Source: Octopus sinensis
Taxonomy: Eukaryota
Assembly (NCBI RefSeq): GCF_006345805.1
Contig: NC_042998.1
Coordinates: 193,440,001-193,504,000 of the forward strand
Direction of reading: 5' to 3'
Length of the DNA stretch: 64,000 nucleotides
The notes under the pieces are model-generated. The model made no database searches. It saw only the letters and a program-made list of their open reading frames with translations, and had not been told where the DNA came from. Shown here piece by piece: positions 1-64,000 of this stretch (its first letter is position 1; every line of letters begins with the position of its first letter). The translations under genes were made by a program, and so were the position numbers.

Positions 1-490
1 AGACGTAAGCAAAGCAACACCAGCTATCAAGCGCTGGGAGTTACCAAACACAGACACAATCACACAACACACACACACGCACTCACGCACACACACACGC
101 ACTCACGCACACACGCACTCACGCACACACACACTCACACACACACACTCTCTCACAAACACACACGCTCACACACACACACACACACTCATATACTCAC
201 ACATTCACACACACACACTCACACACACACGCCCTCACACACACACGCACACACACACACTCATACACACACACACACACACACTTATACACACACGCAC
301 ACACACGCACACACACGCACGCACGAACATACACGTAACCGGGGTTCCACACACTTCCGCAACCAAATTCACTCACAGGGTTATTGGTCGGCCTGGGGCT
401 ATGGAAAAAAAATCATTTGCCCAAGGTGCTGCGAAACAGAACTGAACCTGAATCCACGAGACTGCAAAGATAGTTTAACCACTCAACTAT
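1..490 (-). mobile_element. Degenerate OR2-like SINE with expanded internal (CA)n tract
   Basis: Contains ttcactcacagggttattggtcggcctggggctat...ttgcccaaggtgc...gaactgaacc, a diverged reverse complement of the SINE body seen intact elsewhere (e.g. 35655-36070). Confidence 0.6.
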
Positions 491-842
491 GTCCACAGTT
501 TTCTTGCTACTGATTTTTTTTTTTCATAATTTTCCATACAAAATGCACCGGTAGTTTCGTTTGATCGTCAGCGAACCACAGGGACAAAAAAATATGAGAT
601 GCATTATTCTACAGAGAGCCCAAAGATTACACCGGTTTGTATCGAGTGAAGACGGCATAAAGTATGTATGCTCAGCAGAACAATGGATTATATTGAGTGA
701 ACTGGCTACAACACGAGGATAACATTCCCAAAAGTTTGTATATCTGTGGATGAAGAAGTGATAAAGAGAAGACATTTTCCCAATTAAATCAATATGTCGT
801 ATACTTTGAAGACGGGGAAATATATTTTCATTACTGCTTACC

Positions 843-1058
843 TAAGGTGAGGAACTTACAGAATCGTAAGTATCCCGGGAAAAATACTTCGAGGCATTTC
901 GCCCGTTTTTATGTTCTGGGTTCAAATACCGCCGGGACTGACTTTGCCTTTCATCCTTTCTGGGTTGGTAAAATAAGTACCAGTTGAGCACTGGGGTCGG
1001 TGTAATCGACTTAGCCCCTCCCCTCAAAATTGCTAGCCTTGTGCCAAAATTTGAAACC
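843..1058 (+). mobile_element. OR1-like tRNA-derived SINE, short tail type (...cccctcccctcaaaattgctagccttgtgccaaaatttgaaacc)
   Basis: B-box-like ggttcaaatacc followed by the family core gactttgcctttcatcctttc...aagtaccagttgagcactggggtcg. Confidence 0.75.
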
Positions 1059-1113
1059 GTTATTATTTACCTCATTACTGATGGTAACAATGAGTGGTCA
1101 TTAAACAACATCT

Positions 1114-1562
1114 GGGTTCTTTTCGGTTTGAACAGCAGTTTTTTCTAGCGGTGTCATATGAAATTGTCACCCATAACTATGACCCTAGTATCGATCTATT
1201 GCATTTCAATCTGTTTTAGGGTTGTGGTTAGTTATGGTTAATTAGGGTTAGCTAGGGTTAGTTAGGGTTAGGGTTAGGGGTGGGGGGAAGGGTATCTTTT
1301 TTTCTTCACAAATGTAAATAAACCCAATCTGTTTCTTAAATGAGGGACATATTCATACGCACAGAATAGACGTCATTGATTGGTTGAAATTGCAGAAATT
1401 TATAGAAAACAAAACAACAAATATCTTACACACTATGGAATTTTCTCAATAACGCCAAGAGAAAATATGTTTTATAAACACATTCTACCATTATACTAAG
1501 TTTAAAAGTGTTTATTTACGTGGAAATTATTTTTAAAACTGGCCGTTCAACGCGAAAAGTCC
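1114..1562. mobile_element. Non-autonomous TIR element (MITE-like) with internal telomere-type repeats
   Basis: Imperfect ~28-bp inverted termini gggttcttttcggtttgaacagcagtttt / aaaactggccgttcaacgcgaaaagtcc; TTAGGG-like run at 1216-1279; no clear TSD. Confidence 0.55.
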
Positions 1563-1774
1563 ACAATCTGTGTTCCGATAAGAATTTAAGTCCCTTTTGT
1601 TACTCGCCTAGAAGATCATGCTGGGAAAGATTAGATTTAGAGTTTGGAGAGAGAAATTCGAATTGCGAATGAGCGATTACACAATGTTATATGTAACGAG
1701 GACTTTGCACTCATTTGTATTTCGTAACTCAAACATATCCCACACAAACAAACACAAACCTGGGCTATTATTTT

Positions 1775-2258
1775 AGAATCTTGCTTTGAAACCATACAGT
1801 CTTGGATTCGGTCCCACAGCACGACACCTTGAGCAAGTGTCTTCTAATATAACTCCGGACCGACCAATGTGGTGAGTGAATTTCATAGACAGAAACTGAA
1901 AAAACAAAACCCGTCATACATGTATGTGCTTGTGTGTGTACATGTGTGTATGTGCGTATGCGCGCGTGTTTGTGCGTGTACGTGTGTGCATGTGTACTTG
2001 TGTGTGTGTGTGTGTGTGTGTGCTATATGTATTTATCTGTGTGTACGTATCTCTGTGTTTGTGTTTGTCCCCCCACCACTGCTTGGTAACCGATGTTGAC
2101 TTATTTATTTCTCTGTAACCTCAAAGTTCTATGGGTCTCTTTTGAGGTCAAAGAATAAGTACGAAGCTTTAAAAAAAGTAAGTGCTGGGATTGTTTTCTT
2201 CAGCTAACTCTCCACAAGCCAGTACCACACCAGGCTGCAGTCCAGTGACTAACAAAAA
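1775..2258 (+). mobile_element. Old OR2-like SINE with a Helitron inserted at its tail
   Basis: caccttgagcaagtgtcttct...gaccaat...gtgagtgaattt...agacagaaactgaaa, internal (TG)n, and a degraded ggctgcagtccagtgact tail. Confidence 0.6.
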
Positions 2259-2542
2259 TCTTTATATATAAAAGTCTTGTTGTGTGTCTGTCTCCTACGA
2301 TTTAGATTCCTAACCACTCCCACATTTTGCGGTACAGTGTAACCAAAAGCGGGTATCTTATAGTCGTTATTCATATCGAGCCCTTCTGGGTATTAGTGCG
2401 CGTCTACGATTTTAAAAGTAATTTACCATCATTTTTTTCCATTTTAATGCATTTTTTCGCTATTTTTTGGCTATAACTCTCTAAAAATGCTTATATAGTT
2501 ATTTCCCTTACAAACCCGAGCAACGCCGGGCGATACTGCTAG
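2259..2542 (+). mobile_element. Non-autonomous Helitron
   Basis: Starts TC after A and ends CTAG before T; GC-rich hairpin cccgagcaacgccggg lies just upstream of the end; four related copies in the window. Confidence 0.85.
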
Positions 2543-2979
2543 TAAACAATAAAAGACAAAAGATATAAAAGATACCTCCGTGCATACAAGCAGACAGACA
2601 GACTGACATATTCTCAGAGGCTGACGTAACTCTGAACGAAACTGTTCGTTGAAACTGAAAGAATTCCATCGTGGAAGAGTAAATTTTAGCTACATCGGAA
2701 GACACAAAACTGTTGCATTCACATGTATACTTCTGAATAGGACCGTTCATTAAGGTATGTTAAAATATTGTGTTGCATTTCTGTGACTTCGCCACTTACG
2801 TAGTTGAGATGGTGAGAAATTTGTTAGTGTCTCACAACTTCTCAAACGCGACGAAAATCTTGTTACCATTCCGTTTCATAATATATTGTACAGAAATAAA
2901 GGAAAAGTCAATATAACGACTTTGTGTGTTCTTAAATGGTTAAACAGGCTCTTCGACGAAAATTATATGCATACATACA

Positions 2980-2991
2980 TACATATATTAT

Positions 2992-3026
<35 letters not shown>

Positions 3027-3065
3027 AACATACGTAAATACATACATATATATATATATAAATAG

Positions 3066-3106
<41 letters not shown>

Positions 3107-3243
3107 AATGAAAGTAGTGCAGACCCACACCTCCACGTACACACGCACACGAACACGTACACACAAACACATACACGCGAGCATGTATATATGTACATGT
3201 ATGTATAAATGTATATATATATATATACATATATTTATAATAT

Positions 3244-3286
<43 letters not shown>

Positions 3287-3352
3287 CATATATATTTATA
3301 AATCTATATATATATATATATATTATATATAATGTATATTAATATATATATG

Positions 3353-3425
<73 letters not shown>

Positions 3426-3461
3426 CATATATATATTATATAATCATAATATATATATACA

Positions 3462-3504
<43 letters not shown>

Positions 3505-3517
3505 TGTATATTATATG

Positions 3518-3600
<83 letters not shown>

Positions 3601-3620
3601 GTATAATATATATATACATG
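2980..3620. repeat. Compound (AT)n/(AG)n/(AC)n microsatellite
   Basis: Direct reading of the sequence; source of the YI/HT-type ORFs. Confidence 0.95.
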
Positions 3621-3879
3621 TGTGTGTCTGCACATTACTTTCATTCTCAGATGGAATGGTCTCCAGTTAATTGGAAAACGTATGAACGTCAGAAATCAAA
3701 AATTTTTTGTATGTTTCGTTAGATTTCTTTTAGTTTCTTTATTTTTTTAATTATTTTATTATTTTTTTTGCATACAATAATATCGTTTAAAATCTATAGA
3801 CGTGGTCTTTCCTCCTCTTTATATTTCCTTCGCTCGATCTGCATATACATTCCAATATATACAAATATTACCTCCAAAC

Positions 3880-3912
3880 AAACACACACACATACTGATG
3901 TGTGTGTGTATG

Positions 3913-3982
<70 letters not shown>

Positions 3983-4067
3983 TGTGTGTGTATAAATGTA
4001 TACATATATATTCATTTATATTCACTGAATTTACTCATACAACGCACACACACACAAACATACCTGC

Positions 4068-4098
<31 letters not shown>

Positions 4099-4251
4099 CA
4101 TACATATTTATATATACAAACACACACACACACGCACATATATATGTTAGTTAGTTAGTTATATATAGTCTATTATATAGTTACATAGTATATATATATA
4201 TATATATAATATACATACATATTAGTTATATATATATAGTTATATATAGTT

Positions 4252-4288
<37 letters not shown>

Positions 4289-4430
4289 GTTATATATAGT
4301 TATATATAGTCTCTCTCTCTCTATATATATATATATAATAGAGAGAGAGAGAGTAGAGAGAGGGGGAGAGAGAGAGAGAAAGATAGACGGACAGACAGAC
4401 TGAAAGAGACACAGAGAGAGAGACAGAGAG
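3880..4430. repeat. Compound (TG)n/(AT)n/(TATATAGT)n/(AG)n microsatellite block
   Basis: Direct reading of the sequence. Confidence 0.9.
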
Positions 4431-4920
4431 AGACAAATGTAAGTAGTTGAAGACAAATTTTACTCCGAAGGCCATACTAACACAAAATTCACAATATTTA
4501 TATGGGTTAAATTTATATATTTACATACATATATAAGAATATGTGTATGAGTACATATATATGGAACTGTTTCTATATATGTTGACACACACACACATAA
4601 ATAAAATATTCATATGTTTATGTTTGTGTGCATGGATAAATGTATGAAGAATGTATATATATATATATTTATATGGGCAGATATATTTAGATATATGTAT
4701 GTATGTTCATACGGATGTGAATGTATGCATATGTATGTATGGCTATTTTATATAAGCAGTGCGTGGTCACATACATCTACATATACATACATACATATAT
4801 ATATATAATTATATATATATATAATACTATATGCATATATATATATATACGTATAATACATATGTATATAAATACATATACGCATATATATACATATATT
4901 ATATATATATTCATTGTTAT

Positions 4921-4960
<40 letters not shown>

Positions 4961-6154
4961 CATACACGCATGCATGTAAATATTATGTGTATGTGTTCAT
5001 GATCTTCGCAATATAGAACAATAACCGCCAGAGTCACACACTGTCAGACTTCAAAAAGATCCAACAGTTGCAAAATATGCAATCTGAGAGTTGGATAGCT
5101 GTTTAATAAATTGATTCTTTTGTTCATTTCCTGGTATGGTTGATCAATGGAATGAAGGCTAAAAAACAAAACAAAATAGCAACAACAAAGTTTGAAGAAT
5201 TAGTATTAGTTTTAAAGCAATAATTGTAATTGTTGCAGCGGATCGATAGCATTAATACACTGGCTGTTCGTCTGCGGCATCTCAGAGTTATATTGTATGC
5301 GTAAAGAAAGATTCATAGACTGGTGGAGTAGGGGAATAATACATATGTTACGGTCATTTCTGCAGTAACCATTTTTCGTACAAGAATGCATACGCCGCTT
5401 TCACTCATATACGAGAATATGAATAATCGCAAAACTACACAACACAAATGCAGATGCATACACGCTTACTCTCTCGCTTACTCTCTCTTTTTCTACCACC
5501 CCTCCAACACATATACATACGTGCACGCACGATCGAAAGCATGTTAGAGATATATTTAGATTTACGTGCACGCAATACAGAACTATACAGACATATTCCC
5601 GTAATTATAGAGAAGCACATTTAGAAATAGGAAAATTTAGATGAAAGAATATAGTAACTATTTCTTTAAACATACACTCGTATAAATAAATACGAATTCT
5701 TTTTCTAAAAATGAACTCAATTCATTAACGGAGGCAAGCAGGTTGAGGTTGCTAATTTTTTTTCATATATATCAAACAATACCAGGAAATTATGTGATTG
5801 TGTTAAAATTTGTTGTACATGTAAGTATTTATACGTGGCCATGGAGTAGTTTTGTGTTGTTGCTTTTGCTTTTAACTACAGGTCAGCCTTGATCAAACAG
5901 ATTTATAATGAAAGGTGACCCCGTTTTAACCATCCATTTTTGTTATAATCAAGAACAATAGTGTCCGATATGTACGAGGGTGGGCTGAAGAGTTCATAGG
6001 CTGACTATAAAGGAATGGATGCTAGAGCTACAAAATCTTGCATGCATTAATTTCACCTCTACTTATTAATACCTGCAGTGTTTCGTTCCGGGTAAACTGA
6101 CATTTGGCTGCTCAAAGAAGACTTTGAAAATAACTAGTAGCGACTTCTCACGAA

Positions 6155-7420
6155 AATCGACAAAATTTGTCATCGTGTTATTATGAAGTACTAGTAGAAA
6201 AGGGGTTTAGTCCCCTACGACATTCATGCTGACATGGTTGCTACATTAGGGCATGATGCTCCAGATTTATCAACACTGCAAAACTGAACAACTAAATTTA
6301 GGAGGCGAAGGGAGAGTCTGGACGTTCAGCATCTGCCACCAACGAGGAAAACACTGATCGTGTTCAACACATCCTTAAATCCTTAAAAATGTTTAAGCCC
6401 GAATGCCGCGGCCATGCTGGGGCACCACTGCTGATGATGGATGATAGGCGAATGATTATAAATCAAATAGCCAATGATTTTAGCATATCCCGTGAAAGAG
6501 TCGAGAATATTTTGCACAACGTACTTGGTATAACGAAGGTTTCTGCTCAGTGGGGTTTCACATCTTTTGAGATCTGGTCAAAAGCGCACCAAGCTGATCG
6601 TATAGATTCTTTATTACTCACAAGGGGCTAAACATAGAAGAGACAAACAAGGACAGACAAACAGATTAAGTCGATTACATCGACACCAGTGCGTAACTAG
6701 TACTTAATTTATCGACTCCGAAAGGATTAAAGGCGAAGTTGACCTCGGCGGAATTTGAACTCAGAACGTATCAGCAGACGAAATAGGGCTATGCATTTTT
6801 CCCGGCGTGCTAACAGTTCTGCCAGCTCGTATCACGAGAAAATCTGACAGTTTTTGAGGCAGATCCAGCTAGTTTGCTTGAACGTTTCTGCACCCAATAT
6901 GAGTGAAGGGTTCATCACTTTGAGCCAAAGACCAACAGACAATCCACCGCACCTGCTCCAAAGGAGTGCAAGATCATTTCATATGGAGGAAAATTGATGA
7001 CCTCAGGTATTGGAATGCAAAAGGCATTGCATTCATTGATTATCTTCAAAAGGTCATACCATCGATGGAGAGTACTATACCAACTTCCTAAGTAGTTGAG
7101 AAAGGCTATCAAGACTAAACGCCCAGGAAAACTGACGAAAGGAATTTTCTTTCATCAGGACAATTCTCCAGCACACTAATCCTTGGTTTCAGAGGCTTTT
7201 GAGTATGACCGGATTTGAACTGGTTGATCACTCTCCCTATTTTCCTGATGTGGCCTCTTCTGACTATCATCTTCTCTCCACCATGAAAAAACACTTGGCT
7301 GGGAATCAGTATCTCAGTGATGATGACGCCATATCTGATGTTGCTTATTTTATGGACCAACAGGATTAAAGCTTCTTCACCGATGGAAGAAGCGTGTGGA
7401 CCGTAAGGGGAACTATCTTG
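6155..7420 (+). pseudogene. Mariner transposase pseudogene (stops, frameshifts, SINE insertion)
   Basis: Recognisable pieces: DDRRMIINQIANDFSISRERVENILHNVLGITKVSAQW (HTH up to WVP region), FHQDNSPAH, and HSPYFPDVASSDYHLLSTMKKHLAG (the YSPDLAPSD motif). Confidence 0.88.
6606..6829 (-). mobile_element. OR1-like SINE (long tail) inserted in the mariner
   Basis: Matches the other long-tail copies (e.g. 31768-32001) and interrupts the transposase just after ...VSAQW. Confidence 0.9.
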
Positions 7421-8342
7421 AAAAATAACCTTCATTTGGTCACACTCTATGAGATCGCCTTTGTTACCTTATGAACAATTCAGCCGGACTTCGTATGCTT
7501 TAAAAACGACAGTATAATATTAGAGGCATATGTCAGCTATTTCCAACAGATAATTCACTCTATAGAATCTTTTTAGAAACTTCATCGTTGTCCTGGCAGA
7601 ATTAAATAAAGAAGCTGTGAAAGGTTTTGCCTATCCTATCGGTAGCAATAATTCATCGGAGCTGGAGGACACGAAACAGTATTTTCTGCGATTGTTTTTT
7701 AGATGAAAAATCAACATTTTTATATGAAAATATTGTGAAAATTACTCAACGCATCAATGATGATAGATATGTTCATAAAATTAATAGCCAATATAAGAAG
7801 TATTAATGATAACAATTGCGCTGAAGGGGCTCATACTGACTTTTTGAACTTCCCAGTCTCATAGCAACTCTCTTCGCCGTTACGATGCATCACTAATATA
7901 CACATTTCTCATTAAATACTAATTAGAGATAGATGAGTTAGACAGACTAGTATTTGAATGGATTAATCAGAAGAGTGAATGCAGCGCCCAAGGTCTTCTT
8001 TTAGGATCTCCGAAACTAGTTATCTTCATACTGGTACCCTAATAAAAAAATGCTTTTAACAGAGTGAACTCTATTGAAAGCAGCAAGAAGGTGATGATCA
8101 AGATTATGATACCATGTCCGTGTGTGTGTGTGTATGTGTTTGTGTTTGTGTGTGTATTTTACAAACAACTTGCATATGCAAGTGCTACCAGTCGAAAGCT
8201 CCGCATATCGGAAACCAGTAAGTGTATGGGGTAATCAGGAGAGAATGCGTGCCCTTTTGGAGCGTAGCTCTCGACGACATCATTGCACACCGCCCCCATT
8301 CACTGAAATGAGGCCCTGCTTGCTAGATCAACTGGTTATCAG

Positions 8343-8719
8343 ATATAGCTCAATATTTTTCTAGTCCTCGCTCATCATCTCTTTTTAACCAAATCCAGTG
8401 GTTTACCTTTTCCACTGTAGTTAGGATATCACTCATAGTGATATTTGCTTTACGATGAGTTCGGCCAAACAATACAAACAGTCGCCTCACACTATGTTCA
8501 ACGAATACTTTACATCCACCTTCGCTAATCGAGTCCCATATTTCAGTAAGATAATTCCTTTCTTGTATAGTATATTGAGCTTGCTAACTTTCCCATTTTC
8601 TCCCCTGTAGATCCTGACATTTTATAAAGAGCTTGACATACCTTGTTCTCAAACTCTCTATATCTTCCTTTCTCATTAGCAGCAGGCCACAGAACCCTCG
8701 GTTTCCTCCGAGTACTACC
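8343..8719 (-). pseudogene. Internally deleted HERO/R2-like (REL-endonuclease) non-LTR retrotransposon relic
   Basis: Minus-strand translation gives RKPRVLWPAANEKGRYREFENKVCQALYKMSGSTGEKMGKLASSIYY, resembling the pre-RT region of HERO-type ORFs. It runs into another frame ISEGGCKVFVEHSVRRLFVLFG...TVEKVNHWIWLKRDDE, resembling the EVGCRGF...WLWLKR C-terminus. Recognition by eye. Confidence 0.65.
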
Positions 8720-10167
8720 TGATGCACCAGTCTAATAACCTGTAGCATTTATCGATCCGCTGTGGTCTGAAACCGGGGATCATTTCCGATCTCGGAAAAT
8801 ATGTAGCTGCGAAGCAAGCTTAACCAAACAACCAAAAGAGCCATAGATGCATTATAGCTGCATCATATCTTGCACAATAAAGAACGCAATGGCTCAATCA
8901 AAAATATCCTCATGCAGGATAATATTTTCATCCTCATTCGTATGCTAGTCACTGTAAATTCTACAATTAGCAACTTATATTTTCAAACATAAATCGTATA
9001 TATGTGTTCATGTGCGTTCCTGATTACGTCTATATATGTGAATGCAAACATATTAGAGTCTTTTTGTGCGTTTTTTAAAGTATGCTTAATGTTTCGTAAT
9101 ATATTGGGAACATCTCAGAATATCTTTAGATTTTTTAACACAAACATACTACCACTACCTCGAATAAAGAGGACAGATCCTGTACACTATAGATCTTTAT
9201 TGCATCACACCTGGACACAATGCAGCAGTGGATCATGCACTGGCAACTCCGTTGTCTTCCTACTTGATATTTGTTTTTATTTGGCAAAAAAGTAATGAAT
9301 AAAACGCTTATCCCGAAATGCAACAATATATATGTGTGTAATATATATATATATATATATATTGTAATTTAGGGTATATAAGAGAAACCTCCACGCTGGA
9401 AATAGCAGCCAAAACTTGACTATATATACAACAGCTTTTTAGAGGCAGGATCCCACTAGAAGGCAGGTGGTAGAAACTTTCGGCCGTTGCAGGTTGGATT
9501 TGGGGGGTTTGTGGTGCGTTTTTACATCTGTTAATGCGTGCGATGTCAGATGCGATATTGTCTAGACAGGAGTACCTTACCTTGACATTATGGGGGTGAT
9601 TGAAGAGTTTGTAATACTTATGGCCTCTGGGAAAATGTTTCTTTTTTAACAACAAGAAGCCTCTGGCTACGTTGGTAGAAACTTCTAAGTTAAATGGGGA
9701 GGTTATACAAGATTATTTTCCTCTTCCTTATTCTCTTAGGGTGAGGAGAAAGGTTTGGGGTTCGTAAAAAGTAAAAGAGTCAAAAGGAAAAGTAAGAACG
9801 GTTAGGTAGCTTTTTAATAATCACTACAAATGTTTCGATACATACGTATCTATGTATATACAGGATTTAAATTCAAATTAAATTATGTAACGATTTACCC
9901 GTATTAGAAGATCCATATGTATATCCTCAGGTGATATTTAATTGCAGTCTCCGTAAGTAAATCTAATTTTCCATGCTACAACATCCATGGCTCCTTTTCA
10001 ACTAACAAACGAGGACGGTTTCAATTCGCTCGGTATGTGTGTGTGTTGTCTCGTTCGACATGAGCAGCAATGTGCACGTTGTCTATTTATTTAGTTTAAA
10101 CATGTCATTCTGCACATGCCAACGAGCTCTATTTGTACTCTAATACGTTCTTAACAGAACACACCTC

Positions 10168-10203
<36 letters not shown>

Positions 10204-10204
10204 T

Positions 10205-10335
10205 ATCAGCCGAAATTGTTAGGATGATCCGGTTCTTGACTGAAGACTGAAGGCTTCGAATGTCCCGTCCGTGTTTTTTGTATCGTCTTCTAAATGTCTT
10301 ACGTTCTTGTCCCAGTTTGTATTTTTCTACATATA
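10205..10335 (+). mobile_element. Penelope-like terminal-repeat fragment (cttgactgaagactgaaggcttcgaatg family)
   Basis: The same motif occurs at 12290-12420 and 51560-51918, and in reverse at 42035-42365 and 63595-63860. PLE assignment is an inference from architecture. Confidence 0.45.
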
Positions 10336-10550
10336 ATACATACATATTAAAAGAAGCTGACTAAAGTGATATGGCGTTACTTTCAATACCTTGTATTGCC
10401 GATATTTTGATTTTGATTTTAAATATATGTAAACCACCTGAAGAATGACTGTAACTCGAAATTTTAAGAATTGAACAGCCATGAAACGATCGTAGTGTTA
10501 TATTAATTAATCTTTTTTAATAATTTTGATATATATTAAATAATATAAAT

Positions 10551-10719
10551 TAATTAATCTTATGTATTGGCTTAAGTTTTCATTGTATGATTTGCCTAAT
10601 AGTGGTTTTATCTCTAATTTAATATAATATTATATATATATATATTATATAAATTAGAGATAAAACCACTATTAGGCAAATCATACAATGAAAAACTTAA
10701 GCCAATACATAAGATTAAT

Positions 10720-10721
<2 letters not shown>
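10551..10721. repeat. ~71-bp inverted repeat around an AT spacer (also at 12639-12809)
   Basis: taattaatcttatgtattggcttaag...tctctaattta and its reverse complement; one indel. Confidence 0.9.
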
Positions 10722-10785
<64 letters not shown>

Positions 10786-11032
10786 GTAGGTATGTATATA
10801 TATATACAAATATAAAATTAGAAAAACCCACCTTTTATCAATTCAAAATGAACAATTAAATTACACCGTCTAGAAAATTACATATAAAGAAATATTAAAA
10901 TTAAAATAACAATAAAATATAAATGATTAAGTAAATTGCAAAAATATATTATAAAAACGTGTATAGTATAGCCACGAAACACGTGTCGTTATTCTACCAA
11001 TTATATACGTTTTATTAATTTTTTGTTTTGCA

Positions 11033-11132
11033 NNNNNNNNNNNNNNNNNNNNNNNNNNNNNNNNNNNNNNNNNNNNNNNNNNNNNNNNNNNNNNNNNNNN
11101 NNNNNNNNNNNNNNNNNNNNNNNNNNNNNNNN
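11033..11132. other. Scaffold gap (100 N)
   Basis: Run of exactly 100 N. Confidence 1.
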
Positions 11133-12254
11133 AAACATATTAGAGTCTTTTTGTGCGTTTTTTTAAAGTATGCTTAATTTTCGTAATATATTGGGAACAT
11201 CTCAGAATATCTTTAGATTTTTTAACACAAACAATACTACCTCGAAATAAAGAGGACAGATCCTGTACACTATAGATCTTTATTGCAATCACACCTGGAC
11301 ACAATGCAGCAGTGGATCATGCACTGGCAACTCCGTGTGTCTTCCTACTTGATATAGTGTTTTTATTTGGCAAAAAAAGTAATGAATAAAACGCTTATCC
11401 CGAAATGCAACAATATATATGTGTGTATATATATATAATATTATATATATATTGTAATTTAGGGTATATAGAGAACCTCCACGCTGGAATAGCAGCCAAA
11501 ACTTGACTATATATACAACAGCTTTTTAGAGGCAGGATCCCACTAGAAGGCAGGTGGTAGAAACTTTCGGCCGTTGCAGGTTGGATTTGGGGGGTTTGTG
11601 GTGCGTTTTTACATCTGTTAATGCGTGCGATGTCAGATGCGATATTGTCTAGACAGGAGTACCTTACCTTGACATTATGGGGGTGATTGAAGAGTTTGTA
11701 ATACTTATGGCCTCTGGGAAAATGTTTCTTTTTTAACAACAAGAAGCCTCTGGCTACGTTGGTAGAAACTTCTAAGTTAAATGGGGAGGTTATACAAGAT
11801 TATTTTCCTCTTCCTTATTCTCTTAGGGTGAGGAGAAAGGTTTGGGGTTCGTAAAAAGTAAAAGAGTCAAAAGGAAAAGTAAGAACGGTTAGGTAGCTTT
11901 TTAATAATCACTACAAATGTTTCGATACATACGTATCTATGTATATACAGGATTTAAATTCAAATTAAATTATGTAACGATTTACCCGTATTAGAAGATC
12001 CATATGTATATCCTCAGGTGATATTTAATTGCAGTCTCCGTAAGTAAATCTAATTTTCCATGCTACAACATCCATGGCTCCTTTTCAACTAACAAACGAG
12101 GACGGTTTCAATTCGCTCGGTATGTGTGTGTGTTGTCTCGTTCGACATGAGCAGCAATGTGCACGTTGTCTATTTATTTAGTTTAAACATGTCATTCTGC
12201 ACATGCCAACGAGCTCTATTTGTACTCTAATACGTTCTTAACAGAACACACCTC

Positions 12255-12288
<34 letters not shown>

Positions 12289-12807
12289 TATCAGCCGAAA
12301 TTGTTAGGATGATCCGGTTCTTGACTGAAGACTGAAGGCTTCGAATGTCCCGTCCGTGTTTTTTGTATCGTCTTCTAAATGTCTTACGTTCTTGTCCCAG
12401 TTTGTATTTTTCTACATATAATACATACATATTAAAAGAAGCTGACTAAAGTGATATGGCGTTACTTTCAAATACCTTGTATTTGCCGATATTTTGATTT
12501 TGATTTTAAATATATGTAAACCACCTGAAGAATGACTGTAACTCGAAAATTTTAAGAATTGAACAGCCATGAAACGATCGTAGTGTTATATTAATTAATC
12601 TTTTTTAATAATTTTGATATATATTAAATAATATAAATTAATTAATCTTATGTATTGGCTTAAGTTTTCATTGTATGATTTGCCTAATAGTGGTTTTATC
12701 TCTAATTTAATATAATATTATATATATATATATTATATAAATTAGAGATAAAACCACTATTAGGCAAATCATACAATGAAAAACTTAAGCCAATACATAA
12801 GATTAAT

Positions 12808-12873
<66 letters not shown>

Positions 12874-13122
12874 GTAGGTATGTATATATATATACAAATA
12901 TAAAATTAGAAAAACCCACCTTTTATCAATTCAAAATGAACAATTAAATTACACCGTCTAGAAAATTACATATAAAAGAAATATTAAAATTAAAATAACA
13001 ATAAAATATAAATGATTAAGTAAATTGCAAAAAATATATTATAAAAACGTGTATAGTATAGCCACGAAACACGTGTCGTTATTCTACCAATTATATACGT
13101 TTTTATTAATTTTTTGTTTGCA
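11133..13122 (+). repeat. Second copy of ~2-kb duplication (probable unmerged contig overlap)
   Basis: Begins exactly at the gap; the visible differences from 9046-11032 are almost all single-base indels. Confidence 0.9.
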
Positions 13123-13250
13123 ATTTACTTAATCATTGATATTTTATTGTTATTTCAATTTTAATATTTCTTTTATATGTAATTTTCTAGATGGTGTAAT
13201 TTAATTGTTCATTTTGAATTGATAAAAGGTGGGTTTTTTTCAATTTTATA
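12899..13250. repeat. ~133-bp inverted repeat with half-hammerhead in the loop (Penelope-like)
   Basis: Arms 12899-13031 and 13117-13250; the loop contains atagccac-GAAA-cacgtg-TC. Confidence 0.75.
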
Positions 13251-13381
13251 TATTATCTTATAAGGTGTGAAATTTGATACAATATTTCTAAATTGAATTT
13301 TTTTGCCGTAGTGGATTTAATTCCCTCAAATAATTATAATTATCTATGTATTTATCTATCTATATATATATATATATAGTG

Positions 13382-13702
13382 TGATATTTCATTTAGGCAA
13401 AGCGCACTCATAATCTGGTGTTAGAATTCAAATAATATGCTTACAAATATAGCTGATTGAGCATATATTATATTCTCATTCCTTGTATATCGTACCTATC
13501 TAGCTTTTGTTCATATATATATATATATATATAACAAAAGAGGGGGTCTATTTCCATAGGTACGTATATACAAAGACGCGTGATGAACCCGCATATAATT
13601 TCTTATTATGCTCTGTACTCAGCTAGCTCCTTATTCTGAAGCATATGTGTATTGAATTCTAACACCAGATTATTAGTGTCGCTTTGCCTAAATGAAATAT
13701 CA
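13382..13702. repeat. Asymmetric inverted repeat centred on (TA)n
   Basis: Outer ~50 bp nearly perfectly inverted; the inner left arm is a deletion-riddled version of the right arm. Confidence 0.7.
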
Positions 13703-14394
13703 AAATATAATACACACACAAACACACATCGAGGGAGAAAGAGAGAGAGAGTGAGAGAGTAGAGAACGAGAAGAAATTACTTTTAGTATACAATATACAA
13801 CTATTATTCTTCATAAACATTTCTAAGTGGCAGTTTAGATTTCCTTTGGCATATTTATCCAAGATTAATCTCACCTCTATGCGTTAGCATTAGTAAAGAT
13901 CTAATTTAAAATGTTATTACCAACGTGTCAGAAGCTAACAGATTTATGGTTTCGATGAAAGACCTAAACTACAGCATAAATAATAAATTATACAAAGTAT
14001 CAATGTGTGTCCCTGTGTGTGCGCGTATGTGTCTCTGTTTTTACTTTATTTAAAGAAAACAATATTCGTTTTATAAGCAGATGGAAAATATCTTATTCAG
14101 ATGATTTCTTCAGATATTTGAGGAAAGTGTCCATATGGGCATTTAAGACGACAGCAAATTTATACATCATTTCCAAAGAGTGCTGTGGAGGTATTTTCTT
14201 GAATGCACTACGGCAAGATGTAGGATGTATACAAACGTGCTCACTTCGATTTTCTCGTAGCTTTGGGCCGCTTTATATTCGATCGCTACGTATCCGATTA
14301 CTATTGCAATATAGTCAGTCCAAATGTGGCTTAGCGGTCTGAAACTTCCGAGTCACTGTCAATACTATTCTTGTTAAAGAATAATAAAATTCAG

Positions 14395-14463
14395 AGAGAC
14401 AGACAGACAGACTGACGGACGGACGGACGGACAGGCAGTCAGACAGACAGACAGACAGACAGC

Positions 14464-14548
<85 letters not shown>
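14395..14548. repeat. (GACA)n/(GATA)n microsatellite
   Basis: Direct reading. Confidence 0.95.
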
Positions 14549-14549
<1 letters not shown>

Positions 14550-15270
14550 TTACTATCCAATTTATATTATTATTTATTCAAATGCAATCCTCCCCAGCAA
14601 GCTAGAAACCCAAAAGTATAAACCAGATATTTTCTATTTCTATCTTCCCTATTCACTCACTCGCTCACTCACAATCTCTGTATATATACAGTTGCGGCCA
14701 AAATGTTCAGAACGGCATTGTTTTCGTCAGAAAAGTAGGTATAATTTTTTATCAAAGTTGTTTTATATTCTGTAATTTTCACAGACAATAAATACGATAT
14801 TATTTGTTATTGTGTGCAATTTTGGTGTAATTTGAGAGGATAATACAAAAGTCATGGATGATTTAGTGATTTACTGCAAAACCCATTACTGTACGTAATG
14901 TACGTAATGTATAGAAGTCTGTGTACTAAGAGAGAGAGACAGAGACAGAGAAAGAAAGAGAGAGAAAGAAGAGAGACAAAAGAGAGACAGAGAGAGAATA
15001 TTCACCTGTGGACATATCAAACTGAAATCCATTGTATCGCACATATGAAAGTATACAATGCATAATACGGGGATACATTCTTGTGTTTCTGACGCTATAC
15101 CCATCATCTTCTGGACAGCTACGATCCATTTCTTCGAAGGCACCTGTTTACTCACCCGCATCCTTGCCAAAAACATACCATGTGTTACAATTTTTGTTGA
15201 GTAGAAAAGTGTTCTTATTGTATCCATTGAGTGTGTACTTACACAAATCTCTTACTGCGTAATTTAAATT

Positions 15271-15855
15271 CTTTTTTCTGCTCTGGGCACAAAACCCGAA
15301 ATTTGAAGGGGAGGTAGCCAGCCGATTAGATCGGCCCCAATACGCAACGGGTACTTAATTTATCGACCCCGAAAGGATGAAAGACAAAGTCGACCTCGGT
15401 GGAATTTGAACTCAGAAAGTAGCGGCAGACGAAATACCTATTTCTTTACTGCCCACAAGGGGCTAAACACAGAGAGGACAAACAAGGACAGGCAAAGGGA
15501 TTAATGCGATTACATCGACCCCAGTGCGTAACTGGTACTTATTTAATCGATCCCGAAAGCATGAAAGGCAAAGTCGACCTCGGCGGAAATTGAACACAGA
15601 ACGTAACGGCAGACGAAATACCTATTTCCTTACTACCCACAAGGGGCTAAACACAGAGAGGACAAACAAAGACAGACAAACGGATTAAGTCGATTATATC
15701 TACCCCAGTGCGTAACTGGTACTTATTTAGTCGACCCCGAAAGGATGAAAGGCAAAGTCAACCTGGGCGGAATTTGAACTCAGAACGTAACGGCGGACGA
15801 AATACGGCTACGCATTTCGCCCGGCGTACTAACGTTCCTGCCAGTTCACCGCCTT
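15271..15855 (-). mobile_element. Trimeric OR1-like SINE array (one head, three bodies, two long tails plus one short tail)
   Basis: 16-bp TSD ctgcgtaatttaaatt (15255-15270) / ctgtgtaatttaaatt (15856-15871); both internal junctions read gaaata|ggtatttcgtc on the minus strand. Confidence 0.9.
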
Positions 15856-16201
15856 CTGTGTAATTTAAATTATTTACCCTAAGTTGTTGATCGATATCGT
15901 ACAGAACCTGCAGACCAGAGAATATTTCTTCGAAGAAAATTTTTGTAATGTGTTTACGATATCTCTTTCCTTGATATTGGCGCGAATAAGTGTATATAAA
16001 CAGATGCATTTGAAGAAAGGAATTTTTAGTTGCTTGGCTGGTGACGGGTATACCACATATGTTATTACACACACATAGGTATGTCGCAGAGACACAAGTC
16101 GGTGTTAAGGAGTAATAAATACATAAATACACATATGCGTGCGCATGCGTGTATGTAGGCTTGTATTTGTATGTGTGCGTGTGTATATATATATATATAT
16201 A

Positions 16202-16596
16202 CTAACAGTATCGCCCGGCGTTGCTCGGGTTTGTAAGGGAAATAACTATATAAGCATTTTTAGAGATGTAAAGTATAATAGCCATCTCAATACGGCTAAC
16301 CACAAAGAGGGGTGTTACTGTAGCTTTTTACGTTCTGAGATTTAATAATACATTTTTAGAGAGTTACTTCCCTTATATAATAGCAAAAAAATGCATTAAA
16401 AAATGGGAAAAAATTATGGAAATTTTTTTTTTAATCGTAGACTCATCGTAGACGCGCGCTAATACCCAGAAGGGCTCGATATGAATCACGACTATAAGAT
16501 ACCCGCTTTTGGTTACACTGCACCGCAAAATGTGGGAGTAGTTAGGAATCTAAATCGTAGGAGACAGGCACACAACTTCACTTTTATATATAAAGA
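16202..16596 (-). mobile_element. Non-autonomous Helitron
   Basis: On the minus strand: A|TC start, hairpin cccgagcaacgccggg, TTAG|T end; homologous to 2259-2542. Confidence 0.85.
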
Positions 16597-16733
16597 TATA
16601 TATATATATATATATATAGGAATTAAGGACAACTACTTAATAAGGAAAACTTAACAAGAAATTGTCAGGTAGATAGCGTAAAAACCTCATAAGAGAAAAA
16701 ATTTCGAAAATAATTATTTCTTATTGAACATAT

Positions 16734-17049
16734 TAATTTATATATAGAGGGCATTATACATACATGTCAGGAGGCATTCTACATACATGCCAAACGCTAA
16801 GAGGGACAATCAGTCATTTCTACCAAAAATATTACTAATCCCACCGAATACATTCAGGCCTGCTGATGATTACGTAAGTATGAAATCACTGTGATACAGG
16901 TCTATATTTTTAAATGTCTTACTTTGAAAAATTGCATTCGGTGGGATTAGTAATATTTTTGGTAGAAATGACTGATTGTCCCTCTTAGCGTTTGGCATGT
17001 ATATAGAATGCCTCCTGGCATGTATGTATAATGCCCTCTATATATAAAT

Positions 17050-17051
<2 letters not shown>
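16734..17051. repeat. 119-bp inverted repeat (3 mismatches) enclosing a hammerhead motif
   Basis: Arms 16734-16852 and 16933-17051. Confidence 0.92.
16856..16903 (+). ncRNA. Candidate minimal type I hammerhead ribozyme (Penelope-like)
   Basis: Stem I aggcctg/caggtct, core CTGATGA, stem II tac-gtaa-gta (T.T at the base), GAAA, stem III atcac-t-gtgat, cleavage site TA. Confidence 0.65.
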
Positions 17052-17109
<58 letters not shown>

Positions 17110-17149
17110 ATAGATAGGTCGGTAAATAGGTAGGTAAGTAGACATACAA

Positions 17150-17228
<79 letters not shown>

Positions 17229-18454
17229 TGTTTCTTTATTAGCCACACGGGGCTGCACACAGACAGGACAGATTACAAAGTAGAGCTTTTCTTTTCGGTG
17301 AGAAAAAAAAGAAAAGATAAAGAAAAAGAAAAAAGAAAAAGTGGGTAGGTTTTCGATCAAATGGGATCGTAAAAAGATAGAAAAACAAACGATCAATAGG
17401 GATCTTGTATCACAGAAATATCATGATGTAAAGTGTAAAGGGGGAAGCAGATAAGCTTTATCCGTGGAAAGAAAAACCTACGGAAAAGACCACGGTAACC
17501 TCGGTCAATAATATCACATGTTAACACATTTATTTGCAAGTAAGTAACTCTTTGTTTTAAATTTTTCCGGATTCATAGGATTATGCTCAATGTGGCTTCG
17601 TCATTCATACGTGCCATCCTTGCTACATTCACCCATCTTTTTTTTAAACATTCGCTAAACAAAACTTGCCTCTCTACTCTCATTTTCCTTTTCAAGTAAT
17701 ACTTGAAGACGTTGATGGGAGATTGACCAGAGAGGAAAGTGTTTGTCTCCAATCCTTTCAGACGCGTCAACCAGATACATTCTTTCGCCATAGCCACAAG
17801 AATGATGAAAATAGCTCTTCCTTCCTGTTTGAAGGAGGGAGGCGTGACAATACTGATGATAGACTCGGCTGATAAACCGACTCGTCCCACACGTGACAGC
17901 AGTCGTTTGACATAAGCCTACAGGTCGGAAATTGTTGGACACTACACGAGTGCGTGCAGAACGACTTCGTCGCTCTGACCGTGTCTGTAGAGCTTATCCT
18001 GAACGGGTAACGCTTCTCGGTAGCACTGCCAGTCCAGGGATCTCTGGAAGTTGTCCATAGGTCCCGGCCCGAAAGTTGTCTTGAACTGGCGGATCAGATA
18101 TTCCTCGTCGACGCCCAGGTTCGCCACGAGATCGTCGTCGTACCTCCCCTCCACTAATCCCCTATAGAATGCGTTGTTGTGTTGAAATCGCTCAAGGTCG
18201 ACCCGGGACGGCATAGTTGCTTGAGAGCATTGTGACACTCGCGGTGCCATTCGCCCTTCCTCAGCCTCTTTTTGATCCACGACTGCAGTTCGGTCATGGT
18301 GACGAGCTGCGGGGAAGCGTGCCTCACAAACGGCGACCACATCTGTTCATTGTTGTCTACGTAGAGCCAGAGATGTCGCAGTTTCAGCCCGCATCATCAA
18401 CCACGGCATGCCCAGTCCTCCTTTTAACGGGTGTTGACAACAAGAGGATCATCT
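17229..18454 (-). mobile_element. 5'-truncated Tx1/L1-type LINE (ORF2 C-terminus + 3' UTR) embedded in (GATA)n
   Basis: Minus-strand peptides GMPWLMM..., AFYRGLVEG...RSLDWQCYREALPVQDKLYRHG, LHALV*CP (remnant of the C-terminal zinc-binding motif) and KRWVNVARMA; 3' UTR ends ...ctaataaagaaa; GATA tracts at 17151-17228 and 18455-18524. Confidence 0.8.
17573..18440 (-). pseudogene. LINE ORF2 C-terminal fragment (frameshifted, stops)
   Basis: ORFs 18154..18342, 17942..18340 and 17573..17890 join into one degraded reading frame. Confidence 0.75.
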
Positions 18455-18525
<71 letters not shown>

Positions 18526-18526
18526 G

Positions 18527-18557
<31 letters not shown>

Positions 18558-19393
18558 ATGCGTTTGTATGTGTGGGGGGGTCAGCGTGCGTTTGTGTGTG
18601 TGTGTGTGTAACACTTCAGAACTCGGCTTTTAGTATCACATTTCATTTATTTCAGAAAATATTCTTACAAAGACTAAATTTCATTCTGATATCAGAAATT
18701 CCCCAGGAAGCTGCATTTAACTTTTCTGCATTATTTCTTTCACACGACTACTTTCTGGTTCTTTAACAACCTTTCAACGGCAGACACTTCACTCATATTT
18801 ATTTTACGCAATACATTCTAGCTATTCAAATAAAATTATGAAGAGCTTAGGGGATCTACATTGAGAGATCATTTATGTATAAAATAGTCTTACTATGACT
18901 CATCACACAATAGCTTCACATGTTAAAAAGTTACTTTATCATTCTGTATCGTGAGCGTTTAAATACACTACAGAAAGATGGACCGATATTGGTTTAAAAA
19001 GAGAAAGCAATGTATAATGCTTAGCAGTGTTTATTGTATTCACAGAGTTCGTGCGATTATGATGAGTGTATGTCTGTGTGCATATATGATATGTACGACT
19101 ATTTACTGATACGATGTTTTGTGTATACCAAATGATATCGAAAGCAGCAGCGTTTTAATTTCAGCAACATCGACTGTGGGGAATATAGTATTTCTAATAA
19201 CGCTTGGTTGCTGAGGGACAAGGAATTGTAGAGTTGGAAAGACAAATGAGGAAGATAATTTAAACGATGTAGGTTATTATTATTATTATCATCATCATCA
19301 TCACTATTATTATTTTCTGTTTTGTTTGGGGTTTTTTTTTTTTTTGGTTTTTTAAGGGGTTTTTTTTCAGAAAGTATTGAATATCTATGTCAG

Positions 19394-19525
19394 TCGATTG
19401 GCGGAATCATTAGAGCATCGCACAAACAAACACTTTGCGGTAACTGTTCCGGTTATTTGCGTTCTGGGTTCAAATCTCGCCAAGGTCAACTGTGCCTTTC
19501 ATCTTTCCAGAGTCGATAAAATATT
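19394..19525 (+). mobile_element. Degenerate OR1-like SINE fragment
   Basis: gggttcaaatctcgccaaggtcaactgtgcctttcatctttccagagtcgataaaata. Confidence 0.55.
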
Positions 19526-19682
19526 TATAAAGTAGTGAGGTCAATTCTTATCCTACACCCTTTTTCTTTCAAGCTCTTCTCTCTCTCTCTCTCTCCCAAT
19601 GTTTTCTCAATATGTATGTGTGTGTGTGTATATATATATATATATAAGCAATATGTATGTGTACACACACACACTCACACAT

Positions 19683-19762
<80 letters not shown>

Positions 19763-20767
19763 GGTGGCGGAGTTAAGCTAGAGTCTAGCAATCTTTTCTC
19801 ATCTAACATGCTACAACAGCCTTCCAAAGAAACCAGAGAATGCTGTGGTGTACAACATGGAACAATTTCGAGTTAAAATTGAGTAGTTGTAGAACTGAGG
19901 CTAACGATAATCAGTTATGTAGAGCACAGTAGATATTGATTTTTAACAGATCGTACATACTTGGAGAAAACAGACAGAACTTGGTTTCTTTTTCAATATT
20001 TAATATTAGGAAAAGAAGGGTTTGGCCGAATTAGTGATATTTTAGTTACTTCCTTTTATATTCTGAGTTCAGTTGAAGTCACCTTCATCTTCCATTCTCC
20101 TGGAGTTGCTAAAATAACTAGTAGCCGTCAGTTATTGGGCTCGGTTATGTTAGAGACTATTATTTGTCAATGTAGGAACAAAAGGATGCGTCTGATTGGT
20201 GAGTTTGGCGCGGTTGATGTATACCTTCCACTTCTTTAATTTCGTCGTGCGTAGGAAAATCAGTTACGGCCCAATTTAATCCCCATCCAGTGAATGGGTA
20301 GAAAAAGAGGCAACGAAGGAGTCTTTAAATTGTTTCTTGACTGGCATGAAATAGCAGTGAAATTATGCGGTGCTCTCTTAAAATAAGAATGACACATTGT
20401 CAACTTAATTAGACAATACGTCGGTAAGGTCACGTTTGAAACGCCTTTAACTTTAGGTCTGTCCCATCGAGATACGCATGATGTGAAACAACTACGGTTT
20501 TACGATTGAGATGACGAGCGTGGTCAGTATGTATCAGGTAGACTTTATTCAGATGGTATGAAACACCTTAGTTCAGAGAGTGGAGTCGTATTAGTAAACT
20601 AACTGTAGAAAAGACAGAGAGAACAACCCTCTCTTAGCTAGTATAATAGTGTTTTTGGCGAGGAAGCTTTTATCAATCAATCTTTACGTTTAGATGCGGT
20701 CTATGATGTTTCTGTGCATGTTGTAGAATCCCCCTCTATTTCTGTCTCTCTCATATACATATATAAA

Positions 20768-20976
20768 GTTAATCCAAACATGAAAACACAAAGAGAAAAC
20801 ACAACAACGCGAGGACTTGAAACAGGTACAGTGTTATTGGACGCTCAGGAAAGGAAAGAAAGAAGGATGATTTAACGCTTCGAGTAGAGCTCTTCGTCAG
20901 AAACATAGGAAAAGGAAAGATCCAAGGAAGGGAAGGCGGAGGAAAAACATCGCCAACGGTACACACGCGGTCATAT

Positions 20977-21070
<94 letters not shown>

Positions 21071-21201
21071 ATCCAAACAAGAAAGCACAAAAAAACACAA
21101 CAACGCGAGGACGTGTAACAAATATAGTGTTATTGGACGCTCGGGAAAGAAGGAAAGAAGGAGGGTTTAACGTTTCGAGCGGAGCTTTTCTTCTCCTATG
21201 T
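20768..21201 (-). mobile_element. Two tandem Penelope-like terminal-repeat fragments with hammerhead remnants
   Basis: 20768-20966 and 21067-21201 are homologous. Minus strand reads gttt-CTGACGA-agagc-tct-actc-GAAG-cg-TT-aaat (20870-20904) and gagc-tcc-gctc-GAAACGTT-aaac (21165-21188). Confidence 0.65.
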
Positions 21202-21649
21202 TGTTGTTTTTAGTAACTTCGAGCGTTTAGTTTTGTCACACGACAGCAGGTGCGTGTTAGGAAGACCGTTTCCTTCACATCTGCTCTGATAATTGTTTTC
21301 AAAGCCTCTTTTCATGAAAACAATGGAAATCTACATAATGTGCCAGGCAAAACAAAGTAACAGTGTTTCTGTGTTTCTGTGCCTCTCACTAATACTTCTA
21401 CTCGGATACGCCGCAGCACGACTTTCACTCTCTCAACGTCTCTTTTCTTCACCCGTTTGTATTTTGTCCCAAGGGGAATTTCGGACACGGGGATATTTTG
21501 TTCATGCACTATTATTGAGGGTGATATCTGGAATTTGGGAAAAGGTTCGATGTGACTTATCAACGTTAATCCAGTACACAGGAACACCGACCTTTAGACA
21601 TATAGATGTGTGTGAATATGAGACAACGCGCGCGTGTGAATGCGGGTGA

Positions 21650-21701
21650 ATATGTGTGTGTGTGTGTGTGTGAGTGTGTGTGTGTGTGTGAGTGTGTGTG
21701 T

Positions 21702-21732
<31 letters not shown>

Positions 21733-21797
21733 GTGTCGTGTGTGTGTGTGAGTGGTGTGTGTGTGTGTGTGTGTGTTGTGTGTGTGTGTGTGTGTGT

Positions 21798-21835
<38 letters not shown>

Positions 21836-21870
21836 TGTCGTGTGTGTGTGGTGTCGTGTGTGTGTGGTGT
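21650..21870. repeat. (TG)n microsatellite
   Basis: Direct reading. Confidence 0.95.
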
Positions 21871-24671
21871 CGTGTTGCTATCTTTTAACTGTAGGAAGGC
21901 ATAATTTAGCAAGACTGTGATCATTATCCAATCGGGGCCATCCGTCTTGTGTGAGGAAGCTAAGACTTCACTGGCCCAAATGTGTTTCCCCATTTCACAC
22001 GGCAGCATGTGATCTGAAACAATTTCGACTGTTATTTCCTTTAGGTCTATCGACCAAGCCGATGCTCTCCCATTGGTTGGGTTTTGTATTTTAGAGTAGT
22101 GTAGAATAACATTGACTGAATCAGCAGTCATCTCACACTAAACCTTCATACTATGGAGCAATTAAAAATGTGATTTAAGTTGAAAATACAAATATGAGCT
22201 GAAGGTATTTCTTTTTATATATTAAATATCTTTTGGTTTGCGGAAATTTCCGAAATTTACTGATAAATTGCCTTTAATGATAACATTATTGACAAAATGG
22301 TAATTTGTTTGGTTTTTTTTAATGATGGATTCTCAAATCAATCTAGTTAATTTTCCTTCAAATGGCAGTTTTCGCTCCAGTACGTCCAATCCTAGGATAA
22401 ATTATTTCAGAGAAATGAGCAGCAATCACATCATGCAATATGTGATAAATAATTTCTTAAGTATCACACGACAAATTTTATGATACGATTGCTACATGCT
22501 CAACATAGAAACAAACTATTCAGCATATTTTTAAAGTTCTTTCGGCTTCCTATTTAACATAACGTTGCTTTATAAGTCTTACTATGAGTGCAAGAATGGC
22601 TAAAGGGAAAACAGCTTCCCTTTGCAACTAATAGATCCCTGGTTCGATCGTAATGTGCGGCAACTTTGGCAGGTCTTTTTTACCGTAGCTTCGAGTCAAC
22701 TATAACCATCTGATTAAAATTTAATAGGTACAAACTTTGTAAAAGTCTGTCGGAGTGATTATAACAGATTTTCTTTTTGAGTGGTAAATTTAATATTTCG
22801 CCCGTTTAAACACCACCTAGCCTAAGGGCAATATCAGTGGGGTTATTCTTTTTATAAGCAATCGGACTAGTTCCCTTCATTCTACAGTCTCAGAGTCCCT
22901 GATGAAGGTCTGAGGCGCTGATCATCCACTTCTTGCAGTGCCAATTAAAAACTACTGTGAAAAGCTTGCAAGTCGAAGTGACGTCAATCTTATTGTTCTT
23001 CTTTGTAGTATTCTTTTACCTCAGAAATCCCAAGACAAGATCTATAATAATAAATCTATTAAGAAGTTAACACTGCAACAGATTTCATTAAGAAAAAGTA
23101 CAGGAAAATTCAAAACGTTAGTAAGAACAGTTTGTGATTACAAAAAAAAAAAATGTTATTTTGAAGCCAAACGGGTGGGCAACATCAATTGTAGTTTTAC
23201 CTGTAAAATGAATAAAATCGACTATTTTACATCACATATAACTAAAAAAAATCTGTAAAATCAAAGTATACCCATTGAAGGTTTGACTTGAACATCGTAG
23301 ATAGTAACAGAATGCAGATCGCACAACTGCTACGACTGCCATACCCACAAATAAGAATCACTTAAACCGACGAAAAAGAAACGCCGTTACCATTGCATCT
23401 TCTCATTCAACTGAGAATGATGACGAGACATCGATTCAAGGCAGCAGTTATGCCTCAGCAACTGCATTCCCACAGGCTGCGCTGATTAACGAAAATGTTC
23501 GACATCAGAACGAAGTAAATGCAATGATTAATGCAGATGTACAAGCTGCAGACAAAAATAATCGGCGTAGACTTGGTCTTCACCGAAAAGCTACAACTAC
23601 ATGATCTGCAAGAGCTGCTGAGAACGATGCTCAGCCTGAGCTAATCTAAGCAAGTGTTTCGAGTTCAGCGTGAACTTCATCAAAGTAATGAACAAAGCAT
23701 AAACGTTACTCCTACTTTTGTTGCCAGAGATACCAAACAGAAGACCGCAGCTCCAATGATCGAGAATATTAATCATGTACAAAATACCTTTATGCACTGT
23801 ATTACAAGGACACTGATTTAGCGTTGGTCATTCAAGGAAGTTTCACATATGTTTTAGAAAGGATAAGTATACTTATAATTTATTAGTATTAGTGCATTCA
23901 CGCAGCGAACATTACTCCTCTGCATTAGATCAGCTGATCCGTCGTTCGCTCAAAACCAATGACATCACAAAAAAGTGTCTCCGACCCTTTAGTATTGGAA
24001 TTCTTGAAAAGTAAAAATTTTGTATTATGTAGCTTGTTATTCTCTTTAAGTGATTATTTTCTGATTAAAATACACCAAAAAATGGTGACACTGCAGTAAA
24101 AGACAAATCGTAAAATATAGGGATTTTCATAGAAAAAAAGCACCTTTTTGATGTAAATAATTTTTGGTCTTAACATGGTCCAATTTGAATTTTATCTTCT
24201 ATGGAATGAAGAGCAAGCCTTCTTCTATCATACTCTCAGTTTTGGTCAACTTGCACCGCAGTGTCTCGAAGGTGATAGTGTTAGTTGAAGGCTACCAAAC
24301 CTGCCACACACACACACACAGACAACTTCAGCTTTATATATATAGATGTCGTATAAAAACGTTTTTAATATTTTGTTCAACTTTATTCAATTTGTCGTCG
24401 AACACAATATACAAAGCCTTTCCAAGCAAATGTGAAAATAGCATTTCTTCCATTGCGAAGCAGAATGACAACAATTCTAAGCTGCCAAAATTTTGCCTTT
24501 GTGGGGAAAAGAAATATGTTTTGGGGTATATTCTGGGAACTCTTTCGTTGACGGCACAAAAAGAAACATCAACAACAACAGAAACAATGCTAACGCGCTC
24601 ACACCAGGAAATATTGGTTTCAAATTTTGTCAGAAGTCCAGAAATTTCGGAGACGTGTTTAAGTCAATTAC

Positions 24672-24829
24672 ATTGACCCCAATGTTTAACAGGTACTTAT
24701 TTTATCTAACTCGAAGGGTGAAAGGCAACGTCATTCTTGGCAGAATTTGAACACAGAACGTAAAGACGGACGAAATACTGCTAAGCATTTTGTCCGATGT
24801 GCTAACGATTCTGCCAGCTGTCCGCCTTC
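24672..24829 (-). mobile_element. OR1-like SINE, partial
   Basis: Head aaggcggacagctggcagaatcgttagc and core match the family. Confidence 0.7.
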
Positions 24830-24991
24830 GAACGCAAGGAGATATTATCAACAGATTGAGTCAGTTTTGCTGAAGCTTCCTCCATTATTGAAGGTCAGAG
24901 TTCTTAATGTAATCTCATTATAAAGATTATGGAGGCGATTTAATTATGCAGTATTTACGTTTTTATACTTGTTACTATTTCGTTGTGTGTG

Positions 24992-25201
24992 AAGTCAGTG
25001 AGCTGGCAGAATCGTTAGCATGCGGGGCAAAATGTTTAGCAACATCTCACCGTCATTACATTCTCAGTTCAAATTCTGCTGAGGTCGACTCTGCCTTTCA
25101 TACTTTCGGGGTCGATAAATTAAGTACCAGTTGAACACTAGGGTAGATGTAATCGATTTAACTCCTCCCCCGAAATTGTTGGCTTTGTGTTAAAACTTGA
25201 A
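24992..25201 (+). mobile_element. OR1-like SINE, short tail
   Basis: gagctggcagaatcgttagc...gttcaaattc...gtcgataaattaagtaccag...ctcctcccccgaaatt. Confidence 0.8.
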
Positions 25202-25597
25202 TGCACTTGTGTGTTACTTGCCCCCAATTTCTTGAGTTTGTTGGAAATTATTTTATCTACCTTCAAGGCAGGAATTACTTTTTATATGCATAGAGTGAAA
25301 GATCATAAACAGATAAAAATACTAGTTGTTGACGGGAGTAAAGACAATCCAGCATTTTCGATGTGGAGAACATTTTCTAACATAACATCAATAACATTGA
25401 TAATTACGATAACAACAACAGCAACAACCAGAACAATATAATTATGATGCATGTGTCAATGTTGGTATATTTGAAAATGGCCACTATATCAACAGTGACA
25501 TTAGTACTACTGTGAAGAAAAGCAGAGAAAATAGACTATATAATAGAAGAGCATGAAGGCTGACAGAGAATTTCACTCTATTGCCTCTTAAAATGTT

Positions 25598-25700
25598 GTA
25601 GTAGTAGTAGTAGTAGTATAGTAGTAGTAGTAGTAGTAGCAGCAGGAGCACCACCACCACCAGTAGTAGTAGCAGCAGTAGCAGCAGTAGCAGCAGCAGC

Positions 25701-25740
<40 letters not shown>

Positions 25741-25871
25741 CCACCACCACCACCACCACCAGTAGTTGTAGTAGTACCACAACCAGTAGTAGTAACAGCA
25801 GCAGCAGCAGTAGTAGTAGTAGTAGTAGTACCAGCAGTAGTACCAGCAGTAGTACCAGCAGTAGTACCAGC

Positions 25872-25915
<44 letters not shown>

Positions 25916-25993
25916 CAGCACCACCAGTAGTAGTAGCAGTAGTAACAGCAGCAGTAACAGCAGTAGTAGTAGTAGTAGTAATAATAGTAGTAC

Positions 25994-26032
<39 letters not shown>

Positions 26033-26135
26033 CACCACCACCAGTAGTAGTAGCAGCAGTAGCAGCAGTAGTAGTAGTAGTAGTAATAGTAGTAGTAGTA
26101 ATAGTAGTAGTAGTAGTAGTAGTAGTAGTACCAGC

Positions 26136-26167
<32 letters not shown>

Positions 26168-26245
26168 CAGCACCACCAGTAGTAGTAGCAGTAGTAACAG
26201 CAGCAGTAACAGCAGTAGTAGTAGTAGTAGTAATAATAGTAGTAC

Positions 26246-26284
<39 letters not shown>

Positions 26285-26353
26285 CACCACCACCAGTAGT
26301 AACAGCAGCAGTAACAGCAGTAGTAGTAGTAGTAGTAATAGTAGTAGTAGTAA

Positions 26354-26389
<36 letters not shown>

Positions 26390-26410
26390 CAGTAGTAGTA
26401 GTAGTAGTAG
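25598..26410. repeat. (AGT)n-based trinucleotide array with AGC/ACC/AAT/AAC variants and a 252-bp higher-order repeat
   Basis: Variant pattern starting agcagcaccaccagtagtagtagcagtagtaac recurs at 25914 and 26166. Confidence 0.95.
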
Positions 26411-26903
26411 AGACATACTTGTAAAAACAAACAAAAGTGCAATCTATTTACTGTCAGACTGAATAACTTGGTTTGACTGTCACCCATGCGTCTTCTTTTC
26501 ATTAGTATAATTCAACGAATATGCTTCTGAGAAATTCATCGAACGCTGAGACAATTGGTATTGGCGTATGCGCAACAAATTTCCCAGTTCTCTAAAGAAT
26601 CTCAAACCATATTTGCGTTAATTTTGCATGAAAATATTCTTCCCTCAAAACTAGTCACTTTCTATCAAAACTAATAAAAGTGTGTAATACGAAAGTATCA
26701 ATACTGTGCGATTAGATTTCGCCAATTTTAAATATATATATTCAACAGAAATCGATTACTTGTCTTTAAAACACCTTTCAGATATGCATTTAATCATATT
26801 CGTCAAAAGTTATTCTCAACGGCGTATTAAATACCTGAGTACATCCGAAGTTGTTCAATCAACATCAGAATATTTTCATTTCAAAATACGCCACTTACAA
26901 ATA

Positions 26904-27279
26904 TCTATATATATAAAAGTGAAGTTGTGTGAGTGTCTGTCTCCTACGATTTAGATTCCTAACTACTCCCACATTTTGCGGTGCAATTTAACCAAATTCG
27001 GGTATCTTATAGTCTGGGTATTAGCGCGCGTCTACGATGAGTCTACGATTTTAAAAATAATTTAACATCATTTTTTTCCATTTTAACGCATATTTCTTAA
27101 ATAAAGGGAAGTAACTCTCTAAAAATGTCTACGATGAGTCAACGATTTTTAAAAAAATTTACCATAATTTTTTTTCCATTTTTAATGCATTTTTTGCTAT
27201 TTTTTGGCTATAACTCTCTAAAAATGCTTATATAGTTATTTCCCTTACAAACCCGAGCAACGCCGGGCGATACTGCTAG
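26904..27279 (+). mobile_element. Non-autonomous Helitron
   Basis: A|TC ... cccgagcaacgccggg ... CTAG|T. Confidence 0.85.
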
Positions 27280-27970
27280 TGTAATATAAAAACAACGAGG
27301 ACGCTTCTATATAATCAGTTAATCGGTTAGAAACAGTAGGTATATCTTCCTCATTGCATAACTTACACCTTGAAAGCTCAAAGGATTGTCCTGGATGTTG
27401 TTCTGAATAAGCAATGGCTGAAAGAAAGACACAACGAGCATAGCTGCAACGCCTTTGAACATAGATCCTCGAATCTGGGACGACGTGAAGCAAAACAAGA
27501 ACACATAATATAGATGAGACAAGCTGACACTGAATCAGCTTCGCTGACTGACAGGTGACGGTCGTGTAGAAAATGCGCGGGCTAAAACTACGCGCCTTCA
27601 CTAGTCAGTTAAGGTGAGACAGTGTCGCGTGACAACTTGCTGGGGCTGCCTGCTGGAGCCTAGCAGCAAGGATATAAAGGGGAAAATTTGACAAGTCAGT
27701 CAGTCACCGGCTGACACTCGCTGACGATACATCGAAGAGGCCAGGGAACAGAAGAAAGAAGAAGAAAGAAGACATGCATCCAACACCAGAGCTGAAGACA
27801 CCTGCGAAAGGGGTGGGGGCCCGCCACGTCAAAACGGTAGAGGAGTAGGGGCCGAAACCGGACATGGTTCCTCCTGATGATGTCTGGAGCTAACTGGATC
27901 CTATTAAGGAGCTGTTGTGGTAGCAGACCATGAAACACGGTTGTAATTCCTCCCTGAAGGAAATATAACA
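27280..27970 (+). mobile_element. Unclassified GC-richer unit, possibly a solo LTR
   Basis: TG...CA ends (tgtaatat / atataaca) and a TATAAA at 27673; no TSD found. Confidence 0.3.
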
Positions 27971-28355
27971 AGTGATTCTTCTGAGTTGCTCATGCCTGAT
28001 GCACCAATATATTTCCATTACAAACAATTTATGTGTGTATATAGTTCCTTGTTAATTGATAACACTAATAAACAAGGATTTCGTTACTGAGACGTTTGCG
28101 GGTGTTTTCTAGGGAATTTCATTATTCTGATTTGAAATATATCGTCTAAAATTATCACCACTAAATTTGACCTGACCCTATTCTTGAACTTCTATAAATT
28201 TTTAACCTAAATTAAGTTCAAAACAATTCAGATTTGAAAATTGCACCTTGGCATTCTTCCTTTGTCAAGTAAGGAAGGGCTCAGCTAATCGATAATGCAG
28301 TTGCGTGATCTGTTGCCTAGGTAACCAAAAGCCGTATAGCAGTGTACGTAGTTAA

Positions 28356-28571
28356 TCCTTTTAGCATTCAAATTACTCTGTTAAAACATAATACTTATTC
28401 ATTCAGATTGTTTTCAATTAATCATGCATTACCTTGTAGCTTTGAGATTTCAATGAGGTGATTGTATTTTTTTAGAATGGCATTGTGTGGTAGGTGTGAG
28501 AGGCCAAATCTGGTAGTTTGAACATAAAACATATAGTTTCGCTGGATATGGCCGGTTTAAATACTAACATG
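28356..28571. mobile_element. Degenerate piggyBac-type MITE
   Basis: TTAA on both sides (28352-55, 28572-75); decayed short TIRs tccttttagcatt / aatactaacatg. Confidence 0.5.
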
Positions 28572-29482
28572 TTAAATGGGTTGAATGGGCAGCGTGTATT
28601 TTTATAGAGGAAGTAGTGCGACTTATTTATGTTCCCAGTATTTTTGTATCATATTGTTTTGATAAGGTGTCAACGAGTATATCACAATGCCTTTTACTGT
28701 GTGTATAGGAGGTAGACGTCTGCACAACACCATCAGGGGCCGTCCAAGAATTTGGACCTGGAGATTTCCATTTCCAGTGACTTCGAGGGCCACCTCCCAG
28801 TGGTGTCGAGCGTCAACGAAGAGCCCTCGACTACAACAAGACGACCAAAGTTTTTTTTTTTTCTTTTTTCAAGGTCTGGGGTCTCCCGCCCCTAAGCCCT
28901 AGACCATCACCTAATCACCCTTACCCGTCTTGTTGCTTAACAACAACAACACCATCTGAGAAACATAAATACATCAATGAATGAAATATGTGTACACGCG
29001 CTGCATTTGCTATAATATTAGTAATCATGAGAAGCTTTTGAAAGCATGTTTTCTGTACGAAGTGTAGTTCAATTTCGTTCCCATGGTTTGGAATGAGTCG
29101 AAGTGTCACAACGATTATTGTCATTTCAGCATGATGAAAATACTTGGGCTGGGGTTAGTGGAAAATGGCCCCAAGCATTCAGATTGGGAATCATTCTTCA
29201 GGTTTATAAAACTCGGTAACCAGTATATAGATTTAGTCATGTTGCTAACAAACTCGCTTTGCCACTATTTTTGCGGGTACAATCACAATGTGAAGTATTT
29301 TGAGCAAGTGTCTTCTAAACACTACCTTGTGAGTGGAGTTTCATAGACAGAAACCATGGAGAAGCCCGTTGCGTTCGTTTATATGTAGATGTATGTCTGT
29401 ATACTTGTATATTCGCGTGTGACGAAAACATCGTGCATATTACTAAGTCATACTTGCTTGCGAATAACGAGTGTATATATAT

Positions 29483-29783
29483 ATCACCGTGACCGACCAG
29501 GCTATCAGCTGTTGATACACATCGCTGGTCACAATGCGCTTCGCATTGCTTTAGCCGTCGAATGACGCCACCTCGCTGGCTAAGCGAGCAGGCCAGCAGA
29601 AGAAAGAGTGAGAGAAAGTTGTAGCGAAAGAGTACAGCAGGGTTCGCCACCACACCCTGCCTGGTCATGTGGAGCTTTAGGTGTTTTCGCTCAATAAACA
29701 CTCACAACGCCCGGTCTGGAAATCGAAACCGCGATCCTACAACCGCGAGTCCGCTGCTCTAACCACTGGGCCATTGCGCCTCC
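29483..29783 (-). mobile_element. Third tRNA-derived SINE family
   Basis: A box tggcccagtgg and B-box-like gtttcgatttcc in the head ggaggcgcaatggcccagtggttagagcagcggactcgcgg; unique body; tail ...ggtcggtcacggtgat. Confidence 0.75.
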
Positions 29784-29898
29784 ACATATATATATATGAG
29801 ATAGAGGGAGTGGGGATACACATGCATATATGCGTACACACGTGTATATATGCATACATACACACGTACGCACACAGATATACATGTATACAAAACAT

Positions 29899-29930
<32 letters not shown>

Positions 29931-29956
29931 GTAAACCCTCGTAAGCATATGCATTT

Positions 29957-30355
<399 letters not shown>

Positions 30356-31767
30356 CGAAAGAGAGATTGCTTGACTTTCTTCAACATTTTCAAAAATCTA
30401 TTCAAAAAGAAAACTTTATGCGGCTACAACCGTTTATTAACGAATATATTTGAGCAGTTCCTTCCTTTCTTTTTGTTTTTTTCTTCCTCTCTTGCATCAG
30501 AAAATATTTTTCCCACTTCTCGTAGATCCTATTATTATGATCAATTACGTTGATAAACATATTTCGGAGCAAAATTGTTAGCTTAGCATGATCATCACAA
30601 AGTTTATTTTTACTTGCAGGATGTGTATAATAATTTGGATGAGTCCTGATGTTATTTCGATGATATTGGGCAGCTGAAGAGTTAATTCTCTGACTCAAAT
30701 ATTATCTTTCTTCGCCGCTTTCTCTTTTCTGCTGCTAAAATCACCACAGCTTAATTAGAGGTTTCTTCTGGGTAAGTATTGTTGCACTGCAATTTTGTTT
30801 GTTGAAAAGAGAAAAATCGAGCATGTGCATGAAATACAGCGTAGAAAAAGTCCATTATTTTTAACATATCTGTTGATATTGTAATGTTAGTTAAAAGAAA
30901 AATAAACGAAAATTTGAAAATCTATTTTGTAGATAAAAGCAACGTTTCAAGGCAGAATTTTACGTCTTAATCAACACGGTGTATACGTTTTGAAAATTGG
31001 TTAATATATTTAGACTTAACAACCTATATATCTTCGCTATATTCGGACAAGTCATTTGTTATACTAGAAATCGAATGGGGGGAAAAACGGATTCCTGACT
31101 AATATTATTCAAAGGAAATTACACGATCAATATAGCTTGTAGGAAATACTAATGGAATTATACCGTACACGAAGAAAAGCCCCAAAAGTAATTGGCCTAT
31201 AGCCGATTGCTATAAAAGACTAGTATAAAATAAACATACCTAGAAAAGATATCTTATGACGCATGGATAGCAGATTTATCCATCTAGTTATTTCATACCA
31301 ATACTTTTAACATGTTCATCGCTAACGATGATGTAAATACTCCGAAAAATTATTATTTTTATTAATTTTGACCATTGATACAAGGCCGCTGTGCTTATCT
31401 TATGAAACAAGATAATACTTTTTCAGTCTCTTGAGGCCTACTGAAGAGATGAAATTCTTTTAATTTTATGCTTTTGGTCCCGAATATTATATCATTATCA
31501 ACAATGTATCTCAGACATTTGGACATGAAGTAAAATATTCAAGTATTTTTAATTGGCCCGGGTATCGCTCACATCTCTCTTACATGCATTTATCAACCGC
31601 GGAAGCGATGAAGTATAAGTCAACACTGTAGGGAAATTAGAAAACAAAAGAAAATATTTTACGATATTTAACTGATTCTCCACAATTCTACCAATCAGGC
31701 GTATTTAAAGCATATTGCACCAGCTCTCCTTCTCTTACGGTCCCATCAACAAGATTGACAATAATTA

Positions 31768-32001
31768 TATTTCTTTACTACCCACAAGGGGCTAAATGCA
31801 GAGGGGACAAACAAGGACAGACAAATGGATTAAGTCGATCACATCGACCCCAGTGCGTAACTGGTACTTAATTTATCGACCCCGAAAGGATGAAAGGCAA
31901 AGTTGACCTCGGCGGAATTTGAACTCAGAACGTAGCGGCCGACGAAATACCGCTGAGCATTTCGCCCGGCGTGCTAACGTTTCTGCCAGCTCGCCGCCTT
32001 A
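31768..32001 (-). mobile_element. OR1-like SINE, long tail, with TSD
   Basis: caataattatatttcttt at 31759-31776 and 32003-32020. Confidence 0.92.
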
Positions 32002-32124
32002 CCAATAATTATATTTCTTTAATAGACAATAGACCTCTCTTTCCATCTATATTATAATTCTTCTTGCTCGTTCGTTCGCACGTTACGCTTTAGTTTGTTA
32101 GAGAGAGGGCCGGGAGTGAGTGAA

Positions 32125-32318
32125 AGGACAAACAAGAAGAGACAAACGGATTAAGTCGATTATATTGACCCCAGTGCGTAGCTGGTACTTAATTTATCGA
32201 CCCCGAAAGGATGAAAGGCGAAGTCGACCTCGGCGGAATTTGAACTCAGAACGTAGCGGCCGACGAAATACCGCTGAGCATTTCGCCCGGCGTGCTAATG
32301 TTTCTGCCAGCTCGCCGA
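32125..32318 (-). mobile_element. OR1-like SINE lacking the tail end
   Basis: Shares the diagnostic ctcagcggtatttcgtcggccgctacg with the adjacent copy. Confidence 0.85.
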
Positions 32319-33425
32319 CATGTTGATTTCTTAACAATGTTATCTCTTCAACCTTGTATTTTAATCCGGGGCAACAAAAATATAATTACTCCGGAAACTA
32401 CTTTGTCAGTTATAAGATTTCATCGTCGCATTATTTGGCAATCCAGGACTTCAATAATTCTGGTTTTATTGGTAATTTACACAATTAAATCCAAATTTGG
32501 GTTTGTTTCATTCTTAAAATGGGATTTGATTTTATTCCAAAAGCTTTTGTTTCTTTTAGAAACTACACTAATTTCTAATTATGTTCTTCGTTACTAATTA
32601 CTCATGAAATTTCAACACTGTGCGTTTTGGTAATTTCTAGTTATGCAAGAGATTTTTGGCTTTCACTTCTTTTATTAAAAATTATCCGCCCCCAGGAAAC
32701 TGCTTCACGTAACTGTTTCAGCACTGATTATAAACTAATTATCTTTACTTCCTTACTTGCAAAATGGTTATTTACTAATTGTTTAATTAGCAATTGATTT
32801 TAGCTGTTTCTATCCTTAGATTTTAGTTTCTAACCACGAAAGCATTATCAAAAGCATTAAAACCGTGTTTGGCACAATATCGCGTGCACTCATACATGCA
32901 TGCACACACACACACGGATACACTGGCACATGCGCACACGTATATACTTAAATGCATATACGCGTGTAAGGGAGTGACTAGATGACCCCAAAATAGACGG
33001 TGATTGAATTTAAATTTTCATATAAATTAAAGTAATAGATAAAGCTTATCAAACTAGCAATGTGAGTAACTAGTTCAGGTTAAAGAAGTTCATCGATGCT
33101 TATAGATATGATCCTTCATCAGTTTGAATTTTAAAAATACCTCATAGATATTTGATATCTTACAACAGAAACTGAAATCATTCCTAGAAGACACTTGAAT
33201 TGAAATTATAAGAAAACGTTGAAATTATGCCCGCTTTTAATTTTATTATTAAAAAACTCGGAATAAATAAATGAGTAAATAAATAATGAACAACGAACGA
33301 TTTTGAAGTATGCAGTTAGAATGTGTGTGTAATTAGAACGAAAGACGGTAGGTCAGAAGAATGACAAGATGTTTGCACAAGTTACTTATAATAAAGCTGA
33401 TAAAATTTATGGTTACCGAAATATT

Positions 33426-33894
33426 TATTTCTTTATTGCCCACAAGGGGCTAAACATAGAGAGGACAAACAAGGACAGACAAAGGGATTAAGTCGATTAC
33501 ATCGACCCCAGTGCGAAACTGGTACTTTTATTTATCGACCCCGAAAGGATGAAAGGCAAAGTCGACCTCGGCGGAATTTGAACTCAGAACGTAACGACAG
33601 ACGAAATACCGCTAAGCATTCCGCCCGGCGCGCTAACGATTCTGCCAGCTCGTAATACCTATTTCTTTATTGCCCACAAGGGGCTAAACACAGAGGGGAC
33701 AAACAAGGACAGACAAACGGATTAAGTCGATTATATCGACCCCACCCAGTGCGTAACTGGTACTTAATTTATCGACCCCGAAAGGATGAAAGGCAAAGTC
33801 GACCTCGGCGGAATTTGAACTCAGAACGTAACGACAGACGAAATACCGCTAAGCATTCCGCCCGGCGCGCTAACGTGTCTGCCAGCTCGCCGCC
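33426..33894 (-). mobile_element. Head-to-tail dimer of OR1-like SINE
   Basis: TSD ttaccgaaatatt at 33413-33425 and 33895-33907; linker aggtatt at 33654-33660. Confidence 0.9.
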
Positions 33895-34105
33895 TTACCG
33901 AAATATTATTTAAGTCTGAGGGAAGAAACGGCAAGACAGCAGAACAAAAAAATATGAAATGTTTAGAAATAATTAGTGATTCGAGTATATAACTTTCCTT
34001 TGAGTTTTGTTTAAATTCTTCACGAAATTCAAGTTGGTTTCTAACAAGGCTTTATTGTTTGAGTCAAGACATTTATGACGATTTCCTATTGAATTAGTGC
34101 GTACA

Positions 34106-34487
34106 TCTCTCTCTATATAAACGGCAGTTTGTCTGTGCGTGTTTCTGTGTGTCTGTTTGCTTGTACCCTCACCCTGACCACGGCTTTCAACCGATTCTGA
34201 TGAAACTTGACACACACATAGCCCAATGTCATAATTCAAAACTAACGCAGCGAAAATTTTGAAAAGTTCCCCCAGTTCTGAAAAAAATCGATAAATTCGA
34301 CATGGGGTGGAGAATCAGAAACACAAACCGCAAACTGTCTAGGGGACGCAACTCCACCTTTTTTAACTAAAAAAAAATTTACCATCATTTTTTTCCATTT
34401 TTTTGCTATTTTTTGGCTATAACTCTCTAAAAATGCTTTATAGTTATTTCCCTTACAAACCTGAGCAACGCCGGGCGATACTGCTAG
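34106..34487 (+). mobile_element. Helitron with family 3' end but a different 5' two-thirds
   Basis: A|TC start and CTAG|T end; only the last ~120 bp match the other four copies. Confidence 0.8.
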
Positions 34488-35088
34488 TTGTACATGTATT
34501 TAAGAGTATTTGAGGATAGATTCAGACTTGTGTTAGGATGTACATGTTCTTCGGTATGTGTCAGATTAACAGATGTGCTTGCATGAATATGCTCATTTCA
34601 AGCAACTCAAATGGGAGATATTCGAATTGTTTTACAAACCTTCACAATACTAATTGATTACATTTAGAGGACGCGAGTCACTTTAACAAACCTTCACAAT
34701 ATTAATCGATAGTATTTACCAGATAGAAGCCAGATGTATCCACTGCAAATTATTCTAGATCATTCGGAGTAGGGATATATATATATATATATACAACTTT
34801 CATTATACGGTCGTTCGTGATACGACCTCCAGTTTGTGGATTTAACACAAACTTGTACTACATTCTTATAATTGCTTACGATAGCAAAGCTTCTAACATA
34901 CCGCTCGTGATTAAGGGTAATTATTCTACCTATGTGTTTCTCTCTCGTTGGTAGTTCCCATAGGTTTTGGATAGTCTGCGAAATTCACAACTGGTAGTTC
35001 GAGAATTCATTATTCCCTTTTCATTTAATGATAATATCTAATTGTCAGAAGTATTTTTTTTCTTCCTGAATCTATGTTCTTTTGGAAA

Positions 35089-35407
35089 GACTCCGCCGGT
35101 TACGACGACGAGGGTCCCAGCTGATACGATCAACGGAACAGCTTGCTCGTGAAATTAACGTGCAAATGGCTGAGCATTCCACAGACACGTGTACCCTTAA
35201 CGTAGTTCTCGGGGATAATCAGCGTGACACAGAGAGTGACAAGGCTGACCCTTTGAAATACAAGTACAACTCATTTTTGCCAGCTGAGTGGACTGGAGCA
35301 ACGTGAAATAAAGTGTCTTGCTCAAGGACACAACGCGTCGCCGGGAATCGAACTCACAACCTTACGATCATGAGCCGAATGCCCTAACCACTAAGCCACG
35401 CGCCCTC
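35089..35407 (-). mobile_element. Fourth tRNA-derived SINE family
   Basis: A box tggcttagtgg, B box gttcgattccc, central gtgtccttgagcaagacact domain typical of conserved-domain SINE superfamilies. Confidence 0.8.
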
Positions 35408-35654
35408 ACTGGAAAGAAATAATACATGATGATTACGCATTCTCATTTCTGTCAATGATTTTACTCCCTTCTGTCGGCGAAAGGCAACTGCACCCCTGTA
35501 AAAACGGACATTCAATTCCATTTTAAGGAATTCTATTGGTGCTAGGTGCTGATTGGGAGCATGTTTGATTACGGGTTTCACCATGTCCGTAAGTTTTCTA
35601 CCACCTACTGCCATAATCATTTTATCATTTAGTAGTCTGCTAATATAAACAATA

Positions 35655-36070
35655 TACTCTTTACTCTTTACTCTTTTACTTGTTTCAGTCATTTGACTGC
35701 GGCCATGCTGGAGCACCGCCTTTAGTCGAGCAAATCGACCCCAGGACTTATTCTTTGTAAGCCCAGTACTTATTCTATCGGTCTCTTTTGCCGAACCGCT
35801 AGGGTGACGGGGACGTAAACACCAGCATCGGTTGTCAAGCAATGCTTGGGGGACAAACAGGACACACAAACACACACATACATATATATATACATATACA
35901 TATATACGACAGGCTTCTTTCAGTTTCCGTCTACCAAATCCACTCACAAGGCATTGGTCGGCCCGGGGCTATAGCAGAAGACACTTGCCCAAGATGCCAC
36001 ACAGAGGGACTCAACCCGGAACCATGTGGTTGGTTAGCAAGCTACTTACCACACAGCCACTCCTGCGCCT
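35655..36070 (-). mobile_element. OR2-like (CORE-type) SINE, full length
   Basis: Head aggcgcaggagtggctgtgtgg, cttgggcaagt core, internal (AT)n(GT)n, tail ...gactgaaacaagtaaaagagtaaagagta. Confidence 0.9.
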
Positions 36071-37631
36071 ATATGCTGCTTTAAATTTTGCCTCTAGCTG
36101 GATTTGAGCTGTTTGTAAGTTTCGCTTATTTCTGTTTGTTCGTAAACGTGTTCATGTAATGACAGTGGTACAATCCCTGTGTTATTGCTATAATTTTCTT
36201 TTAGACGTGGGTCATATTTCGAGGAATTTCTCAGAATCTACTGGGCTGCTGATACTGTTATTTACTATGCACGTTTCATGGTAAATTTTGCTAAATGCAA
36301 CAGACTATTTTTTCTCAACAAATGTAACTTGTCGCAATTACTTATGAGAACTACCAACGAGAGAGAAACACATAGGTAGAATAATTACCCTTAATCACGA
36401 GCGCTATGTTAGAAGCTTTGCTATCGTAAACAATTATAAGAATGTAGCACAAGTTTGTGTTAAATCCACAAACTGCAGGTTGTATCACGAACGACCGTAT
36501 AATGAAGATTGTATATATCCCTACTCTGAACGATCTAGAATCATTTGGAGTGGATGCATCTGGCTTTTATCCGGTAAATACTATCGATTAATATGGGTTG
36601 TTGAGATATTTTACAACCCTCCCGGTGGCATTTCGTTCCCTTCACATAGCCAATCGTGAGATCTTCTGTAAACTTTTTTTAATAATAGATTCAGACCTTG
36701 TTCAATTCAAAACTCCATTCGAATTTCTCTTCATAGTTTTTTGACCTGCAATGGCTAAACTCACTTTACTGTATAGTTATGATGCATATTATCACGTTTA
36801 ACTTATCAGTTTTATTTCGATGATTGATTATTGCTACGATCTTCTTTAAACAGGTATTTCTTTGTCTTTTTGCACAGAAGATAACCAGTTCTTTCTTACG
36901 TTAATAAGATTGTCTACACATCAACATTTTTTATAGGATTGGATTAACTATAAGACAGAATAGTTTTCTAATCATACACGGTTGAATTCGACGCGTGTAT
37001 TATGTATGCTTGTTTGTGTATGAATACACGTATGTGCGCATGTACATAATTATAAACGGATAGCACGTACACACACCAGCGTATGCTAACATATGAATAA
37101 AGGCATAACATCGTATATGCATGACAAAATGTGCTCAACACATTCAGAGAAAATATATTCGATTTATATGTCTCTGTAAAGTAAAAATTCTGCGAAGAAA
37201 TATGTAAATATATAACCGAAAACAAATGCAAATGCCAAAAAAATAACAGACGCGGTACTTATGGATTTATGCACATTTATACATAAGTAAACACAAACAT
37301 GAACTCAAATGATATACAGTTTAGGAAAATATGAACTAAAGTAAATAATAGTAAAATAGATATACGCCGGTAGAGATATTGTGACATCTATGCATATATT
37401 TATGTATTCATGAAAAGCGGATGAAAATATTCGTGCAGATATACGTAATATGCACCGTAAAGTATTATGCGATACATTTCATTTTCTTGTAAAGGTACAT
37501 ACACAAATATATATATATATATTTGTGTGTATGTATATATATATATATATCTTCGTTACTATAGGGACAGTCCGGATATTTATTGATCAGACCACGAACA
37601 TGAATAAAGCTGGTTAAAAATAGAGTGCATT

Positions 37632-38029
37632 ATTCCTTTACCTATTTCAGTTATTTGATTGCGGCCATACGGAAGCACCGCCTTTAGTCGAGCAAATCGA
37701 CCCCAGGACTTATTCTTTATAACCCTGGTACTTATTCCATTACTCTGTTTTGCCGAACCGGTAAGTTACGGGGATGTAAACACAACATCGGTTGTTAAGT
37801 AATGGTAGAGGGACAAACACAGACACTCAAAAGACACACACATATACATGTGTATATATATATATATACGACGGGCTTCTTTCAGTTTCCGTCTACCAAA
37901 TCCACCCTCGAGGCTTTGGTCGACACGAGGCTATAGCAGAAGATACTTGCCCAAGGTGCCACGCATTCGGACTGAACCCGGAACCATGTGGTTCGGAAGT
38001 AAGCTTCTTACCACACAGCCACTCCTGCG
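37632..38029 (-). mobile_element. OR2-like SINE
   Basis: Homologous to 35655-36070. Confidence 0.88.
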
Positions 38030-39316
38030 TTGTTATATTTGTAGGTATAAATTTATTGGTGATATTTTTGATTCTCGAAAAAAATATTTATGGTTGGCAA
38101 TAGTTTATTTTTTTCTGAACGTCTCTTGAAGTTAAATGTCACTGCAAAGATATTGTCATAGATCTTTGCTGTTATACTGTTTTGTCATTTGTATAGATAA
38201 GGTAACATTGCTTCCGGTATTCAAAAGAAATGCGTTTAATGGTTAGAACGGAATATAAAAAGATCGAAAGTTATGTCATTTTACTATTCACAATTTTATA
38301 AATTTTTGTTCAGTTTCTCGTGTCAACATTACATTGGAAAACTGTCTTTGAATAAACGCATATAAATATGAAGGCAAGTATTTAAGTTGGTAGAATTATA
38401 ATTGTTTAATCCTATTTTTATTAAAGATACGATGGTTCTTATTTTGCGAGGTACAGATTTCTTTGGTAATGTAAATAATTTGGCTAAAGCAGTATATACA
38501 ACTATATTGGGCGGAGAATTATATGAACTGATATTTTTTTCTAATTTCATGTACAGAAATTATAGAATTTTTTCTCTTCTTTTTTCTCTTCTCTTCTTTT
38601 TTTTTTGTTATAAACTACAGATGAGCATATTATCAAAAATGAACCTACACGCATCCAGATGTATCTAAATAATGCATTAATTACCAACCTCCAGCCTGTT
38701 GTTAATTTGGTGCCCTAGTCTGTGTATGAGTATAGTTTCCTTAATTCTTAAATTACCCAAATTTCTTTAATTGGCCTCAATTGTGACTGCTATGCTTTTG
38801 TCGGTATTCTGTCTAGATGATTTCTGAAGGAGGAAGCTCTCGTGCGTGTGTGTGTGTGTGTGAGTGAGTGTGTTTGTGTGTATGTTTGCATCCCGTTCAG
38901 TCTCGTGTAATTTCATATCAAAAAGGGGGGGCGAGTACCAACACTTCAATATGGCTGTTTGAACAATTGTGAAGTGTTCCCACATGAAACCATTGGTTGC
39001 CTTTCTAACCAACTGAAGAAAATAACTGAAGTCAGTAAATCACTGAGAAGTAGCCTTCATAAGCTTCAACATATAATGTTTTACTATCTTGTGACTCAAA
39101 ATTTCGTACTAGATCATACTGAAAAGAATGCGAAATAAATAAGATCTAATAAAACATCAATACGATGATAACTCAATCTATCCATAACAGTCCAGTCCCT
39201 CTTTCTCAAGCATATACTTCCATATTTTATTCCACCTTTTTTATTCCAACTTTCTACCACATACATTATTTTGACTGCAGCGTTTTAATTTTGAACTCTC
39301 TTGGAAACTAGAGAAA

Positions 39317-39716
39317 TACTCTTTTACTTGTTTCAGTCATTTGACTGCGGCCATGCTGGAGCACCGCCTTTAATCGAGCAACTCGACCCCGGGACTTATT
39401 CTCTTTGTAAGCCCAGTACTTATTCTATCGGTCTCTTTTGCCGAACCGCTAAGTAACGGGGACATAAACACACCAGCATCGGTTGTCAATCAATGCTAGG
39501 GGGACAAACACATACACACAAACACACACACGCATATATGTATACATATATACGACGGGCTTCTTTCAGTTTCCGTCTACCAAATCCACTCACAAGGCTT
39601 TGGTCGGCCCGAGGTTATAGTAGAAGACACTTGCCCAAGGGGCCACGCAGTGGGACTGAACCCGGAACCATGTGGTTGGTAAACAAGCTACTTACCACAC
39701 AGCCACTCCTGCGCCT
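39317..39716 (-). mobile_element. OR2-like SINE
   Basis: Homologous to 35655-36070. Confidence 0.9.
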
Positions 39717-40260
39717 ATATAATATTCAGATATATTATTGTTGTAGCAATTATTTCCACTATCATTATGCGAAGCTTATTATCACTTTTGATGTGAAATT
39801 ATATAATTGTGTCATTGAAAACTTTGACATCTCATGAAATAAATTCAAAGTTCATTTAACAGCATCCTGTGTCAATAAATTCCACGGTGTAGTTGTCATT
39901 ATCATCACAACCATATTTATTTTGTTTTCTGCCGCCATGTTCTTTCTTCTCAAAAAAATATTTTATGTGTCACCTACGTTCACATTTCTCTCTATCTTTC
40001 CCTCACTCTCTCTCTCTCCTCTCTCTCTCTCTCATTTCTTTCTCTCCCCCTCTCTTTTCCCTATCTCCCCCATTCTATTCTTCCTATCTATTTTTCTATC
40101 TTTTCGTTGTCATTTTCCCCTGTAACTCCACTTCAAGAATTCTTTTTTAATAAAATATCTAACGAGCTTATCTGCGCATTGATTTGACCATCTGGCACGA
40201 AATAAATATACTGCAGTTTGAAACGGAACTTGCAATACACACACACACACACACACACAC

Positions 40261-41183
40261 AAGAGGTTGCTGACAGAGAGCAAAGAGGGTGTCGGCAGAG
40301 ATCAAGGAGGAGTGCCGACAGAGATCAAAGAGGCGCGCCGAAAGAGATCAAAGATGAGTCCCGACAGAGATCAAAGAGGAGTTCCGACAGAGATCAAAGA
40401 GGAGTGCCGACAGAGATCAAAGAGGGTGTCAACAGATATCAAAGAGGGTGCCGACAGACATCAAAGAGGGTGCCGACAGAGATCAAGGAGGAGTGCTGAC
40501 AGAGAACAATGAGGGTGCCGACAGAGATCAAAGAGGAGTGCCGACAGAGATCAAAGAGGAGTGCCGGCATTGATTAAAGAGGGGTGCCGACAGAGATCAA
40601 AGAGGAGTGCCGACAGAGATCAAAGACGGTGCCGACAGACATCAAAGACGGTGCCGACAGACATCATAGAGGGTGTCGACAGAGATCAAAGAGGAGTGCC
40701 GACAGAGATCAAAGAGGGTGTCAACAGACATCAAAGAGGGTGTCTATAGACATCAAAGAGGGTGCCGACAGAGAACAATGAAGGTGCCGACAGAGATCAA
40801 AGAGGAGTGCCGACAGAGATCAAAGAGGGGTGCCGACAGATCAAAGATAGTGCCGACATATATCAAAGAGGGTGCTGACAGAGATCAAAGAGCAGTGCCG
40901 ACAGAGATCAAAGCTGGGTGCCGACAGAGATCAAAGAGGGTGCCGACAGACAACATAGAGGGTGTCGACAGACATCAAAGAGGGTGCCGACAGAGAACAA
41001 AGATGGTGTCGACAGACATCAAAGATGGTGTCGACAGAGATCAAAGAGGAGTGCCGACAGAGAACAAAGAGGATGCCGACAGAGATCAAAGAGGATTGCC
41101 GACAGAGATCAAAGATGAGTGCCGACAGAGATCAAAGAGGGGTGCCGACAGAGATCAAAGATGGTGCCGACAGACATCAAAGG
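40261..41183. repeat. Minisatellite, 22-23-bp unit gtgccgacagagatcaaagagg(a), about 40 copies
   Basis: Direct reading; units differ by substitutions and 1-bp indels. Confidence 0.95.
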
Positions 41184-41987
41184 AAATGTGTATGTGTCCA
41201 TGTGTCCATGTACAGGGCAAGAGTTAGGAGAATATATATATATGTAGGTCCCGGGTTGAGTCGGGGTTAACCACAGTTAATAAGTTACTCAATACATAGC
41301 AGGGTATTTCATTTAGTCATGCTGGCACCCTGGGGAGGGTCTACTCCAGCACCACTAAATGTGTGTCGGCGGGTAGGTAGGTCATATATTACACCCTTTA
41401 TGACTCTGAAGAGGTCAAAATAAAAATTAAAATAAAAATAAAAATAAAATAAGGGAGGAAATGTGTGTGTATATATGTGCATGTATACATATATAGATAT
41501 ATATATATGTATATGTATATGTGTGTGTGTGTATGGGTGTGTATATATTTTATATATATATATATGTGTGTAGAGATATGTGTGCGTGTGCTTGCATGTT
41601 GGCATGTATGTGTATGTGTATTTGTATATATATGTATATGTGTGTATGTATATATGTGTGTGTGTATGTATGAGTATGTGTATATGTGTATATATATATA
41701 TATGTATATATGTGTATATGTGTATATATATATATAAGCGATAGTTTTTTATTTACTTAAAACTCTATTCTATTATTCTATTTATTCATTTATCTACTTT
41801 ATCACTGATTCTTTTGACCACTCCCCTAAGAAAGATAATTTGTGCCCTGCTTACCCAAAAAATCCCCCACCACCACCCCATTAAATCTGCCTAAATGTAT
41901 AAATGCCAAAACTGATTTTGACAGCAAGCTTCCTGAAGATTTCATTTGAATGAAACAGTTCTAGTCCTGTAGAAGCTCCTTCTATAA

Positions 41988-42022
<35 letters not shown>

Positions 42023-42034
42023 TGATATGTAGAA

Positions 42035-42365
42035 AAATACAAACTGAGACAAGAACGCATAAAAACTTAGAAGACGATACAACAAACACAGGCAGGACAT
42101 TCGAAGCCCTCAGTCTTCAGTTAAGAACCGGATCATCGTAGTAATTTCGGCTGATTAATCTTGAGATTACTAGAACCGGCCAGCCCTCCAGGAATAACTA
42201 ACCGACGAGCATTAGAAAAACTAAGCTAGGAGCGTAGATTTCCTGGAAGAAGGATCGAATGCATACGAACACAGGGACAGCAAAACGGACGGTGCCACAC
42301 GAATATAAAAAACAAAAAAACAATAATGAAATACAAAAACGTGAAATACAAAAGCAATAATGGTA
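42035..42365 (-). mobile_element. Penelope-like terminal-repeat fragment
   Basis: gacattcgaagccctcagtcttcagttaagaaccggatcatc, the reverse of the 10205 family motif. Confidence 0.45.
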
Positions 42366-42425
<60 letters not shown>

Positions 42426-42433
42426 ATATACAT

Positions 42434-42790
42434 GCGCAGGAGTGGCTGTGTGGTAAGAAGCTTGCTTACCAAACACAGTTCTCAGTTCAGTCCCACTGTC
42501 TGGCACCTTGGGCAAGTGTCTTCTAGTATAACCTCTGGTCGATCAAAGCCTTGTGAGTGGATTTGGTTGACAGAAACTGAAAGAAGCCTGTCATGCTTTG
42601 TCCCCCATCACCACCATCACTTAACAACTGATGTTGGTGTGTTTACGTCCCCATAACTTAGCGGTTTGACAAAAGAGACTGATAGAATAACTACTAAGCT
42701 TACAAAGAATAAGTCCTGTGGTCAATTTGTCTGACTAAAAAGCGGTGCTCCAGCATGGCCGCAGTCAAATGACTGAAACAAATAAAAGAA
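42434..42790 (+). mobile_element. OR2-like SINE
   Basis: Head, core and tail present. Confidence 0.85.
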
Positions 42791-42799
42791 TATATATAT

Positions 42800-43206
42800 A
42801 GGCGCAGGAGTGGCTTTGTGGTAAGTAGCTTGCTAACCAGCCACATGGTTCCGGGTTCAGTCCCACTGTGTGGCATCTTGGGCAAGTGTCTTCTGCTATA
42901 GCCCCGGGTCGACCTTGTGAGTGAATTTGATAGACGGAAACTGAAAGAAGCCTGTCGTATATATATATATATATATGTGTGTATGTGTGTGTCTGTTTGT
43001 GTGTCTGTGTTTGTCCCTCTAGCTTGACAACCGATGCTGGTGTGTTTACGTCCCCGTCACCTAGCGGTTCGGCAAAAAGAGACCGATAGAATAAGTACTG
43101 GGCTTACAAAGAATAAGTCCTGGGGTCGATTTGCTCGACTGAAGACGGTGCTCCAGCATGGCCGCAGTCAAAATGACTGAAACAAGTAAAATAGAGTAAA
43201 AGAGTA
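42800..43206 (+). mobile_element. OR2-like SINE
   Basis: Full length, directly after the previous copy. Confidence 0.9.
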
Positions 43207-43404
43207 TACATATATATATATATTCTTATACCTATGAATCTGTAAATATTCAATTATTATTCAATGATATTCTTACTATTTTTGCCGTGGTCGAATGTTG
43301 ATCTTTGAGGCTGGAATAAAGGTTTGTTGGTGGGTTTGTTTCGTTGTTATTTTCGTATAAATGTCAACTTGTTTACAGATGTATTTTGCTGGAACCAGTA
43401 AATG

Positions 43405-43578
43405 GCACAACGTTCTGAGTTCAAATTCCACCGAGGTCGACTTTGCCTTTCATCCTTTCGGGGTCTATTAAATAAGTACCAGTTACGCTCTGGGGATCGA
43501 TATAATCGACTTAATCTCTTTGTCTGCCCTTGTTTGTTCCCTCTGTGTGTAGCCCATTGTGGGCAGTAAAGAAATAAG
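43405..43578 (+). mobile_element. 5'-truncated OR1-like SINE, long tail
   Basis: gttctgagttcaaattcc...gcccattgtgggcagtaaagaaata. Confidence 0.85.
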
Positions 43579-43580
43579 AA

Positions 43581-44959
43581 AGGACTGTTGTTTATAGAAC
43601 TTACGCCACAGTAGCAAGGAAAATTGAAGTAGTGTCGGAGGCACATGTGGAAAAGGCACTGAGGTCAGTCTGGCAGGAGATATCTTACCTTGCCAGAGGA
43701 CGAAAATATGGAACGATGGAGGTGCAGTTTAAAGAGATAGCAACTGCTAAACTGTACTCGGCCACACCGTTGAAAACGGATGAGGTGGTATTGCTACCTG
43801 TGTATCTTGGGAGACGGACCACCAGGGTTCGGGTGGAGGACATACCACCGGAAGTAAATGTAGCCTGGTTGGTGGCTGCCGTGCTGCTGGGCATGGAGGA
43901 GAAGGTGGTGATCCTGCAGGGCACTAGAACTCCCTAAAGGGATTGGAGTTGATAAACCCTGGAAATGATGGTACAGGTCGCGGAGGAGGACCTAGAAAAG
44001 ATGGTAGAAAACATCTTAGAGTGCAGGTGTTACGTGCGGTATTATGTGAGGTGTTATGAGCGGTGTTATGTAGCCTGAAGGACCACATTAGAACGGAATG
44101 CCTCCACTATTGGAAAAGGCTGAGGAGGGTGAAAGAGGGATAAATGCTCCACAGCCCATGGATGAAGAATTAAGTAACGGGGAACCACAGAAGACAGGCA
44201 CCAGTGTCGAGAAGGAGGAAGAATCAAATACCAGTTGGGAAATGGTGGAGAAAATGAGCAGGAAGAGGAGGAAAAAGATACACATGGTAAAAAATGACCC
44301 CCGACCACACCCACACGGCCCTCACCTACACCCACTCTTCCCCAACCACTCCCTACAGACACAAACCCGCCCCATGCCCAGACTGACAAAAAGCAATTGC
44401 AAACACACAGGAGCCTCAAAGCTACCCACCCCCACCCTGTAATGAAAAATTCGTATTAATGTACAATGGACAGATTGAAGAATTGGATAACGAAGTAAAT
44501 CGTGGGACGGAATAGTCAAGGTGGATATAGCAGGTGTAAAAGGTTAGCCCGAGAACGATTATTGCGTGCGAACGGACCAAGAGAACCTGTTGAAGGTACA
44601 TGAGTACATGGAAAACTATGACTGCGGGTGGTGGTACAAAAAAATAGACACCAGCACAATGCCGGAAAGAATAAGGTAGGTGGACATTTTAAAGAAATAT
44701 AATATAGGCATTTTGAAAAAAGATGGGGCTTCAATTATTGTAAAATATAAATAAGTGTATTCCAAAGTTAGTTACAAATGGAAATTCAAATGGCGTTGCA
44801 AAGGCTTCAATGAAGTCGCCCGGGGATGCGGCCGAGCGACTTCATTTCATCTTTCATTGTATAATTTCATTTCATTTCATTCGTTTTTATGGGGGGGGGA
44901 TTGTCCCCATCTTGTGCTGTCCCCTCTAGTGAGGTCTTTATGGCCAATTTCATGAAATA
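43581..44959 (+). mobile_element. Degenerate ORF1-only non-LTR element (E2), 5' part missing
   Basis: RTVVYRTY...RGRKYGT...PLKTDEVVLLPVYLGRRTTRV aligns by eye with the ORF at 53471; knuckle remnant C-SLKD-H-IRTE-C near 44065-44100; no EN/RT; 3' hairpin 44810-44845; ends ctttatggccaatttcatgaaata. Confidence 0.75.
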
Positions 44960-45284
44960 AAGATGTTTGCTTCCCATCCACGTGGTTCCGGGTTCAGTCC
45001 CACTGTGTGGTACATGGGGCAAGCGTCTTCTACTATAGCCCCGGGCAGAGCAAAACCTTGTGAGTGGATTTGGTAGACGAAACTGAAAGAAGCCCTACCA
45101 CCATCGCTTGACAACCGATGTTGAGGTGTTTACGTACCCGTAACTTAGCGGTTCAATAAAAGAGGCTGATAGAATAAATACTGGGCTTACAAAGAATAAG
45201 TCCTTGGGTCGATGTGCTCGCCTAAAGGCGGTGCTCCAGCATGGTCCCAGTCAAGTGACTGAAACAAGTAGAAGAATAAAAGAA
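44960..45284 (+). mobile_element. OR2-like SINE lacking its head up to the E2 junction
   Basis: aagatgtttgcttcccatccacgtggttccgggttcagtcccact continues into the full body and tail. Confidence 0.85.
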
Positions 45285-46064
45285 TGCATACATAGTATAT
45301 ATTAGTATATATTCATACACGTATACATTGATGTGCATGTGTGTGTGTGCGCGGGTGTTTGGGTGTAGACTGTGTACGTGTGCGTGCGTGTACGCATAAA
45401 TATTGTATACTAAAAATATTAAAATGTCTGAATAGCTAAATTGGAATAGAATTATGTATAATTACGCATAACGCAATCCCGTACAGTTTTGATTTTGATT
45501 TTTTTTTTCACTTACATAACGAGACAATTAATCTTCAAAAGTAGTAAGTATTTAAATTTTTTTTGTTTTTCATGGAATATTGTCACAAAGTGTTATATTA
45601 TCATGTTGATAAAAATTGATATTAAATTTTAAAGAAATGAAAATATGTACACGCAACTGATGATAACAAAATATAGATCAAAGCTTGTCAATGAAACAAT
45701 ATTACGTACAGTAATATATTAGACGCAATCAAAAACTAAAACTCTATTGGGGAAGCTATATAATTTACAATATATATTTTAGAATATATAATTTACTATA
45801 TATAATTTTCTGTAGTCATGAAAATAGCAATGCAATACGGTTCTGGAATATCTACAATATAACATTTTTACACCAAATCTCTTGCATATTCTTTGTAATT
45901 ATGGTCCTTGCCTACTTTTTTTTTCTTATCTATCCTTTTATTTATCAATTTGTGTATGTGTGTGTGCGCGTGTGCGTGTGTGCGCGTGTGCGTGTGTGCG
46001 TATGTGTGATGTACGTATGTATGTATGTATAAGTATATACATACATATATATAATATATATATA

Positions 46065-46110
<46 letters not shown>

Positions 46111-46156
46111 TATATATGTATATTATATATGTATATATATGTATATTATGTGTATG

Positions 46157-46188
<32 letters not shown>

Positions 46189-46240
46189 TAAATACATATA
46201 TTTATGTCAGTATGTGAATCTTTGTGCATGTGCGCATCTG

Positions 46241-46283
<43 letters not shown>

Positions 46284-46487
46284 CGTGTGTGTGTGTGTGT
46301 TGTGTGTGTTGTCGTGTTCCAACGCGTGGTACCGTAGAATAGAACAGAAAACTTAATGCTTTCAGCTTTTATGCCGTGACAATCACTCGTACACAGAGAT
46401 ACCCTTACACGCGCGCACAAACATACATATCATATCTGAGTATGTATATATGTGTATGTATATACATATGTTGCACTTCCTCTCCCG

Positions 46488-46544
<57 letters not shown>

Positions 46545-47199
46545 TTCTCACACATATATACACATGCAGACATGGAAATAAACGCGTATTTAGATACACT
46601 TAAAATTAGATGGAGTATTTATGTGTACTGACTTTGTAACCATAGGCAGATATCCATTTATACTAGCTTGTGACTGTAGCTGTAAACGTATAAGCTATGA
46701 ACGTGTATGTGTGTATGTGTGTGTATGCGTGTGTGTGTATGTGTGTGTGTGTGTGTGTGCATGTTTGAGTGTGTATGTGTGTGTGTGTGCTTGTGTGTGT
46801 AAGTCTGGGTCGTTACTCGTGTGCCTGCGTGTTTGTCATGATTGATATTAATGGGTATATCAGTGTGGTCCTATATCCGCCTGTGTATCTATGCATGTAT
46901 ATCTATGCTTGTGTGCATGTGTGTGTGTGTGGTGTATGTACATACGTGTGACATTGTTGTCGTAATTCTATTGTTGCCCGACTACACTTTATACAACACC
47001 AATGAAGATAACCTTGAGTCCAGCACCTTAAACTTACACAGTCAGGGACCAAAATCATTCGACTCGCAAGAAATAGCTGCCAAGTCTCCCTCAAACTACA
47101 CCCTATCTTGCTAGAAAACGAGTCGTCGAGGAACTGGGTCCTAGATTTTCTGCATTTGGGAAAAAAAACTGTGCGGTTAGGTCCGGAGTACCCTTGATC

Positions 47200-47281
47200 A
47201 TGATGGTACAGGTCGCAGAGGAGGACCTAGAAAGGATGGTAGAAAACATTTTAGAGTACAGGTGGTATGTGCGGTGTTATG
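47200..47281 (+). mobile_element. Fragment of the E2 family
   Basis: 75 of 82 nt identical to 43965-44046 by manual comparison. Confidence 0.8.
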
Positions 47282-47509
47282 ATGTGGGTCGACAAAATGA
47301 ACAACAGCACCACCGTTGCAGTTTCTACTTTATTCACACAGCCTGTTGAATATAGCAATTCCACCCCACCACCAAATAGCACACCACTATCTTTAAAAAG
47401 AAAGAGAAAGGAACAACGCATTACGTAATATATTCATTTAATGATACGCAAAACCTCTCATTTTAAGGTGTTGAAATGTATAACTTATTATAAGTTATAT
47501 GTAAAATCT

Positions 47510-47730
47510 ATTTCTTTACTACCCACAAGGGGCTAACACAGAAGAGACAAACAAGAACAGACAGAGGGATTAAGTATTATATCGACCCCAGAGCGTAACT
47601 AATACTTATTTAATCGACCCCGAAAGGATGAACGGTAAAGTCGGCCTCGGCGGAATTTGTACTCAGAACATAGCGGCGGACGAAATACCGCTACGCATTT
47701 TTCCTGTCGTGCTAACGGTTCTGCGGCTCG
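47510..47730 (-). mobile_element. OR1-like SINE, long tail
   Basis: Homologous to 31768-32001. Confidence 0.85.
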
Positions 47731-49859
47731 CAGTTATATGTAAGATCTTTTAAGTTCAGTTGAGGCCCAAATACCAACTTAATAATGATGAAGCTAGTTT
47801 TATTCTTAAGTGTTTTTAAGATTAATTGAAGCAACCACTGTATTTCATTAGAAATGCGTTGTTGAAAGGGTTAATTTCTAAACGATTCTATATTCCTACG
47901 TCAACAAATGTTCACTTCTTTGCATTTACTTCATGATACGGCAACAACTAATATAACAAAGTTATATGAACGCTATTCTTTGCTAATAAATATGCTCAGA
48001 AACATGTGTAGTGTTGTCTCCCTTGTATGCCGAAAAAATGAACGAATGGTATTAGTTGATATTAGTCATCAGTTGTGTAGTCATTTCTTGCATACTTAGA
48101 TCCTTTTAAGTATTGTAGCAGAATTTATAATAAGTAAAACAAAACCAGTCACTTACCAATGAGTACTCTGCAGAACGATGGTTGGTCTTAATTTCATTAA
48201 AAGATGTGTCTCCTATGAATATGATTGTCTTGTTGAATATCTATTGATCCCTTTCATCGCTCTACCAATGCAACACGGGTTATAAATTTGCAAAATATAT
48301 GGGTTCATATCCGTTTGGATTTATTCTCGCTGAAACATGGTTTAGATCGTTTCATCTTTTAGTCAGAGGAAGAAGAGTTTTTAGAATCTCCGAGAAGTGG
48401 CGAAGCTATTCTACGACCAGATACCAAGGTTGACTGCTTGGAGAAAACCCGTCTATGCTAAAACACAACAGGAAAGGATAAGATTATGGTATTAAAATAT
48501 TAAAACGTCTATTCCATCTAAGAAAAATGTTCCTCCGATGGGGTTACACAGTTTCGGTTCCCCAGGGTTTGAGAAGATCAAACCAATGAGTTAAGCATCA
48601 TATGAGTCGATATAATGGGACCATTGTTATCTTACAGCACTAATAATACATAGCTTGCATTTAGGCCCCATGACCTACCCCGGTCCCTTAGGTTATATTA
48701 CTTCTGTTGTTGTTCAGATCTCGGTGAGACATCAACCTATGATGAAAAAGGTTACGGCCTTGACTATTTCATCATATTTTTATACAAACACCGCTGTACG
48801 TAGAAATATATTGTCTATTTTTTTAAGACAGTATGTTGTAATTTCGGAACGATATAGTTACTACTCTAGTAGGTCGAGTGACCTCATAAACGTTCCATTT
48901 GTTGATTTGTTATTAAACTCAAAGAAGAGTGCTGCTAGAGTTTCCTTGATTTTCTATACTGAATTGTCTCTAAATTCCGTCAGTTATTTTATATTTTTTC
49001 TTGCAAAAGTTAACATATATTTCGTCTACGTAATTGTAATGCATTGTTAGAAACTTCATCTTGAAGCTAATTTTGCTTACCTGAACTATTATGTGTGAAA
49101 AACAAAGAGAGAGACAATATTTTACATAAGCCTATCTTAAATAATTTCATATAGTTAGTTTCTGGTTTATTTTTTAAGTACATAAATGTCTCTGAATTGT
49201 TTAAATATTGTGCTAATGTTAGAAATATCGTTGATACATTTACTTTGATATATGTTTTAAAATCTGCATTATTTCCAAGGCCCGTGTTGATTCGGCAGTC
49301 GCTAAAAGATTAATGGCTGGAAGTCTGCAATAAAGAAGGGTGAGAAACAGAAGCGTCAAAAGAATGGTTACATCATATAGCAATGTATAGTTTGAAACTT
49401 TAATCATAAGTCTTTGATATGATAATATTTTCAAGAAGTAAACTTTCTTGATGCCCTGAACCAGAACAAAGTAACAGGTAAATAGCCGGGTTTTTTTTTC
49501 TAGTTTTCGCTTTCGTATATCAAAATGTCGCTTTTAACAAATAATGGTCTGTATTTATAACATCTTTAAGAACCGTTATGTTGTTCATTCTTTCATCAAC
49601 AACTCAGAATTTCAATCTACACACAAATACATACATACACAAACACATATACAAATGCTCCTGCACGCACACACGAACACACGCGTAGTTGCACACATCA
49701 CACCTTACTATATAATCAACGATGCCACAACACACAACCATTTTTTACATTCACGTGACGCACTCTAGGGTTATAATCAATGCTAAGACATACGCAGACA
49801 TACACTTGTAAACATACACACACGCATACACATATACACACGCACATATACACACACGC

Positions 49860-50261
49860 ATATATGTAGAGATATACAAATATACGTATGTATGTATGTA
49901 TTAACAATTATCTACCTATCAATCTCTCTATGGACTTCTCTCTCTTTTACTATATATATATAAATATATATATACATATGTGTGTATACATGTATATATA
50001 TGTGTGTGTTTGTGTATGTATATGTATGTATTTACGTATATATATATATATATATATATATAATCTCGCACAATAACGTATATATATATATACACATATA
50101 TATATATGCATGTATATATATATATATATATAATATATATATATGTGTGTGTGGTGTGTGTGTTTGTGTTGTGTGTATATGTATGTATTTACGTATATAT
50201 ATATATAATCTCGAACAATAATGTATATATATATATATATATACACACATGTGTGTATACA

Positions 50262-50310
<49 letters not shown>

Positions 50311-50375
50311 GTATGTATGTATGTATGTATGTATGTATGTATGTATGTATGTATGTATGTATGTATGTATAGTAT
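49860..50375. repeat. (AT)n/(GT)n/(GTAT)n microsatellite block
   Basis: Direct reading. Confidence 0.95.
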
Positions 50376-50728
50376 AAAGTGTGCGTGTATTTCCATTCCC
50401 ATATACAAACACCTATCCATCCACACTCATCCCAACCGCTATCAGACTGCCTTTTAAGCTACTTATCACCTAACTACATCTGTGTTGTGCTATCCTACTT
50501 CCAAAGTGACAGTAAGCACATTGCAGCAATCCTATTGTAAATCTCTATATATTTTTCTGCAAACCCAACAGTTTCTCGGCCTTAATCTTCTCTTTCAACA
50601 GAATTATTTCCTCCATCAAAAACCTTCACCTTTTCCCCCATCATTTGTTTTACTCTTATCGCCAGCACCTACATATTTATAAATGTACATATGTATATAC
50701 ATAGATATGTATGTATGTATGTGTCTAT

Positions 50729-50774
<46 letters not shown>

Positions 50775-50806
50775 ATCTATCTATCTATCTATCTGTGTGT
50801 GGTGTG

Positions 50807-50884
<78 letters not shown>

Positions 50885-51016
50885 GAGTGAGAATAACGTA
50901 GCAGAATTGAGCGGGTCAAATACTAGAGAGAGAGGGTAGCTGATAAAATATATTTAAGTGTAGAAGAGAGCGAAAAATTTTGTCAATCGCAAAAACATTT
51001 CGAACATTAGTGAGAT

Positions 51017-51063
<47 letters not shown>

Positions 51064-51118
51064 CATACATACATACATACATACATACATACATACATAC
51101 ATACATACATACATAGAC

Positions 51119-51175
<57 letters not shown>

Positions 51176-51187
51176 CATACATACATT

Positions 51188-51915
51188 CGTCCCTTCCTGT
51201 ATTTCACGTTCATTATATATAAAAACATTCATTCTTATATTATTGCGGCGTTACGTGCACCCCCCCCCCCGTTTGTTTGTCCAATTTTAAACCCTGCACG
51301 ACTTCTATACACACTGTCTTTTACTACCCGCCATTGCTTCTTCACCAAACTTTTTGGCGCCCTCCGATTCTTCCCCTCTCTTCCTCCATCCTCCTTAATC
51401 CCTTCTTTCTCCTCTCTGGTCACTGATTCTGTCCCCTGCCTTCACACCCTCTTTGATTCCCTTATCTCTCTGTCTCTCTTTCCTCTCTCCTGCTTCTTCA
51501 ACCATTCTGTTGGCCTTCGTATCTCGACCAACATGTGTCCCGCTACCGAAACGGTAATTATTTCTACGCCAGCTGCTATGTTGTTGTTTTGTCTCATTGG
51601 TCTAAAGTCGTATGACAACCACCGTATATATGTTTTGTTTTTTCATTACTGTTTTCAATTTCGTTTTCGTCTCTTGTATTCACATCGTCTTGTGCGTTCA
51701 CATTCCTGTCTTCTACCAAGAAATCTAATGCTTACAGCTTAGTTTTTTTTTTCTTGGGGCTGGCCGAGTTGGAGCAAATATCAGAATTGAACAGCCGAAA
51801 TTTGCTATGATGATTCGGTGTCTGACTGAAGATTGAAGGCTTCGAATGATTTGTCTGTGTTCCGTGTTCGTCCCTTCCTGTATTTCACGTTCATTATATA
51901 TAAAAACATTCATTC

Positions 51916-51918
<3 letters not shown>
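51188..51918 (+). mobile_element. Penelope-like fragment bounded by a ~50-bp direct repeat
   Basis: ttcgtcccttcctgtatttcacgttcattatatataaaaacattcattctta occurs at ~51186 and ~51867; family motif ctgactgaagattgaaggcttcgaatg at ~51820-51848. Confidence 0.5.
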
Positions 51919-51946
<28 letters not shown>

Positions 51947-51953
51947 CATACAT

Positions 51954-51985
<32 letters not shown>

Positions 51986-52134
51986 CATACATACATACAT
52001 GCATGCATGCATATCTATGTATATACATATATATTATACATGTAGACATATTTATATATGAATGCAGATATCTGATATGCATGTGTAAGTGCGTGTGTAC
52101 GCGCATGCGACTGATTTGTGTGTTGTGTAACTAT

Positions 52135-52362
52135 GTATGTGTGTTTGTGTGTCTCTGTCCCCCAGCTTGTGTTTGTGTGTCTCTGTCCCCCAGCTTGACA
52201 ACCGATGCTGGTATGTTTACATCCACATAACTTAGCAGTTCAGCAATAGACTAAGTACAAGCTTTCAAAAAAATAAGTGCTGGGGTCGTTTTGCTCAACG
52301 AAAACCCTTCAAGGCGGTGCCCCATCATGGCCGCAGTCAAATAACTGAAACAAGTAAAAGAC
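52135..52362 (+). mobile_element. 3' half of an OR2-like SINE
   Basis: gcttgacaaccgatgctgg...atggccgcagtcaaataactgaaacaagtaaaag. Confidence 0.75.
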
Positions 52363-52565
52363 AATGGGCACGTATAGTTTTATGGGATTTCATCAGTTGA
52401 AACAGAAGCCATGGTATGTTGCTGCCTTCAAGAATCTTTACTCGTCCCCTTGTGGAATGATGCTGAAATAATAGACAGAGAACACCACTGGAAAATACGA
52501 AAACTAAAAGAAGCAGCACATATGCTAGTACACAACAACCTCCTAAGCAGACCGAGTGCAGATAT

Positions 52566-52609
<44 letters not shown>

Positions 52610-53470
52610 TACATATATGCATATATATATATATATATGATGTGCAGATAAATGATAGAAAATGGTTTAACCAATATTCCATATTTAAAATCACTACAAT
52701 TGTTTCGACACATTTTTACACTTGCACTGCATTGGTGAGATGATATAATTAACATATTGTGTAATCATTATCATATAGGCGCAGGAGTGGCTGTGTGGTA
52801 AGTAGCTTGCTAACACACATGCGCAGTTAGTCAGTTGCTTCATGTTGAGCCAGAGTGGACGTAAGTTTACCAGCTCCGTCCAATTATAGAAAAAAGACCA
52901 AAAACAGAGAGTTGTCGAGGTGAGTGATTTTGCTTATTGTGAGTTGGGCACAATTTATTGCGTGCTAATTATTATTTCAGTAAGTTGTGTCCAACTCTGG
53001 GACAATTTTGCCTGCTCTCGGCGGCTGCTTTGTTTTTGTGTTTATTGGGAAAAAAACAAAAAAAAACAGTGGAGGGGCGTATCCTCGGAACCCAATACAG
53101 TTACTGTTAAAATTACCGTTGGCGGTAGCCAGTGCTGTGTTTGGGTTTGTTGAATTTATTCCCTTGTCAGAGTACTTCGCAAGAAAATTATAAAAATAAG
53201 CCACTTTTGGATTACCTTTCGGACCCATTTTTGTGGAGGTTGTGTTACAGTTGCGGCGTTCCAGGTTCAACTCAGGCCGGGAGTACCGTAAGGCCAGAAG
53301 ATTTTTGCTGTGTTTTTTCTGTTTATTAACTTTCTTTTGAACTTCATTTAACTCCCCCTTTTGTTTTTGTTTTTTTGTTTATTGCGACTTTCCGTTGATT
53401 TCTTCCCTTCTGTTGTGCTTTCTCCTTTTGTTTAATTTGAATATATTTAAAAAAAAAGAACAAAAAAAAC

Positions 53471-54211
53471 ATGGCAATGAAAAATGACAAAATTTTGGAA
53501 TGGGAGATCATACCGCCTAAAAAGTGGTTAAAAGACCGTGAAGATAGGACGGTGGTGTTGAGAACCTACTCCAAGGCACTCGACACTATCGCCCTATTCG
53601 AAAAGACGGCAATTGAGGAGGAGTTGGCAGAGTATTTGCCAACAATTAAATTCATTTCCAGGGGTGTCAAATATGCAACGGTGTGGTTGCTATTTGACAC
53701 CCCTGAAGAGGCTTGCAAATTTGCTAGCAAACCCCTGGAGGGTAAGGAAATTTTATTCCTGCCCACGTACCAAAAAAAGAGACTGACGAAAGCTTGGATT
53801 TGCGGGCTGCCACTCGGGATAGAACCCGAGTGGATAGAGGAGACTATCCGCCGGGGTCTGGGTAGCAGCGAAACTAAGCTCCTTAATGTAAAAGTTCTTC
53901 CTGCGGCTGCTTGGTTTGGGTCAAAAGCAATTTTGACCCTTTGGACCCAATCAGCCAATCTGGTTCTTCCAGATTTTTTGATAATGGCCGGGTGCAGGTA
54001 CCCGGTGATGCTTGAGGGTCGCCCCCCTAAGTGTCATCGGTGCTTGGAGTCCGGCCATATAAAGAAGAACTGTCCCCGGGAACAAAATAGGATTCCGGAA
54101 CAGTTAAGTGAAACCCCTGTAGAAGAAGGAAGCCGAGGAAGCAGAGGACTCCTCAAACAGAGGCCGAAAGAGGAAGGTGAGCAACAATGGGTGCTCACCA
54201 AAGGATACTAG
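53471..54211 (+). CDS. LINE ORF1-like nucleic-acid-binding protein, N-terminal part (RRM-like region + CCHC zinc knuckle)
   Basis: 246-aa open frame with CHRCLESGHIKKNC (CX2CX4HX4C) preceded by YPVMLEGRPPK, typical of L1/Tx1-type ORF1p. Confidence 0.8.
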   Translation: MAMKNDKILEWEIIPPKKWLKDREDRTVVLRTYSKALDTIALFEKTAIEEELAEYLPTIKFISRGVKYATVWLLFDTPEEACKFASKPLEGKEILFLPTYQKKRLTKAWICGLPLGIEPEWIEETIRRGLGSSETKLLNVKVLPAAAWFGSKAILTLWTQSANLVLPDFLIMAGCRYPVMLEGRPPKCHRCLESGHIKKNCPREQNRIPEQLSETPVEEGSRGSRGLLKQRPKEEGEQQWVLTKGY

Positions 54212-54740
54212 GGATGAGGAGGGAAAGGCGAATCTTCCGGCCACGGAGGAGACGCACCCTCCCTCAGTTGAAAAGAAAAAAAAGAAAAAGAGGAAGAGAA
54301 ACGGGACATTACCGGCTGTCGGTGACATAGCACCGGAATGTCCCGGAACTACGTCGGTTGGGGTTGTGCCACCGACAGGAGAAGAAATACCGTTGGCGGG
54401 AACTGTGCCGCCAACGAAAGAATTGAATATCTCGCTCCCGAACAAAAACGAAGTATTGATCCTCTTCTATAGAGGCGGAGAGATTGAAAAGGTGATGGAA
54501 AAGCACCACAAGGGAGCACCTTTAGCCTTCACACAGGACCCCGAATGGCCTCTGCAGGTAGCTGTGGAGGCCGTGGCGTTCGACGTGACGCTTGGGCTGA
54601 AGGAGCTCAATGAGGATTATAGCTTGGTCCCGGGCAACGCTAACTCGGAACTCGATTACGTTCTGAGGGAGGCGTGGTGGATGGTGGAGGGCGCGGACAC
54701 AAGTTATTTCGAGGACGAGTCAAATTGTGATACGACTTGA
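54177..54740 (+). CDS. Probable continuation of the same ORF1 after a one-base frameshift (basic linker + C-terminal domain)
   Basis: 187-aa frame overlapping the end of the previous ORF by 35 nt; KKKKKKRKR NLS-like stretch. Confidence 0.6.
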   Translation: MSNNGCSPKDTRDEEGKANLPATEETHPPSVEKKKKKKRKRNGTLPAVGDIAPECPGTTSVGVVPPTGEEIPLAGTVPPTKELNISLPNKNEVLILFYRGGEIEKVMEKHHKGAPLAFTQDPEWPLQVAVEAVAFDVTLGLKELNEDYSLVPGNANSELDYVLREAWWMVEGADTSYFEDESNCDTT

Positions 54741-55228
54741 GGGGCCCCGACCTAGAGCTGGCGCATTCCTAAGGGAAGTATAAGCCAGGTCTGGGAGGAG
54801 GGGCTTTGTGTATTGTATTTATATATGCAATTATTGAACTATGTTGTTATTAGTAATGGACTGCTAAGTCCAAAAATTGAAAAAATTGTAAGAGGTTTAA
54901 TACCTCGTTTTGTGTTTGTTTTTAAAAGAACAATGTTTTAGAGAAGCAGAAGTCGGCGGGCGCTTTTTGTCTTCTCCCATCCCCATCATCTTTCTTTCAT
55001 TATCATTCACTTCATTAATGTCCTCGTCCAGTTCGCAAAGCTAACTTACTCTACGTCCTGCCTTTATGGCAAATGTTATGAAATAAAGTAGCTTGCTAAC
55101 CAACCACATGGTTCCGGGTTCAGTCCCACTGCGTGGCATCTTGGGCAAGTGTCTACTGCTATAGCCCCGGGCTGTCCAATGCCTTGTGAGTGGATTTGGT
55201 AGACGGAAACTGAAAGAAGCCTGTCGTA

Positions 55229-55320
<92 letters not shown>

Positions 55321-55887
55321 TCCCCCTAGCATTGCTTGACAACCGATGCTGGTGTGTTTACGTCCCCGTCACTTAGCGGTTCGGCAAAAGAGACCGATAG
55401 AATAATTACTGGGCTTACAAAGAATAAGTCCCGGGGTCGATTTTCTCGACTAAAGGTGGTGCTCCAGCATGGCCGCAGTCAAATGACTGAAACAAGTAAA
55501 AGAGTAAAAGAGTATCCATCGAAGGTGCAAGAAGCATTTCTTTGGTCCTGTATTTTGCATTTTGATTGTAATTGTATTTTGTCTGTTACTATATCTATCG
55601 CTTAAGTTTTGACTTCAAATTGCTGCAAATAGCAGTATCCATCCTCACACTGAGTGAAACAACTGTATGATCTAACGGAGGACTTATTTAAAACAATCAT
55701 CAGGAGAAATGCATCTTGTACACTTCAAGGGCGATAGTGATTACACAATATGTTAATATATATTCTCACCAATGTACTACGAATGTAGATATGTGCTGAA
55801 ACAACTGTAGTGATTTTAAAAGAAGAATGTCAATCCATTCATTTTCTATTATCTATTTATATAAACTTTACAGATACTATTGAATTC

Positions 55888-56466
<579 letters not shown>

Positions 56467-57977
56467 TATACACACACGTGTATATTAGTGTGTGTAGATG
56501 TGTGTGAATAAATATAGGAGTATGTATGATCGAATTTATAAATGCAGGTAAATAAATATTCCCGTATGAACAATATAGACATTGAACAAACAGCTAATAA
56601 CCAGCACGCAAGACCGCGCACACGCACATGCACATATATACACACTCATATTGTGAGTTATGCTCTAATAATAGTGGCGGAAAAGCCAACGATCTGTGAA
56701 TTTTTCACTGAATTAAATTTTAGCTTCCACTCCAGTTACTGTGTCTGTAATAGTTTTATTTTTATCATAATAAACAAAGGAAACAATTTTTTATTATCTT
56801 AAATATTGAGTAGTTTCCATATTTATTACATTTTCTTATTCGATTTTTTTGCTTTTTTAATTTTTAACGCACATGGAAGATTTCAATTTAAAGAAAGTGA
56901 CGAATGGAGCGGAAATGACAGACTAGGTAAGGAGTAGTAGAAAGGTAAAGCCTGGGAGCCGCAAGACCTAATTCGGAGTTTTCAAAAAGGCGAAGAGTGC
57001 CAGCAAAAAAATTCCCCGAAAACAGTAAGACGTAATTCGCAGTTTTCAGATTTGTAACAAGCAATTACAAGTCAAACAATAAAAAAAATTCTTGATCACA
57101 GGGAAATTTTTAGCCTTCAAACTACGAGAATAAAACGAAGATAATCAAACATAACAATCCACACAAATTGGAGAGAAGTGCTATAAAACCCTCGGCATAA
57201 AACAAAGAAAGAAAAACAGAAGCAAGGCTCGAGGTAGAAAATTACGACTGAAGGAAGCTCGGAAAGATACAAAAAAATACAAAGGTAAATCCCTCGAGAT
57301 AGATAGAAGTTTTTTACTCAAAAAATTACAAAGAAAAGTATATTAGCAGGAAGGCTCAACACCATATCTTTCTTGAAGAAGTTTATTCTTTGTCTGCCAA
57401 GAATTTATATCAGGGTTTGTGCCACATGGTAAATTTAATAACTGCATACAGCATGGACCTTTAAGTTATCAAATAGGTGCACCTTTTTTTGGCTTGTTTT
57501 AAAGGAATATTTTTTATCACTACAAGATTACAATTTTGGGCAGAAGATATCTCAAATGCCATTTAACTGGTATTTTTTCCATCGACCCTTGAAGCGAGAA
57601 CGTCAAGCGAACTTCGGCAAGATTTGACCTAAGATCGGAAAAACTTGTACCTACTCCCACCACATACACACACAATGTATTTACAGCCACAATGTATTTT
57701 GTCTAAAGCAATTATTGTCTTTGCCAATCCATCTCCACCTTTTGGTTAATGAAACTGAAAGGAAAGCAATTTTGAACACAATCAAATAAGCTAAAAATGT
57801 TCAAGAAAACTGGAAGAAGTGTCACAAGATCATTGCGTTAATTTCTGAAAATAAGACAAATGAAATAATGTAACTGAATTGATTGCCTTAAGAAAACGTA
57901 TTGCAGGAAAGGATAAAAGTTAATCGACAGTGTAGTGTTCGAATGGTTTGAGAAACTTTTTTAAAAATATATATATA

Positions 57978-58389
57978 CAGCAGGAGTGGCTGTGTGGTAA
58001 GTAGCTTGCCTATCAACCACATGGTTCTGGGTTCAGTCCCACTGCGTGGCATCTTGGGCAAGTGTCTTCTGCTATAGCCTCGGGCCGACCAATGCCTTGT
58101 GAGTGGATTTAGTAGACGGAAACTGAAAGAAGCCCGTCGTATATATGTATATATATATATATATGTGTGTGCGTGTTTGTGTGTCTGTGTCTGTCCCCCT
58201 AGCATTGCTTGACAACCGATGCTGGTGTGTTTATGTCCCCGTAACTTAGCGGTTCGGCAAAAAGAGACCGAGAGAATAAGTACTGGGCTTACAAAGAATA
58301 AGTCCCGGGGTCGATTTGCACGACTAAAGGCGGTGCTCCAGCATGGCCGCAGTCAAATGACTGAAACAAGTAAAAGAGTAAAAGAGTAT
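57978..58389 (+). mobile_element. OR2-like SINE, full length (uninterrupted reference for the E1/E2 site)
   Basis: gtggt-aagtagcttgcctatcaaccacatgg is intact. Confidence 0.9.
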
Positions 58390-58665
58390 ACTAGCAAGAT
58401 TGAATGAATTTACTCGAGATTAATATTTCATGAAGAGAAAATACTGAGACAAATATATCTGCAAGCTGGATTAGGAAAGAGAGTAATCATACCGAAAGAT
58501 AAAGATTTACTTTGCTATTAACCAGAATATTATTTAAATCGAAGAGATATCAAGTTTGCCTACTACAGCAATTTATAGTATTAGCTGCTGGGGTAGTTGT
58601 TGTTTTGCCTCAGAACAGGTAAAACAACAGCAATAAGTTTGTTAGTATATTTAATATATAGCATA

Positions 58666-59047
58666 CTAGCAGTATCGCCCGGCGTTGCTCGGGTTTGTAA
58701 GGAAAATAACTATATAAGCATTTATAGAGAGTTACTTCCCTTATATAAACCGAGCGAAAATGCATTAAAAATGCGGAAAAATTATGGTAAATTTTTTTTA
58801 AATCGTAGACGCGAGTTACTTCCCTTATATAATAGCAAAAAAATGCATTAAAAATGGGAAAAAGTGATGGTATTTTTTTTTTTAATCGTAGACTCATCGG
58901 AGACGCGCGCTAATACCCAGAAGGGCTCGATATGAATCCCGACTATAAGATACCCGCTTTTGGTTAAACTGCACTGCAAAATGTGGGAGTAGTTAGGAAT
59001 CTAAATCGTAGGAGACAGACACACAACCTTACTTTTATATATAAAGA
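58666..59047 (-). mobile_element. Non-autonomous Helitron
   Basis: On the minus strand: A|TC ... hairpin ... CTAG|T. Confidence 0.85.
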
Positions 59048-60132
59048 TTATGCAGTTAACCAGAAATAAATATGTCTTAAATTGTCGCCCATTGTTTCAA
59101 GAAAGACGAAATAACCTGTCTTTCAAACTTTTTGTCGTTTCTCACGATGTGTTTGTATGTGTACGTTCTTCGTGTGTCCCTCTCTGTATTCCTCTCGGTA
59201 TATAAGTATTCTGCTCAATTATCTATTTTAATCTTTACATAATGTGCATGTTGTATGTGTGTGAAGTAAGAGGAAAGGGAGAATGCGCAAGAGTTGGAGT
59301 GTATGCTGCTTTCTGTCAGTACTTTTTGTGTGTGTTCTTCCGTTGGTGTGTGGTTTCACGTGTTCTCTACGCCTTTGTTCGCTTACTTAATATCTCTGTT
59401 TATTTGTCTGTGTGTTATTTCGTGTGTGTACGTACGTGATCACGTTTATAAGTGTATGTATGTATGTGTCTGTGTGTGTGTGTGTGTGTGTTTGTAATTT
59501 TATAAATTGTGATTGCATGTGTAGGTCAATAGGTGCTTACACATATTTCTCCTTCTAAAACCAATTGATCCTTAAACATCGATCTCTCTACAGAGTATCG
59601 AAAAGATCAATAAATCCAGGAGATTTCTTCATCAAAGATGTCCTTGTCATTGGAACCTGACCGTCAGTCAACTGGAATTAAATGAGATCCTACTCTCACA
59701 TCTGTACAATTTTCTCATAGATGCTGAAATATCGTAACAGAATATCAAATATAATTTTTTTTTTTTTTTGTTATTTCTTCCAAAAATAAACAAAATCAAG
59801 AACTTAATGTAATTTTTGCATAAACTGTCAATCAAATGAATTAGCTTCCTTTTAATTATAAAATAAATGTTTTATCGATTTCTCTTCATCAAATTACTGC
59901 TATTCTTTCCCAAACTGCAGGATTCCTCTCTTCTTGACGAAAACAACAATAACAAGAACAACACTACTTCTTTTACATCCTGTTTCTTCCCCGTATTCAA
60001 TCTCACTCTTTCTTTAACCACTTCGGCTATACAAGATTGTATCGTGTGTTTAGAGGTTATCTACGACTGCTCAGCCTTATCTGTTCATGTGTGTGTGTGT
60101 ATGTGCGCGTCTGTATGCATGTTATATATATA

Positions 60133-60184
<52 letters not shown>

Positions 60185-60220
60185 AATGCATGAATGCATA
60201 TATATACATATACATACATA

Positions 60221-60289
<69 letters not shown>

Positions 60290-61223
60290 CGTGCATGTGT
60301 GTGTATACATATGTGTATGTACAAGTGCGCATCTCCTTTGTATCAGTGAATCTGAATTCTTCCATCCTGTCTAATTTCTTTTACATAGACATCTGTCATT
60401 AATCTAATTAAAATCTTAATTAGTTATAAAGCTCTGTCAGTAAACAAATACTTCATTTAGATGAATTAAGATGTGCCTTGTCAAATAAATGTGTGTCTAT
60501 TTTCCGCATACATATGTGTATATGTGTGTGCGCACGCTCGCGTGTGTGTATTTATATTTGTGCGGATATGTATGCCCGCATACATATTTGTATGTGTATG
60601 TGTGCGTGTATTTTGCGAAATGAAGCTGATCAAATGCAAATAAAACTATAAATAATGGATATTTGCTAAAAAAAATACCCCTTGGCTAGAAGAAAAGCGG
60701 ACAGCCATTCACAGGACTTGAACTAGGCAACTCACTATTATACCAAAGCGAAATACCGACGTGTAACCACCCGAAAAAGAGTTTTTCAACTTCCAAGTAA
60801 GAAAAGGAGTGTGTTGAAAATTTAGATCGTAATATATAAGCATCGGTACTACAAAAGCAAGTCTCTTACAAAATTGATGCAATGTAAATGTAGCTCTAAA
60901 TAAATATTTCATAATGCATTGAAAACAACAAAGCAAAACATTTCTTTGGGTTACGGTTGATACATGTTTGAGATCCCGTGAATGGCTACACATCGTTTTG
61001 TTTTCCCCTTTTGTTCAAAGGGTATTTATACCCGATCTATTGGGAGCTATTATATAAGGGTTTAAGCAACTTCGGAAAAGCGATTTGATTTCATATATAT
61101 CGTTTTTCTACATTTCTATATATCAATGTGTACATGTGTTTATGTGTGTGGTGTGTGACTAGATATATATGTGTGGGTGTATGTGTGACTAGATATATAT
61201 GTGTGGGTGTATGTGTGTCTAGA

Positions 61224-61254
<31 letters not shown>

Positions 61255-61479
61255 TGTGTGTGTGTGTGTATGAATGGATGGATAAGACCGTAAGTGAGAG
61301 AAAGGGTAAGGAAGAGTGAGATTTTTATTCTTTTATTATTTTACTGGTTTCGGGCATTGCAGCACCGTCTCAAAGGGTTTAGTCAACTAAATCGGCTCAA
61401 TTATTTATTGTTAGTTTGATACATATTGTATCAATATCTTTTTGATGAACCGGTAATTTACGGGAAGGTAAGCAAAGCA

Positions 61480-62345
61480 CATGTATGTGTGTGTGCGTGT
61501 CTGTCTGTCTGTGCGTGTCTACATGCATGTATGTGTGTATGTATGTATATATGTATGTATGGATGTATGCATGCATGCATGCATGTATGTATGTATGTAT
61601 TTATGTATGTATGTATGTATTAATGTATGTATGTATGTATTAATGTATGTATGTATGAATGTATGTATGTATGCATGTATGTATGTATGTATGTATGCAT
61701 GTATGTATGTATGTATGCATGTATGTATGTATGTATGTATGTATGCATGCATGCATGTATGTATGTATGTATTTATGTATGTATGTATGTATTAATGTAT
61801 GTATGTATGTATTATGTATGTATGTATGATGTATGTATTATGCATGTATGTATGTATGTATGTATGTGTATGTATGTATGCATGTATGTATGTATGTATG
61901 TATGTATGTATGTATGTATGTATGTATGTATGTATGTATGAATGTATGTATGTATGTATGTATGTATGTATTAATGTATGTATGTATTTATGTATGTATG
62001 TATGTATGCATGCATGCATGTATGTATGTATGTATGTATGTATGTATGCATGTATGCATGCATGTATGTATGTATGTATGTATGTATGTATGCATGCATG
62101 CATGTATGTATGTATGTATGTATGTATTTATGTATGTATGTATGTATGCAGGTTTGTATGTATGTATGTATTAATGTATGTATGTATGTATGTATGTATT
62201 TATGTATGTATGTATGTATGTATGTATGTATGTATGTATGTATGTATGTATGTATGTATGTATGTATGTATGTATGTATGCAGGTTTGTATGTATGTATG
62301 TATGTATTAATGTATGTATGTATGTATGTATGTATGTATGTATGT
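61480..62345. repeat. (GTAT)n microsatellite, ~860 bp
   Basis: Direct reading. Confidence 0.95.
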
Positions 62346-62557
62346 TCGCATACATATTGGTTTAGTAAAACAAACATGTGAGTTAGAACTCATTACATGA
62401 GTATATACTTTTAATTACTTTTAATCGGCAAAAAGTTATAAAAATGATTCAAGACATGAGAGCGTCGGCCATTACATCTATTACGCCATCCATTACGTCG
62501 GCCATAGTGTCAATTTTGCAACTGTCAGCCAGTTACAATTTTACAAAATCCTATATG

Positions 62558-62596
<39 letters not shown>

Positions 62597-62612
62597 CAAA
62601 ACATTCAAACAC

Positions 62613-63422
62613 TGAGATTTGGATCAATAAGTACCGTGACTGTTGCCATAGTAACGAAGCTAGACAACACAGAGTGAAGCCGCTTGGGAAAGATTGATCT
62701 TGAACTTTGCTGTGCATGCGCACTAAGGGATAACGTTCTACTTCACTTCCGCAGCTTACAGCAGTGCTTGGAAGAGAGGTGTGTAGCGTGTGATCGTCGC
62801 ATTGACCATGACAAAGAAAGTTATCATGGCGATAACTGCTCAGAGGATTACGCAAAGTTGCAGAAAATGCATGGCGAGGAGTGTACGAGCTGGATATAAG
62901 TGTCCGAGTAGGTCAGAGGCTTCCAGGATGACCTAAAAAATGTCGATATTGGCGAATGCTCTGTGAGACCTGCAACGATCAGAACTGAGGAAAACACTGC
63001 AGATGTGTGGAAAGCTGTGAGGGGGAAATCGTCGAATCACCATCCGTGAGTTATCAGAAGATGTGCAGATTATTTACGGTTCTGTTCAGTCCATTATCAC
63101 TGAAGATTTGGGTATGAAACGCCAAGTTTGTGCCAAAACTGCTTTCAGCTGACCAAAATGACACTCGGGTTTCAGTTGCACAAGATTTCCTTGATTGTGT
63201 CGAGAACTATGAACACTTTTTGAAAACTTTGCGTAGGCCTGAGCAGGTATCGCCAAACTTTTAGCAAAATTTGATGCAGATTCTCAACTCAGCTTTCCCT
63301 GTCATGGTCAATGCGACGATCCCACGTTACATGCCTTCCTTTCAACCACTACTGTAAACAGCAGAAGTGAGCTAGAACGTTAAAACTTAGTGCGCATGTA
63401 CAGCAGAGTTCAAGGTCAATCT
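62613..63422 (+). mobile_element. Mariner relic whose 3' part is replaced by an inverted copy of its 5' end
   Basis: Transposase remnant RRITIRELSEDVQIIYGSVQSIITEDLGMKR; 62691-62859 is inverted-repeated at 63225-63422, including the start of the ORF. Confidence 0.8.
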
Positions 63423-63594
63423 GTTATACAATCGGATTGTTAGCTAATACTCTACTGCATTCTTTATGCGAAACCGATTGGTACGACCAGCGTAGTTGGA
63501 TATTTAATACTATACATTTCGGATAGTATACCAACTCGACTGATAGATACACGAGTGCCTCTTTTCCTTGACTTATAGTCTCTTAGATAACTAT

Positions 63595-63860
63595 CATAAA
63601 ATAAAATACAAAACAAGACAAGAACGCAAAACATCCGAACAACTAAGTGATACAAAAGGGGACAACAAAACATCCAGATAGACGATACAAAAAAAACACG
63701 GACGGGTCATTCGAAGCCTTTTATCTTCAGTCAAGAACCAGATGATCCTCGCAATTTCGGCCGACTGATCTTGAGATTGCTCCAATCTGGCCAGCCCCAA
63801 GGAAAAACTAAGCTAAGAGCATTAGATTCCTTGGAAAAAATCAACGAATGTATACGAAAG
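63595..63860 (-). mobile_element. Penelope-like terminal-repeat fragment
   Basis: ggtcattcgaagccttttatcttcagtcaagaacc, the reverse of the 10205 family motif. Confidence 0.45.
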
Positions 63861-63893
<33 letters not shown>

Positions 63894-63915
63894 TGTATGT
63901 ATGTATGTATGTATG

Positions 63916-63967
<52 letters not shown>

Positions 63968-64000
63968 GGAGTAAACACATAAATGTGAAACAAGGTGGAA

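What the first reader, a model, noticed from the sequence alone, without database searches (positions are those of the whole stretch)
17231..17270. LINE 3' terminus matches the tail of the OR1-like SINE: candidate partner LINE in the same window
Seen: the last 40 nt of the Tx1/L1-type LINE (tgtcctgtctgtgtgcagccccgtgtggctaataaagaaa) match the long SINE tail at 33428-33467 at 33/40 positions without gaps. Established: stringent-type SINEs borrow the 3' end of the LINE that mobilises them. Inference: this LINE lineage drives the long-tail SINE subfamily; whether the pair is already described is unknown to me.
Basis: partly seen in the sequence, partly recalled or inferred. Interest (0 to 1): 0.7.

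Follow-up and report, generated by a model that had tools for sequence, protein, structure and literature searches.

The report
Octopus SINE and LINE share tail
A dead fragment of an L1-type jumping gene (LINE) in this octopus-like sequence ends in the same ~45-base tail as the abundant short repeats (SINEs) around it, and related LINEs and SINEs in Octopus sinensis and Argonauta share that tail, so this LINE group is the likely engine that copies those SINEs: a classic kind of partnership that I did not find described for octopus.

Summary
The last 40 nt of the minus-strand LINE fragment (window 17270→17231) match the SINE tail (33467→33428) at 33/40 without gaps, both at the element's 3' terminus. 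The best hit in 30 shuffled windows was 25/40.

The 40 nt are the LINE's own end, not a stray SINE piece. Five further LINE copies (O. sinensis, two Argonauta loci, one Logan contig) carry the same tail after ORF2 and the 3'UTR. It is the only 3'UTR block conserved between subfamilies.

Full-length Argonauta relatives have ORF1, an APE endonuclease, RT and zf-RVT, and best match human LINE-1 ORF2p. That places the group in the L1 superfamily. Tx1 versus L1 proper was not resolved.

Eight long-tail SINE copies in the window and two SINE families in Argonauta carry the tail.

The window LINE itself is dead: 5'-truncated, two stops, a frameshift and a lost CPRC motif. It fits the SINE tail no better than sister subfamilies (38/48 versus 39/48).

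This is a new member of a known kind (a stringent-type SINE/LINE pair). It has some extra value because L1-clade pairs are rare.

The parts
17231..17270 (-). Terminal 40 nt of the LINE (the finding): ...tctgtgtgc-AGCC-ccgtgt-GGCT-aataaagaaa. Contains a predicted small GC hairpin and an AATAAA motif.
17231..18455 (-). 5'-truncated, degenerate L1-superfamily LINE fragment of about 1.2 kb: ORF2 C-terminus plus 3'UTR plus tail.
17573..18457 (-). Remnant of the ORF2 C-terminal region (zf-RVT region). It is 69% identical to P0001 over 213 aa and 42% to Argonauta L004 ORF2 aa 284-582. It has two in-frame stops, at least one frameshift, and a 12-codon deletion that removes the CPRC zinc ligands.
17231..17572 (-). 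LINE 3'UTR (342 nt). It aligns with same-subfamily copies L001 and L002 internally. Against the other subfamilies only the last 13-17 nt align significantly.
17151..17226 (-). (TCTA)n microsatellite directly 3' of the LINE end, after the four bases 'cata'.
18457..18524 (-). (TCTA)n microsatellite directly 5' of the truncated LINE. The same repeat lies on both flanks, so the LINE probably sits inside one former array.
33428..33467 (-).
33428..33652 (-). Long-tail SINE copy, downstream unit of a tandem dimer.
33662..33899 (-). Long-tail SINE copy, upstream unit of the dimer. The dimer as a whole is flanked by the duplication atatttcggtaa.
31770..32010 (-). Long-tail SINE copy with target-site duplication tataattattg. 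The target also carries aaagaaa next to the duplication.
6607..6829 (-). Long-tail SINE copy.
15441..15622 (-). Long-tail SINE copy, 5'-truncated unit of a tandem array.
15625..15855 (-). Long-tail SINE copy, first unit of the tandem array.
43410..43574 (+). Long-tail SINE copy, 5'-truncated.
47511..47731 (-). Long-tail SINE copy with target-site duplication ttacatataact.

Best explanation
Window 18455→17231 (minus strand) is an old, 5'-truncated, inactivated copy of an octopod L1-superfamily LINE. Full-length relatives encode ORF1, an APE endonuclease, a reverse transcriptase and a zf-RVT domain.

LINEs of this group end in a conserved tail of about 45 nt: ...TCT-R-TGT..-[GC-rich 3-4 bp hairpin with a CYTGT-type loop]-AATAAAGAAAT. 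The abundant tRNA-type 'long-tail' SINE in the window carries a copy of that tail as its 3' module. At least two SINE families in Argonauta do the same.

The most likely mechanism is the classical stringent-type partnership, and the following steps are inferred:
- The Pol III SINE transcript presents the LINE-like 3' tail.
- The LINE ORF2 protein recognises that tail, probably the hairpin.
- ORF2p nicks the target and starts target-primed reverse transcription at the terminal GAAAT(A/CTAT), helped by A-rich microhomology with the target.
- The result is a SINE copy flanked by 11-12-bp duplications.

Shown here: the tail homology, that the tail is native to the LINE, that it is the only conserved 3'UTR block, and that it is shared by several SINE families in two genera. 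Inferred: recognition of the tail by ORF2p, and the mobilisation itself.

The window copy is a relative of the driver, not the driver.
For: 1. Tail identity of 33/40 ungapped and 38/48 gapped, in register at both 3' termini, far above the shuffle maximum of 25/40.

2. The tail follows ORF2 and the 3'UTR in six LINE copies of different subfamilies and two genera: the window copy, L002, L003 (O. sinensis), L004, L013a and L013b (Argonauta). L003 is a clean 5'-truncated insertion ending at the tail, with the duplication ATTGGAT.

3. Between subfamilies, whose ORF2 C-termini are 42-65% identical, the only significant 3'UTR similarity is the terminal 13-33 nt.

4. Full-length relatives L004 and L013 have ORF1, Exo_endo_phos, RVT_1 and zf-RVT. 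They best match human LINE-1 ORF2p co-linearly (E 8e-13 and 5e-22), while R2 matches are weaker.

5. Eight window SINE copies carry the tail. In the Argonauta loci, more than 12 copies of a CORE-type SINE and of a short 150-bp tRNA-type SINE carry it.

6. Features are shared within each host. Argonauta SINEs and LINE L013b share CGGCCCTTGTGGCTAATA...GAAATCTAT. The octopus SINE and the window LINE share AGCCCC.

7. A common hairpin fold is predicted for SINE and LINE tails. It is 85% paired across 28 tails, against 41-52% when the partner columns are slid. There is one GC↔CG swap between octopus SINEs and the other tails.

8. SINE copies have 11-12-bp target-site duplications typical of APE-type LINE integration.
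Against: - No experiment was done. Tail sharing shows common origin, not current mobilisation.
- SINE-LINE tail identity is only about 80%. None of the six sampled LINE tails is near-identical to the octopus SINE tail, so the actual source subfamily was not sampled or has since diverged.
- Hairpin covariation rests on essentially one evolutionary event, and in the window LINE the pairing register shifts by one base.
- The window subfamily (window copy and L002) is followed by (TCTA)n, which octopus SINE copies lack. Its insertion behaviour may therefore differ from the SINE's.
- I could not scan a complete octopus LINE library, so a non-L1 LINE with a better-fitting tail cannot be excluded.
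Confidence: 0.75

Rival explanations
1. A sister subfamily is the true partner. A different L1-like subfamily, for example the L003/L013b type that ends ...GGCCCTTGTGGCTAATAAAGAAAT without a microsatellite, mobilises the SINE. The window LINE is a microsatellite-associated side branch that merely inherited the common tail.
For: - L003 and L004 match the SINE tail as well as or slightly better than the window LINE: 39/48 and 39/50 against 38/48. They share CCCTTGTGG and TTGTCCCCTCT with the SINE.
- L003, L004, L013a and L013b, like the SINEs, are not followed by (TCTA)n.
- The window copy and its nearest relative L002 both abut (TCTA)n.
Against: - The window LINE alone shares the 5' hairpin arm AGCCCC with the octopus SINE.
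- The difference in match is one position, and only six LINE tails were sampled.
- This refines the main explanation rather than contradicting it, since the clade and mechanism are the same.
Confidence: 0.45
2. The 40 nt are not LINE sequence. Either a short 5'-truncated SINE fragment landed at the end of the LINE, or the LINE captured its tail from the SINE.
For: SINE copies greatly outnumber LINE copies (8 to 1 for this tail in the window), so chance juxtaposition is conceivable for any single locus.
Against: - The same tail sits at the same place, directly continuing the LINE's own 3'UTR, in six LINE copies of several subfamilies in Octopus and Argonauta.
- L001 and L002 align with the window 3'UTR right up to the tail.
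- The similarity never extends into SINE body sequence.
- An ancient capture of a SINE tail by the ancestor of the whole LINE clade cannot be formally excluded. It would still leave a functional shared tail.
Confidence: 0.04
3. The similarity is non-functional shared ancestry or convergence on generic signals (AATAAA plus a GC hairpin). The SINEs are mobilised by another LINE, or through a relaxed mechanism.
For: - Part of the conserved block is a generic poly(A)-signal-like AATAAA.
- Hairpin covariation is weak.
- Octopus genomes hold very active RTE, CR1 and Dong-R4 LINEs (PMC13282606).
Against: - Identity extends over about 45 nt, beyond AATAAA, and is in register at the termini.
- The tail is the only conserved part of otherwise unalignable LINE 3'UTRs, which argues for constraint.
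- Several unrelated SINE heads in Argonauta carry the same tail.
- The SINEs have no poly(A) or other simple tail that a relaxed mechanism would use.
Confidence: 0.1

Closest known systems
Eel UnaL2 LINE / UnaSINE1 (stringent-type pair; Kajikawa & Okada 2002, from my own knowledge; principle summarised in PMC3747384)
   Same: The SINE's 3' end is copied from the LINE's 3' end. A short conserved tail with a small stem-loop sits near the terminus. The end is a short repeat or oligonucleotide rather than poly(A). The tail is the presumed recognition site for the LINE reverse transcriptase.
   Different: UnaL2 belongs to the L2 clade and has one ORF; the LINE here has L1-superfamily architecture (ORF1, APE-RT-zf-RVT). 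In UnaL2 the role of the tail was shown experimentally; here it is inferred.
Maize/sorghum L1-clade LINEs with ZmSINE2/ZmSINE3, and Chlamydomonas L1-1_CR/SINEX-3_CR (Ohshima 2012/2013; PMC3472496, PMC3747384)
   Same: These are L1-clade LINEs that keep a conserved 3' end with a hairpin and share it with SINEs, meaning stringent recognition inside the L1 clade. The survey found this to be rare: 3 SINEs with L1 tails among 58 pairs, despite more than 800 L1-clade LINEs.
   Different: Those cases are in plants and green algae and end in poly(A). Here the host is an animal (octopod), there is no poly(A), the sequences are unrelated, and several SINE families use the tail.
CORE-SINEs such as MIR/L2, MIR3/L3 and Mar-1/RTE-3_MD (Table 1 of PMC3747384; octopus OR1 or OR2 is listed as a CORE-SINE in PMC4824008 and PMC4758252)
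   Same: Modular SINEs: a tRNA-type head, a conserved central domain and an exchangeable LINE-derived tail. The window also holds a second subfamily with the same head and body but a different tail ('tail B').
   Different: The tail here comes from an L1-superfamily LINE rather than L2, L3 or RTE. Whether the window SINE is OR1 or OR2 itself was not tested.
Tx1-group site-specific LINEs, including the microsatellite-specific Kibi (TC)n and Koshi (TTC)n (Kojima & Fujiwara 2004, from my own knowledge; the Tx group is described as target-specific in PMC3747384)
   Same: L1-superfamily architecture. The window copy has the same (TCTA)n microsatellite on both flanks, and its nearest relative L002 also abuts (TCTA)n.
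   Different: Membership of the Tx1 clade was not tested by phylogeny. Only two copies show the microsatellite association, and other subfamilies (L003, L004, L013) lie in ordinary sequence.

Membership tests
Stringent-type SINE/LINE pair (shared 3' tail) | The SINE 3' end is homologous to the LINE 3' end, in register at the termini and above chance. | tested here: met
   33/40 ungapped and 38/48 gapped; shuffle maximum 25/40.
Stringent-type SINE/LINE pair (shared 3' tail) | The tail is an integral part of the LINE, contiguous with ORF2 and the 3'UTR in independent copies. | tested here: met
   Six LINE copies in Octopus and Argonauta; L003 has a target-site duplication right after the tail.
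Stringent-type SINE/LINE pair (shared 3' tail) | The LINE 3' tail is conserved among subfamilies while the rest of the 3'UTR diverges. | tested here: met
   Only the terminal 13-33 nt align between subfamilies.
Stringent-type SINE/LINE pair (shared 3' tail) | A conserved stem-loop in the tail, supported by compensatory changes. | tested here: inconclusive
   A common fold is predicted. It is 85% paired against 41-52% in slid controls, but there is only one lineage-level GC↔CG swap and one single-copy UA pair.
Stringent-type SINE/LINE pair (shared 3' tail) | The LINE protein mobilises RNA carrying the tail in trans, and the tail is required. | not testable with these tools
   This needs a retrotransposition assay.
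L1 superfamily (L1/Tx1) non-LTR retrotransposon | ORF2 with an N-terminal APE-type endonuclease, a central RT and a C-terminal Cys-rich (zf-RVT/CCHC) domain, with an ORF1 upstream. | tested here: met
   In full-length relatives L004 and L013: PF03372, PF00078 and PF13966, plus an upstream ORF1 with a weak CCHC match. The window copy keeps only the C-terminal region and has lost the CPRC motif.
L1 superfamily (L1/Tx1) non-LTR retrotransposon | Closest solved relative is LINE-1 ORF2p, matched co-linearly over EN and RT. | tested here: met
   E 8e-13 (EN to tower) and 5e-22 (RT) to human ORF2p; R2 proteins match more weakly.
Tx1 clade | The RT domain groups with Tx1 references in a phylogeny. | not tested
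   No named Tx1 reference sequences were obtainable; database hits were unnamed. Indirect support only: RepeatMasker-based octopus annotations list L1-Tx1 among LINE classes (PMC13282606, PMC8967140).
Tx1 clade | Target-specific insertion. | tested here: inconclusive
   (TCTA)n lies on both flanks of the window copy and 3' of L002. Such arrays cover about 1.1% of the window. L003, L004 and L013 are not in microsatellites of that type.
OR1 / CORE-SINE of octopus | A tRNA-derived head with Pol III A and B boxes. | tested here: inconclusive
   ARAGORN and Rfam find no tRNA in the copies. A B-box-like GAGTTCAAATTCC is visible in the sequence.
OR1 / CORE-SINE of octopus | Sequence identity to the published OR1 consensus or CORE domain. 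| not tested
   No OR1 or CORE reference sequence was available. The literature disagrees on whether OR1 or OR2 is the CORE-SINE.

The most novel reading that the evidence does not exclude
Octopods harbour an animal L1/Tx1-superfamily LINE clade that uses stringent, hairpin-based recognition of a non-poly(A) 3' tail. That clade is the engine behind the octopus-specific SINE expansion: several SINE families with different heads have plugged into the same tail. One sublineage additionally homes to (TCTA)n microsatellites through its terminal TCTA repeat. This would be an animal counterpart to the plant cases and would support the proposal that stringent recognition is ancestral in the L1 clade.
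Probability: 0.35. Interest if true: 0.65.

Novelty: new member of a known kind. Interest (0 to 1): 0.5.

Why it matters
SINEs are the largest repeat class in Octopus genomes: about 40% of repeat content according to PMC8967140 and 11.6% of the O. vulgaris genome according to PMC13282606. They have been linked to genome rearrangement and neural expression. Yet the latest curated annotation still lists 893 of 900 recently active SINE families as 'unclassified', and none of the papers I could search names their LINE partner.

Naming an L1-superfamily LINE clade as the tail donor gives a concrete, testable driver for those expansions. It also adds an animal example to the very short list of L1-clade LINEs with stringent-type tails: 3 of 58 pairs, all in plants or algae, in Ohshima's survey. 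That bears on whether stringent recognition is the ancestral state of L1.

Tried and rejected
- **ORF fragments against Pfam.** Scanning the window's own ORF fragments gave nothing. The LINE nature only emerged by homology to P0001 and its relatives.
- **Protein-pattern scan of metagenome contigs.** A related-loci scan with the ORF2 C-terminal alignment found no relatives.
- **DNA scan of metagenome contigs.** A scan with the tail pattern hit one prokaryotic coding contig (L016), which is a chance match. That collection evidently holds no octopod DNA.
- **Contigs that stop short.** L001, L005, L007-L012 and L015 end before the LINE terminus or are too diverged, so they gave no usable tail. L006 has only a degenerate tail-like end. 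L014, a family about 43% identical, shows no recognisable tail.
- **Naming the clade from database names.** This failed because the hits were unnamed or 'hypothetical', so Tx1 versus L1 stays open.
- **Literature.** Searches for OR1/OR2, for an octopus LINE partner, and for tRNA-Core with L1-Tx1 found no description of the pair. The SINEBase supplement and the Albertin 2015 paper were not held.
- **Other L1-like sequence in the window.** A tblastn search found no other ORF2 remnant, only two ORF1-like fragments.
- **Tail B.** The tail of the second SINE subfamily has no LINE counterpart in any sequence I held.
- **Stray SINE fragment.** Rejected, because the tail recurs at the end of six LINE copies.

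Full report
**1. The observation**

On the minus strand the window reads ...ctctactttgtaatctgtcctgtctgtgtgcagccccgtgtggctaataaagaaa, ending at 17231, followed by 'cata' and a (TCTA)n array. The SINE copy at 33428-33652 ends ...ttgtttgtcctctctatgtttagccccttgtgggcaataaagaaa at 33428.

The two terminal 40-mers agree at 33/40 positions without gaps. Thirty shuffles of the window, scanned on both strands, never gave more than 25/40. In the real window the LINE 40-mer finds four SINE ends at 33/40, two at 31 and one at 30.

The motif GCCCCNTGTGGNNAATAAAGAAA with up to 3 mismatches occurs nine times, against zero in 100 shuffles. Eight hits are SINE 3' ends and one is the LINE end. With gaps the homology extends to about 48 nt (38/48).

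**2. What the 'LINE' is**

The stretch 18455→17231 is about 1.2 kb and is bounded on both sides by (TCTA)n. Its ORF fragments have no Pfam hit of their own.

The conceptual translation is 69% identical to P0001, a 294-aa protein with a zf-RVT domain (PF13966). It is 42% identical to residues 284-582 of the ORF2 of a near-full-length element in Argonauta hians (L004).

The window copy is dead:
- It lacks everything upstream of the last roughly 300 codons of ORF2.
- It has two in-frame stops and at least one frameshift.
- It has a 12-codon deletion that removes the CPRC zinc ligands.

Relatives were found in Octopus sinensis and Argonauta hians assemblies. I therefore infer that the window is octopod, probably an Octopus species.

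The full-length Argonauta elements L004 and L013 encode three parts:
- an ORF1 with a weak CCHC match;
- an APE-type endonuclease (PF03372);
- RVT_1 followed by zf-RVT.

Their best solved relatives are human LINE-1 ORF2p, matched co-linearly over the endonuclease-to-tower region (E 8e-13) and the RT (E 5e-22). R2 proteins match more weakly. This is L1-superfamily architecture.

Whether the group is Tx1 or L1 proper could not be tested, because no named reference sequences were available. Published octopus annotations list L1-Tx1 among LINE classes, so Tx1 is plausible.

**3. Is the tail the LINE's own?**

Yes. Five further LINE copies end in the homologous tail after their own 3'UTR:
- L002, the nearest subfamily...tctgtgctgagcactgcgtgaataataaaaaagaa, followed by (TCTA)n.
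- L003, O. sinensis...ctctatgtttgggcccttgtggctaataaagaaat.
- L004, Argonauta...ctctatgtttttgcccttgtggctaataaaagaaat.
- L013a, Argonauta...ttctgtgtcagccaggtggctaagaaagaaat.
- L013b, a 5'-truncated 3'UTR fragment...ttctgtgtcggcccttgtggctaataaagaaatctat.

L003 is a clean 5'-truncated insertion whose body ends at the tail, flanked by the duplication ATTGGAT. L001 and L002 align with the window 3'UTR internally. Between subfamilies the only significant 3'UTR similarity is the last 13-33 nt, always at the very end of both sequences.

The tail is therefore a conserved module of this LINE clade, not a stray SINE fragment.

**4. The SINE side**

The window holds eight long-tail copies. Three units have clear 11-12-bp target-site duplications. 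These are tataattattg, ttacatataact, and atatttcggtaa around the dimer at 33428-33899. The target is A-rich next to each duplication. None has a poly(A) tail or a (TCTA)n tail.

A second subfamily has the same head and body but a different 3' module, 'tail B'. This shows the modular build typical of CORE-type SINEs.

In the two Argonauta loci, more than a dozen SINE copies end in ...tgttcggcccttgtggctaatagagaaatctat. They belong to two different families: a CORE-type element of about 230 bp and a short tRNA-type element of about 150 bp.

Partners resemble each other within each host. Argonauta SINEs and LINE L013b share CGGCCCTTGTGGCTAATA and the ...GAAATCTAT end. The octopus SINE and the window LINE share AGCCCC.

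**5. Which LINE fits best?**

Over the last roughly 48 nt, the octopus SINE tail matches the LINE tails as follows:

| LINE tail | Matches / aligned columns |
|---|---|
| Window LINE | 38/48 |
| L003 | 39/48 |
| L004 | 39/50 |
| L013b | 35/49 |
| L002 | 32/48 |
| L013a | 31/51 |

Equally, the window copy is not singled out. At about 80% identity, the actual source subfamily has probably not been sampled.

**6. Mechanism**

RNA folding predicts the same imperfect hairpin for SINE and LINE tails. It has an outer UCU/AGA stem, a middle UGU(U)/(A)AUA stem, and an inner GC stem (GCCC/GGGC, GGCC/GGCU or AGCC/GGCU) with a CUUGU-type loop.

Across 28 tails, 85% of cells are paired, against 41-52% when the partner columns are slid. 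There is one GC↔CG swap, between octopus SINEs and the other tails, and one single-copy UA pair. This is compatible with a recognition hairpin of the kind known from stringent LINEs. It rests on very few events, so I treat it as suggestive only.

The proposed mechanism is inferred from the established model (Ohshima et al. 1996; Kajikawa & Okada 2002; summarised in PMC3747384). The SINE RNA mimics the LINE 3' end. ORF2p binds the tail and primes reverse transcription at the terminal GAAAT, with microhomology to an A-rich target.

**7. The microsatellite**

The window copy has (TCTA)n on both flanks, and L002 has it at its 3' end. Such arrays cover about 1.1% of the window, so the association is unlikely to be chance.

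Argonauta elements end in ...GAAATCTAT, which is one and a half TCTA units. Either this subfamily grows or uses a TCTA-repeat tail and homes to matching arrays, or it is site-specific like the Tx1-group elements Kibi and Koshi. Two copies are too few to decide.

**8. Comparison with what is known, and novelty**

SINE/LINE tail sharing is textbook. What is less common is an L1-clade donor. [quoted passage not shown]

No octopus pair appears in that review ('octopus' occurs 0 times). I found none in the octopus repeat papers I could search. The 2026 O. vulgaris annotation still lists 893 of 900 recently active SINE families as unclassified. Repbase, Dfam and SINEBase could not be consulted, so prior description there cannot be excluded.

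I rate this a new member of a known kind, with moderate interest.

**9. Verdict**

The window copy is a dead relative rather than the driver. Tx1 assignment, OR1 identity and actual mobilisation remain untested.

Noticed in passing
window 17151-17226 and 18457-18524; L002 1321-1342: The LINE fragment sits between two (TCTA)n arrays, and its nearest relative L002 also runs straight into (TCTA)n. Argonauta LINE and SINE ends read ...GAAATCTAT. This may reflect a TCTA-repeat tail, or homing of one subfamily to that microsatellite.
   Followed up: partly
window 910-1058(+), 24616-24828(-), 25000-25200(+), 15320-15438(-): A second SINE subfamily has the same head and central domain but a different 3' module ('tail B': ...cgacttagcccctcccctcaaaattgctagccttgtgccaaaatttgaaacc). 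The swap point is right after CGACTTA. No LINE with this tail was found in the window or in the fetched loci.
   Followed up: partly
window 35662-36066(-), 37630-38038(-), 39317-39721(-), 42423-43209(+), 44975-45283(+), 55086-55515(+), 56093-56277(-), 57970-58389(+): An unrelated SINE-like family of about 410 bp. It has a tRNA-like head (...ggttctgggttcagtcccactgcgtggc...), an internal TA/TG microsatellite and its own tail (...gtcaaatgactgaaacaagtaaaagagta). It is at least as abundant in the window as the long-tail SINE.
   Followed up: no
window 33428-33899 and 15320-15855: SINEs occur as head-to-tail arrays. One is a dimer flanked by a single duplication pair (atatttcggtaa). The other is a three-unit array in which the tail end GAAATA joins internal SINE position ~56 (ggtatttcgtc) at both junctions, with a tail-B-like last unit. 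This suggests tandem duplication or template switching rather than separate insertions.
   Followed up: no
window 43569-44015(+) and 53504-54097(+): Two L1-like ORF1 fragments with no ORF2 remnant after them. The first is 29.5% identical to L004 ORF1 aa 200-346 (E 6e-12) and starts right after a SINE end. The second resembles the L014 ORF1, and the overlapping ORF 53471-54211 has a weak zf-CCHC match.
   Followed up: partly
L004 2830-3355: In Argonauta, three tandem copies of a short SINE of about 150 bp with the shared tail lie just upstream of the near-full-length LINE. They are preceded by another tail-like end followed by (ATT)n, and the LINE's own 3' flank also starts with (ATT)n.
   Followed up: no
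P0005: One homologue of the LINE ORF2 C-terminus is deposited at NCBI as a protein of a Herbaspirillum sp. MAG. This is almost certainly host (cephalopod) contamination of a metagenome bin.
   Followed up: no
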